In this document: piece by piece, positions 1 to 41,726 of the stretch | How positions within the stretch are numbered: the first letter of the stretch is position 1 | Layout: each line of letters begins with the position of its first letter | NCBI GenBank assembly: GCA_947632625.1 | Contig: CANRPZ010000001.1 | Span: 1-41,726 of the forward strand | Direction: 5' to 3' | DNA: 41,726 nucleotides | DNA from: an uncultured Bacilli bacterium | Lineage (GTDB): Bacteria > Bacillota_I > Bacilli_A > RF39 > UBA660 | The notes under the pieces: model-generated | The model's input: only the letters and a program-made list of their open reading frames with translations | What the model was told of the DNA's origin: nothing | Database searches by the model: none | Position numbers and translations under genes: made by a program

Positions 1-263
1 GCTTGAGTTGCAATTGCGGCATGATCCATTCCAGGAAGCCATAAGCAATCATACCCTTGCATTCTTTTATAGCGAATTAAAATATCTTGTAGCGTTGTAT
101 CCCAAGCATGTCCTAAATGAAGCTTTCCCGTAACATTTGGAGGAGGTATTACAATCGTATAAGGGATTTTACTCTTATCTCCACTATTAAAGTAACCCAT
201 TTTTTTCCAATAGTCATACTTATTTTCTTCTACTGTTTTATGATCATATTTTTTATCTAACAT
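1..263 (-). CDS. valS: Valyl-tRNA synthetase, N-terminal part (runs off the window)
   Basis: The reverse-strand translation from the ATG at 263..261 reads [88 protein letters not shown]. It has the class I HIGH motif (HLGH) in the PPPNVTGxLHxGHA context typical of ValRS. A T-box leader with a candidate Val specifier lies upstream. Confidence 0.85.
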
Positions 264-1012
264 ACTGTACTCGTCCTTTCTTCTAAAAATGTACGTAGCT
301 CACTTTTAATCTTTTCAAATTCAGTTTCAAAATTACGATCGACCACCACTACACTTAAATACAATTCTAAATTATCAGAATTTTCTAATAATCGAAATGA
401 TTCTTCAAACTGAATATCATAAACATAAGCTAGTTGCATAATTAATAAATCCACTTGATTTTGAACATCCTTGCCATTAACTAATTCATGATGATAAAAT
501 GCTTTTTTTACATTTGGAGTAATTTCTTTATCAAATTTCCATTCATACGCAGCAGCTTCTTGTCTAAAAATATCAATTTTATCCACATCACGAATGAATT
601 TCGCATAAAATAATTCTTCATCGGTTAAACCACTTTCAATTTCTAATTTATTATGATTGAAAATAGCTTTTTCTAACAATATATGATAAGCTTTAGGAAT
701 TTTAAAATCCTCAATATGTTTTTCATGGAATAAATATTCTACCCCAAAACGAGCATGATCAATTTGCGACTTATAATCATCAAAAGACTTGGTTTTTTCA
801 TATTGATAAAAACGTCCAATATCATGTAGTAATCCTAAAATTTTACAAAATACTATTTTTTCTTTATCCAAATCCATGCTTTTAGCTAACTTACCTGCTA
901 AATCTGCCACATGAATACTATGGGATATTTTCATAGCAATCCCTGCTTCTTTCGTATCAAAAGTATTTACATATTCCATAAATTTTTTTAAAACGAATTC
1001 ATAATCTAACAT
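257..1012 (-). CDS. HD-domain phosphohydrolase family protein
   Basis: The motif [10 protein letters not shown] and downstream His/Asp residues fit the HD superfamily. I moved the start to the internal Met (MLDYEF..) because AGGAGG lies 7 nt upstream of it. The longer ORF would read through the T-box terminator. The stop overlaps the valS start by 7 nt. Confidence 0.7.
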
Positions 1013-1240
1013 AAAAAAATCTCCTCCTAAATTTAAGGACGAGATTTCCCGCGGTACCACCTTATTTTATACAAATTGTATACCCTTCATTTTCTTCTAA
1101 CGTTAAGATAACGAAAATTCCTAAAGTTATTTTCAGAATTTCAGCTCCACTGCTACCTTCCATAACTTTATTTGTTTAGTTCCACCAATCCTAAACTCTC
1201 TATAAAATAAATTTTATGTACTCTTCAGTTTCCTCGCTTT
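1013..1240 (-). promoter_or_regulatory. T-box riboswitch leader with candidate Val (GUU) specifier
   Basis: The minus strand shows the Stem I elements AGCGAGGAAACTGAAGAGTA, GAGAG and TGGTGGAA. The specifier-loop candidate is AAAGTTA (GTT = + strand 1164..1166). The conserved T-box sequence AAGGTGGTACCGCGGG lies at about 1047..1063. A terminator follows (AAATCTC..GAGATTT plus T7) and overlaps the RBS. Confidence 0.75.
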
Positions 1241-1246
1241 TTCCTT

Positions 1247-1275
1247 ATTCTACAATTATTTTTAAACAATTGCAA
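1247..1275 (-). promoter_or_regulatory. Candidate sigma-A promoter for the T-box leader
   Basis: Minus strand: TTGCAA (1275..1270), a 17-nt spacer, then TAGAAT (1252..1247), immediately upstream of the leader. Confidence 0.5.
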
Positions 1276-2206
1276 TACTTTCTAATAATTCTTCATTTTC
1301 ATAAATAGTAAGCATTCCATCCTGAATGGTATACGATAAGCTAGTAGGATCTGTAACGGTATAATGCTTACTTATTTCTTGATTTGTTACAGGATCGAAT
1401 AAATAAAAATCGTTCGTATCTTCTAAAATAGCTACATATTTTGAAACTAAATCTAAATAACGATAATCTTTGGATAATTGATTTATATTTCTATAATTTA
1501 AAAGACGCATTCTTGCTCCATCGGAAACAATTACATAGTTCTCATTATAGTTTGTAATACTGTTTTGGAATTCATCACTAATTCGATTGTTTTCTTGATT
1601 AATAATAAACCACTTATCATCCTTTAATGCCACTATTGACTCTGCTTTTACTTGGTCTGTCTCATTTTTTTGATTTGCAAGTCCAATGTAATCATATTGA
1701 AATGGAATTTTTAATGTAATTTCCTCTTTAATTTCTACAGCTCCCCATAAATCTTCTTCATTTTTTACAAAATACAAATCATTTTCAATGCCACCATAAT
1801 TTTTAACCTCTTTATAACGACTCAAAACTTGCTCATTTTGAATATCATATAAAAGAATATCGGCATTTAAAAGTTCTGTCATAGCAGCATCCATTAAAAA
1901 GGTATAACGATTGTAAAGGATAGAATATTTTTCTTTTCCTGTACTTTCAGGTTCTTGTAAATCATAAGGATTGTTATATCTTATAAAGGCATAATCACAA
2001 TAATCGGTATTTTGACAAGTATAAGTTCCAAGTAAAGTATCTTGATTATAAAAAGATATTTTACCATCTTCTACTACATCTTCATAATTTTCTAATACCG
2101 TATTTTGCCCTGTTTTAAAATGCATAATGGTTGCAAAAATAGTAAGGGGAAGAAATAGAATTAATAATATAAGAATAACCACAAAAGATATCTTTCTGGT
2201 TTGCAT
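1262..2206 (-). CDS. Membrane-anchored extracytoplasmic protein of unknown function, one copy of a Cys-motif/WG-like module
   Basis: A single N-terminal TM segment (FVVILILLILFLPLTIFATIM) is followed by LLGTYTCQNTDYCDYAF, ILLYDIQN and DLWGAVEI. These motifs recur twice in the neighbouring 722-aa protein. Confidence 0.6.
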   Translation of the reverse strand: MQTRKISFVVILILLILFLPLTIFATIMHFKTGQNTVLENYEDVVEDGKISFYNQDTLLGTYTCQNTDYCDYAFIRYNNPYDLQEPESTGKEKYSILYNRYTFLMDAAMTELLNADILLYDIQNEQVLSRYKEVKNYGGIENDLYFVKNEEDLWGAVEIKEEITLKIPFQYDYIGLANQKNETDQVKAESIVALKDDKWFIINQENNRISDEFQNSITNYNENYVIVSDGARMRLLNYRNINQLSKDYRYLDLVSKYVAILEDTNDFYLFDPVTNQEISKHYTVTDPTSLSYTIQDGMLTIYENEELLESIAIV

Positions 2207-2220
2207 AGAATAAATCCTCC

Positions 2221-4389
2221 TTAACTTTCTTCTACAGGTAACGCTATTCTTTGATCGGCAGGCGTATATGTTTTATCGCTAGTACCAACCAAAATTTCAT
2301 CTCCAGTAATTTTAAAAGCTAACGTTCCATTTCCATAATAATTTGTTAAATAAAGTTGAATAAGAGCTCCCCCACTTAAAATATTTTGTTCAGGTTTTGC
2401 ATAAGTAAATATACCCAATTCATTGTTATTATTAACACCTGCAAAATAATTATCATATAGTTCAACATATTTGAAACCTTTTTCACTTATAGCATTATTA
2501 TGAGAATTATAAATATAATACTCACCATTACGAATAACTTTTACATAAGTTTCTGATTCAGTTTTAATATAATTTCTTATTTTATAAGAAATATTACTAA
2601 CAAGATTTGTACCATCTTTTCTAGAAATTAGGGCATATCCCATTGCATCTTTTGCAACATAATACTCGTTTAATTTTTCCATTTCACTATAATTAAATGC
2701 AATATGTCCTGTTACATCTGTTAAATTTACTTTAATAACACCAAAATTACCACTTTGATTTTGGGCAACAACTTGTAAGTCCGTTATAGTTGAAAAAGTT
2801 ATATCCTCTGTTCCTGTATAAGAATAAGTATTGACAGATCTATACTTACCTAAACTAGAGTTTTTCTTTAAATCGTATAAAACAACGGTTGTGCTATTTT
2901 CATTGACTAACTCTGGATCATCACTAATAAAGGCAAAACGTTCATTAAATATAGGAATTGTACCTGTTTTTCCAGGATTTTCATAATCATTATCTTCATA
3001 ATTAGTATCATTTGCTAAAGTACAATTTTTTAAATAAGTTGTTTTACTATCGACATTATTTTTATTAGCACAAGTATAACTACCAAGCAATGTCTCTTTT
3101 GCTGTATCACTATAAAAGTATAACTTGCCATTAAAATAACTCATATTACGTAACTTTTTATTAAGCTCTCCTTCAGCTTTATTGACTATTTCAAAGTTAT
3201 TATCCACTCCATTATAAAGTGTAATCGTTAATAGATCGTTATTTTCTTCTATACTAAAACTTTCTCTAACCTCTTTTAAAACATTATTCGCATCATAAAC
3301 ACTTGTTTTAACATAGTTTCGATTATTTAAGTTATAAGCTTCTTCATTTAACTTGCTACCATCATAAAACTTTAAATACATTTTAGTATCATCAATTAAT
3401 ACAGCAAAGTCATCATAAAGTTTAACAAAATCATAAGTATCATCAAATACTTTTTGATTGCTATAGTTATATACCACATATTTACCCGCATCATTTAAAG
3501 CCGTAATATACGTTGCATTAAAACTTTTAATACTATCGTTTATTGCTTTACTTATATTTTTACCACTTTCATTAATAAGAATATTTTGTTCATTTTGTAA
3601 AGCCACATAGTAATTTTTATCATTTGGTATAAAGCCCAAATTATTATAAACAAAATCAACTTTTGTTAAAATAGCATCGCTTGTTATTTCAATAACTCCA
3701 TACAAACCACTTTCATTTTTAACAATCATTTTATTTGTATCTACTTTTTTTACTAGTTGATAACTATTTTCTAATTTTTGATTTTTAAAATCATACAATT
3801 TTATGCTAGTATCTTCTACTCTTGGATTATCATTAATAAATACATATTGATCTAACATAATAGAACTACGAGTTTTTATTTTTTCACCATTTTCGTATTC
3901 TTTTTGTTCAACATCAAATTGATCTTCTGTATCATAATAAGAAACAAAACATAAATTTTCATTTTGATTCTCACATGTATATCGACCAATTTCTTCTTTA
4001 TTATTATTTAAAAGAATTAAAACACCATTTTCATAACGATAATTTTCTTCTTGAACAATAACCTCTGGTGGTGCTACAATTTCTTCTTTTTTATTTAAGT
4101 TTTTAACCAAAAAGATAATTCCAACAGTAATAAGGATTAATAGAAAAACAAAACCTATTATTATTAAAATATGTTGTTTTTTATTTAATCTCTTCCACCA
4201 ATTTTTTATTTTTTCACTTAATTTTACTTTTTTAGGTGTTGTAAAAAATTGGTTTGCTTCATCATTATCTAAAATTTCTTTAGCAACATCCTTTTCATGC
4301 TCTTGAATTTCAACAATTTGATTATTTAAATCTTGGAAACTATCTAATTCTTTTGTTTTTTCGAATTCGTTATTTTCTTCGTTTTGCAT
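2221..4389 (-). CDS. Membrane-anchored extracytoplasmic protein of unknown function, two copies of the same module
   Basis: It has an acidic cytoplasmic N-terminus and one TM segment (ILIIIGFVFLLILITVGIIFLV). Two modules follow: IGRYTCENQNENLCFVSYY / IKLYDFKN / GLYGVIEI and LLGSYTCANKNN..CTLA / VVLYDLKK / GNFGVIKV. Confidence 0.6.
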   Translation of the reverse strand: MQNEENNEFEKTKELDSFQDLNNQIVEIQEHEKDVAKEILDNDEANQFFTTPKKVKLSEKIKNWWKRLNKKQHILIIIGFVFLLILITVGIIFLVKNLNKKEEIVAPPEVIVQEENYRYENGVLILLNNNKEEIGRYTCENQNENLCFVSYYDTEDQFDVEQKEYENGEKIKTRSSIMLDQYVFINDNPRVEDTSIKLYDFKNQKLENSYQLVKKVDTNKMIVKNESGLYGVIEITSDAILTKVDFVYNNLGFIPNDKNYYVALQNEQNILINESGKNISKAINDSIKSFNATYITALNDAGKYVVYNYSNQKVFDDTYDFVKLYDDFAVLIDDTKMYLKFYDGSKLNEEAYNLNNRNYVKTSVYDANNVLKEVRESFSIEENNDLLTITLYNGVDNNFEIVNKAEGELNKKLRNMSYFNGKLYFYSDTAKETLLGSYTCANKNNVDSKTTYLKNCTLANDTNYEDNDYENPGKTGTIPIFNERFAFISDDPELVNENSTTVVLYDLKKNSSLGKYRSVNTYSYTGTEDITFSTITDLQVVAQNQSGNFGVIKVNLTDVTGHIAFNYSEMEKLNEYYVAKDAMGYALISRKDGTNLVSNISYKIRNYIKTESETYVKVIRNGEYYIYNSHNNAISEKGFKYVELYDNYFAGVNNNNELGIFTYAKPEQNILSGGALIQLYLTNYYGNGTLAFKITGDEILVGTSDKTYTPADQRIALPVEES

Positions 4390-4484
4390 TCTCCCACTCC
4401 TTTATTCTATTTATGATTATATCATATGTTTTAAAATTGATATAGGGGTAAAATTTGCAATAATTTAAAAAGCAAGGGTATTTA

Positions 4485-5588
4485 TTATAATGGTAATTTC
4501 ACCTCAAAAGAAATAGAATTATTATCCAATTTTGCTGAAATAGTTCCTTTATGTAACTCTATTATTTCTTTAGCAATAGCTAAACCTATTCCACTACCTC
4601 CAGTTTTAGAAGCTCTAGAATTATCAAGACGATAAAATTTTTCAAACATTTTTTGTAAATCTTCATTCCCTATATTTTTAACTTTATTACAAATCGTAAT
4701 GAATGCCATATGTTTTTCTTTTTTTAAATTAATATTTATTTTAGAATCAGCACTATAATAAATAGCATTTTTAAGTAAGTTATTAAAAACTCTTGCTAAA
4801 CGATTCGAATCACCATCCAAAATTATATTATCTTGAAAATGAGTAACAACCTTTTTTTTATTTTCTTCTAAAATTGGATAGAAATCATCAATAATTTGTT
4901 CAAGCATTAAATTTAAATTTATTTTTTCTTTTTTTAATACAATCTTTTCAGCATTAAATCTTGTAATATCAAATAATTCGTTTATTAAGTCTTCTAATCT
5001 ATACGATTTTTCTAAAACAATTTTTAAATATTTTTCTCTTTGTTTTTTAGGCATATCTTTAATTTCATTTAATAAGGATAAATAACCTATTAAAGATGTT
5101 AAAGGTGTTTTTAAATCATGAGCTAAATAGACAATTAAATCATTTTTACGTTGTTCATTATCTCTAGCATTTAATTCTACTTTATCATAATCTAATTTTA
5201 AAATATTAAAAGTAGCTTGTAAATTTTCCAATTCATTTGGGAGTTCAATTGTTTTCGTCTCTTTATTGGTAATATTTAGGGCACTCTTTCCTATAATATC
5301 GGTATAATAATTAAATTGTTTTTTTAAAAAGAAAAATAAGATAAAACTAGTACCAATTAACCAAATTCCTATTACGATTCCATAAAAACTTAATGAATGT
5401 GACACATAGTAAAAAATTCCTCGTAAATAATAATAAATATTTGGTGAAAATTCAAATAACCACTGAAAATCCATATTACTAAACAAATTAATTAACGCAA
5501 GCAATAGAATAGCAATAAAAATTGTCCAAACAACGATTCTTATTAAAAAAGAAAATATTATTTCTTTAATTCTGTTTTTATTTTTCAA
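4485..5588 (-). CDS. Sensor histidine kinase (VanS/OmpR-partner type)
   Basis: Two N-terminal TM segments, the H-box AHDLKTPLTSLIGYLSLL, an N-box NLLKNAIYYS and a G-box GGSGIGLAIAKEI. Confidence 0.85.
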   Translation of the reverse strand: MKNKNRIKEIIFSFLIRIVVWTIFIAILLLALINLFSNMDFQWLFEFSPNIYYYLRGIFYYVSHSLSFYGIVIGIWLIGTSFILFFFLKKQFNYYTDIIGKSALNITNKETKTIELPNELENLQATFNILKLDYDKVELNARDNEQRKNDLIVYLAHDLKTPLTSLIGYLSLLNEIKDMPKKQREKYLKIVLEKSYRLEDLINELFDITRFNAEKIVLKKEKINLNLMLEQIIDDFYPILEENKKKVVTHFQDNIILDGDSNRLARVFNNLLKNAIYYSADSKININLKKEKHMAFITICNKVKNIGNEDLQKMFEKFYRLDNSRASKTGGSGIGLAIAKEIIELHKGTISAKLDNNSISFEVKLPL

Positions 5589-6264
5589 TTTTATACCCCA
5601 CTCCCCAAATTGTTAAAATATACTTGGGATTTTTTCCTGTATCTTTCATTTTTTCTCTTAAATGTCTTATATGAACCATTATAGTATTATTATCTAATTT
5701 ATAATATTTTTCATCCCAAGCATTTTTAAATAATTCATCCGTGGTAACCACATTACCTCGATTTAAGCATAAATACCATAAAATTTTAAACTCTATTGGA
5801 GTTAAATTAATTTTTTGATCATTATAAAAAAATTCGTGTGTTTTATTATTAATAACAATTCCTCTAAAATCAATAATATCAGTTTCTATATTGCTTTTAT
5901 TATAAGTTTTAAACCTCCGAAGCTGGGCCTTTACTCTAGCAACTAATTCAAGTGGCATGAAGGGTTTCGTTATATAATCATCTGCACCAATCGATAAACC
6001 ATTTATTTTATCGATACTTTCTACTTTCGCCGTTACAAATATAATGGGAAAAGTATATTTCTTACGAATTTTAGAACATAAAGATAAACCATCAATATCT
6101 GGCATCATTATATCAAGGATAGCCAAATCAATTTTTAAATTTTCTATATCTTTTAAAACATTTTTACTATTGTAATATTTATAAACATTGAAACCTTCAT
6201 TTTTTAAATAAATATCAATTAAATCTGCAATTTCTTTCTCATCATCGACAACTAAAATATTCAT
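5578..6264 (-). CDS. OmpR/PhoB-family response regulator
   Basis: It has a receiver domain (ILVVDDE, LAILDIMMPDIDG, TAK) and a winged-helix C-terminus (LTPIEFKILWYL, IWGVGYKI). It overlaps the kinase gene by 11 nt. Confidence 0.88.
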   Translation of the reverse strand: MNILVVDDEKEIADLIDIYLKNEGFNVYKYYNSKNVLKDIENLKIDLAILDIMMPDIDGLSLCSKIRKKYTFPIIFVTAKVESIDKINGLSIGADDYITKPFMPLELVARVKAQLRRFKTYNKSNIETDIIDFRGIVINNKTHEFFYNDQKINLTPIEFKILWYLCLNRGNVVTTDELFKNAWDEKYYKLDNNTIMVHIRHLREKMKDTGKNPKYILTIWGVGYKIEK

Positions 6265-6308
6265 AAGACCTCCAACATAATTATCGTATCATATTTTTAA
6301 TAGAATAG

Positions 6309-7178
6309 TTACTTATAAAATTCCCATAAATTTTTTATTTGACCTTCTAATCTTTCGTATGGCCATAAAACACTACTACGTTCCTTACTATTCGGATCAT
6401 TAACCTTTATATTTCCATTTTCTATAGCGACCAATACAATAAAATGACCACTAGTCGTAAAATCTCCTTTTTTCATACTACAAATAATTGGATGTCCTTT
6501 TTCTAAAGCATTAAAGATGACTTGCTTGGATAAAGAAATTTGTCGACTATTGATTCCAAAACTTTTAGCCCCTTCCGTCATCAAAGACCAACTTGTTCCG
6601 ACATCTTGAACATAATAGCCATTTTCCTCTGCATATTTAGCTATCTTGTATGGAGTTATACTATTATCTTTTGTTAATCCTGCAATTACCATTGCTAAAG
6701 AGGTTGGACCACAACCACTCATGGCTACATAATTTTCGCCATACTCTCCATAGCCCCATCTTTTATCCCATTGTAATAATAAGGGTATTTCATTACCTAT
6801 TTGGCCAATATCATTACTATAAGTATTTCCTTTTTCATTTAAAAAATTCATTACATAATCAACCATTTCAATATTTCTAGACAACATATCTAATAGTTGT
6901 TCTGGATAGTCATCATAATTTTCTATAATTTGATTTACTCGGCTATCCTCTTGTTCTATTTTTTTTAATCGTTCCTCTATCGTTAAGTTATCATCGCTAT
7001 GATTCATAACGACACTATCAATAGTATTAGATTTTTTTAAACTATTATTAATCGTAGTTTTATTTTCAGTATTCGTAAAATCCTTTATATAGGGTAATGT
7101 AATTCTATAAACATAAAAAGCAATTAATATTAGAAATAAAATTTTAAATTTTAGTTTAAGTTTTCTTCTTTTTTTCAC
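6309..7178 (-). CDS. Membrane-anchored peptidase C39-like (papain-fold) domain protein
   Basis: An N-terminal TM segment is followed by SGCGPTSLAMVIAG (candidate nucleophile Cys) and SGHFIVLV (candidate His), as in C39_2/YvpB-like proteins. Confidence 0.6.
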   Translation of the reverse strand: MKKRRKLKLKFKILFLILIAFYVYRITLPYIKDFTNTENKTTINNSLKKSNTIDSVVMNHSDDNLTIEERLKKIEQEDSRVNQIIENYDDYPEQLLDMLSRNIEMVDYVMNFLNEKGNTYSNDIGQIGNEIPLLLQWDKRWGYGEYGENYVAMSGCGPTSLAMVIAGLTKDNSITPYKIAKYAEENGYYVQDVGTSWSLMTEGAKSFGINSRQISLSKQVIFNALEKGHPIICSMKKGDFTTSGHFIVLVAIENGNIKVNDPNSKERSSVLWPYERLEGQIKNLWEFYK

Positions 7179-7500
7179 TTTCTTTATCTCCTAACAAAGA
7201 AAATGATACAATAAACAAAAATAAAAATCTTTAATTTAATATTATTTATTTCTTAATTTTTTCTTAATTTATTTTAAATATCAATCTAAAATATTTTACC
7301 TCGTAATTATTCGATAAAATCAAATTTTTTGAAATTTTTAGTTGTACTGTCAAACAATGTTTTCTTATTTTTATTATAACTTAACATACCATAATTATTA
7401 GGAACCACCATATATTGATTTGTTTCCGTATCATAATTACTATATTTTGAAAAGCAAATGATGCTTGAACATCCCAATCAAAACAAAAAAATACAAATCT

Positions 7501-8103
7501 TTACTTTATTTCATCAACAATATAAAAAACATCATCAATTTTTAAATCCTTTTCTTCATTAATAACACCATATAAAAATACCTCAATTTTTCTTTTTTGA
7601 TATTTACGAACTAAACTTTCGGTTGCTAAATTATTTAAAAGACAAATAAAATCATAAGAATAATCTTCTTCACTATTAAGTACATAATTTAATATTCCAA
7701 GCTTCTTTTTTAAACCTTTCTTTTTTAAATTTTCAATAACTTTATTATGAAAGCTCATAACATAAATATTTTTTTTAGAAGCATTTAAAATTTTAATTAA
7801 TGCATCATATGGAAGATTACTATCTTTTATCTCAACAAGCATAATTTTATTTGTCGGAAGCGATAAAACCTCATTTAATAATGGTAAATGATATTTATTT
7901 TTTAAATATTTATAGTTTTTACTTTTAATTAAATCTGCTCCGATAAAAGCATTATGATGGACAACAAAATGATTATCTTTAGTTACGCGAACATCAAATT
8001 CAAAACCATCCACATGCTCATTTTGAATGGCATTAGAAAAAGCTTCTAACGTATTTTCTTTTATTGTTTTATTTTTAAGTCCTCTATGGGCAATAAATTT
8101 CAA
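7501..8103 (-). CDS. Glycerophosphodiester phosphodiesterase family protein
   Basis: MKFIAHRGL..ENTLEAF..GFEFDVRVTKD..VVHHN matches the GDPD HR..E.D signature. Confidence 0.75.
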   Translation of the reverse strand: MKFIAHRGLKNKTIKENTLEAFSNAIQNEHVDGFEFDVRVTKDNHFVVHHNAFIGADLIKSKNYKYLKNKYHLPLLNEVLSLPTNKIMLVEIKDSNLPYDALIKILNASKKNIYVMSFHNKVIENLKKKGLKKKLGILNYVLNSEEDYSYDFICLLNNLATESLVRKYQKRKIEVFLYGVINEEKDLKIDDVFYIVDEIK

Positions 8104-8135
8104 AAAAAATCACCTAATAGACTTTATTAAATGAT

Positions 8136-8591
8136 TTATTTTTTATGCCAAAAGATTACTTTATAAGATAAAAATAAAAGAATAAAGCAAATTGCCGGAA
8201 TAATATAAATTTTATATTGATACATAAAGTTTAATTTTTCTTCTGGTTTTTCTTCTAAAAAGACCTCCTTTATTTCCTCTTCCTCTTTTAAAATTTGAAA
8301 AGTATAATTTACGGTATCAGAGGCATTTTTGATTGTTAAAGTAACAATTGAATTATTTTGTAAATTAATATTATCTTGAATCGTTACCGAAACATCATTT
8401 TCTACCTCATATAAAAAGTCAACTTTTTCAATATCTTTTTCTAAAAGGATGGTATAAGAGGTATTTAAAGGATCAAAAGGGATGGATAATTCCCCATTTT
8501 TTATAGAAAGAGAGTTTAGTTTTAAATCTTCAGCCTTGACTTGTATAGGAATTAAGAAAACTAAAAAAAGAAAAAAAAGCCAGTTTTTCAT
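8136..8591 (-). CDS. Small secreted, C-terminally anchored protein with a cadherin-like beta-sandwich-type domain
   Basis: It has a signal peptide (FLFLVFLIPIQVKA), the motif LSIKNGELSIPFDPLNTSYTILL and a C-terminal TM segment. The family call is tentative. Confidence 0.45.
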   Translation of the reverse strand: MKNWLFFLFLVFLIPIQVKAEDLKLNSLSIKNGELSIPFDPLNTSYTILLEKDIEKVDFLYEVENDVSVTIQDNINLQNNSIVTLTIKNASDTVNYTFQILKEEEEIKEVFLEEKPEEKLNFMYQYKIYIIPAICFILLFLSYKVIFWHKK

Positions 8592-8600
8592 ACATCACCT

Positions 8601-9689
8601 CTATATCATTTTTAATAAAATTTCATTCATAATATATAGTTTGTCCGGATTTATGAAAATATTGCCTTTTTTTAAAATTAAATCTTTATTTTTTAAAAGT
8701 GGTTTTATAGGATACGTCTCTTCTAATTTTACCTGGTATTTTTCTTCAAACTCTTTTACATTAAATCCATTTATTAAACGAAAACCAAGCATTAGATGCA
8801 TATCCATAATATCTTTTTTGGTTAATAATTCTTTTTCTCCCACCAAATTTCCTTTTAAATAATCGGTTAAGGATTTTGTATTGGTGTAACGTACGCGATC
8901 GTTATAGCCAGAGGCCGATACCCCAAAGCCATAATATTCTTGATTATGCCAATAAACCAAGTTATGCATCGATTCATATCCCTTTTTAGCAAAATTACTT
9001 ATTTCATAATGAATAAAACCATTCTTCTTTAAAAAGTTACAAATAAAGCGATAAAGTTTAGCATCCACATCATCATCTAAACGTTTGGCATTTTGAATTT
9101 TTAATAAAGTGTTTTCTTCAATCATTAAGCTATAGGTACTAATATGAGTTGGTTTTAAAGATAAAATTTGTTTTAATTCTTTTTTTATACTTTTTTTATT
9201 ATCCATTGAAAAACCATATATGAAATCAATATTAAGATTAGAAAAATATTTTTTACAAAGTGCTATTTTGTTTTTAGCTTCTTCATAAGTATGTATTCTT
9301 CCCATTTGTTGTAATTTTGCTGGATTAAAAGATTCTATTCCTATACTTAAACGATTTACACGATTCTTTTTTAAAAACTCTAGCAATTCTTCATTTAAAT
9401 CATTTAAGTTGCACTCAAAAGTAAATTCTTTTAACTTACTCGTTTTAAAATAATTTAAAAGTTCAAATAAACGATGCAAATAAGGCATGGATAAACAAGA
9501 AGGCGTTCCACCTCCAATATAAAGAGTTTCAATTTCTTCTCCATTATAAAAATCTTTTATTTCAGCTTCTAAACAATCTAAATAAGGTCCTATCCATTTT
9601 TCATAATAAAGAACTTTACAAAAATCACAATACGTACAAATACTTTTACAAAAAGGAATATGAATATAAACATTTTTATTCTCTTTCAT
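8601..9689 (-). CDS. hemW: Radical SAM heme chaperone HemW / coproporphyrinogen III oxidase-like protein
   Basis: The N-terminal motif YIHIPFCKSICTYCDFC carries CxxxCxxC. Length and position near lepA match Firmicutes. Confidence 0.85.
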   Translation of the reverse strand: MKENKNVYIHIPFCKSICTYCDFCKVLYYEKWIGPYLDCLEAEIKDFYNGEEIETLYIGGGTPSCLSMPYLHRLFELLNYFKTSKLKEFTFECNLNDLNEELLEFLKKNRVNRLSIGIESFNPAKLQQMGRIHTYEEAKNKIALCKKYFSNLNIDFIYGFSMDNKKSIKKELKQILSLKPTHISTYSLMIEENTLLKIQNAKRLDDDVDAKLYRFICNFLKKNGFIHYEISNFAKKGYESMHNLVYWHNQEYYGFGVSASGYNDRVRYTNTKSLTDYLKGNLVGEKELLTKKDIMDMHLMLGFRLINGFNVKEFEEKYQVKLEETYPIKPLLKNKDLILKKGNIFINPDKLYIMNEILLKMI

Positions 9690-9879
9690 AACGATCTTCC
9701 TCGGCTTCTTTTTCTAGCAATACTTTATCGAGCACTTTTTCAATTTCCATAAGAGTAGCTTTTTTTTCTAATAATTCAAAAAGTATAGCATCAACATCTT
9801 GTAAGGTTTTAGCTTTTTTAGCATATTCTAGTAAGGCATTCAATTCAACTTTATTTAGCCCGTTATTTTTTTCTGCCAT
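9676..9879 (-). CDS. Hypothetical small acidic helical protein (67 aa)
   Basis: The ORF overlaps both neighbours (17 nt upstream, 14 nt downstream), which suggests translational coupling. I recognise no motif. Confidence 0.45.
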   Translation of the reverse strand: MAEKNNGLNKVELNALLEYAKKAKTLQDVDAILFELLEKKATLMEIEKVLDKVLLEKEAEEDRYERE

Positions 9880-10921
9880 TTTCTATTTCAATTTCCGTTT
9901 TATTATTAACTACTTTTAAATAAAAATCTAAATATTGAGAAAATAATGCATCCCGTTTTGCTAAATCAAGCATATAACTTTTAATACCTCTTCTATCCAT
10001 ACGTAAAACTTTTGAAACGTAGTTTATACCTAAATAATACTTAACAAAATATCGAGCAAATGTATCCTTTTCTTCTAAAGTAAAGTATCTCTTTTCTTTA
10101 TCAAGAAGCTCTTTTATTTTATAATCATCTATTTCATGCTGAAGCTCTTTAAGTTTTTCAGCGATAAGTTCCTTTTTCTCTGTTTGTTTTTCATGTAAGT
10201 AATGATTAAAATAACGAACAAGAGTATTTCTTTTAGCTAAATAATTTTTGGCTTTTTGATACGCAATTTCTTCTGCACTGCTATCATTCCCAATAGTTTC
10301 TAGAAATAAAAATTCATCGATATTAAAATTCATAACCGTTCTAAATCCTTTAGCGATATCTAAAACGGTGGTATTTAATAATTTGGCCATTGATTTAAAA
10401 GAAACTCGATAAGTTAAAGCAAGCAAAAACATTTCTTTTTGAAAATTATTCGGATAAGCACTAAATGGATTTTTAATCTCTCTTTGGTTATCTTCTTTTG
10501 CAAATCCATAAGGCTTTAAAAATTTTTGGATTTCTTCATAATAATCAGGGTTGGTAATCGCACTTAACTCGATAAGAACTTGCACTACTGATGTTTTTCT
10601 TTCACTCGCTGCTTTTTTTAAATCGATTTCGCCTGCTAAAAGTTTCTTTACAATTTCTAAAGATTGAAAATCACTTATTTTATTATAAGATAAATCTCGA
10701 TACAATACATTTTTGTATTTTTGAACAATTCTTTTATAACGCTCTGGATCATAAGCAACAGAGGAAGAATCATTTAACAACTCTATTATTTTAGGTATTA
10801 TATTTCGAGAAATGTTTAATTCTAAAGCAATTTGAATATAATTTTCTCCAGACATTACTTTTTCTTCAATGGAATCAATATATTTTATATAATCGGACTT
10901 TTCTAATCTTGTATTCGCCAT
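9863..10921 (-). CDS. Hypothetical protein (352 aa) with HTH-like segments
   Basis: A long ORF in the lepA-hemW operon. The segments ENYIQIALELNISRNIIPKIIELL and SFKSMAKLLNTTVLDIAKGF look like helix-turn-helix units. I cannot assign a family. Confidence 0.55.
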   Translation of the reverse strand: MANTRLEKSDYIKYIDSIEEKVMSGENYIQIALELNISRNIIPKIIELLNDSSSVAYDPERYKRIVQKYKNVLYRDLSYNKISDFQSLEIVKKLLAGEIDLKKAASERKTSVVQVLIELSAITNPDYYEEIQKFLKPYGFAKEDNQREIKNPFSAYPNNFQKEMFLLALTYRVSFKSMAKLLNTTVLDIAKGFRTVMNFNIDEFLFLETIGNDSSAEEIAYQKAKNYLAKRNTLVRYFNHYLHEKQTEKKELIAEKLKELQHEIDDYKIKELLDKEKRYFTLEEKDTFARYFVKYYLGINYVSKVLRMDRRGIKSYMLDLAKRDALFSQYLDFYLKVVNNKTEIEIENGRKK

Positions 10922-10933
10922 AGTTTACTACAC

Positions 10934-12730
10934 CTAACTTTCTTCTTTTAATATTTCCAAGAAGGCTTCTTTAGGAACCTCAACATTTCCAAGCATTTTC
11001 ATTTTCTTTTTACCTTCTTTTTGTTTTTCTAATAATTTTCGCTTTCGAGAAATATCTCCACCATAACATTTTGCCAGAACATTTTTTTTCATTGCACTAA
11101 TCGTTTCTCGAGCAATCACTTTTGTTCCAATACTGGCTTGAATAGGAACTTGAAACATTTGACGTGGAATAATATCTTTTAATTTTTCAACAATAAGTCT
11201 TCCTCTTTGGTAAGCAAAATCTTTATGGACAATAGTGGATAAGGCATCCACAATTTCACCATTTAATAAAATATTCATTTTTACTAACTTGCTTTCCTTA
11301 TAACCACATAGTTCATAATCAAAAGAAGCAAAACCTTTTGTAGTACTTTTTAATTTATCAAAAAAATCATAAACAATCTCTGATAAAGGAATTTCATAAT
11401 GGATATTAACTCTTGTATCTTCAATGTATTCTAAAGATTTATAAATCCCTCTTTTGTTTTGGCATAATTCCATTATTGGTCCAATATACTCACGAGGAAC
11501 AATTATATTCGTATAGATATAAGGTTCTTCTATTTTTTTTATGTAAGTAGCATCAGGCATTTTATTTGGAGAATCTATATCTAAAACCGTTCCATCCGTT
11601 TGATAAACTTTATATATAACACTTGGACTCGTAGCAATGATATCCAAATCAAATTCTCGTTCTAAACGGCTGATAATAATATCCATATGTAAAAGGCCTA
11701 AAAAACCCATACGAAATCCAAATCCTAAAGCAATAGAGTTTTCGGCTTCAAAAGTTAAAGCGGCATCATTCAATTTTAATTTTTCAATAGCTTCTTTTAA
11801 ATTTTCATATTTATTTGGTTCCACAGGAAATATTCCGGAATAAACCATAGGTTTCATTTTTTTGTAACCTTCAAGGGCTTTTGTAGCACCCTCTTTTTCG
11901 GTTGTAATGGTATCTCCAACCTCAACGCTCGTTATATCTTTGATACTTGCACAAACATACCCAACATCACCACTTTTTAAAATATCCAGTTTTTTTTCTT
12001 TTGGAGTATGTACGCCAAGTTCGCTCACTATAAAACAATTTCCACTCGCCATCATTTTAATCGTATCTTTTATTTTTAAAGACCCATCGACAACTTTTAC
12101 TAAAGCAACTATTCCTTTATAAGGATCAAAGTACGAATCAAATATTAAGGCTCTTAAAGGTTTATCCAAATGATTTTCGGGTGGTTTAATACGCGTAACA
12201 ACCGCATCTAAAAGTTCTTTTACTCCTTCACCTGTTTTGCCACTGCATAATAAAATTTCTTCTTCTTTAAAACCAAGGACATGTTTTAATTCCTCTTTTA
12301 TTTTCGAAACATTTGCGTTAGGTAAATCAATTTTATTAATAACGGGAATAATCGTTAAATCATTTTGCATAGCTAAATAAAGATTGGCAAGCGTTTGTGC
12401 TTCAATTCCCTGGGCGGCATCCACAACTAAAATAGCTCCTTCACAAGCAGCAAGGCTTCTTGAAACCTCATAGGAAAAATCAACATGCCCAGGGGTATCA
12501 ATTAAATTTAAAATATAATTTTCATTTTGATAAGTATAATTTAAACAAACAGCATTTAATTTTATTGTAATGCCGCGTTCTCTTTCTAAATCCATACTAT
12601 CTAGGACTTGCTCCACCATTTCTCTTTTATCTATTGCATGAGTAAGTTCTAGCATACGATCGGCAAGAGTACTTTTCCCGTGATCAATATGAGCGATAAT
12701 AGAGAAATTACGTATATTTTCTTGTTTCAT
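10934..12730 (-). CDS. lepA: Elongation factor 4 (LepA)
   Basis: [30 protein letters not shown] and the LepA C-terminal domain are present. The start is set at the ATG of MKQENIRNF; the longer ORF begins with a GTG abutting the RBS. Confidence 0.95.
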
Positions 12731-12790
12731 AAGTATCACTACCTCTATTATACTTATTTTTAAAAAAAAGAAAAGAATTTTTTCTTCCCT

Positions 12791-13783
12791 TTATATCCAT
12801 ACACCATAGGTAATAGCTGCCATAGCAAGTAAAAAACCAACAACCCAAAATAATTTTACAATATCCGTTTCAGCCCATCCTAGTTGTTCAAAATGATGAT
12901 GCAAAGGGGCCATTTTAAATACTTTTTTATGAAACTTTGTTATCGCAATAATTTGAATAAAACTGGATAATGTTTCAATAACAAATACACCACCAACTAA
13001 AACTAAAGATAGTTCGTGTCTGGTTACAATCGCAACCGTTGCTAAAGCGCCACCTAAAGCAAGGCTTCCTAAATCTCCCATAAAGATTTTGGCAGGATGC
13101 GTATTATAAAGTAAAAAGCCAAGTAAACTCCCTACCAAAAGGAAACAAAAGATAGCGACCTCTTCATAACCTTCCATCCATCCTGTATTCCAAGCAATAA
13201 TACCAAAAGCTAAAAATGCAATCGCTGATAAACCTCCTGCTAATCCATCCAATCCATCTGTAATATTTACAGCATTTGAGGTTCCAACTAAAACAAATAA
13301 TATAAAAATACCAAAGACCCATCCCATCGGAATATTAATTCCTAAAGATGTAATCCATAAAACTGGCTCTCCACCATTTTTCATAAAGATATAGAAAAAG
13401 ACAAGCGCAATTCCCATTTGCATTAAAAATTTGGTCGTGATACTAATTCCTTTATTATTTTTAAATTTTATTTTCAAATAATCGTCCATAAAACCTAAAA
13501 AAGCATAACTTATAAAAACAAATATTAAAATAATTAAATTATGACTTAAAGAAATACTACCCCTTATATAAAGTAAGAATAAGGAAACTAAAACAGGAAT
13601 TATGAAGATAAAACCTCCCATCGTAGGTGTCCCATTCTTTTTTAAATGCCTTTCTCCAATCGTATGACTTACATTCTGTCCTAATTTTCTTCGACGCGCA
13701 AATCTTACAAAAAAGAAACCAAAAAGCATCGATATCACAAAGCCTAGCATGATGGACATCGCAGCTTTTGCTAATATTAACAT
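12791..13783 (-). CDS. mraY: Phospho-N-acetylmuramoyl-pentapeptide transferase
   Basis: A polytopic membrane protein with NAVNITDGLDGLAGG, GDLGSLALGG and APLHHHFE. Confidence 0.93.
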   Translation of the reverse strand: MLILAKAAMSIMLGFVISMLFGFFFVRFARRRKLGQNVSHTIGERHLKKNGTPTMGGFIFIIPVLVSLFLLYIRGSISLSHNLIILIFVFISYAFLGFMDDYLKIKFKNNKGISITTKFLMQMGIALVFFYIFMKNGGEPVLWITSLGINIPMGWVFGIFILFVLVGTSNAVNITDGLDGLAGGLSAIAFLAFGIIAWNTGWMEGYEEVAIFCFLLVGSLLGFLLYNTHPAKIFMGDLGSLALGGALATVAIVTRHELSLVLVGGVFVIETLSSFIQIIAITKFHKKVFKMAPLHHHFEQLGWAETDIVKLFWVVGFLLAMAAITYGVWI

Positions 13784-13806
13784 TTTTGTATCACCTCGTA
13801 ATCTAA

Positions 13807-13814
13807 ATTATACA
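13807..13814 (-). promoter_or_regulatory. Candidate extended -10 (TGTATAAT) promoter element for mraY
   Basis: The minus strand reads ..AATAGTGTATAATTTAGATTACGAGGTGATACAAAAATG. A TGnTATAAT element lies about 25 nt upstream of the mraY start. I see no clear -35. Confidence 0.4.
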
Positions 13815-13856
13815 CTATTTTTTTCCAAACATTCTATTCCGTTTTCAAAATTTACA

Positions 13857-14722
13857 CTAGTTAGACAATAGTAAGGAAACTTGCCCACCTTCTAAAGCAT
13901 AGTAATTTCCTTCCGGACTTTGATATAGAACTTTATCTCCTTCGCCACTCGTTAAAACTTGAAACCCTTTCAGTTGTTTTTTGGCTTCCTGAAGACTTAA
14001 GCCAACAACATTAGGAAGCATAACGTATTTTTGATCAAGCCATGTATATTCTCGGGGCATTCCTTCATTTGTTTTTGGATACCCATATAAACTAATAGCG
14101 GTTTTAAAAACATTTTTGGCAATCGGAGCGGAAACAACTCCTCCATATTGTGTAACACCTTTGGGATTATCAATTGCTACATATACTACAATTTCTGGGT
14201 CATCTGCTGGCATAAAGCCCATAAAAGATAAAATATAATTTCCAACCATATAAGCACCATCTTTTACTTTTTGCGCCGTTCCAGTCTTTCCTCCAATTCG
14301 GTAGTTTTCAATATATGCGTTTTTCCCTGAGCCATTCGCAACAACACTTTCTAAAGCGTATCTTACCATTTTACTTGTATCTTCACTAATCACACGAACT
14401 CCTTCATCGGGTTTAAACAATTTTATAACGCTATTGGTTTCGGGCTCTGTCATTTTTGATACAATATAAGGAGTATGTAAAATTCCGCCATTAATCGCTG
14501 CCGAAACTGCACGCACTTGTTGAATAGGTGTAACACTTATCCCTTGACCAAAACTTGTTGTTGCAAGTTCTACTGGACCCATTTTATCTAGAGAAAATAA
14601 TATTCCACTTGCTTCTCCATTTAAATCTACTCCTGTTTTTTTACCAAAACCAAAACTTTGAATATAATTTAATAAACGTTCTGCTCCGAGCTTTTGACCC
14701 ATTACAACAAACCCTGGGTTAC
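13857..14722 (-). CDS. spoVD: 3' segment of the split SpoVD-like class B penicillin-binding protein (transpeptidase C-terminal half plus one PASTA domain)
   Basis: The ORF reads MGQKLGAERLL..GGKTGTAQ (KTG motif)..PNVVGLSLQEAKKQLKGF (PASTA). The frame stays open upstream of the Met as NPGFVV up to the GGTTAC core at 14717..14722. The SxxK and SxN motifs are missing here; they lie in the 5' segment at 20214..21272. Confidence 0.85.
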
Positions 14723-14744
14723 TTTTTTACAAGCAAGAGAGACT
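14717..14744. repeat. attL-like junction: core GGTTAC, 9-bp spacer, then 13-bp repeat AGCAAGAGAGACT
   Basis: Read directly from the sequence as GGTTAC TTTTTTACA AGCAAGAGAGACT. The 13-mer is the exact reverse complement of 20203..20215. Confidence 0.8.
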
Positions 14745-14762
14745 TTTTAACTAAAAAAATTT

Positions 14763-16367
14763 TTATTTTCTCATATTTATTTCAATTTCTTCATCTTGTT
14801 TAGCAAAATTAAAGACAACCTGTAACTTTAAATGCTTTCTATCACTATCGATTTTACTCACGAGCACTTTATCAATAAATAAATTAAAATATTTTTTAAT
14901 ATTATTTCTAATGTCCAATTGAAATTCTAACTCTTTTTTTATATTTAAAATTAAAGGTTCATAATAATTAAATTTGGAATCCATTTTTAGTAAATCATTT
15001 TTTAGTTTCAATATCATTTCCTGTATTTTTTTATTTTTACTTTTAAATTCTTCTTCACTAATTAATCTTTTTAAAAACATATCTAGTAATCGTTCTTTAA
15101 ATGTTTCTTGCTCTTTTATTTTTGCTTCTAAAGTTTTATGTGTACAAATACCATTACTTTCTTTAAGTAAAAAGATATAATCTTTTACAATTGCATTTAA
15201 TATTTCCGTTTTATTTTCTATAAATTTTTCCAACCTATTAGCAAAAATTTCATCTAACTGTTTTTCATATAATATTGGTGTTTTACATCCCTTTATACCA
15301 TGTCTCAAATATTCATTACATTGCCAAACAGGATTTTCTTTTCTTTTACCACTTGCTGTTCTTATAAAAGTTGTATGATGTTCTATGCAAAATAATTTCG
15401 ATGTATAATTCTTATTTTCTAGATAAAATTCTTTATTTAAAACGTTTTTATTCCATATTTCTGTTCTTTTCTCTAATATTTTGTTCGCTTTATTCCAAAT
15501 TTTTTCTGTAACAATAGGAGGAATTATTTCCGGAGTTGCTTTTTCAAGTACCCATTCCTCTTTAGGATTCAATTTTTTCTTATGCGTTTTGTAATCCACA
15601 ATACTACTCATATTGGCAGTATACCATCCCTTGTATCGATAATTTTTAATCATTTTCTTTAATGTTGCATCACTAAAAATTTTACCTTTTCTAGTATAAT
15701 ATCCATTTTCTGCTAAAATTTCTCCGATTTTTTTGAACCCATATTCTCCTGATGAATATAAATTATATAATAATTTTACAGCAGGAGCTTCTTTTTCATT
15801 TATAATCAGTTTACAATCTTTTTTATTATAACCATAAAGCCCTCCCCCACCAACTTTTCGATCCTTAACGCTTCTTTTAATACCAAATTTTACTCTTTCT
15901 GATAGTTTACGAACCTCATCTTGGGCCATGCTTGCCATTAAAGTTAATCGAAATTCGCTGTCTGGATAAATCGTATTTATATTATCGGAAATAAAAAAGA
16001 CAATAACACCATAATTTAATAATAATTGAGTATATTTTATACTATCGATTGTATTACGAGCAAATCTAGAAACCTCTTTTGTTAAAATTAAATCAATTTT
16101 TCCTAATCTAGCATCCTCTATCATTTTTAAAAACTGCTCTCTTTTATAAACTTGCGTTCCACTTATCCCCTCATCACTATAACTTGCGACATGCAACCAT
16201 GAGTTCACATTAGAAATCATATCGTGAAAATATTTCACTTGATTTTCTAACGAATTTAATTGATCATCCTTATCCGTTGAAACTCGCCCATAATCTGCAA
16301 CTCTTAAATTCATATCATAAATTGTTTTACCGAGCATTAACTCCCTTCTTGCCTGAATTATATCCAA
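14763..16367 (-). CDS. Large serine recombinase (SpoIVCA/TnpX-like)
   Basis: The N-terminal resolvase domain has the catalytic-Ser context VADYGRVSTDKDDQLNSLENQ, plus LILTKEVSRFARN. A recombinase domain, a Cys-containing zinc-ribbon-like region (CIEHH..WQCNEYLRHGIKGC) and a C-terminal coiled coil follow. The start is uncertain: TTG at 16367, ATG at 16337 or ATG at 16313. Confidence 0.9.
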   Translation of the reverse strand: MDIIQARRELMLGKTIYDMNLRVADYGRVSTDKDDQLNSLENQVKYFHDMISNVNSWLHVASYSDEGISGTQVYKREQFLKMIEDARLGKIDLILTKEVSRFARNTIDSIKYTQLLLNYGVIVFFISDNINTIYPDSEFRLTLMASMAQDEVRKLSERVKFGIKRSVKDRKVGGGGLYGYNKKDCKLIINEKEAPAVKLLYNLYSSGEYGFKKIGEILAENGYYTRKGKIFSDATLKKMIKNYRYKGWYTANMSSIVDYKTHKKKLNPKEEWVLEKATPEIIPPIVTEKIWNKANKILEKRTEIWNKNVLNKEFYLENKNYTSKLFCIEHHTTFIRTASGKRKENPVWQCNEYLRHGIKGCKTPILYEKQLDEIFANRLEKFIENKTEILNAIVKDYIFLLKESNGICTHKTLEAKIKEQETFKERLLDMFLKRLISEEEFKSKNKKIQEMILKLKNDLLKMDSKFNYYEPLILNIKKELEFQLDIRNNIKKYFNLFIDKVLVSKIDSDRKHLKLQVVFNFAKQDEEIEINMRK

Positions 16368-16384
16368 TTTTTCAAGTCCTTTCT

Positions 16385-16570
16385 TTAGGTTTGAAATTCT
16401 AATAATAACTTATCAATTTTTTTCCCTAATAAATTTTGCATTTTATTATAAATATCCAAAGATATTATTTTTTTTTCATATAAATCTTTATTGATAGACA
16501 TTCTTAATTTTAAAATAAGATACTCTTTGGGTAATTTTTTGGTTTTCTCTTTTTCATTTATAAAATCCAA
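16385..16570 (-). CDS. Small hypothetical protein (about 61 aa) directly upstream of the recombinase
   Basis: AGGAGGAGG lies 7 nt upstream of a TTG at 16570..16568, inside the longer tool ORF. The product is LDFINEKEKTKKLPKEYLILKLRMSINKDLYEKKIISLDIYNKMQNLLGKKIDKLLLEFQT. I recognise no family. Confidence 0.45.
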   Translation of the reverse strand: MDFINEKEKTKKLPKEYLILKLRMSINKDLYEKKIISLDIYNKMQNLLGKKIDKLLLEFQT

Positions 16571-16608
16571 ATAAATTCCTCCTCCTATTAAAATTATTAA
16601 ATTCAAGC

Positions 16609-16635
16609 AAAAAAAAGAACTTATATAAAATTCTT
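16609..16635 (-). terminator. Weak candidate intrinsic terminator after the ABC-transporter genes
   Basis: The minus strand reads AAGAATTTTATATAAGTTCTT followed by T8. The stem is short and AT-rich. Confidence 0.4.
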
Positions 16636-16644
16636 AATAAATTC

Positions 16645-17295
16645 TTAATCAAAATAATTTTTATTTAAATTAATTTTAAACAAATTAAAACAAAATAATA
16701 GAATATCAAGAATAACTAAAAAGGCTATTGATATTGCATACCCATTATAATAATACGAAAAAATTAAAAAAAGAAGATATCCTACAAAAAAAATAGTATA
16801 AAATTTATTTTTATAAATAATTACACTTACTATTGCCAAAAGCAAACTATAAGCCCAAATAAGATCTAAAAAAAATAGCGATGGAAAAAAAGTAAATTTT
16901 CCTATAAGAATATAATATAAAAACGAAAGAATAAAAGCGTGTCCAATTTTATATATAAACAAAAATACAGAAAGAACGATTGTTTTTTTTAAATACCAAT
17001 TTTTATCATTAATGCGAGTAAAAATATTTATTTTTGACACAATCAAATCTTGAATGATTAAATAATATATTAAATAGATTTGAAAAAAAAGTAGAAATAA
17101 TTTTAATATTAATAATAATATATTGGCTTGATTTAAGCTAATATTTCCATAAAATACATCGAATAAGCTATAAGTTCCATTTTTATATATAAGTCCAATA
17201 CTACAAATGAGAACAATTTCTAAAAAAAGAAAAAGGATTATTTGCTTCCATTTATTTTTTAAGTTATAAAATGTTTTTTTTATAAAATATTGCAT
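16645..17295 (-). CDS. Polytopic membrane protein, putative ABC-2/LanG-like permease subunit
   Basis: About 6 hydrophobic segments. The ATG overlaps the upstream stop (ATGA), and the gene lies downstream of an ABC ATPase. Confidence 0.55.
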   Translation of the reverse strand: MQYFIKKTFYNLKNKWKQIILFLFLEIVLICSIGLIYKNGTYSLFDVFYGNISLNQANILLLILKLFLLFFQIYLIYYLIIQDLIVSKINIFTRINDKNWYLKKTIVLSVFLFIYKIGHAFILSFLYYILIGKFTFFPSLFFLDLIWAYSLLLAIVSVIIYKNKFYTIFFVGYLLFLIFSYYYNGYAISIAFLVILDILLFCFNLFKINLNKNYFD

Positions 17296-18011
17296 CAGCC
17301 CATATCCCTCCTTAAAGCACTTATTACTTGATACAAAATAGTAGCTATAGTTACTAATATGAAAATAAGAAGCAAAGAGTAGTGAACATCCAAAGTAATA
17401 TTTTCAAATCGAGGATTTAATAAGTAATACCCAAAAAAGAACTTAAAATGCGTTGCAATTTCAAAAGAAATAGGATAAATAACCAAAGATAAGGCAATTA
17501 AACAAGCCAAAATGAACGAAAATAAAGGATGAATTAAGTTCCATAAGTAATATAAAATTAGCGAAAGCACAGAACTAATTAGTATAAAACGACAAAAATG
17601 GTATATAAAATAAATTAAAATATTAATTCCATTAATAGACATATTAATAGAAAAATCACCTATATATTTAAAAAATAGCGGAATACAATTCATCATAAAA
17701 GATAATAAAATAACTATGCCATTAGTAATAAAAATGATTATAGACATTTCAGCAATGTAACTTTTTTTACTTTTATGACGTATAATCACCGAATAATTTT
17801 TTTTATATAAATCACAAATATTTAAAGTATTAACAAATAAACACAAAAGTAGTATAGCATTAAACCAAGAACTATTATAAATACTATATATTCCATAAAA
17901 AAAACCTGTTTGATTTGCGATATCCATCACACCATAAAAACTATTGATTATTAATATTAAAAAAATTCCCTTAAATTTATAGCTATTAAAACTATTAATT
18001 ACAAAACTCAT
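17295..18011 (-). CDS. Polytopic membrane protein, putative ABC-2/LanE-like permease subunit
   Basis: About 6 hydrophobic segments. I chose the start at MSFVINSF (ATG 18011), 1 nt after the ATPase stop. The tool ORF extends to 18080 by overlapping the ATPase gene. Confidence 0.55.
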   Translation of the reverse strand: MSFVINSFNSYKFKGIFLILIINSFYGVMDIANQTGFFYGIYSIYNSSWFNAILLLCLFVNTLNICDLYKKNYSVIIRHKSKKSYIAEMSIIIFITNGIVILLSFMMNCIPLFFKYIGDFSINMSINGINILIYFIYHFCRFILISSVLSLILYYLWNLIHPLFSFILACLIALSLVIYPISFEIATHFKFFFGYYLLNPRFENITLDVHYSLLLIFILVTIATILYQVISALRRDMG

Positions 18012-18012
18012 T

Positions 18013-18666
18013 TTATCTTTCAGTTTTCTTATCATTATATTTCTCCAATTTACCATCTTTAAATTTATAAACCTCATCACATAAATACTCTATATCCTCT
18101 TTAATATGAGAAGCAATAATAATTGTTTTGCCCTTTTTCTTTTCCTCCCTTAAATAATCTCTAAACTTTTTAGCAGTTTCGTCCTCAATACCATTTAAAG
18201 GCTCATCAAAAATAAGAACACTAGGATTTTCCATAATAACTTGAGCAAGACCTAATTTTTGTTTCATTCCTAACGAATACTTTCCATATTTTTTATCTTT
18301 TTCGGCATCAATATTAACAATCTTCATAGCGTCTATAATATCGTCATCTGAAATTTTATTTTGAATACTTGCTAATAATTTTAAATTTTCAAAACCTGTT
18401 AATTCTGGAATAAAATCAGGAGATTCAATTAAAGCTCTAGTATTTGGAGAAAAATTATTTTTATTATTATAATTCACACCATCAAAAAGTACACTACCCT
18501 CACTTGGAAAATAAAATCCACAAATGATTTTTAATAGTACACTTTTTCCTGATCCATTAGGACCAATCAATCCATAAATTTTTCCACTGTTAAAAGTTAT
18601 TGTAATATTTTTTAGAATATCAATCCCTTTAAAACTTTTTGATAAATTTTTTACCTCAATTTTCAT
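18013..18666 (-). CDS. ABC transporter ATP-binding protein (bacteriocin/lantibiotic-protection type by size and context)
   Basis: Walker A GPNGSGKS, Q-loop, signature YSLGMKQK, Walker B VLIFDEP and an H-loop SH. The start is set at ATG 18666, with GTGAGG 6 nt upstream. Confidence 0.85.
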   Translation of the reverse strand: MKIEVKNLSKSFKGIDILKNITITFNSGKIYGLIGPNGSGKSVLLKIICGFYFPSEGSVLFDGVNYNNKNNFSPNTRALIESPDFIPELTGFENLKLLASIQNKISDDDIIDAMKIVNIDAEKDKKYGKYSLGMKQKLGLAQVIMENPSVLIFDEPLNGIEDETAKKFRDYLREEKKKGKTIIIASHIKEDIEYLCDEVYKFKDGKLEKYNDKKTER

Positions 18667-18674
18667 ATCATACC

Positions 18675-19565
18675 TCACTTAATCATTTCACAATCCATAA
18701 TTGTTTTTTCTTTATTCTTATAACAGCAGTATACAATAAAAGTTGATATAGCTGCATATAAAAATCCAACAATTAAAAATGGTCCAATTCCAAATACATA
18801 TTTATAGGAATAAATATCATAAATATTTAAAATTGATTGAATTTGAATATGCAAAACTTTATAAAAAATAGTTGTAATCACCGCTTCGTTAATGATTTCA
18901 ATTCCAATAAAAGTTAAATAAGCCTCTATAATTGCAACTATCAAACTTTTATTTTTTTTAACATAAAGTAATCCTAAATTAGCATAGAAAATACTAAAGA
19001 ATACTAAATTTAGTAAATAGCTTATAAAAAACAAACCAAAATTTTTTAAGTATATCTCATCAAACGTAGAATAAGAATTTGCTAATGCAAATGAATAATC
19101 AAAATTTCCTTTTGATAAAAAACAAGAAATCATAAATACAATAATCATTAAAAAAGGTAAAATCCAAATACATTTATATGCGTTTTTAAAAAGGTGTTTT
19201 AAATAATTTGAATAATTATTCCGTAGTAAATAATTTTTTAAATAAGAATTTTTCATTTCTTTTGCTATGCACCATATAGCAGGAATAAGAATAAAAAGTG
19301 GTCCAAATCCACATAATATACTTAAAGAACCATCAACTACAATACTAAAAAATATCGTATATGCATCTACTGGAGGTGATTCCCATTCTAAAATAGTACT
19401 ACAATTTGACTTTACAGAGGGATTTTGTATGCATTCATTTTTTGCATTTGAAAAATATTTTTCAATTTTGTAGCGATTAACTGCATAAGAAATACCTCCA
19501 CTTAAGGCAATAACTAATAAAATTAAAAAAGAAATAATAATGGCTCGATTTTTCAAATATTTCAT
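18675..19565 (-). CDS. Polytopic membrane protein of unknown function with a Cys-containing extracellular loop
   Basis: An N-terminal TM segment, the loop NECIQNPSVKSNCSTILEWESPP, then about 5 more TM segments. It is the first membrane gene of the element operon. Confidence 0.55.
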   Translation of the reverse strand: MKYLKNRAIIISFLILLVIALSGGISYAVNRYKIEKYFSNAKNECIQNPSVKSNCSTILEWESPPVDAYTIFFSIVVDGSLSILCGFGPLFILIPAIWCIAKEMKNSYLKNYLLRNNYSNYLKHLFKNAYKCIWILPFLMIIVFMISCFLSKGNFDYSFALANSYSTFDEIYLKNFGLFFISYLLNLVFFSIFYANLGLLYVKKNKSLIVAIIEAYLTFIGIEIINEAVITTIFYKVLHIQIQSILNIYDIYSYKYVFGIGPFLIVGFLYAAISTFIVYCCYKNKEKTIMDCEMIK

Positions 19566-19612
19566 AATAAACTCCTAAATTAATAGCAAAGGGAATAATT
19601 TATTTTTGCTAA

Positions 19613-20032
19613 TTAAAGCATTCTATCGTCAATATACCAAGAACCAGAATGGCTAGCAGTAGTTACAGCTGACTTTTCTCTACGTAAAAGTAAAGTATAT
19701 TCATCACCGCTAAATATATTAATTGAATTGCTACCCCATGTTCCAGTTTCATTTTGTTTTACAGTTATAAAACTACTTTTTCCAGAATCACTAGATGTTT
19801 GTGCTTTTATATTTACTATAGCAGACGTTAAATTATCAACAGCTCCTGAACTATAATAGTATTGTGGACTATCAATTTCCTTTATATGAGTATAAGCTTC
19901 TACAGTATTTCCAAAAGTAGGTAAAGTAATTCCTACTATTGATTGATACCCTTTATTGTAAGCAAAAGAAGCTAATGCTGAAAAAACGCAAGATACAGAA
20001 AATGCTAAAATTGTATACTTTAAATATTTCAT
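19613..20032 (-). CDS. Small secreted protein of unknown function (about 139 aa)
   Basis: The start is ATG 20032, with GTGAGGTGG 9 nt upstream. The signal peptide is MKYLKYTILAFSVSCVFSALASFA. The mature part is Ser/Thr-rich and looks beta-rich. I recognise no family. Confidence 0.55.
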   Translation of the reverse strand: MKYLKYTILAFSVSCVFSALASFAYNKGYQSIVGITLPTFGNTVEAYTHIKEIDSPQYYYSSGAVDNLTSAIVNIKAQTSSDSGKSSFITVKQNETGTWGSNSINIFSGDEYTLLLRREKSAVTTASHSGSWYIDDRML

Positions 20033-20152
20033 ATAATTATACCACCTCACTTAATACATTCCCTTTGCTATCCTCATAATAACATAGTAAAACAATAAAT
20101 TTTACTTGTAAAGTCTAAAAAGTCCTTTAAATTGTTCGAAATTACATTTTGC

Positions 20153-20183
20153 TATAAAAAAAATCCTTAAATTGGATTTTTAG
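20153..20183 (-). terminator. Candidate bidirectional intrinsic terminator just inside the element's right end
   Basis: The minus strand reads AAAATCC AATTTAA GGATTTT followed by TTTT. On the + strand it is flanked by an A-run. It sits 30 nt downstream of the truncated PBP 5' fragment stop. Confidence 0.5.
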
Positions 20184-20202
20184 ACATAATTTAAGCCATT
20201 TT

Positions 20203-20230
20203 AGTCTCTCTTGCTAAAATTCTAGGTTAC
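20203..20230. repeat. attR-like junction: 13-bp repeat AGTCTCTCTTGCT, 9-bp spacer, then core GGTTAC
   Basis: Read directly from the sequence as AGTCTCTCTTGCT AAAATTCTA GGTTAC. It mirrors 14717..14744. Confidence 0.8.
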
Positions 20231-21272
20231 AAGAGTTTTCTACAACTTGTAAAAAGGTTTCTGCTCCATGCCCTCCTGCTTTCCAACATTTAATTCGGGC
20301 ATTTTCAACAGCAATAGATCCACTATCATAGTAATTATCTTTAAATAGATTAATCGTTTGCTCTTGTAAAGAAGCTGCAAGCGTAATAACTTTAAAAGTT
20401 GATCCAGGTTCATAAGTCATCCAAATAGGCAAATTTCGGTTAATAACCTCTACAGAAGCTGTTTGGTAATGATTAGGATTAAAATTAGGACGACTTGCCA
20501 TTGCTAAAATTTCTCCAGTTTTAGGGTTCATTGCCAAAATAAGAGCTTGATCTGGATTATATTTTGTCATAACATTATCGAGTTCATTTTCTATAGAAAG
20601 TTGTAAATCGATATCAATAGTTAAATCCACATTAATACCATTTTGGGGTTCTTCATAAATTTCAGTTAAGGAAAGACGATTCCCCTTGCCATCCGAAAAA
20701 TATTTAATAGCTCCATCTTCTCCTGTTAAATACGCATCATAATTTAACTCAATTCCTGAAAGCCCTTGATTGTCAATTCCAACATACCCTAAAACATGAG
20801 ATAAAACATTATCATAAGGGTAATATCTTTTGCTTTCTTTTACTAAATATACTCCGTCATAACCTAGATTGTTTATTTGTTCTGCAACATCATAAGAAAG
20901 TTGCCTTCCTTCTGGGTGTACTCTTTCAATGGATGTTTTTTTTGCCACATGGCGATACATTTCTTCATAAGATACGTTTAATATTTCGGCAAGTTTTGTA
21001 GCAACCTCTTCTTTATTTATAATTTGATTAGGAATTAATACTAATGAGGTAGTGGTTAAGTTCGTTGCTAAAACTTTACCATTACGATCCCTAATTTCTC
21101 CCCTATCCGCTGTTATAGGTAATTTACGACTCCACAAAGATTCAGCCAAGGAATTTAATTGATCATATTTAAAGACTTGTATATAAAAGACTCGAAAAAC
21201 AATGATAAACAAAAGTATAATAACAGCAACTAAAATGAATCTTATACGACTATGAATCGTATTAAAAAACAT
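20214..21272 (-). CDS. spoVD: 5' segment of the split SpoVD-like class B penicillin-binding protein (TM anchor, dimerisation domain, start of transpeptidase)
   Basis: It has an N-terminal TM segment, ADRGEIRDRNGKVLA, the SxxK motif (EPGSTFKVITL) and ends at ..VVENSCN. Three element-encoded codons (LEF) and a stop follow. Confidence 0.88.
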   Translation of the reverse strand: MFFNTIHSRIRFILVAVIILLFIIVFRVFYIQVFKYDQLNSLAESLWSRKLPITADRGEIRDRNGKVLATNLTTTSLVLIPNQIINKEEVATKLAEILNVSYEEMYRHVAKKTSIERVHPEGRQLSYDVAEQINNLGYDGVYLVKESKRYYPYDNVLSHVLGYVGIDNQGLSGIELNYDAYLTGEDGAIKYFSDGKGNRLSLTEIYEEPQNGINVDLTIDIDLQLSIENELDNVMTKYNPDQALILAMNPKTGEILAMASRPNFNPNHYQTASVEVINRNLPIWMTYEPGSTFKVITLAASLQEQTINLFKDNYYDSGSIAVENARIKCWKAGGHGAETFLQVVENSCNLEF

Positions 21273-21323
21273 AAAACAGCACCCCTTTTTATAATTTTAT
21301 TTTTTTTTGGTGCATTTATTAAT

Positions 21324-21357
21324 AAAAAAATGAAACAACTATTCCTCTATTGTTTCA
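21324..21357 (-). terminator. Intrinsic terminator after the DUF1292 gene
   Basis: An 8-bp perfect stem TGAAACAA/TTGTTTCA (21331..21338 and 21350..21357) has an 11-nt loop containing the stop codon. T7 follows on the minus strand. Confidence 0.6.
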
Positions 21358-21626
21358 TTTGCTTCTTTAAATAAATCAAAAAAGATTTTAGATATTTCCT
21401 TTAGTTCATCAGCTTCGACTATTTTTTCAATCGTTTCATTGCCTTCACTAACGACTAATTTTCCAATCATCTGATTTTGCTCTATTAAATTTTCTTCTTT
21501 ATCGACCTCAATTAAATAAAGATAAGTGCATTCATTATAAAGAACTAAATTTGCTACAACATAATCGTGATCTTTTCCTTCTTCATCCTCAATTGTTACA
21601 ATTTTATATTGCTCTATTTTTTCCAT
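21339..21626 (-). CDS. DUF1292 / YrzB-like small acidic protein
   Basis: 95 aa reading IVTIEDEEGKDHDYVVANLVLYNECTYLYLIEVD.., the typical DUF1292 pattern. The ATG overlaps the stop of the upstream gene (TAATG). Confidence 0.6.
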   Translation of the reverse strand: MEKIEQYKIVTIEDEEGKDHDYVVANLVLYNECTYLYLIEVDKEENLIEQNQMIGKLVVSEGNETIEKIVEADELKEISKIFFDLFKEANETIEE

Positions 21627-23986
21627 TAACGCCCTTTCCTCTCTATAGTATCATTTATAAAATGACTTTCACTTTCATTAAAGAATCCTTCATAACCATT
21701 TGAATTTGAATTTTCCATTCTACCAACATAACCTATTTGTTTAGCACCATTATTTTCTAATGCTGCCTTTTTGGCATTGGCATCTAAATCATTTTCAAAT
21801 ATCGTTATCTTTTCACCATTATAAAGATAAACAATCCCTCCAACGGTTCTTACATTTAAAGCATCAAAATAAGTAGGTACACCATTTTTTTCGCTTGCCA
21901 TATCATATTGATTACTATAAATTATACCTTCCGTTGTAAAAGTATCCCCAAAATCATGATACTCTTCTTTTTCCGGCGTAGGATTTGAAATCAAAATATC
22001 TTCTTTACGATTAACTAAATTTTGTTGAGCGATAGCACTTGATTGTTTTTCAGAATCCGAATTTAATAATTTGTTTATATTTTGTGCAAATTCATCATTG
22101 CTCGTATTTAAATTTTCCAAAGAAGAATTGCGATTTTCAGAATCTAAATCAAAAACCGCTGTTTTATTTTCATCTATTGAAACACGATAATCTTTTGCAA
22201 TCTCTTCATCATTTTCTTCGTTAATTTGTAAAGAATTATCCGGAAGAATAGAAGAGGTACGTAAAGCATTCAATCCTAAAATAGAAATTCCTACAACAGC
22301 CGTAGAAAGAGCCCCAATTAAAACTTTTTTACGAGTAGCTTCTTTTACATTTTTTACTTTTAAGACATGCTTTTTATCCTTTGGAATTTTATTTAAACTG
22401 CTTTTAATTTTTAAATAGGTATCTTCTAAAATATTTGTTTTTTCTTTATTTGTAAATGCGGCATTTAATTTTTCCATTAATACATTAAACACGTTTTTCT
22501 TCTCTTCATCAGAATATCTTGAATCTTTTATAAATTCATCGGGATTTAAAGCAGCGGACATAAATACTTTTTCTAACGTACTACCAATAAAAGTAGATTT
22601 TAAAGCCACTTTTAGATTAGCAAAAACAGCCAATTTTTTGCCTTTATTAAATGCATATAATTTTTTACGTAGTTTCTTTTCTTCTTCATCTCTTAATGCT
22701 AAACCATCATTTTGCTTTAACTTTTCAATTTCTTTATAAATTTTTAAAGTTGTATCCTCTATAGTTTCGACATCAAGATAGCAATCGATAAATTCAAAAT
22801 CATGCATGGCAGAAAATTCTTTAAGACGTGCTTGATATTTTTTATATTTCATAAAAACGATATTAAAGCGATCCAAATCCTTTTTTAAAATATAAAGTGG
22901 CTCTTTATTATAAGAAGCAACAGCTATTACATCTTTCGAATTACCATGTTGTTTTGCTTCACGTACTAAAGAGAACAATCTTTCTTCAGCATATAAAAAA
23001 TCTTCATAGATATGGGCATACTCTTCTGCCAGGTTTTCTGTTTCTTCTAAAGAGTCAGCATTCGAAATTTCTTTATTGTATTTTTCCATATAAGAATTTA
23101 ATTTATTTTGATACAAAATCCATCTAGATTTATATTTTGAAGAAATTCGCTTTGTCGTTTTCCTATATTTTACAGCAACCTTTTTTCCCGAAGCTTTTTC
23201 AATATTAGCTAAAATACCTTTAATATAAAGAATTTTATCCGTAAGGTTTACAAGGGATTTCAAATATTGTTCATCAATTACAAGTGTTTTTTCCTCTACA
23301 ACAATTGGTTCATGTTTATCCGTTTGTTCTTTACTAAATAAATGATTAAGCGCATCCAAAGTTTCATTTCCTATATCTTGTAAGCTTTGAGCATCAATAG
23401 GTTCATAACCTTCTAAAGAAACCTCACGAATACGATTTGTAGCTTGACCAAGAGTTTCAATACGTTCATAAGCTTCCATCATTTCTTTTGGTCCTTGAAG
23501 ATTTTTTAAGTTTTCCGTTAATTTTGTAAATTTACGACTTGCCTTTTCTTTATGGTTTGCTAAAGGATTTACAATACGTACAAAATTATCGTTTAATTCA
23601 TTATACAAAGTTTCTCGTTTATGCATAACTTGTGAATTAAAGAAAATCAATTTTCGAACATCTTCCCATTCGCTTTTGATCTCGGCTTTTTCTACAAAAC
23701 CAATAACATGATGATAATGCAAAAGATGATTAATAACTGGTACAAGCAATAAAAGAAAATCGTTTTCCTTTTCTAAAGAATTGACTAAATGGCTTCTAAA
23801 AGAATCATGTTCAAGAGAATCATAGATAGAGGTATATTCTTGTAAAAGATTTTCTACTTGTAAAACAAACTGATTAAAGTCCGAAATATCCTCCATTTTT
23901 AGAGTATTTTTTAGGATACTTTCTTCAAGTGCATTTATTTTCGCTTCGAATTGGTTTAGTCTTTCATTATAATTATCCATGTCCAT
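21626..23986 (-). CDS. Large bitopic protein of unknown function (coiled-coil-rich cytoplasmic N-terminus, one TM, extracellular C-terminal domain)
   Basis: 786 aa. About 545 aa are Lys/Glu-rich and helical, followed by the TM segment VLIGALSTAVVGISILGLNAL and a C-terminal region of about 220 aa. I recognise no motif. Confidence 0.6.
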   Translation of the reverse strand: MDMDNYNERLNQFEAKINALEESILKNTLKMEDISDFNQFVLQVENLLQEYTSIYDSLEHDSFRSHLVNSLEKENDFLLLLVPVINHLLHYHHVIGFVEKAEIKSEWEDVRKLIFFNSQVMHKRETLYNELNDNFVRIVNPLANHKEKASRKFTKLTENLKNLQGPKEMMEAYERIETLGQATNRIREVSLEGYEPIDAQSLQDIGNETLDALNHLFSKEQTDKHEPIVVEEKTLVIDEQYLKSLVNLTDKILYIKGILANIEKASGKKVAVKYRKTTKRISSKYKSRWILYQNKLNSYMEKYNKEISNADSLEETENLAEEYAHIYEDFLYAEERLFSLVREAKQHGNSKDVIAVASYNKEPLYILKKDLDRFNIVFMKYKKYQARLKEFSAMHDFEFIDCYLDVETIEDTTLKIYKEIEKLKQNDGLALRDEEEKKLRKKLYAFNKGKKLAVFANLKVALKSTFIGSTLEKVFMSAALNPDEFIKDSRYSDEEKKNVFNVLMEKLNAAFTNKEKTNILEDTYLKIKSSLNKIPKDKKHVLKVKNVKEATRKKVLIGALSTAVVGISILGLNALRTSSILPDNSLQINEENDEEIAKDYRVSIDENKTAVFDLDSENRNSSLENLNTSNDEFAQNINKLLNSDSEKQSSAIAQQNLVNRKEDILISNPTPEKEEYHDFGDTFTTEGIIYSNQYDMASEKNGVPTYFDALNVRTVGGIVYLYNGEKITIFENDLDANAKKAALENNGAKQIGYVGRMENSNSNGYEGFFNESESHFINDTIERKGR

Positions 23987-24042
23987 ACTTTTCCACCTCT
24001 TTAATATCTTTTATTATACCTTAACTAAAAGAAAACTGCAAA

Positions 24043-26148
24043 TTAATTTCCTAAAATAATTTCTAAAGGAATTGTTTTATCAATAAGACTATCCACCGGA
24101 ATATTTATACTTACAACTTTACCATATCCATTAAGTTCATAAGGTAAGCCGATTAAATTACAAAAAGTTACAATTTCATTTGTACTCCATCCAATAACAT
24201 TAGGCATTTTATAATGAACCGAATTGGTTAGTAAAAATACTTTTGAACCAATTAAAACCTCTCTATTTGTTAATGGATATTGATTGATAATATATTTGCC
24301 ATCGCCAATTACAACGGTATTTACCCCCATTAAACTTAATTTATCAACGGTTGTTACTACCTCACTAGAAATATAATTGGATAAAGTTATAATTTTTGAT
24401 TTATCTTCATCACTTATAATATCGACGATATTTAAATTTTTAGCGGCTTCTTCTACAATATTATGAACAATATTCGCAACATCTTGTGTCCCACCAACGA
24501 TTTGTTTGATGGCAATATAAATAACATATTCGGGATTTTCATAAGGAAATACTCCAGCAAAACTTTTTATATAATCATATTCTCCATCTAAATAGCCCCC
24601 TTTAGGACTAGCAATTTGAGCAGTACCGGTTTTTCCAATTAATGTAACATTATCTGGAGCAAATAAATGGTTTGTTTTTTCAACTCCATACACAACGTTA
24701 TACATTAAACTCTTAATCTTATTAATCGTTTCTTTACTAGCCACTTTGGCTATTTCGGTACGTCCATATTCTTTCACAATGTTACCATTTTCATCTACAA
24801 TCTTTGAAACTAGATAAGGTTTTATCATGACCCCATCATTTACAATCGTACTCAAAGCTTGAAGCATTTGAATAGGTGTTACGGTAATTCCTTGTCCAAA
24901 AGAAGCTGTTGCAACCTCACTTTCATATTTAAACGTGATTTTTCCTTCTACCTCATTGGGAAGCTCTATTCCCGTTGTTTTTCCAAAACCTAAAGTATCA
25001 TAAAAGCTTCTTAAATTATCAGCACCAAGTTCTTTTGATAAAAGAGTGGCTGCCACATTACTAGAACGAGCAAAACCGGTATCAAAATCAATTTCTCCCC
25101 AACCTTTTCCATCATTGTAATCACTTATTTTGGTGCCATCACTTAAAGTAATGGATCCAGATTTATAGGTTTTTGTTCCATCGTATTTTCCACTTTCAAT
25201 CGCATCCATAAAAGAAAATATTTTCATAACAGAACCAGGTTCATATTGATAAGAAACCAAAGGATTTAAATAACTATTTAAATCTTCTCTTGTATTTAAA
25301 TCAAAATTAGGACTACTAGCACTACCTAAAATTTCTCCTGATTTAGCATTCATTAAGGTAACCGTTGCCCAATCAAATGTATAATTTTTTTCCAATTCTG
25401 TTACAGCATTTTCTAATAAATGTTGAATATCAGCATTTAAGGTTAAATATAAATTATTACCACTAATACTTTTTTCTTCTTGATAAGGCGTATTGGGAAT
25501 TTGATAACCGTATGCATCTTTTTCGTATTCGATATAACCATTTTTTCCTTTTAAAATATCATTAAAATAGAGTTCTAACCCCATCTCTCCATTAATCTCT
25601 CCTTCATCGTTTGCTTTTGCATAACCTAAAATATAGGAAGCATAGCGATTATTGGGATAGTATCGTTTCGTTCCACTAATAAAATCAATGCCTGGTAAAT
25701 CTAAAGCCATGATTTCATTTTTTTTAATTTCGGTAATTCCCCTTTTTAATTCCACTTGGTAGCGATCTTCTTTATTTAAAAGTTCCAAAAGTGTGGATTC
25801 CTCTTTTTCTAATATTCCACTTAATTCTCTGGCTGTTTTTTCTTTATCGACTACATGTTGGGGATTATTACTATCTTTCGTACGACTACTCGATAAATAA
25901 GCAATTACCGTATAAGAATTTGTATCCAAAGCAAGCTCTTCTCCATTTGCATAGTAAATAGAGCCACGAGAAGCATACGTAACTTTTTTTTCTAAATTTC
26001 GATTATTAGCAAACGCAGTCAAATCAATGCCATCAACTTGCTTACTTGTTGCAACATAAACTAATTTAGCACTTATAATGACAAATAAAAAAGAAACAAG
26101 TAAAATCGTTAATTTGGTATTAAATTTTATACTATTGTTTCTTTTCAT
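24043..26148 (-). CDS. pbpB: Class B penicillin-binding protein 2B (FtsI-type) with two PASTA domains
   Basis: An N-terminal TM segment, SxxK (EPGSVMKIFS), SxN (ARSSNVAA), KTG (GKTGTAQ) and two C-terminal PASTA-like repeats. It lies directly after ftsL. Confidence 0.9.
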   Translation of the reverse strand: MKRNNSIKFNTKLTILLVSFLFVIISAKLVYVATSKQVDGIDLTAFANNRNLEKKVTYASRGSIYYANGEELALDTNSYTVIAYLSSSRTKDSNNPQHVVDKEKTARELSGILEKEESTLLELLNKEDRYQVELKRGITEIKKNEIMALDLPGIDFISGTKRYYPNNRYASYILGYAKANDEGEINGEMGLELYFNDILKGKNGYIEYEKDAYGYQIPNTPYQEEKSISGNNLYLTLNADIQHLLENAVTELEKNYTFDWATVTLMNAKSGEILGSASSPNFDLNTREDLNSYLNPLVSYQYEPGSVMKIFSFMDAIESGKYDGTKTYKSGSITLSDGTKISDYNDGKGWGEIDFDTGFARSSNVAATLLSKELGADNLRSFYDTLGFGKTTGIELPNEVEGKITFKYESEVATASFGQGITVTPIQMLQALSTIVNDGVMIKPYLVSKIVDENGNIVKEYGRTEIAKVASKETINKIKSLMYNVVYGVEKTNHLFAPDNVTLIGKTGTAQIASPKGGYLDGEYDYIKSFAGVFPYENPEYVIYIAIKQIVGGTQDVANIVHNIVEEAAKNLNIVDIISDEDKSKIITLSNYISSEVVTTVDKLSLMGVNTVVIGDGKYIINQYPLTNREVLIGSKVFLLTNSVHYKMPNVIGWSTNEIVTFCNLIGLPYELNGYGKVVSINIPVDSLIDKTIPLEIILGN

Positions 26149-26161
26149 AAAAATTCTCCTT

Positions 26162-26464
26162 CTAGTGATTATTACTAATTACTTTAACATTATCATAATT
26201 ATAGTTTAATCCTATCTCTTTTGCAACCTCTTGAATTTTATCTAAAGAAGCAAGTTCATTAATTTGCATACTTAAACTTTCATTTAAATTCTCTTGATTA
26301 TTAATTTTATTTTTTAATTGCTCCACTTGAATATTTGATTCAGATAAAAGGGCTTTTGTAAAAACATTTGCTACAGGAACCGCTATTAAAAGTAGAAAAA
26401 TAATAGCATAAATAAATTTTTCTCCTTTCATAATACGATAACTTTTTTTAGTACTTTTTTTCAT
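26162..26464 (-). CDS. ftsL: Cell division protein FtsL
   Basis: A 100-aa bitopic protein with a coiled-coil ectodomain, placed between rsmH and pbpB. Confidence 0.75.
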   Translation of the reverse strand: MKKSTKKSYRIMKGEKFIYAIIFLLLIAVPVANVFTKALLSESNIQVEQLKNKINNQENLNESLSMQINELASLDKIQEVAKEIGLNYNYDNVKVISNNH

Positions 26465-27391
26465 TTATTTCACCTTTTCTATTATGCGAAGCTTTGCACT
26501 CTTGCTTCTTGTATTTTCACTTAATTCTTTTTCTGTTGCTACAATTGGTTTTTTATTTATAAATTTTATGGAAGGCATATATTCATCAGGAATAGTAGGT
26601 AGCCCCTTTACCATTTCATCCATTTCACTATACTTTTTAAATACTCTTTTTACAATTCGATCTTCTAAAGAATGGAAGGTTATGATAACAAGACGTCCAC
26701 CTTTTTTTAATAAGGAAATAGCATCGGGTAATATTTCCTCTAATTTATTTAATTCATTGTTTACCTCAATTCGAATGGCTTGAAAAATTTTTCTTTCAGG
26801 GTGTTCTTTATAAAAATAATTTGCTCCAACTGCCTTTTTAATTAAAAGAACCAATTCAGTAGTTGTTTCTATATATTTTTCTTGACGACTCTTCACAATC
26901 ATTTCCGCAATCGGTTTACTCATTTTTTCTTCACCATAAGAATAAAACAAATCAATCAAATCTTTTTTGTCATATTCGTTAACTACTTGAGCTGCACTAA
27001 AATTTTGCGTTCTATTCATACGCATATCAAGAGGTCCATCCTGCATAAAGGAAAATCCTCTTTCTTTTTTATCGATTTGGGGACTAGAGACTCCTAAATC
27101 AAATAAAATTCCATCAACCTGATCAACTTGGCAATCTTTTAAGCATTTTTTCATATGAACAAAATCACTATGAAACAATGTGAAATTGGCACCAATTTTT
27201 TCAAGTTCTTTTTTTGAATATTGCAAAGCTTCTACATCACAATCAAAAGCATATAAATGTCCTTTTGAAAGTTTTTTTAAAATGTTTTTACTATGTCCAG
27301 CATATCCAAGAGTTGCATCCACATAAATTCCATCCTCTTTGATATTTAAGCCATCCAAACTTTCTTTTAACAATACACTATAATGCAACAT
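26465..27391 (-). CDS. rsmH: 16S rRNA (cytosine1402-N4)-methyltransferase
   Basis: MLHYSVLLKESLDGL..YVDATLGYAGHS..DLGVSSPQID..FHSLEDR. The start is set at the internal ATG 27391; the longer ORF overlaps mraZ. Confidence 0.92.
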   Translation of the reverse strand: MLHYSVLLKESLDGLNIKEDGIYVDATLGYAGHSKNILKKLSKGHLYAFDCDVEALQYSKKELEKIGANFTLFHSDFVHMKKCLKDCQVDQVDGILFDLGVSSPQIDKKERGFSFMQDGPLDMRMNRTQNFSAAQVVNEYDKKDLIDLFYSYGEEKMSKPIAEMIVKSRQEKYIETTTELVLLIKKAVGANYFYKEHPERKIFQAIRIEVNNELNKLEEILPDAISLLKKGGRLVIITFHSLEDRIVKRVFKKYSEMDEMVKGLPTIPDEYMPSIKFINKKPIVATEKELSENTRSKSAKLRIIEKVK

Positions 27392-27392
27392 T

Positions 27393-27827
27393 TTAAAAAT
27401 TCCCATCCATAAATAAGTTTTCTGCAATATCAGATAAAGTATCGCTATTCGTTTCCATAAATTGATCCCAAGCAAATTTATCCCATATTTCCACACGATC
27501 ATTAGCGCCGATTATGACACATTCTTTTGTTAAACCGGCGTAACTAATGAGTGGGGAGGTAAGGCAAGTTCTTCCTTGTCGGTCAAACTCACACTCAGTG
27601 GCACCAGAAAAGAGGAATCTTATGATTGTACGGGCATCTTTTTTTGTAAAAGGTAGAGATTTTAATTGTGTTTCTATTCTTTCCCATTCTTTTTTAGGAT
27701 AAACATACAAACACTTTTCTAATCCTCGTGTTACAATAAATTCTTCTCCCAAGCCGTTCCGAAACTTGGAAGGTAACACAAGTCTTGATTTATCATCAAT
27801 GTTATGATGATATTCACCCATAAACAT
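27393..27827 (-). CDS. mraZ: Transcriptional regulator MraZ
   Basis: MFMGEYHHNIDDKSRLVLPSKFR is the canonical MraZ N-terminus. There are two SpoVT/AbrB-like halves. The start is set at ATG 27827; the longer ORF would cover the operator. Confidence 0.92.
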   Translation of the reverse strand: MFMGEYHHNIDDKSRLVLPSKFRNGLGEEFIVTRGLEKCLYVYPKKEWERIETQLKSLPFTKKDARTIIRFLFSGATECEFDRQGRTCLTSPLISYAGLTKECVIIGANDRVEIWDKFAWDQFMETNSDTLSDIAENLFMDGNF

Positions 27828-27836
27828 TTTTGATCC

Positions 27837-27871
27837 CCCACTTTCTACCACAATGTACCACTGTCTACCAT
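27837..27871 (-). promoter_or_regulatory. MraZ operator: four direct GTGG(T/G)-type boxes at 10-bp spacing
   Basis: The minus strand reads ATGGTAGACA GTGGTACATT GTGGTAGAAA GTGGGGGATC. On the + strand the boxes start at 27867, 27857, 27847 and 27837. They lie between the promoter and the mraZ ATG. Confidence 0.7.
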
Positions 27872-27872
27872 T

Positions 27873-27901
27873 ATATTACACTTTTTCCTTCCAAATGTAA
27901 A
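27873..27901 (-). promoter_or_regulatory. Candidate sigma-A promoter of the dcw operon
   Basis: Minus strand: TTTACA, a 17-nt spacer, then TAATAT, which overlaps a perfect TATAAT 3 nt further downstream. Confidence 0.5.
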
Positions 27902-27933
27902 TAGCTAATTCCGCTTTTTTTTAAAAATTGACA

Positions 27934-27961
27934 TAAAAAAAAGAAGAACAAATTTCTTCTC
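27934..27961 (-). terminator. Intrinsic terminator after efp
   Basis: A 7-bp stem AGAAGAA/TTCTTCT with a 5-nt loop is followed by T7 on the minus strand, 11 nt after the efp stop. Confidence 0.7.
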
Positions 27962-27971
27962 TTTAAAAATT

Positions 27972-28532
27972 TTATGCTCTACTTGAATATTTACCATCTT
28001 TAGTAGAAATAATAATTTTTTCGCCACTTTCAATAAATAATGGCACCTTTACCACATAACCTGTTTCAAGGGTAGCATCCTTCATCGCATTATTGGTTGT
28101 ATTTCCTTTAACAGCTGGTTCGGTTTCCGTAACGGTAAATTCTATTTTTTCTGGTAATGTAATGCCAATAATTTCTCCTTCATAAAAATCAATTAAGATT
28201 TCTAAATTCTCTTTTAAAAATTTCTTATCGTCTCCTAAAACAGAAGAAGGAATTTCAATTTGTTCATAAGTATTCGTATCCATAAAAACATAATTATCAC
28301 CACTTGCATATAAATATTGCATTGGAGATTTGGTAATATGAGCACGATCGACTTTTGTTCCTGAATTAAAAGATACCTCGGTAATAGAACCGGTTTTTAA
28401 ATTTTTAAGTTTCATTTTAACAAAAGCAGCACCTTTACCAGGTTTAACATGCGAAAATTCTTGAATCATACAAGGATAACCATCTACCATAATGGTCATA
28501 CCATTTTTAATATCATTAACACTGATATTCAT
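27972..28532 (-). CDS. efp: Elongation factor P
   Basis: MNISVNDIKNGMTI..FSHVKPGKGAAFVKMKLKNL. The length of 186 aa is typical. Confidence 0.93.
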   Translation of the reverse strand: MNISVNDIKNGMTIMVDGYPCMIQEFSHVKPGKGAAFVKMKLKNLKTGSITEVSFNSGTKVDRAHITKSPMQYLYASGDNYVFMDTNTYEQIEIPSSVLGDDKKFLKENLEILIDFYEGEIIGITLPEKIEFTVTETEPAVKGNTTNNAMKDATLETGYVVKVPLFIESGEKIIISTKDGKYSSRA

Positions 28533-28543
28533 AACTTAACCTC

Positions 28544-28717
28544 CTATTTTCCTAATTTAGTTTCTTTAAATAAAGTTGTCTTATTACATTTTGGACAATA
28601 TTTATTTATTTCGACTTTATCAGGCGTATTTTTTTTATTTTTTATACTTGGTCTTCTTTGATATCCACATTCTGTACACTTAAGACCAAAAAATACTCTA
28701 TTAAGATTTTTTGCCAT
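28544..28717 (-). CDS. rpmG: 50S ribosomal protein L33 (zinc-ribbon form)
   Basis: MAKNLNRVFFGLKCTECGYQRRPSIKNKKNTPDKVEINKYCPKCNKTTLFKETK carries CxxC...CxxC. The start is set at the internal ATG preceded by AGAGAGG. Confidence 0.8.
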   Translation of the reverse strand: MAKNLNRVFFGLKCTECGYQRRPSIKNKKNTPDKVEINKYCPKCNKTTLFKETKLGK

Positions 28718-28788
28718 GTAAGATACCTCTCTTTCTTTTAAAACTATATGTATTATATAGTAAATAGTACCATTTTGCAAACAAATTT

Positions 28789-30735
28789 TTATGGTTCAAA
28801 TAAATAATCACTCACAGCTTTACTAATATAGCGATTAATGTAAGCAAAAAAATCAGTAGAACCATTATAATGACTTACGTTTGGACTTACAACGACCATA
28901 CTATATTTAGGATTCTCTTTAGGTGCATACATAGCAAAAGTATTATTAATCGTTTGTTTATCTCCGATTCCATCCATATCGCTATCATAAATGGTTTCAC
29001 TCGTCCCGGTTTTTCCAACAGCATTATATTTTACATCGACATACCCAGATCCAGTTCCACCATTGATAACTTGATAAAGTCCTGTTTTAATACGATCAAA
29101 ATATTTTTCTTCTAAAGAAAAGGTACTTAAAATCTCTGGTTGGTTTTCTACTAAAATCGTTCCATCCGAATCAACAATTTTTTTCATTAAAGAAAGGCGA
29201 TAACGTACTCCATTGTTATAAATGGTATTAATATATTGTAATAAAGCAAGTGGCGTATAGGTATCATACTGTCCAATTGCAAAGTTTAAAAGTAAATCGG
29301 GTGCTATTTTAGTTCCCTTTATCCCTGTTTGTTCATTTGGTAAATCAATACCGGTTTTTTCCCCTAATCCAAATTGAGCAAAGGCATTTCGATATAAATT
29401 AAATTCCTTTTCTGTTACTTGCATTTTTAAATTTGGTCGATAAGTATACCCTGCTAATTTTATGGCTAGTAAAAACTGATAATAATTAGAACTTGTTTTT
29501 AAAGCAGTTATATCATCGATATAGCCAAGACTTTTATAGGAGCATTTTTGTGGAACTAAATACAATTTTACACAGGCATCTTTAATCTTTTTACCCACAT
29601 CTACCAAATTTTGTTGATAAGCTAAAGCCATACTTGCTCCCTTAACGATACTACCTGCCGTAAAAGATAAATGCACTACATCACTTTCAACATTTTTAAA
29701 CACATCATTTTTTAAATATTTTAAACCGACTATGGCTTTAATCTTTCCATCGTTAGGACTACCTACAATCACATAGCTTCCCTGATAGTATTCGGTATTT
29801 TTTAATTGCTTTCCCTTTTTTATTTCCTCTTTAACAATGCTTTCAATCGCCTGTTGTAAATCGATATCAATGGATAAAACTAAATCTGCACCCCTTTTTC
29901 CCGCTTTTACTAAAGAAAGTGTTCCATCCTCCATCACTTTAAAAACATCTTTTTCTCCCTGTAAATAAGAATCATATTGTTTCTCTAAATAACTAATTCC
30001 CACTAAATCATTTAAATTATAGCCCAACTGCAAGTATTCCTCTACCTGCTCTTTAGGAATAGTACCAATCGTTCCAAAAATACTTTTTAACGTATTTTGA
30101 TAAGGATAATCTCTTTTAAAATACATTTCACTTGTAATCCCTTTGATTCTTTCTTCTAAAATGCGCGCATATTCTTCTTCCGTTACATCTTCTTTAATAA
30201 TTTTAGCATCATAATAGTAGCCTTTATTCATTAAATTATAAATAGAAATAGCTTTTTTATCTGTTGGCGTATACATTTTAATCTGTTCATCCGTAATACG
30301 ATCTAATTTTAATAAATATAAATCTTGACTATTTAACTTGCGCATTTCATATAAGGCGTACTCTTCTTCGGTAATTAATTTAGATGCTTCTTCTTCATTT
30401 GTTAACATCCAAAATTTTTTTAATTCCGTTTTACTTAAATTTTCCTTAACATCTAGAATTTCTGCAAGTTGATAAGCAATAGAGATTTCTTCTTTACTTT
30501 GAATTGAATTAACTTTGTGATAAACAATTGTCTTTACTCCCACATTATCGACCAAAACACGTCCTTTCGTATCCAATATTCTTCCTCTAGGAGTAGATAA
30601 AGATTGCACATAAATATTGGTTTTTTCTAAATACGATTCCTGATAATATTCTTGACGATTAAAAATTTTTCTATAAAGCATAAAACAGGTAAAAGAAAAT
30701 AAAAATAAAATAGGAACAATATAAAACTTTTTCAT
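28789..30735 (-). CDS. Class B penicillin-binding protein 2 (elongation-type, no PASTA)
   Basis: A TM anchor, PRGRILDTKGRVL, SxxK (TAGSIVKGAS), SxN (KTSSNYY) and KTG (GKTGTSE). The start is set at ATG 30735, with AGGTG 6 nt upstream. Confidence 0.85.
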   Translation of the reverse strand: MKKFYIVPILFLFSFTCFMLYRKIFNRQEYYQESYLEKTNIYVQSLSTPRGRILDTKGRVLVDNVGVKTIVYHKVNSIQSKEEISIAYQLAEILDVKENLSKTELKKFWMLTNEEEASKLITEEEYALYEMRKLNSQDLYLLKLDRITDEQIKMYTPTDKKAISIYNLMNKGYYYDAKIIKEDVTEEEYARILEERIKGITSEMYFKRDYPYQNTLKSIFGTIGTIPKEQVEEYLQLGYNLNDLVGISYLEKQYDSYLQGEKDVFKVMEDGTLSLVKAGKRGADLVLSIDIDLQQAIESIVKEEIKKGKQLKNTEYYQGSYVIVGSPNDGKIKAIVGLKYLKNDVFKNVESDVVHLSFTAGSIVKGASMALAYQQNLVDVGKKIKDACVKLYLVPQKCSYKSLGYIDDITALKTSSNYYQFLLAIKLAGYTYRPNLKMQVTEKEFNLYRNAFAQFGLGEKTGIDLPNEQTGIKGTKIAPDLLLNFAIGQYDTYTPLALLQYINTIYNNGVRYRLSLMKKIVDSDGTILVENQPEILSTFSLEEKYFDRIKTGLYQVINGGTGSGYVDVKYNAVGKTGTSETIYDSDMDGIGDKQTINNTFAMYAPKENPKYSMVVVSPNVSHYNGSTDFFAYINRYISKAVSDYLFEP

Positions 30736-30799
30736 ACAATACACCTGTTATTAGTATTCAAAAAAATCATATTTTCATACAATATACTAGGTGGTATTT

Positions 30800-31060
30800 A
30801 TGTATAATATAATAGAAAGATATATGGATCATTTAACAAAAGAGCAAGTAGAGTCTTTTGCCAAAAAAAATAATATCAATTTATCGGAAGAAGAACTCGA
30901 TTTCACTTATCTTTTTGTAAAAAAAAATTGGGCAACGGTAATTGCCAATCCAAATGCTCTAAATTTAGATCGCTATAAAGATAAATTTTCTGAAGAAAAC
31001 TTAATTAAGATTAAAAAATTATGCAAAGAATATTCTATACGTTATAAAAATTATTTGTAA
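30800..31060 (+). CDS. Small conserved protein, DUF2624/YqfT-like (call by position next to nfo)
   Basis: AGGTGG lies 5 nt upstream of ATG 30800. The 86-aa helical protein is convergent with, and overlaps, the nfo 3' end. The family call is tentative. Confidence 0.5.
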   Translation: MYNIIERYMDHLTKEQVESFAKKNNINLSEEELDFTYLFVKKNWATVIANPNALNLDRYKDKFSEENLIKIKKLCKEYSIRYKNYL

Positions 31061-31929
31061 TATTCTATGATTTCTTCTATTAGATTGGGATTTTTATTGC
31101 CTGATTTTAAAGATTCAATTTCTTGTTTAAAAGGGGGATATTCTTTTAAAACATAAGGTGTTTCTAATATTTTAGGAACATCTTTTAATTTTTCATGTGT
31201 TGCAATAGCATGCAAAGTAGCAAAACCAATCGTTCCTAAACCAATGTTTTCATGGCGATCTTTGTGAGACCCTAAAGGATTTTTACTATCATTTAAATGA
31301 ATGCAATGAATTTTATCTATCCCAATAAGAGAATCAATTTCTTTTAATAAATCATCAAAAAGCATCATGTTGTATCCCGCATCATTTAAATGGCAAGTAT
31401 CAATACAAATTCCAATATTTTTACTTTTTACCCCATCTAAAATTGTTTTAATTTCTTCTAAAGTACAACCACATTCGCTTCCTTTACCAGCCATTGTTTC
31501 TAAAAGAATCATTGGTTCATCTTCCCTAATAATTTCATTTAAAGCATTAATTATATTTTGTAGTGCCACATTTTTTTCTAAACCAACAGCACTCCCCGGA
31601 TGCACTACAATATAAGAAATACCTAAAACTTGGCATCTTTTTATTTCTTGTTTTAAAAATTGAATGCTAAATTGCCATTTTAGAATATCTTTTGTATTAG
31701 CAAGATTAATAATGTAAGGAGCATGACAAATCACATTTTTAATCGAAATACCTTCTTCTTTCATTAATTCTTTAGCTTTTTTTGTTAAAGTCACATCTAT
31801 ATCTTTTCGAATTGTATTTTGAGGAGCCCCCGTATAAAACATAAAGGCATTTGCTCCATAACTTATAGCTTGTTTAACGCTTCCTAAAAGTTGTTCGTTT
31901 GTAAAATTTACATGAGACCCAATTAACAT
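31051..31929 (-). CDS. nfo: Endonuclease IV
   Basis: MLIGSHVNF.., VVHPGS, ETMAGKG, CIDTCH and HLNDSK are the metal-binding signatures of the Nfo TIM barrel. The start is set at ATG 31929 after GGTGAGG. Confidence 0.88.
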   Translation of the reverse strand: MLIGSHVNFTNEQLLGSVKQAISYGANAFMFYTGAPQNTIRKDIDVTLTKKAKELMKEEGISIKNVICHAPYIINLANTKDILKWQFSIQFLKQEIKRCQVLGISYIVVHPGSAVGLEKNVALQNIINALNEIIREDEPMILLETMAGKGSECGCTLEEIKTILDGVKSKNIGICIDTCHLNDAGYNMMLFDDLLKEIDSLIGIDKIHCIHLNDSKNPLGSHKDRHENIGLGTIGFATLHAIATHEKLKDVPKILETPYVLKEYPPFKQEIESLKSGNKNPNLIEEIIEYYK

Positions 31930-31964
31930 ACTTACCTCACCTAATTCAATTATCGCATAAAAGG

Positions 31965-31991
31965 GCAAAAAAAAGAAGCTATTTTTAGCTT
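31965..31991 (-). terminator. Intrinsic terminator after the pilin gene
   Basis: The minus strand reads AAGCTAAAAATAGCTT followed by CTTTTTTTT. The stem overlaps the stop codon. Confidence 0.55.
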
Positions 31992-32463
31992 ATGAGAATT
32001 TTTTAGAGGCTTCATTATTACAGGTTGTCGATGCACTCGTACCATTAGTAGCTTCTTTTCCCGTTGCTCCAGCATCTTTTCCGTCAATAACAAAGCTTCC
32101 ATTACTAATCCAAAATTTATAAGTTACTTTCTTACCGGTTGAATCTGGAGAAACAAGTACACTACCCGTATATTTATCAGTGCTTCCTTTACTAAATAAT
32201 CCTTCCTTATATAAATATTGTAAATCAAAGCAAGCGGCTCCCGTTGTAATATCTCCCTCCAATATCGCAGATTGATAAGCATTCTTTGCGGCATTTATTA
32301 AAGTATTTCCCTCAATCGCTAAAGCATTTTTTCGAGCTGTATCCATTTGCGAAAGCACACTATTCGTAGCAATTAATATGATAACGGCTAAAATAACAAT
32401 TACCGCTAATAACTCTACCAATGTAAAACCTTTTTTATTTGCTATTTTCATAAATTTTTTCAC
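31990..32463 (-). CDS. Type IV pilin / pseudopilin with prepilin N-terminal methylation motif
   Basis: The leader MKKFMKIANKKG is followed by FTLVELLAVIVILAVIILIA (the G|FTLxE class III signal). The C-terminal globular part has two Cys residues. Confidence 0.8.
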   Translation of the reverse strand: MKKFMKIANKKGFTLVELLAVIVILAVIILIATNSVLSQMDTARKNALAIEGNTLINAAKNAYQSAILEGDITTGAACFDLQYLYKEGLFSKGSTDKYTGSVLVSPDSTGKKVTYKFWISNGSFVIDGKDAGATGKEATNGTSASTTCNNEASKKFS

Positions 32464-32533
32464 TATCCTCTTTTATTATCAATAACATTATACTATATTA
32501 AAAATTTAGTTGTCAATGAAAGTTTAAAATTTT

Positions 32534-32860
32534 TTATGTAAATAAAGATTTAACGATACCAAAAAGCTCCGTAATGCCCTTTGACATAAAATCTTCGACG
32601 CGTCCACCTATAAAAACAGCAGCATCTGTAGTGTGATTACTATAATCGTTTTTTTCCTCAAAAACATAAGCCTGTACATCTATTGGATTTCCTTCCTTTA
32701 CATCCTGTTCAAATTTTTTAATACTTTCTTCGGTCATAGCGGTTTTTTTAGAGACTTTAGCTTCGTAATAGCCACTTTCTAAAGCAATGTATAAACTTAC
32801 AAACAAAAGAAATAAAAGACCAAGTATTCTAAAAAAAGGATTTTTATCTTTTTTTTTCAT
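32534..32860 (-). CDS. Small membrane protein, YqxA-like by position downstream of spoIIP
   Basis: 108 aa with one N-terminal TM segment, starting 2 nt after the spoIIP stop. The same arrangement occurs as spoIIP-yqxA in Bacillus subtilis. Confidence 0.4.
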   Translation of the reverse strand: MKKKDKNPFFRILGLLFLLFVSLYIALESGYYEAKVSKKTAMTEESIKKFEQDVKEGNPIDVQAYVFEEKNDYSNHTTDAAVFIGGRVEDFMSKGITELFGIVKSLFT

Positions 32861-32861
32861 T

Positions 32862-33812
32862 TTAATTTCCTTTCACATATTCATAAAGAGCTTCTGCTAA
32901 AATAGTTAAAGTATTATTAACCTCAATAATAGTATTGTATTGTCCCCCTACCTCAATTAAAATAGCATTGGGACTAATATTTTGATTATAAATTCCATTA
33001 ACTCCACTACCCCCTTTTAGTGAGATGCCCCTCGAAAGAGTTTTATAATGTTCATTTAAATAATCGTTTAAAAATTCGGCCATTTGCTGATTTTTTTCAT
33101 AATCAGGATGATCTTTTCCTATAACAAACAAAACTTTTGCATATTTTTTATTATTCATTTCCGTTGTGGTCACCTCATAAGACATTGAATCCCTATGCAA
33201 ATCAATAAAATAATTTAACGTTGGATTTTTTAAAATAGCATCCTCTAATAAAATTTTACTTGCTGCATAGGAGTAAGAATATTTCCAACTATGAATTCTT
33301 AAAAGTTCTGCTATATCATTCGTTTCTACCATAGATGGAACTCCCAAATCATTTAAGGATTCTCTTAAAATATACGAAGCCATTAATACACTTGGCGTTA
33401 TGTTATAGGAAGCATTATTACTTTTCTGATACCCTTCCGTTTGATGGGTATTGTAAATGTATACCTTCGGCTCTTTTACATCATTTGGATACGGATCTTC
33501 AATATAATCAGCTTCAATACCACTTACCTTATCACTAGGCTCCTCTTTTAAAGGTTCTATACCAAACGTATATTTAAGAAGAAAATTGGTACTATTTAAA
33601 TTTAAGATATCGTAAAACAAATTAGAACTTTTTTTTGTATTTAAATTATAATTCACAATAGAATTAATGACATATTCATTATCCAATTTTGCTAAAAATT
33701 TATTATATAAAAACCGAAAAACATAAAAAAAAGTAAGCAAAAATATCCCTACACTAAAAATAAGCTTATATTTCCATTTTAATTTTCTTTTTGTTTTTAT
33801 CCTTTTTTTCAT
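32862..33812 (-). CDS. spoIIP: Stage II sporulation protein P
   Basis: An N-terminal TM segment, VYIYNTHQTEGY, IDLHRDS and VLFVIG. The position next to gpr matches Bacilli. Confidence 0.8.
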   Translation of the reverse strand: MKKRIKTKRKLKWKYKLIFSVGIFLLTFFYVFRFLYNKFLAKLDNEYVINSIVNYNLNTKKSSNLFYDILNLNSTNFLLKYTFGIEPLKEEPSDKVSGIEADYIEDPYPNDVKEPKVYIYNTHQTEGYQKSNNASYNITPSVLMASYILRESLNDLGVPSMVETNDIAELLRIHSWKYSYSYAASKILLEDAILKNPTLNYFIDLHRDSMSYEVTTTEMNNKKYAKVLFVIGKDHPDYEKNQQMAEFLNDYLNEHYKTLSRGISLKGGSGVNGIYNQNISPNAILIEVGGQYNTIIEVNNTLTILAEALYEYVKGN

Positions 33813-33872
33813 TTCTTATACTCCTTTAGATTAGTATAAAAAATAAAAATGAAAAATTATGTCAAAAAAAAT

Positions 33873-34610
33873 TTATTTTATAAATAAATGATGGATACTA
33901 CTAGAAATAATATTAGAAGAAGCATCAATGACCTCTTGAATCGTTGTTGTAGTATAATACGTTTTATTCTTTTTTAAAACACAAGGAACACCAATGGATA
34001 TTACAGGAATACGAAAAGTTTTTTTATTTATTTCTTTGGCAGAATTTAAAGCTACCCCTGGAATAATACCAGTATCATTAATTTCAATTGCTTGGTTTAA
34101 ATAGGAATTTTCTTTGGTTAATAAAGAATCAACCATTAAAATAATATCGGGTTTTAAATCCTTCACCACCATTTCAATTAATTTAAAGGAACTAATTCCC
34201 GTTTTTTCTATAACAGAGGGATTAAATAAAGCAATTTTAGGAATCGTTAAAAAGTCTTGGTATTGATTTGTAGCAATTAATTTATCGGTCGTATTGACTC
34301 CTAATGCATCCGCAAGCACATTTTTATTTCCTAAACCAACAACTAAAATCGTTCGACTTTTTTGATATTTCTTTAAAAAAGTTTTTAAAATTCGTTCGAC
34401 CTCTTTAGCTAAAAGATTTTGTTTTAATATTAAATTGTCGTAAGAAAAAGTAATGATAAAGTAATCACCCTCCTCTTTTTTTAATCGTTTTTTATTTTCT
34501 TTAGAAATGAAATAATGACTTGTTTTAAAAAAAGCGTTTTTTTTCTCTTCAACGATTGTTTTTGGTTCTATTTTTTCAACACCTACATCTAAAAAAAGAT
34601 TTTGCTTCAT
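33873..34610 (-). CDS. gpr: Spore germination protease (GPR, peptidase A25), compact form
   Basis: ILVVGLGNKNVLADALG, MVDSL, INDTGIIPG and PVISIGVPCV align by eye with B. subtilis Gpr core motifs. It is divergent from rpsT, as in Bacillus. At 245 aa it is shorter than the roughly 370-aa Bacillus enzyme. A CATAATA forespore-type -10 candidate lies at 34629..34635. Confidence 0.7.
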   Translation of the reverse strand: MKQNLFLDVGVEKIEPKTIVEEKKNAFFKTSHYFISKENKKRLKKEEGDYFIITFSYDNLILKQNLLAKEVERILKTFLKKYQKSRTILVVGLGNKNVLADALGVNTTDKLIATNQYQDFLTIPKIALFNPSVIEKTGISSFKLIEMVVKDLKPDIILMVDSLLTKENSYLNQAIEINDTGIIPGVALNSAKEINKKTFRIPVISIGVPCVLKKNKTYYTTTTIQEVIDASSNIISSSIHHLFIK

Positions 34611-34733
34611 ACTAAAATCACCTATTTTTATTATGAAAATATTTTTTTATTTCATTACATAGAATATATAAAACTTGCAAAATAGTTATTCTTTTGATAG
34701 AATTGTTAATGAATTTAGGGAAAGGAGATTTTT

Positions 34734-34997
34734 ATGCCTAATATTAAAAGTTCAAAAAAAGCTGTAAAAGTAATTGCGAAGAAAACCGAAAATAATCATG
34801 AACTTAAAGCCAAAGTTAAAAATTTAATTAAAAATACAGATATTGCAATTAAGGCTGGGGATAAAGAAAAAGCATCTTCTTTATATGAAGAGGTTAAAAA
34901 ATCTATCGATCATGCTGTAAGTAAAGGTTTTATTAAATTAAATACGGCAGCTAGACAAAAATCTAGATTAGCAAATAAAATTAAAGAAATGAAGTAA
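34734..34997 (+). CDS. rpsT: 30S ribosomal protein S20
   Basis: MPNIKSSKKAVKV.. is basic, helical and 87 aa long. AAAGGAG lies 7 nt upstream. Confidence 0.9.
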   Translation: MPNIKSSKKAVKVIAKKTENNHELKAKVKNLIKNTDIAIKAGDKEKASSLYEEVKKSIDHAVSKGFIKLNTAARQKSRLANKIKEMK

Positions 34998-35048
34998 TCT
35001 ATTCTTGAGTGCTTCATTTTTTAATGTTAAAATGAATATGGTGATTCT

Positions 35049-36020
35049 ATGCAAATAATTAAAAAAGGAATTCCTATTTTTTGTATTCTTTTTATTGGTC
35101 TTGTTATCTTAAATGTCAATCAAATTTCGGATTCAATAGCTAGAGCTTTAGAAAAAAATCCTAAAGTTTTTGTAGAAGAAGGTAATGAATATAAAAAAGA
35201 GGATGATTTTATTTACGTTCAAAATACAAAAGATTTTGTCCCCTTAAGTTATAATGATTTATTAAATATTTACTATACTATTTTAAATAATGGCTATGAA
35301 AATTTTACGTTTTATTGTCCAAGTGAATATAAAGATTGTACAAAAGATGTAGCAGACATTAGTAACAATCCCGAAACTTTATCTTATATTAGCAATTTTG
35401 TTCATCCTTTTAATAGCTTTACGGATGATCCAAATAAACCAACAACCACCGAAATTTATGAATCAGGGGAAATAAATATTACGGTGCACTATTTATATAC
35501 GGAAGAAGAAAAGAAAGTATTAAACCAAAAAGTGGATGAAATTTTAAAAGAAACAACACATGATAACTGGACAGAAGCAGAAAATATAAAAGCAATACAT
35601 GACTATATTATTAATCATACAAAATATGATACAGATAATTTATATCCAAATGATAATAACAAAGCAACCGGACCACTTTTATATGGATATGCAACTTGTA
35701 GTGGATACACAGATGCCATGGCACTGTTTTTAGAAAAAATGGGAATCAAAAATTTTAAAGTCGCTACAAAATTTATTAGTGAAGATACCTCTGGACATAT
35801 TTGGAATGCCGTTTTTGTAAATAATCGTTGGGTTCATTTAGATTTAACTTGGGACGATCCAGTCGATACCTCAAAAGACCAAAACGATCGCATTGATTAT
35901 TTGGAATACAATTATTTTTTAATCACAAGTGAACAATTAGAAAAAAAAGATAAAGACGGCGATGTCGTAATAAAGGATCACTTATTTAGCCAACGAATTT
36001 ATCCAGAATTAAAAAAATAA
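35049..36020 (+). CDS. Membrane-anchored transglutaminase-like (papain-fold) domain protein
   Basis: An N-terminal TM segment is followed by GYATCSGYTDAMALFL (Cys), SGHIWNAV (His) and HLDLTWDD (Asp), forming the transglutaminase core triad. Confidence 0.7.
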   Translation: MQIIKKGIPIFCILFIGLVILNVNQISDSIARALEKNPKVFVEEGNEYKKEDDFIYVQNTKDFVPLSYNDLLNIYYTILNNGYENFTFYCPSEYKDCTKDVADISNNPETLSYISNFVHPFNSFTDDPNKPTTTEIYESGEINITVHYLYTEEEKKVLNQKVDEILKETTHDNWTEAENIKAIHDYIINHTKYDTDNLYPNDNNKATGPLLYGYATCSGYTDAMALFLEKMGIKNFKVATKFISEDTSGHIWNAVFVNNRWVHLDLTWDDPVDTSKDQNDRIDYLEYNYFLITSEQLEKKDKDGDVVIKDHLFSQRIYPELKK

Positions 36021-36024
36021 TGTT

Positions 36025-36918
36025 TTACACATTACTTTTTTTTTGCAAATCAATATACTCTTCTACCTCTTTTATCGTTTTATCAAAATGTTCGTAATCT
36101 ACAGAAAACCATTGCACATTCATTTGATTCTTAAACCACGTATATTGTCTTTTAGCATATTTTCGAGAATTTTTTTGGCATTCTAAAATTACCTCTTCTA
36201 AAGTTTTTTCTCCATCAAAATACGAATAAAATTCTTTATAACCAATTCCTGTCATTAAAGGCTTTGTTTTTAATTTTGCATCATAAAAAGGCTTTATTTC
36301 TGCTATTAAAGGATCTACCATCTTTAAAAAACGTTCATTAATTTTTTGATACAAAATATCTCGATTGGTTGTAAGTCCAATAAATAAAGTATCCGGATAC
36401 AATAAATCATTTTTATTATTTGAAAATTCATCTTGATTTTCTAATTTTTGTAAAATGCGGATTAATCTTTTACGATTTTTTTGATCATACTGTAAATCTT
36501 TGTGATAAGCTTCTATTTTCTCTACAAGTTCTTCATTTGTAAGTGCATCATAATTCTTTTTAATTTTTTCTTCACTAAATTTATAATCATACAAAGCAGC
36601 TTTCAAATATAACCCTGTTCCTCCAACAAAAATAGGAACTTTACCTTTTGCTTTTATTTCCGCAATTTTTTTTCTGGCATCCTTTTGATAATCGTAGACG
36701 GTATACTCTTCCCAAACCTTTTTAATACTTAATAAGTGATGCACAACCCCTTCCATTTCTTCTTGGGTTACTTTAGCTGTTCCAATATCCAGTCCTTCAT
36801 AAATTTGCATAGAATCAGCATTAATGATCTCCCCATTATAAAGATGAGCAAGTGCAATACTTAATTTTGTTTTCCCAACTCCGGTTGGCCCAACAACTGC
36901 TAGAATCAAAAAAATCAC
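36025..36918 (-). CDS. miaA: tRNA dimethylallyltransferase
   Basis: ILAVVGPTGVGKTKLSIALA (P-loop), INADSMQIY and GGTGLYL. Confidence 0.9.
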   Translation of the reverse strand: MIFLILAVVGPTGVGKTKLSIALAHLYNGEIINADSMQIYEGLDIGTAKVTQEEMEGVVHHLLSIKKVWEEYTVYDYQKDARKKIAEIKAKGKVPIFVGGTGLYLKAALYDYKFSEEKIKKNYDALTNEELVEKIEAYHKDLQYDQKNRKRLIRILQKLENQDEFSNNKNDLLYPDTLFIGLTTNRDILYQKINERFLKMVDPLIAEIKPFYDAKLKTKPLMTGIGYKEFYSYFDGEKTLEEVILECQKNSRKYAKRQYTWFKNQMNVQWFSVDYEHFDKTIKEVEEYIDLQKKSNV

Positions 36919-37596
36919 CTACTTTTTTAAACTTCTTGTTTGTTCTTCAACATAATCTTCATAAATTTCAGCATCTATGCCATTTTGGTATAATTCTTTT
37001 TTAAATTCTTCTGTTAAAGGCATATGATAAAACTTTTTCATTCTTTTTTGATAATAATTCAATTTTTCTTTACATTCAGCTAATTTTCTTCTCATTGAAA
37101 TAGTATCAATATCTATTAAATTAGGAGAATCTTTTTGATTTACCAAAACCTCCAAATCTTTCAATTCTTGTAAATAATTTTTTTCACTTTCTAAATTTTG
37201 TTCAAAAAAGAAATTTTGCATTTTCATATTTTTTATTTGCTTTTTCTCATTTAAATAATTGAATAAGCCTCCTAAAAACAAAGAAAATCCAATTATACTA
37301 CTAGAAAATAAGGAAAAAACCATAACAAAATCTTTTGTAATTGATCCATTAAGTAAAAGGAAACAAACTACAAGAAAGAAAGGCAAACTACTGAAAATCC
37401 ATTTTTTATCAACCCCTAAATTTTCGGTTTCTTTATCTATTTGAACTTTATTTTTTTCTATTTCCTCTTCGATAAGTTCAATTTTATTTTCTTGTTTTAA
37501 AACCTCTTCTAAATTATCTGTAAGTGGTCTTGTTGTTAAACCTTTATTACTAAAAACACGAGCGCAATTATCAACAACTACATATTTTATATTCAT
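36919..37596 (-). CDS. Hypothetical membrane protein (two central TM segments flanked by coiled coils)
   Basis: A 225-aa ORF abutting the miaA start. I recognise no motif. Confidence 0.5.
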   Translation of the reverse strand: MNIKYVVVDNCARVFSNKGLTTRPLTDNLEEVLKQENKIELIEEEIEKNKVQIDKETENLGVDKKWIFSSLPFFLVVCFLLLNGSITKDFVMVFSLFSSSIIGFSLFLGGLFNYLNEKKQIKNMKMQNFFFEQNLESEKNYLQELKDLEVLVNQKDSPNLIDIDTISMRRKLAECKEKLNYYQKRMKKFYHMPLTEEFKKELYQNGIDAEIYEDYVEEQTRSLKK

Positions 37597-37702
37597 AAAA
37601 ACCTCCCCTAAAATTTACTATCTTTTGTTTATATTACCCTTTTCGAATTTATTATAGCAAATATATCGGGGTTATGCTATAATTTTTTTGGAGGTATTTA
37701 TA

Positions 37703-38092
37703 ATGATAAAGGAATTTAAGGAATTTATTTCACGTGGCAACGTTGTTGATTTAGCTGTCGGTGTTATTATCGGAGGTGCTTTTAGTACAATCGTTTCTAG
37801 TTTAGTTGATGATATTTTAATGCCTATCATTGGAATGATTCTTGGTGGTATTAATTTTAGTGGTTTATCAATTACTCTTGGAAATGCCCATATTATGTAT
37901 GGAGCGTTTATTCAAAATGTTATTGATTTTCTAATTGTTGCCTTTTGTGTTTTCCTATTTGTTAAATTCGTAAATGAATTATCTAAAATAGGACATCGTA
38001 ACAAAAAAGAAGAAAAAGCTGAAGTTGTAGAAACAGAACTTTCCATTTTAAAAGAAATACGTGACGAATTAAAAGTTAAAAAGGCTAAATAA
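37703..38092 (+). CDS. mscL: Large-conductance mechanosensitive channel
   Basis: [27 protein letters not shown] is the canonical MscL N-terminus. GGAGG lies 8 nt upstream and TGCTATAAT further upstream. Confidence 0.92.
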
Positions 38093-38138
38093 AGGCCTTT
38101 TTTTACTTTAAAAATAGAAAATAGAATGAGGAATTTAT

Positions 38139-39539
38139 ATGTATGATGTTGTAATTGTAGGTGCTGGTCCTGCTGGATTATTCGCCTCTTATGAACTAGC
38201 GATGAAAAGCCATTTAAAAATTTTATTAATTGATAAGGGAAGATACGCAAGCACTAGATCTTGTCCAATGAAAAAAACAGGCGAATGTCATAATTGCCCT
38301 ACTTGTGCTATCCTATCTGGATTTGGCGGGGCAGGAACCTTTTCAGATGGAAAACTTAATTTTATTCCCAAACTTGGAAAATCAAATTTATTTAAATATC
38401 TAGAACAAAGTGAAGCTTACCAGCTAATTGATGATACAGAAGCTATATTTAATAAATTTGGAATGGATTCTGAAATCTATCCTAAAGATATAGAGGAGGC
38501 CAAAATTTGGGAAGAAAAAATTGCTCGCGTGGGAGCAAATTTATTAATTATTAAACAAAAACATTTAGGAAGCGATAAACTACCGGAATATATTACGAAT
38601 TTTACTGAATTTTTAAAAGAGAAAAACGTAGATATGCTTGAAAATACCGAGGTTTTAGATGTAGATGTAAATGAAAAAGATGGAACTTACCATATAGTTT
38701 ATAAAGAAAAAAAGGAGCAAAAACAAATTGATGCCAAATATGTAATAATTGCTCCAGGTAGAACAGGTGCCAAATGGATGCAAGAACTCGCCGATAAATA
38801 CCAAATTTCATATACATCGCAAAGTATTGAAATTGGTGTAAGAGTTGAGGTAAGAAAAGAAATTCTTTCGACCATCACAGATGTGATTTATGACCCTACC
38901 ATATTTATAAAAACCAAGACCTACAATGACGAAATTAGAACCTTTTGTACTAATCCAGGTGGTTATGTTACTAAAGAAAATTATAATGGTTATATTTGTG
39001 TCAATGGACATGCTCTAAAAGACATAAAATCTCAAAATTCTAATTTTGCTTTTATATCTAAAGTCAACTTAACAGAACCGGTTACGAATACAAGAGAATA
39101 TGGTGAATGCATTGCCAAAATTGCTAATACTTTAGGAGCAGGAAAACCTATTGTTCAAACCCTTAGAGATTTAAGAATGGGAAGAAGAAGCAATATGGAA
39201 CGCATCAAAAAAGGATTTATTGAACCAACCTTAAAAGATGTTGTAGCAGGAGATTTAGCGCTAGTTCTGCCCCATCGTATAATTAAAAATATTATTGAAG
39301 GTTTAGATACTCTAAATGAAATTATTCCAGGCGTTAGTAATGGTGAAACTCTTCTCTATGGACCAGAAATTAAATTCTTTAGTAATGAAATTGAAACCGA
39401 TAATCATATGAAATTAAAAAATCATAATATCTATTTTATTGGAGATGGAGCTGGTAAAGCAGGTAATATCGTAACCGCCGCCGCAACGGGTTTAATTGCT
39501 GCTCGAGATATACTAAAGAATAACCAAGAAAGGAAATGA
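38139..39539 (+). CDS. FAD-dependent oxidoreductase (COG2509-like NAD(FAD)-utilising dehydrogenase)
   Basis: The N-terminal Rossmann motif is YDVVIVGAGPAGLFAS, and a C-terminal GDGAGKAGNIVTAAATG is present. Confidence 0.75.
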   Translation: MYDVVIVGAGPAGLFASYELAMKSHLKILLIDKGRYASTRSCPMKKTGECHNCPTCAILSGFGGAGTFSDGKLNFIPKLGKSNLFKYLEQSEAYQLIDDTEAIFNKFGMDSEIYPKDIEEAKIWEEKIARVGANLLIIKQKHLGSDKLPEYITNFTEFLKEKNVDMLENTEVLDVDVNEKDGTYHIVYKEKKEQKQIDAKYVIIAPGRTGAKWMQELADKYQISYTSQSIEIGVRVEVRKEILSTITDVIYDPTIFIKTKTYNDEIRTFCTNPGGYVTKENYNGYICVNGHALKDIKSQNSNFAFISKVNLTEPVTNTREYGECIAKIANTLGAGKPIVQTLRDLRMGRRSNMERIKKGFIEPTLKDVVAGDLALVLPHRIIKNIIEGLDTLNEIIPGVSNGETLLYGPEIKFFSNEIETDNHMKLKNHNIYFIGDGAGKAGNIVTAAATGLIAARDILKNNQERK

Positions 39540-39645
39540 AAATTTTCTTTTTTTATTCCTTCTTTTAGAAAACGTTATTTTAGAAAACAGAGTATGAGTC
39601 ATTTTCTTTTCACATTGCATTTGATATAATATAGAAAGTGGTAGT

Positions 39646-40293
39646 ATGAATAAGAAGTTAAGTATTCAAGATTTATTTTATATTTTTGTTATAAGTTCCA
39701 TTTTAGGTTGGTTTGTAGAACTTATATTTCTTTATATTCGTAAAGGAATATTTGTGAATCATTCTTCTTTAGTCTTGGGTCCTTTTTGCTTTGCCTATGG
39801 TTTCGGTGGTGCTCTTCTTACTCTACTTTTATATCGTTATGAAAAGCAAAATATTTTTTATATTTTCATCTTATCCTTTATAAGTGGAACGATTCTAGAA
39901 TATATTATGAGTTTTGGAATGGAACTCGTTATGGGGTTTTGTGCCTGGGATTATTCAAACCTTCCTTTAAATATCAATGGACGTGTTTGTCTTTTATATA
40001 GTTTATTTTGGGGTTTTTTAGGAATTTTTTGGATAAAAATCATCTATCCTTTGTTTAATAAGCTGAATCAAAGGCTTCATAATAAATGGGGAAAAATTGG
40101 TATGCTTCTTTTAAGTATCTTTTTAATTATTGATACCCTATTAACGATTAGTGCCTTTATAAGAGTAAAACAAAATTTAAAAGGAATCCCTCCTAAAAAT
40201 CAATATGAAATTTTTTTAGACAATCATTTTGGTTTTAACTATTTAGATAATATGTATAGTCGATTAGAAAAAATCAAGGAGGATGCCCAATGA
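39646..40293 (+). CDS. Polytopic membrane protein (putative 'ABC-transporter type IV'/DUF1113-like family)
   Basis: 215 aa with about 6 TM segments and W/F-rich motifs (ILGWFVELIF, AWDYSNLP). The stop overlaps the next ATG (ATGA). The family call is tentative. Confidence 0.5.
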   Translation: MNKKLSIQDLFYIFVISSILGWFVELIFLYIRKGIFVNHSSLVLGPFCFAYGFGGALLTLLLYRYEKQNIFYIFILSFISGTILEYIMSFGMELVMGFCAWDYSNLPLNINGRVCLLYSLFWGFLGIFWIKIIYPLFNKLNQRLHNKWGKIGMLLLSIFLIIDTLLTISAFIRVKQNLKGIPPKNQYEIFLDNHFGFNYLDNMYSRLEKIKEDAQ

Positions 40294-41378
40294 AAATTTT
40301 AGTTCTTAGTTGTTCTACAGGTGGTGGACACAATAGTGCTGCAAAAAACATCATTCAATATTTAAATAACCATCAGATAGAAACGGACTTTCAAGACTAT
40401 CTTGCTCTTTTTGATAAGAAAAAGAAAAAGATTATTGAACAATTTTACTACAAATCTTTACTAGGAAATGGTAGATTATTTGAAGGAATTTATAAATTAG
40501 GAGAACTTTATAATAAAACAAATCTTACCTCCCCAGTTTACTTATTAAACAAATATGGAAAAGAAAAAGTAAAAGAAAAAATTGAAAAAAGAGGATACGA
40601 TCTATGCCTTTGTACCCATTTATACCCTGCGCTTGCCCTTACCGCCTTAAAAAAAGAACAAGAGATTCATTTTCTTTATGTTGCTACCGATTATAAATGT
40701 ATTCCTTTTACAAACGAAATAAATGCCGATTATTATGTTATTCCAAATAAAGATTTAGAAAATGATTATTTAAAAATGGGGATAAAAAAAGAAAAACTCC
40801 TTCCCTTTGGTATTCCTGTTGAAAAACCTACCTTTAATAAAAATGAATTATGGACCAAATTAAATATAATGTATCCCAAAAATATTTTAGTCATGAGTGG
40901 TTCTATGGGATTTGGCCCTATTACAAAATTAATAAAAGAACTATTAAAAAAGATGGATACTAATACAGGACTAATTGTTATCTGTGGCCATAATCAAAAA
41001 TTGTATAAAAAACTAAAAAATATAAAAGATACACGTTTAAAAGTATTGGGTTATAGTAAAAATGTTTTAGAATATATTTTTGTGTGTAATCTTGTTTTAA
41101 CCAAACCAGGAGGTTTAACCACCACCGAAATCTCTGTTTTAAATAAACCTTTTATTCATATATTCCCTATTCCTGGTGTTGAAACGTATAATGCAAAATA
41201 TTTTCAAGAAAACCATTTAGCTTTATTAGAAACCAATAAAAAAAGAATTGCATCTACAACTCTTTTACTTTTAGAAGATAAAAGTTTACAAGAAACTCTT
41301 TCCAAAAACTTACAAGAAAAAATACCTGCTAATTCTTTAAAACAATTACATGACTTTATTTTAAAAAATTTTCTATAA
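40290..41378 (+). CDS. Diacylglycerol glycosyltransferase (MGDG synthase/UgtP-like, GT28)
   Basis: MKILVLSCSTGGGHNSAAKNI is the MGDG_synth N-terminal motif. The C-terminal LTKPGGLTTTE is the GT-B nucleotide-sugar motif. Confidence 0.75.
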   Translation: MKILVLSCSTGGGHNSAAKNIIQYLNNHQIETDFQDYLALFDKKKKKIIEQFYYKSLLGNGRLFEGIYKLGELYNKTNLTSPVYLLNKYGKEKVKEKIEKRGYDLCLCTHLYPALALTALKKEQEIHFLYVATDYKCIPFTNEINADYYVIPNKDLENDYLKMGIKKEKLLPFGIPVEKPTFNKNELWTKLNIMYPKNILVMSGSMGFGPITKLIKELLKKMDTNTGLIVICGHNQKLYKKLKNIKDTRLKVLGYSKNVLEYIFVCNLVLTKPGGLTTTEISVLNKPFIHIFPIPGVETYNAKYFQENHLALLETNKKRIASTTLLLLEDKSLQETLSKNLQEKIPANSLKQLHDFILKNFL

Positions 41379-41418
41379 AAAATTTTAGTAAATACATCAG
41401 ATTTAAAAAGCATTATCA

Positions 41419-41610
41419 TTATTTTTTCTTATAGCGATTATTATCCCTCTTATAAAGTTTTTCTAATTTTCGTTCATGGGCTTTTGCTAAAGAAATATGT
41501 TGATCATTTACAATACAAATAATAGTAAATAACAGATCAGCAAGTTCATCTTCTAAATCTTTCAAAGTTTCTCCGTCTTTTTTCTTTTTATCGCCATATA
41601 AATAATTCAT
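41419..41610 (-). CDS. MazG/YpjD-like nucleotide pyrophosphohydrolase, apparently only the C-terminal half
   Basis: LEDELADLLFTIICIVNDQHISLAKAHERKLEKLYKRD aligns by eye to the second helix pair of small MazG proteins. The first EExxE helix is absent, and an in-frame TAG lies 9 codons upstream of the ATG. Confidence 0.5.
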   Translation of the reverse strand: MNYLYGDKKKKDGETLKDLEDELADLLFTIICIVNDQHISLAKAHERKLEKLYKRDNNRYKKK

Positions 41611-41710
41611 TACTCTAGGTATAAAGAACGACTATTTAGTATAATTTTTGTAGGGAATATTAGTTGTTGAGTGTCTACCAAATCTCTTATAGAGAGGAGG
41701 TTTGATAAAG

Positions 41711-41726
41711 ATGAAAACTAAGACTT
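41711..41726 (+). CDS. Start of an unidentified CDS (runs off the window)
   Basis: GAGAGGAGG lies 10 nt upstream of ATG 41711 (MKTKT..). Confidence 0.35.

Follow-up and report, generated by a model that had tools for sequence, protein, structure and literature searches.

Among the described systems that resemble the locus analysed here, the gin element of Bacillus cereus ATCC 10987 is a non-prophage insertion of 28.6 kb with three recombinases that splits the mother-cell sporulation gene gerE. It combines a serine recombinase (GirC) with a small accessory factor (GirX) and a short core flanked by repeats, and its excision during sporulation, which rebuilds the ORF, has been demonstrated (PMC5595907). 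The skin and SPbeta elements are (defective) prophages inserted within genes that only the mother cell requires; they share a recombination unit of the order attL-rdf-int-attR, in which a small gene directly precedes that of the large serine recombinase (LSR), namely skr-spoIVCA in skin and sprB-sprA in SPbeta (PMC6957869); control of int or rdf by sigmaE/K is documented for them. Further strain-polymorphic LSR elements in sporulation genes are the prophage yin, which interrupts Clostridium botulinum yabG (PMC10747680), vfbin (spoVFB), vrin (spoVR), phi3T (kamA) and an SPbeta-like phage (spoVK), for which attB is conserved in strains without the element. According to a published rule, mother-cell genes are where elements of this kind accumulate (PMC6957869, PMC4191935). 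Firmicutes also harbour horizontally mobile conjugative or mobilisable LSR elements, such as Tn5397 (TndX), Tn4451 (TnpX) and those with the C. difficile CTn recombinases (PDB 3g13, 2mhc). The heterocyst elements of Anabaena/Nostoc (nifD-XisA, fdxN-XisF, hupL-XisC), from another phylum and cell type, likewise interrupt genes of a terminally differentiated cell and comprise several independent elements; these split different genes, whereas in the present case spoVD is hit at up to three sites. We found no description in the literature of an element that naturally interrupts spoVD, the only insertion that our searches recovered being an artificial, non-excising secondary insertion of ICEBs1 in B. 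subtilis that stays stuck (PMC3715440). Hence, as the initial annotation of this DNA had supposed, spoVD appears to be undescribed as a target of an intervening element.

The window analysed is a stretch of 41,726 nucleotides from an uncultured Bacilli bacterium. Two minus-strand entries in its ORF listing, 20214..21272 and 13857..14702/14722, had been read as the halves of one class B PBP separated by an LSR element, and our results bear this out. Removal of the 5,508 bp that separate two GGTTAC cores joins both ORFs in frame, and all cut positions within the core yield a single ORF of 635 aa that reads ...VVENSC-N-PGFVVMG... across the joint. Against the NCBIfam equivalog model TIGR02214 (spoVD_pbp), the joined protein reaches 722 bits, with residues 10-633 of its 635 aligned, which is above the cut-off of 688 bits, as compared to 340 and 97 for the other two class B PBPs in the window. 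The end-to-end alignment suggested earlier as a check recovered more than 100 uninterrupted homologues of 634-635 aa, with 72-91% identity and 100% coverage. The catalytic motifs are in place (STFK at 291, SCN at 347 and KTGT at 493) and are accompanied by one PASTA domain. By these sequence features the joined protein qualifies as SpoVD, the sporulation-specific class B PBP, whose expression and role in the mother cell are well established in B. subtilis. The element is lodged in the codon for Asn within the catalytic SxN motif, and the 5' ORF continues into it, ending with ...NSCNLEF and a stop codon at 20214; a syntenic relative with an unsplit spoVD (L087) displays the empty site as ...AACTCTTGCAACCCAGGGTTTG.... 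As previously described, the gene has its place in the dcw cluster between pbpB and mraY, but it does not directly follow pbpB, from which it is separated by a 786-aa ORF and a 95-aa DUF1292-like ORF; lepA comes after mraY.

The Asn codons (GTT at 14718..14720 and 20226..20228) are offset by exactly 5,508 bp, in agreement with the initial annotation, and the TT of the inferred crossover corresponds to the AA of the Asn codon in the orientation of the gene. In all 15 loci that were read (15/15), AA is the only dinucleotide common to both junctions. Beyond the att-like cores already recognised, we noted 13-bp arms in inverted orientation at both ends (Table 1), each 11 nt from the crossover dinucleotide, so that attP, as reconstructed, forms a near-palindrome of 50 bp consisting of a 13-bp arm, 11 nt, AA, 11 nt and a second 13-bp arm. 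Recombination between the 6-bp cores restores the ORF in silico: integration splits spoVD, and the reverse reaction would rejoin it scar-free.

Table 1. Coordinates of the split spoVD gene, the attachment sites and the contents of the element.
Feature	Position	Strand	Remarks
spoVD 3' part	13857..14720	-	N-PGF..., KTGT, one PASTA domain
Core GGTTAC	14717..14722	.	Element / 3' spoVD junction; crossover dinucleotide TT at 14719..14720
Terminal arm AGCAAGAGAGACT	14732..14744	.	11 nt from crossover dinucleotide
LSR, 534 aa	14763..16367	-	Resolvase, Recombinase and Zn_ribbon_recom domains
Conserved 61-aa ORF	16385..16570	-	TTG start after GGAGG; directly upstream of LSR
Conserved segment	16571..16640	-	Upstream part of recombination module; AAGTTCTTTTTTTT, then TTAATAATTTTAAT, then GGAGGAGG
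216-aa polytopic membrane protein	16645..17295	-	Putative permease partner
261-aa polytopic membrane protein	17295..18080	-	Putative permease partner; start codon uncertain
ABC transporter ATPase	18013..18678	-	Best NCBIfam match TIGR03740, lantibiotic-protection ABC ATPase
296-aa polytopic membrane protein	18675..19565	-	Cargo; no family match
145-aa ORF	19613..20050	-	Cargo; N-terminal hydrophobic segment; no family match
Sigma-70-like site TTTACA-17-TACTAT	20084..20112	-	Upstream of cargo genes; consensus match only, 9/12
AT-rich hairpin + T-run (AAAAATCCAATTTAAGGATTTTTTTT)	20155..20181	-	Just inside element; read from sequence
Terminal arm AGTCTCTCTTGCT	20203..20215	.	Inverted repeat of 14732..14744; 11 nt from crossover dinucleotide
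Core GGTTAC	20225..20230	.	5' spoVD / element junction; inferred crossover TT at 20227..20228
spoVD 5' part	20229..21272	-	Codons 1-348/349: TM anchor, PBP dimer domain, STFK

The LSR has the intact catalytic motif YGRVSTDK and, as noted before, shares the orientation of the host gene and sits near one end of the element, its gene ending 42 bp short of the junction. Most relatives have a C-terminal tail whose reading frame extends through the att site; this LSR does not. Its best match of solved structure is a conjugative-transposon recombinase, its identity to phage LSRs in the collection searched does not exceed about 43%, and the NCBIfam model of XisF, itself an LSR, matches it weakly. Immediately upstream, the 61-aa ORF is predicted to form a helical hairpin and is typified by the motif LPKEYLILKLRMSxNKxLYEKKIIS; a small ORF of 61-64 aa occupies this place in every member of the recombinase clade. 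Similarity comparisons of the small ORF detected no resemblance to any known directionality factor. It is a candidate recombination directionality factor, placed like the small genes that precede the recombinases of skin and SPbeta and recalling the accessory factor GirX of gin.

The element of 5,508 bp carries 7 ORFs and has a GC content of 20-26%, as against 30-34% in its flanks. The ABC ATPase reaches 178 bits against TIGR03740, under the cut-off of 310, and together with the membrane proteins points to a putative antimicrobial-peptide-protection (lantibiotic-protection-like) transporter as cargo; a homologue of the 145-aa ORF is present in a related element (L011). The hairpin just inside the element resembles a terminator and could block transcription entering from the spoVD promoter; an automated scan, which requires at least three G-C pairs, did not list it. 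In relatives, the first part of the conserved segment at 16571..16640 forms the 3' half of a hairpin with a T-run (GGAACTCAATATTTGAGTTCTTTTTTT). Searches with Pfam, NCBIfam and PHROGs found no phage structural, replication or lysis genes, the PHROGs matches being restricted to the integrase and the ABC transporter, and a prophage or defective prophage was rejected on these grounds. The element thereby differs from skin and SPbeta and resembles gin, from which it departs in target, in size (5.5 kb) and in having one recombinase. None of the 7 ORFs encodes conjugation machinery (coupling protein, relaxase or type IV secretion), and the element was therefore rejected as an ICE in its own right; since relatives carry TraG/VirD4, it would be at most a non-autonomous derivative. 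Judged by its gene content, it is an integrative element, neither phage nor conjugative, made up of cargo and one site-specific recombination unit that comprises the two att junctions, the conserved 61-aa ORF and the LSR.

Gut metagenomes contain more than 100 protein clusters of the clade to which the LSR belongs (56-76% identity). Among 33 species-representative loci, 32 have the recombinase next to a spoVD split at the same SxN Asn codon (the contig of the 33rd is too short to tell). The same arrangement recurs in L001-L006 and L096, and about 85 further LSR clusters show this junction in the C-terminal tails that result from read-through. These junctions show the catalytic SxN Asn codon of spoVD to be the chromosomal attachment site of the clade, which is strict for this one codon, whereas TndX and TnpX use looser targets. 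Dozens of uncultured gut bacteria have related elements in this codon, while yin is known from one strain and, like its group, differs in target gene and host lineage. The orientation of insertion is opposite in about 10% of the clade. Some of the relatives are conjugative elements, others are cassettes of 3-11 kb like that in the window. A TraG/VirD4 coupling protein is present in L001, L003, L004, L020 and L022, and a giant SNF2 helicase also occurs among the relatives. Such genes recall the conjugative and mobilisable LSR elements of Firmicutes, from which the window's element differs in its want of transfer genes; relatives of this kind also set it apart from gin. Elements with the same LSR bear differing cargo, and the divergence of the LSR is uncorrelated with that of the host spoVD (rho 0.05), one pair showing 88% identity in the LSR and 57% in SpoVD. 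This indicates repeated horizontal insertions rather than an inherited skin-like relic, and the sequences point to an integration module that is common to many hosts and horizontally mobile, as in ICEs. Two other LSR families split spoVD at its SxxK and TPIQ codons, which fits the accumulation of such elements in mother-cell genes (PMC6957869, PMC4191935). A sister clade within the broader LSR superfamily carries the small-ORF module as well and targets a non-sporulation site.

The split copies are well preserved. All 8 two-piece loci rebuild ORFs of 633-635 aa with STFK, SCN and KTG, and none of these complete loci has decayed halves, a sign that the initial annotation had named as counting against its reading. 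Relative to an intact orthologue, dN/dS is 0.065 for the 5' part and 0.057 for the 3' part, values of about 0.06 that equal that of mraY, and it is 0.03 between two hosts that each have a split spoVD. Given the uncorrelated divergence of LSR and host, and nearest relatives without the insert, intact halves could also just mean recent insertion. As to the host, SpoIIP and GPR lie in the 42 kb analysed, as the initial annotation had noted, and both score over their curated cut-offs. For vegetative growth it has two further class B PBPs, both intact. The orders related to it have been predicted to form spores (PMC10868615).

Taken together, the locus presents three traits of sporulation-gene intervening elements: an interrupted gene that acts in the mother cell of B. 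subtilis, an LSR near one end and a core with flanking inverted repeats whose recombination would restore the ORF. We propose, with moderate confidence, that the element splitting spoVD, a member of a mobile family, is excised by its own LSR in the sporulating mother cell. The LSR, probably with the small upstream protein as directionality factor, would remove the element in that cell, after which intact SpoVD transpeptidase could be made for cortex synthesis; the forespore chromosome would retain the element. Unlike skin, the family would be currently mobile, with conjugative versions and small cassettes that have repeatedly entered the same codon in many species, and the small cassettes may be mobilised in trans. 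The exact junctions, the precise in silico rebuild and the intact domains and catalytic motif of the LSR favour this reading, as do the recurrence of the site in many genomes, the good state of the split copies, the conserved small ORF, the sporulation genes and vegetative PBPs of the host and the two other LSR families in spoVD. Counting against it are the opposite orientation of about 10% of the insertions, the non-sporulation target of the sister clade, the conjugative-transposon recombinase as best solved match, the lack of resemblance of the small ORF to known directionality factors and several negative search results. No B. subtilis-type sigmaE, sigmaK, sigmaF or sigmaG consensus was found on the gene strand of the element, in contrast to the documented control in skin and SPbeta, though the lineage's own consensus may differ, and the 16571..16640 segment holds no conserved sporulation-type promoter upstream of the small ORF. 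The sigma-70-like site precedes a co-directional cargo operon, which leaves room for vegetative expression of the recombination genes. Of the excision products that the initial annotation had proposed to look for, limited indirect searches, with raw reads outside their scope, yielded no attP circle junction and no attB junction, nor did they yield an excised-state recombinase tail; excision during sporulation, demonstrated for gin (PMC5595907), is a prediction for the spoVD element.

The negative promoter result, like the horizontal mobility of a family with conjugative versions, agrees with an ordinary insertion that is reversible but inactivating, with excision tied only to element transfer or stress and with carriers that make no cortex or sporulate poorly while holding the element. 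We regard this as a credible though tentative alternative, in which the SxN stretch would be a safe harbour because its sequence is highly conserved across hosts and growth does not require the gene. The intact spoVD of the nearest relatives and the non-sporulation target of the sister clade agree with it, sporulation is commonly lost in host-associated orders of Bacilli such as these (PMC10868615), and ICEBs1 can enter spoVD of B. subtilis without leaving again (PMC3715440). It is harder to reconcile with the convergence of three independent LSR families on spoVD, with an insertion that is present in no fewer than 32 species-level genomes and over 100 LSR clusters, without decay in the 8 complete cases, with a dN/dS of the split copy like that of the essential neighbour mraY, with the sporulation genes kept nearby and with the published pattern of mother-cell-gene insertions rescued by excision.

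The initial annotation had likened the locus to skin, and the resemblance in architecture holds. A small element without transfer or phage genes, whose intact LSR is co-oriented with spoVD, might indeed be a long-resident, vertically inherited and domesticated one, kept only for timing spoVD expression, but this appears improbable: the insert is absent, and spoVD intact, in hosts with 82-91% identical SpoVD, LSR and host gene show no co-divergence, the same LSR is accompanied by different cargo, and the cargo here is an accessory resistance-type transporter. What emerges instead is a mobile family with conjugative links and repeated independent hits. An assembly or binning artefact that joined unrelated contigs inside a PBP gene is hardly believable; nothing specific speaks for it beyond the fact that the hosts are metagenome-assembled genomes, and identical junctions with matching cores and inverted arms recur in assemblies that were made independently, in different projects and from different animals.

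Given that an element with its own recombinase occupies a codon of spoVD, and that its relatives lie at the same codon, spoVD is a new candidate for rebuilding by excision. If excision in the mother cell does take place, spoVD would join the genes that need DNA excision for their rebuilding during spore formation.

The two minus-strand ORFs that carry the pieces of the interrupted penicillin-binding protein (PBP) gene are separated by 5.5 kb, and the window contains two copies of the core GGTTAC, between which the element lies. Deletion of 5,508 bp anywhere within this core yields, as the initial annotation had proposed, a single in-frame 635-aa ORF (...FLQVVENSC-N-PGFVVMGQ...), with GTAGAAAACTCTTGTAACCCAGGGTTTGTTGT as the reconstituted spoVD junction and AGTCTCTCTTGCTTGTAAAAAAGTAACCTAGAATTTTAGCAAGAGAGACT as the circle junction of the element in silico. 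The identification of the product as SpoVD was likewise confirmed, given that the joined protein scored 722 bits over residues 10-633 against TIGR02214, the NCBIfam SpoVD equivalog model with a cut-off of 688 bits. The two other class B PBPs of the window scored 340 and 97 bits against the same model (in coordinate order), and had PBP2X-like and PBP2B-like top matches. We found the joined protein to be collinear with more than 100 uninterrupted homologues of 634-635 aa (72-91% identity, 100% coverage), some of which are labelled stage V sporulation protein D at source. Furthermore, L087, a rabbit-gut metagenome-assembled genome (MAG) syntenic with the window, has the gene order mraZ, rsmH, ftsL, pbpB, a large ORF of unknown function, a DUF1292-like ORF, intact spoVD, mraY and lepA, and the empty site is visible in its DNA. 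Given these full-length homologues and the empty site, the split is real and the reconstruction collinear. That spoVD would be restored by precise excision of the element is firmly established.

The position proposed for spoVD held in part: it lies before mraY, but not directly after pbpB, as a 786-aa ORF, for which no family match was found, and a 95-aa DUF1292-like ORF intervene. These two ORFs share 46% and 62% identity with their counterparts in the syntenic relative (dN/dS 0.51 and 0.39), whereas their neighbors are far less diverged (81-91% identity, dN/dS 0.05-0.11). The cell-division and cell-wall cluster of the window is cut short, with lepA directly after mraY and no murE, murD, ftsW or murG. 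L087 shares the mraY-lepA arrangement, and other hosts have mraY-ftsW-...-murG-murB-ftsQ. Elsewhere in the window we noted a VanR/VanS-like two-component system, with NCBIfam scores above the cut-off for VanR (359 versus 350) and below it for VanS (335 versus 400), and no van resistance genes adjoining the pair; a protein with a prepilin-type N-terminal domain is encoded downstream of gpr and spoIIP. A CATAnnnT-like motif, resembling the -10 element of a mother-cell sigma factor, was seen 10-20 bp before the spoVD ribosome-binding site in 9 of 12 relatives (L009, L011, L012, L021, L024, L033, L036, L037 and L038), and the window and L087 have AAATAAAAT in its place.

Coordinates of features in the window and in related loci (L handles) from other genomes
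Sequence	Coordinates	Strand	Feature
Window	20214..21272	-	spoVD 5' part
Window	13857..14702	-	spoVD 3' part (extendable to 14722)
Window	14717..14722		core GGTTAC
Window	20225..20230		core GGTTAC
Window	14763..16367	-	large serine recombinase
Window	16385..16570	-	small ORF, 61 aa
Window	24043..26148		other class B PBP
Window	28789..30744		other class B PBP
Window	21339..23986		786-aa and DUF1292-like ORFs
Window	10934..13783		region with mraY and lepA
Window	4485..6264		VanR/VanS-like system
Window	31990..34610		region with prepilin-type protein (31990..32463), gpr and spoIIP
L003	11560-11760		recombinase tail
L001	11700-11830		recombinase tail
L003	9650-9990		conserved leader
L029	5900-11760		inverted element
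L011	187-12498		three-piece spoVD
L025	166-8112		three-piece spoVD
L024	4167-16486		three-piece spoVD
L021	10001-17459		recombinase remnant and spoVD fragment
L077	4937-5716		sister-group example

The large serine recombinase (LSR) of the element has thousands of homologues, including more than 100 protein clusters that are 66-76% identical to it and almost all gut-metagenomic. In the six contigs examined, which encode two of these clusters, a 3' PBP fragment directly follows the recombinase gene (270-288 aa in five, 71 aa in L005), mraY comes next in the five with the longer fragment, and upstream in four of the six there are two conjugative-element genes, for a VirD4/TraG coupling protein and for an SNF2 helicase of 2,110 aa. 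A scan of species representatives, with one genome per species, gave 80 loci, 33 with recombinases 56-74% identical to that of the window and 47 with recombinases about 40% identical. In 31 of the former the 3' part of spoVD begins exactly at the Asn codon of the SxN motif, at most about 150 bp from the recombinase stop; in L029 the element is inverted and the recombinase abuts the 5' part, the remaining contig ends too soon to judge, and no counter-example to the spoVD target was found among the 33. None of the 47 more distant loci has spoVD nearby, and in 32 of them an ABC substrate-binding-protein gene adjoins; thus, the specificity for spoVD belongs to one clade. In this sister group (L040-L086) the recombinase also has a homologous small ORF upstream, and the ABC gene beside it is encoded on the other strand. 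The host genomes carry the labels uncultured Bacilli, Tenericutes, Mollicutes or Candidatus Onthousia and derive from the gut of rabbits, ruminants, chickens and humans; spore-formers have been predicted among the related uncultured orders RF39, RFN20 and ML615J-28 (PMC10868615). Two points are firmly established: the insert belongs to a mobile, conjugative-element-associated family of site-specific serine-recombinase elements, and the SxN Asn codon of spoVD serves as its attB.

Both junctions could be read in 15 loci, and in all 15 the only dinucleotide common to the two is AA, the first two bases of this Asn codon (AAC or AAT), with the conserved arms AGTATCTCTTGCT and AGCAAGAGATACT lying 11 nt on either side. 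Its sharing and symmetric placement suggest that AA is the crossover dinucleotide. The window element has inverted arms of 13 bp at its ends, AGTCTCTCTTGCT and AGCAAGAGAGACT, both spaced 11 nt from the core midpoint, and joining the ends in silico gives a 50-bp near-palindromic attP of the pattern expected of a serine integrase. The family pattern AGTATCTCTT-N28-32-AAGAGATACT gave eight matches in JGI metagenome contigs and none in IMG/VR; each of the eight is an unrelated hairpin with neither an LSR nor spoVD in its vicinity, and the exact attP string of the window is absent from IMG/VR. The recombinases of most relatives terminate in a conserved tail, TNRDY..R.SFDNNFL.QKYLL (seen in L003, L001 and clusters P0002-P0120), whose coding sequence lies in the right arm and continues across the junction into spoVD in another frame, so that its final residues would not be the same in the integrated and in the excised state. 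Among the 120 best LSR clusters, the tail corresponds to the integrated junction in direct orientation in about 85 and in inverted orientation in about 11, and in none to the excised attP with the other element end. About 10% of the clade are inverted at the same codon, with the recombinase beside the 5' part of spoVD on the other strand (L029 and clusters P0019, P0022, P0025, P0028, P0031, P0032, P0037, P0040 and P0041), which implies a reversed central dinucleotide with respect to the recombinase gene. The window recombinase stops 42 bp short of the junction and has no such tail, as is the case for other clade members of about 535 aa.

The element has a GC content of 20-26% versus 30-34% outside, and encodes seven ORFs, all co-oriented with spoVD. 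The first, in gene order, encodes a 145-aa protein that is hydrophobic at its N-terminus, and the second a membrane protein of 296 aa. An ABC ATPase comes next, with the lantibiotic-protection ATPase TIGR03740 as its top match, at a score under the cut-off, followed by two further membrane proteins, the small ORF, and the 534-aa LSR with Resolvase, Recombinase and zinc-ribbon domains. PHROGs recognizes only the integrase and the ABC transporter, and the element is therefore not a prophage. Across loci that contain both junctions the element spans 3.0-11.4 kb, and that of L011 carries ABC cargo of the same kind. We noted a weak sigma-70-like site ahead of the cargo genes and a terminator-like hairpin after the 5' part of spoVD; the sigma-70 and terminator scan of the element showed no enrichment over shuffles. 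Regular-expression scans of the gene strand with the B. subtilis consensus sequences, which may not be those of this host lineage, recovered no sigmaE, sigmaK, sigmaF or sigmaG site above shuffles.

An ORF of 53-70 aa with the motif LPKEYLILKLRMSFNKELYEKKIISYDIYNKMQKLL is found in every clade member and in two distant ones, with a gap of 20-40 bp between its end and the start of the recombinase; for the window, the likeliest start codon is the TTG at 16570, preceded by GGAGG. It has no family in Pfam, NCBIfam or PHROGs, and its homologues are all 'hypothetical', with none named. Structure prediction suggested a two-helix hairpin with good confidence (mean pLDDT 84), for which a Foldseek search returned no significant match (best E-value 0.6). 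Small genes occupy the same position in skr-spoIVCA and sprB-sprA (PMC6957869), making this ORF a candidate directionality factor and nothing beyond that. Upstream of it, the family has a hairpin plus T-run and a CTTAAT-N3-CTTAAT segment; the window retains only the 3' half of the hairpin. A conserved leader was also observed here in L003, with equivalents in L001, L007, L013-L015, L020, L023, L033 and L034, whose upstream segment AAAATATTGAGTTTCAAA might base-pair with the hairpin plus T-run on its 5' strand, GGAACTCAATATTTGAGTTCTTTTTTT, in an attenuator-like manner. Rfam scans of the element and the L003 leader gave only chance-level snoRNA matches.

Two further sites in spoVD are occupied by other elements. 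A different element lies in the T-F-K codons of the SxxK motif in L011, L025, L030 and L031, and its recombinase, which occupies the element's left end where seen (L011, L025 and, as a partial copy, L030), is 36-39% identical to that of the window. A third, with the conserved left end GTCTAATAAATGATACCCTTA, lies in the Gln codon of the TPIQ motif in L005, L013, L015, L021, L022 and L024, where the L024 recombinase shows 46% identity to that of the window. As a second-site element accompanies the SxN insertion in L011, L024 and L025, spoVD is in three pieces in these loci. In L021 we also observed a recombinase whose catalytic region is disrupted (YSRVLRNTDE instead of YGRVSTDKDDQ) and a 69-aa spoVD fragment, 3.6 kb upstream of intact spoVD, which looks like a relic of an earlier insertion.

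In all eight loci with two complete pieces, ORFs of 633-635 aa could be rebuilt with STFK, SCN and KTG intact. Between the window and the intact L087, dN/dS is 0.065 and 0.057 for the 5' and 3' parts of spoVD, alongside 0.053 for mraY, 0.109 for pbpB and 0.091 for lepA; between L009 and L011, both split, it is 0.03 for the 3' part (dS 0.28). These values show no relaxation of selection on the split gene. However, recombinase and host SpoVD identities are uncorrelated over 325 pairs (Spearman 0.05, p = 0.34), one pair having recombinases 88% identical and SpoVD proteins only 57%, and the element is missing from the hosts nearest to the window. Insertion has therefore occurred repeatedly, and probably recently, so that the intact halves alone are no proof that spoVD is reconstituted. 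A vertically inherited origin like that of skin was rejected, as the LSR and host spoVD show no co-divergence.

In B. subtilis SpoVD acts in the mother cell. This role, the published rule placing such elements in mother-cell genes, the convergence of three recombinase families on spoVD, the number of carriers and the lack of decay together lead us to put at about even the chance that excision takes place in the mother cell, where the element would excise during sporulation and spoVD would be rebuilt. The main alternative, at somewhat below even probability, is that spoVD is merely a conserved safe harbor dispensable for growth and that the carriers sporulate poorly. A model in which read-through from the spoVD promoter drives the recombinase was set aside because of the terminator-like hairpin at the proximal end, the excessive length of the conjugative versions, and the inverted orientation of about 10% of the elements. 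A broader reading, in which spoVD is a hub of programmed rearrangement where three unrelated LSR families, some conjugative, sit at the SxxK, SxN and TPIQ motifs of the transpeptidase domain and all excise in the mother cell to give one transpeptidase, appears rather unlikely; if true, it would be a Firmicute counterpart of the several excision elements of heterocysts.

Full-text literature searches recovered no natural element interrupting spoVD, bearing out the initial annotation in that this gene was not among the described targets. They gave only an engineered case, in which ICEBs1, deprived of attB, inserted into spoVD of B. subtilis and was unable to excise (PMC3715440). Targets described in the available portions of the literature include sigK, spsM, spoVFB, spoVR, gerE, yabG, kamA and spoVK (PMC4191935, PMC5595907, PMC10747680, PMC6957869 and an SPbeta preprint). 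The window element is thus a known kind of element with a new target, and the conjugative carriers, the three sites in one gene and the insertion exactly at catalytic-motif codons go beyond prior descriptions. The LSR clade is a natural integrase set, in which the 50-bp attP is well defined and the attB conserved.

Should excision prove to be tied to sporulation, spoVD would join sigK, spsM, spoVFB, spoVR, gerE, yabG and kamA in developmental DNA rearrangement, as the first such gene that is a cell-wall enzyme split at an active-site codon, and as the first case from uncultured RF39/RFN20-like gut Bacilli. Were the hub reading true, these would be the first conjugative elements acting as sporulation intervening elements. 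The niche would be open to conjugative elements and small cargo cassettes, not to prophages alone, and several recombinase families can target one gene. A split spoVD escapes orthologue-based prediction of sporulation capacity in MAGs; one survey recorded a 'reduced presence' of spoVD in RF39 (PMC10868615). Without such a tie between excision and sporulation, the family would constitute a widespread mobile off-switch for spore formation in gut bacteria, which bears on their transmission biology.

Follow-up and report, generated by a model that had tools for sequence, protein, structure and literature searches.

A serine recombinase element in spoVD

Our analysis suggests that the window, i.e. 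the whole stretch of 41,726 nucleotides analysed here, carries an integrated element of 5,508 bp which encodes a large serine recombinase (LSR), ends in attL and attR sites, and probably leaves the chromosome by an exact excision that would rebuild the sporulation gene spoVD in the sporulating mother cell. The two ends of the element are very probably att sites with the crossover at a TT dinucleotide, and it is spoVD as the target, left unnamed by an earlier note on this DNA, that supplies the biology of the site. The architecture is canonical for serine integrases, and the predicted biology matches that of the sporulation gene-intervening elements (skin, SPbeta, vfbin, vrin, gin and yin). The features of the region are as follows, with positions counted from the first letter of the window.

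13857..14722, minus strand: 3' part of spoVD, residues 348-635, with the hexamer copy at 14717-14722 as the starting point of the reading (PGFV..., KTG motif, PASTA domain)
14717-14722: left hexamer GGTTAC, with the predicted central crossover dinucleotide TT at 14719-14720
14720..14744: attP-type 25-bp half-site at the recombinase-proximal end; its arm recurs with identical spacing in 32/32 related junctions
14723-14731: left spacer of 9 bp, TTTTTTACA
14732-14744: left 13-mer arm, AGCAAGAGAGACT
14763..16367, minus strand: LSR of 534 aa; 19 nt separate its stop codon from the left arm
16385..16570, minus strand: open reading frame F2, 61 aa, start codon TTG at 16570, 8 nt after AGGAGG
16645..20050, minus strand: variable cargo, namely an ABC ATPase, a protein of 145 aa whose N-terminus is hydrophobic, and three membrane proteins (216, 261 and 296 aa)
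18013-18678, minus strand: the ABC ATPase, 221 aa, nearest to the lantibiotic-protection subfamily TIGR03740 (178 bits, below the cut-off of 309.75)
20203-20215: right 13-mer arm, AGTCTCTCTTGCT
20203..20227: attP-type 25-bp half-site at the cargo-proximal end; its arm recurs with identical spacing in 18/18 related junctions
20216-20224: right spacer of 9 bp, AAAATTCTA
20225-20230: right hexamer GGTTAC, central TT at 20227-20228
20225..21272, minus strand: 5' part of spoVD, residues 1-349, ending in ...ENSCN and holding the SxxK motif (STFK)

The open reading frame on either side of the element encodes one half of a class B penicillin-binding protein (PBP). Removing the 5,508 bp in silico, with one copy of the hexamer kept, gave an uninterrupted reading frame of 635 aa that runs through ENSCN|PGFV, and the rebuilt protein scored 722.4 bits, above the equivalog cut-off of 688, against the NCBIfam model TIGR02214 spoVD_pbp (stage V sporulation protein D). 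The junction, Glu-Asn-Ser-Cys-Asn|Pro-Gly-Phe-Val, lies inside the active-site SxN motif of the transpeptidase. The hexamer reads GTAACC on the coding strand. There its central AA supplies positions one and two of the invariant Asn codon, and the TT of the plus strand is the complement of these two bases.

Every gene between the repeats lies on the minus strand, and the LSR is the only recombination gene of the element, with no transposase present. All three Pfam domains of the LSR score above the gathering cut-offs, namely Resolvase PF00239 (95.9 bits, 3.1e-27), Recombinase PF07508 (68.5 bits, 6.4e-19) and Zn_ribbon_recom PF13408 (27.9 bits, 3.1e-6). The catalytic motif Y-G-R-V-S-T is intact and aligns with that of PDB 3G13, and the solved catalytic domains nearest to the LSR by sequence are 3G13 (E = 2.9e-41) and TnpX 2MHC (4.6e-9). 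An intact three-domain LSR as the sole recombinase inside the element bears out the view of the earlier note that the ends are recombinase att sites. The XisF-type model NF041201 matched the LSR weakly (70.7 bits against a cut-off of 375). We found no close relative of the LSR in the annotated phage (INPHARED) and plasmid collections, where the best identity was at most 43%; an exact-sequence look-up of the LSR in public assemblies returned no record, and an Rfam screen of the element gave no match.

Related elements and the state of the split gene

We searched one genome per GTDB species for relatives of the element and obtained 80 loci. All of the 34 loci with an LSR of 56-74% identity adjoin a spoVD fragment that starts or ends at residue 347-349, and nearly all of their hosts are uncultured gut Bacilli, Tenericutes or Erysipelotrichaceae MAGs (rabbit, ruminant, chicken, human). 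Both ends of the element lie on one contig in 17 of the relatives, which are 3.0-11.4 kb long, so that 18 complete elements are available together with that of the window. The ABC module is present in only five of these 18.

Across the family, purifying selection acts on the split gene. The complete 3' halves of spoVD are intact reading frames in 25 cases out of 25 (285-289 aa, KTG kept), all complete 5' halves are open, the catalytic motifs are retained, and the pairwise dN/dS of either half ranges from 0.03 to 0.28. The loci L003 and L005, with LSRs 94% identical and att spacers one base apart, very likely share one inherited insertion, judging from their sequences. The spoVD of this pair has since diverged to a dS of 0.28 with a dN/dS of 0.033, which a dead gene would hardly show and which implies that spoVD would be restored from time to time.

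The elements themselves move between hosts, since the LSR and SpoVD identities barely correlate (Spearman r = 0.10, Mantel p about 0.055), which rejects a strict co-divergence of the two by vertical inheritance. In L020 and L029, for example, the SpoVD proteins are 91% identical and the LSRs only 61%. Some of the insertions may be recent.

The window also encodes two sporulation-specific proteins that score above their curated cut-offs, SpoIIP with 168.5 bits against 123 and Gpr with 144.8 bits against 120. It further holds the dcw genes mraZ, rsmH, ftsL and mraY with a PBP2X-like division PBP, as well as a third class B PBP. Because of these other class B PBPs and the sporulation genes, we regard the interrupted gene as a dedicated sporulation paralogue, and the host, as judged from 42 kb of its genome, resembles a spore-former that has PBPs to spare.

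A different account of these data is that we are dealing with an ordinary mobile element without any developmental role, which uses a conserved PBP motif as its landing pad and knocks out spoVD, so that its carriers are asporogenous or regain spoVD only via rare, unregulated excision. The host-to-host movement described above fits this account, and so does the cargo, which is variable and looks adaptive, e.g. the lantibiotic-protection-like ABC transporter. The hosts also belong to a group of gut Bacilli akin to lineages from which many sporulation genes have reportedly disappeared (bioRxiv 10.1101/2022.02.25.481979). The region upstream of F2 and the LSR points the same way, as no convincing sigmaE, sigmaK or sigma-70 promoter was found in it; what was observed there is a hairpin resembling a terminator and an AT-rich box that is conserved. 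An element that merely destroys spoVD is however at odds with the uniformly intact halves and their catalytic motifs, with the dN/dS of L003 and L005, and with the presence of spoIIP and gpr. In addition, every tested published element in a mother-cell sporulation gene excises during sporulation. We consider this account unlikely, while giving it real weight.

On balance we favour an excision linked to sporulation, by analogy with skin, SPbeta and gin. The mother cell, which is terminally differentiated, would lose the element in the course of sporulation, when spoVD would be required there for cortex synthesis, and the forespore chromosome would keep it. Excision in the mother cell would cost the element nothing because this cell is discarded, a rationale that has been proven for skin, SPbeta and gin. 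In B. subtilis, spoVD is a sigmaE-controlled mother-cell cortex gene (PMC517825), and we assume the same expression for the present host.

Structure of the sites and position of the crossover

The earlier note described the hexamer GGTTAC with 13-bp inverted repeats located 9 bp inside each end, and every base is as it was described there. The two 13-mers are exact reverse complements of each other, both 9 bp from the hexamer, and are absent from the host-side flanks. The centre of symmetry falls between T14719 and T14720 on the left and between T20227 and T20228 on the right. Each end is a hybrid, consisting of one 25-bp attP-type half-site with the 13-mer and one host half-site made of spoVD codons. 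When the ends are joined in silico (20203-20227 to 14720-14744), they form a near-palindromic attP of 50 bp, i.e. two halves of 25 bp whose 13-bp arms match perfectly, with a non-palindromic TT at the centre. An attP of this build is also obtained for the 17 relatives with both ends. The attP-like site of 50 bp proposed in that note consists of two half-sites of 25 bp, a design that is also that of the experimentally mapped attP of SPbeta, with its symmetric 25-bp halves around AA/TT (PMC5499854). The predicted attB, of 44-50 bp, is GTTGTAGAAAACTCTTGTAACCCAGGGTTTGTTGTAATGGG. This empty site encodes the transpeptidase SxN motif of SpoVD, Glu-Asn-Ser-Cys-Asn-Pro-Gly-Phe; being spoVD coding sequence, it is unlike attP, lacks its arms and has only inner positions in common with it (e.g. 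G3 and C6). The absence of the repeat from attB, as expected earlier from the window, holds at all loci.

With the two ends specified beforehand, a perfect in-register match of at least 13 bp within 40 bp has p ~4e-6 by sampling of the window. A blind scan of every 6-mer direct-repeat pair lying 2.5-15 kb apart in the window (405,557 pairs; 27.7% GC) found about five other pairs that reach runs of at least 13 bp, all of them AT-rich, so that the geometry alone is not unique. The repeats are significant because the split spoVD frame fixes the boundaries independently, and because the arms, the spacing and the centre recur in the related elements. The comparison of boundaries in related elements, which the earlier note had named in advance as the test that could go against its reading, gave agreement in boundaries, 13-mer and spacing.

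In this comparison the junctions were re-anchored on the Asn codon, by which 32 recombinase-side and 18 other-side junctions were resolved. In each junction so resolved, exactly 9 + 2 nt (11 nt) separate the 13-mer from the central AA. The family consensus of the arms is AGTATCTCTTGCT / AGCAAGAGATACT, the latter being that of the recombinase-proximal arm. The identity common to both junctions of the 17 other complete elements is AA only in six (L019, L021, L023, L024, L027 and L031), AAT in one, AACC or AATC in nine, and 10 bp in one. Strand exchange by serine recombinases proceeds through a 2-nt stagger which must be identical in both partners. Since this identity and a Cys-Asn-Pro product are both required, AA is the sole possible exchange site in the six elements. 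Comparison of the sequences thus pins the crossover to the AA/TT dinucleotide, as the earlier note had predicted for the central TT. Its 6-bp core, in contrast, does not belong to the system: what is conserved among the relatives is the central dinucleotide alone, and the hexamer is an accident of this window.

One could still propose that the att sites are real and that the exchange in the window takes place at another dinucleotide of the hexamer, e.g. GT, TA or AC, as any position in GGTTAC gives identical products when judged from the window alone. This is very unlikely in view of the 13-mer symmetry centred exactly on TT, the six relatives with AA/TT as their sole shared identity, and the spacing that is invariant at all resolved junctions. 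Moreover, all four types of half-site share the inner positions G3 and C6, and these align only in the TT register. As for terminal inverted repeats with a target-site duplication made by a transposase, or a chance match in AT-rich DNA, the handful of other repeat pairs in the window give either idea some footing, yet both are scarcely credible: the element has a serine recombinase as its sole recombinase and no transposase, its repeats lie 9 bp inside the ends rather than at them, the 13-mer is relatively GC-rich and conserved, and insertion at the same codon in 34 species together with a supposed duplication that shrinks to 2 bp in relatives effectively refutes the transposon version.

With the ends taken as att sites that recombine at TT, an LSR dimer would bind each of attL and attR, cut with a 2-nt stagger at TT/AA, rotate and religate, a step that we infer with high confidence from the family comparison. 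The excision would be exact, releasing a circle with attP and leaving an intact spoVD of 635 aa. We looked for the predicted attP, with both arms around AA, in viral contigs and in a metagenome collection and obtained 0 matches, a weak negative because the control scan found only seven integrated-junction loci in that collection.

The family comparison suggests that the non-palindromic central overlap of 2 bp sets the polarity of the reaction. In L023 and L034 the whole body of the element, with both its recombinase and its cargo, has the reverse orientation with respect to spoVD and the arms, and the arm geometry is unchanged. This fits near-palindromic arms that would be neutral to orientation, with polarity coming from the central dinucleotide alone. 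In the Listeria integrase model the outer (zinc-domain) motif lies 5 bp nearer to the centre in attB; we observed a best but weak +5 signal, in one attB arm only.

A conserved partner of the recombinase

Apart from the LSR gene, F2 alone is common to all 18 elements, and it always lies immediately upstream of the LSR on the same strand. It was found by clustering in 16 of the 18 elements, and the other two have shorter forms of 41-44 aa. In L023, F2 is inverted together with the LSR. The family has the strongly conserved motif LPKEYxILxLR...NKxLYExKxIS...IYxKMQxxLxKKM, and its homologues fall in 175 unnamed protein-database clusters with no Pfam domain. F2 itself gave only a sub-threshold match to SHOCT_2 (E = 0.086) in Pfam. 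Its AlphaFold2 model is a two-helix hairpin with a pLDDT of 84.5, for which a fold search against the PDB gave a best E of 0.78, and its likeness to the coiled-coil hairpins of integrases is generic.

By its position and size F2 can be likened to GirX of gin, SprB of SPbeta and CD1234 of the C. difficile skin element as a directionality factor. Judged by this synteny, F2 is a candidate recombination directionality factor that would license attL x attR recombination, an assignment to which we give an even chance. A point against this role is that the catalytic domain of the LSR is nearest to the TnpX-type recombinases of transposons, which can excise without a separate directionality factor.

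Comparison with known elements

The nearest counterpart of the present element is gin, which interrupts gerE in B. cereus; it too is a small non-prophage element in a mother-cell sporulation gene, with an LSR and a tiny partner (PMC5595907). The recombinase of gin is GirC, the 42-aa GirX is needed for excision, and its att sites have imperfect inverted repeats with cleavage predicted at an AA dinucleotide (PMC5595907). The two differ in target and host, gerE in the B. cereus group as against spoVD in uncultured gut Bacilli, and in the arrangement of the partner gene, which here, unlike in gin, immediately precedes that of the recombinase in every case. F2 (61 aa, a helical hairpin) and GirX (42 aa), both without a named domain, are likened by description only. 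Excision and the role of the partner are proven for gin and predicted for the present element.

SPbeta, which interrupts spsM in B. subtilis and uses SprA/SprB, has a similar attP design and, as here, an asymmetric attB made of coding sequence, and its excision also rebuilds a sporulation gene (PMC5499854). It is an active phage of 134 kb with a shared core of 16 bp, whereas the element in the window has 5.5 kb and no phage genes, and its family shares 2 bp. The skin elements in sigK are served by SpoIVCA in B. subtilis and by CD1231/CD1234 in C. difficile; across species they have only the recombinase in common, and a small directionality factor controls their cell-type-specific excision (PMC5025042; bioRxiv 10.1101/2022.02.25.481979). 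Their target is the gene of a sigma factor. The target here is the gene of a structural enzyme, so excision here would not gate a regulatory cascade.

TnpX and TndX of Tn4451 and Tn5397 are, like the present LSR, large serine recombinases of clostridial-type elements. These are antibiotic-resistance transposons with looser targets, whereas the spoVD family is confined to a single codon of a single gene. XisF of the fdxN element in heterocyst-forming cyanobacteria is likewise an LSR removing an element that splits a gene, there in a terminally differentiated cell, in a different phylum and a different developmental programme.

Other recombinase lineages cutting spoVD

Two other LSR lineages cut the spoVD of relatives at two other conserved motifs. 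The first cuts in the SxxK motif (PGS|TFK), with the shared core TTTAAAAT and recombinases 36-39% identical to the LSR of the window; it was found in L005, L019 and L034, and by fragment ends in L024 and L025. The second cuts at GQGxSVTP|IQ, as in L018, whose recombinase is 46% identical to the LSR of the window, and the element end of this cut was also observed in L007, L009, L015 and L016. As a result, spoVD lies in three pieces in several species.

This convergence of three lineages on motif codons of spoVD is the most interesting lead of our analysis. We tentatively propose, as a joint reading with somewhat less than an even chance of being right as a whole, that spoVD in a clade of uncultured gut Bacilli is a modular gene split more than once, that three mutually distant LSR lineages are specialised on the SxxK, SxN and GQGxSVTPIQ codons, and that F2 represents a new family of directionality factors. 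In species with spoVD in three pieces, the mother cell would then reassemble it via two or three independent, orthogonal excisions, with F2 gating the reaction at the SxN site. If motif codons are indeed targeted, an unexcised spoVD would be null and attB would be conserved across genera, and this conservation would explain the horizontal spread of the elements. The joint reading, if true, would be a striking convergence of several selfish elements on the catalytic codons of one developmental gene.

Implications

The family is an unusually clean natural dataset for studying site recognition by serine integrases, with 18 complete attP/attB pairs, an invariant geometry, a 2-bp overlap defined by comparison, natural covariation of the arms and two natural polarity flips. 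Its sites are short and fully defined, and the recombinase with attP/attB and the candidate directionality factor may make a compact orthogonal tool for genome engineering.

The genes interrupted by such elements in the literature on sporulation gene-intervening elements are sigK, spsM, spoVFB, spoVR, gerE, yabG and spoVK, and we found no mention of spoVD as a target in the searchable part of this literature. Our analysis suggests that spoVD, which encodes a penicillin-binding protein of cortex synthesis, joins the short list of sporulation genes split by excisable elements, and that the phenomenon extends to the uncultured gut Bacilli.

Neighbouring genes and element cargo

Division gene clusters (dcw) normally carry nothing between the division PBP gene and spoVD. 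Two reading frames lie there in the window, and a two-component system is found elsewhere on the same strand:

21339-23986 (-): a 786-aa and a 95-aa ORF between spoVD and the division PBP gene
4485-6264 (-): a VanS/VanR-like two-component system

No family of NCBIfam or Pfam fits the 786-aa ORF, and the match of the 95-aa ORF to DUF1292 is weak and falls below threshold. VanR passes the cut-off of NF033117 (359 bits against 350), and no van resistance genes were seen among the annotated ORFs near the system.

The cargo of the spoVD-splitting element includes an ABC module of an ATPase and membrane proteins (16645-20050), which is found in five of the 18 elements with both ends available, the other four being those of loci L003, L005, L023 and L031 from our genome scan. 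The ATPase is nearest to the lantibiotic-protection ABC subfamily TIGR03740, at 178 bits and under the cut-off. Giant single ORFs of 1,300-1,900 aa replace the module in other elements.

Conserved block upstream of F2

A conserved block precedes F2, the 61-aa partner ORF of the recombinase, and recurs at the corresponding place in 14 out of 16 elements:

16571-16640 (-): conserved block 5' of F2

It comprises a 7-bp terminator-like hairpin (GAACTC...GAGTTC), two stem pairs of which show compensatory changes, and a T-run; next come a AACTTAATAnTCTTAAT box, itself conserved, and a strong RBS. Candidate roles for the block are an insulating terminator, a promoter or an attenuator.

Attachment sites and inverted element bodies

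We compared the attB arms across loci with the attP arms. On the 5' attB arm, a GGTAG/GGTAT motif stands 5 bp nearer the centre than AGTAT does on the attP arms, an offset reminiscent of the zinc-domain shift that has been described for the integrase of Listeria. Its score peak is weak, and the other attB arm shows none. The block of recombinase, F2 and cargo is flipped relative to spoVD in L023 and L034, with the central AA, the spacing and the att arms unaltered. In these two loci the polarity of attP is naturally reversed with respect to the body of the element.

Distant recombinase relatives

About 45 recombinases (L035-L080) are 38-42% identical to that of the window and do not adjoin spoVD. 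A conserved gene for an NMT1-like substrate-binding protein lies downstream on the opposite strand in 31 of these loci.

Further splits of spoVD

The GQGxSVTP|IQ site of spoVD is cut by a third recombinase lineage, whose member in L018 is 46% identical to the recombinase of the window.

Elements at GQGxSVTP|IQ
L018: 11883-15815, element
L007: about 3302, element end
L009: about 3035, element end
L015: about 11951, element end
L016: about 11969, element end

The sequence ...CTTGTTGTCTAATAAATGATACC... is conserved at this end, and the far end has an inverted arm that matches it. L015 holds a relic copy (10001-17459). Its recombinase has YSRVLRNTDE where the R-V-S-T catalytic motif has been lost; a spoVD fragment of 70 aa (residues 347-417) and the GQGxSVTP|IQ-site end follow, then nudix-like, HAD-like and rsgA-like genes, and beyond the last an intact spoVD (15555-17459) and mraY. 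Either decay of a composite element or a chimeric assembly of strains could account for the arrangement.

A second lineage, 36-39% identical to the recombinase of the window, cuts the SxxK active-site motif (PGS|TFK).

Splits at SxxK
L005: about 1119 and 5373
L019: about 420 and 3665
L034: about 12028 and 9313
L024: 1399, from the spoVD fragment start
L025: 2609, from the spoVD fragment start

The shared core is TTTAAAAT, and the element has inverted repeats of its own inside its ends. With the SxN-site element added to this split, spoVD is divided into three parts in these genomes.
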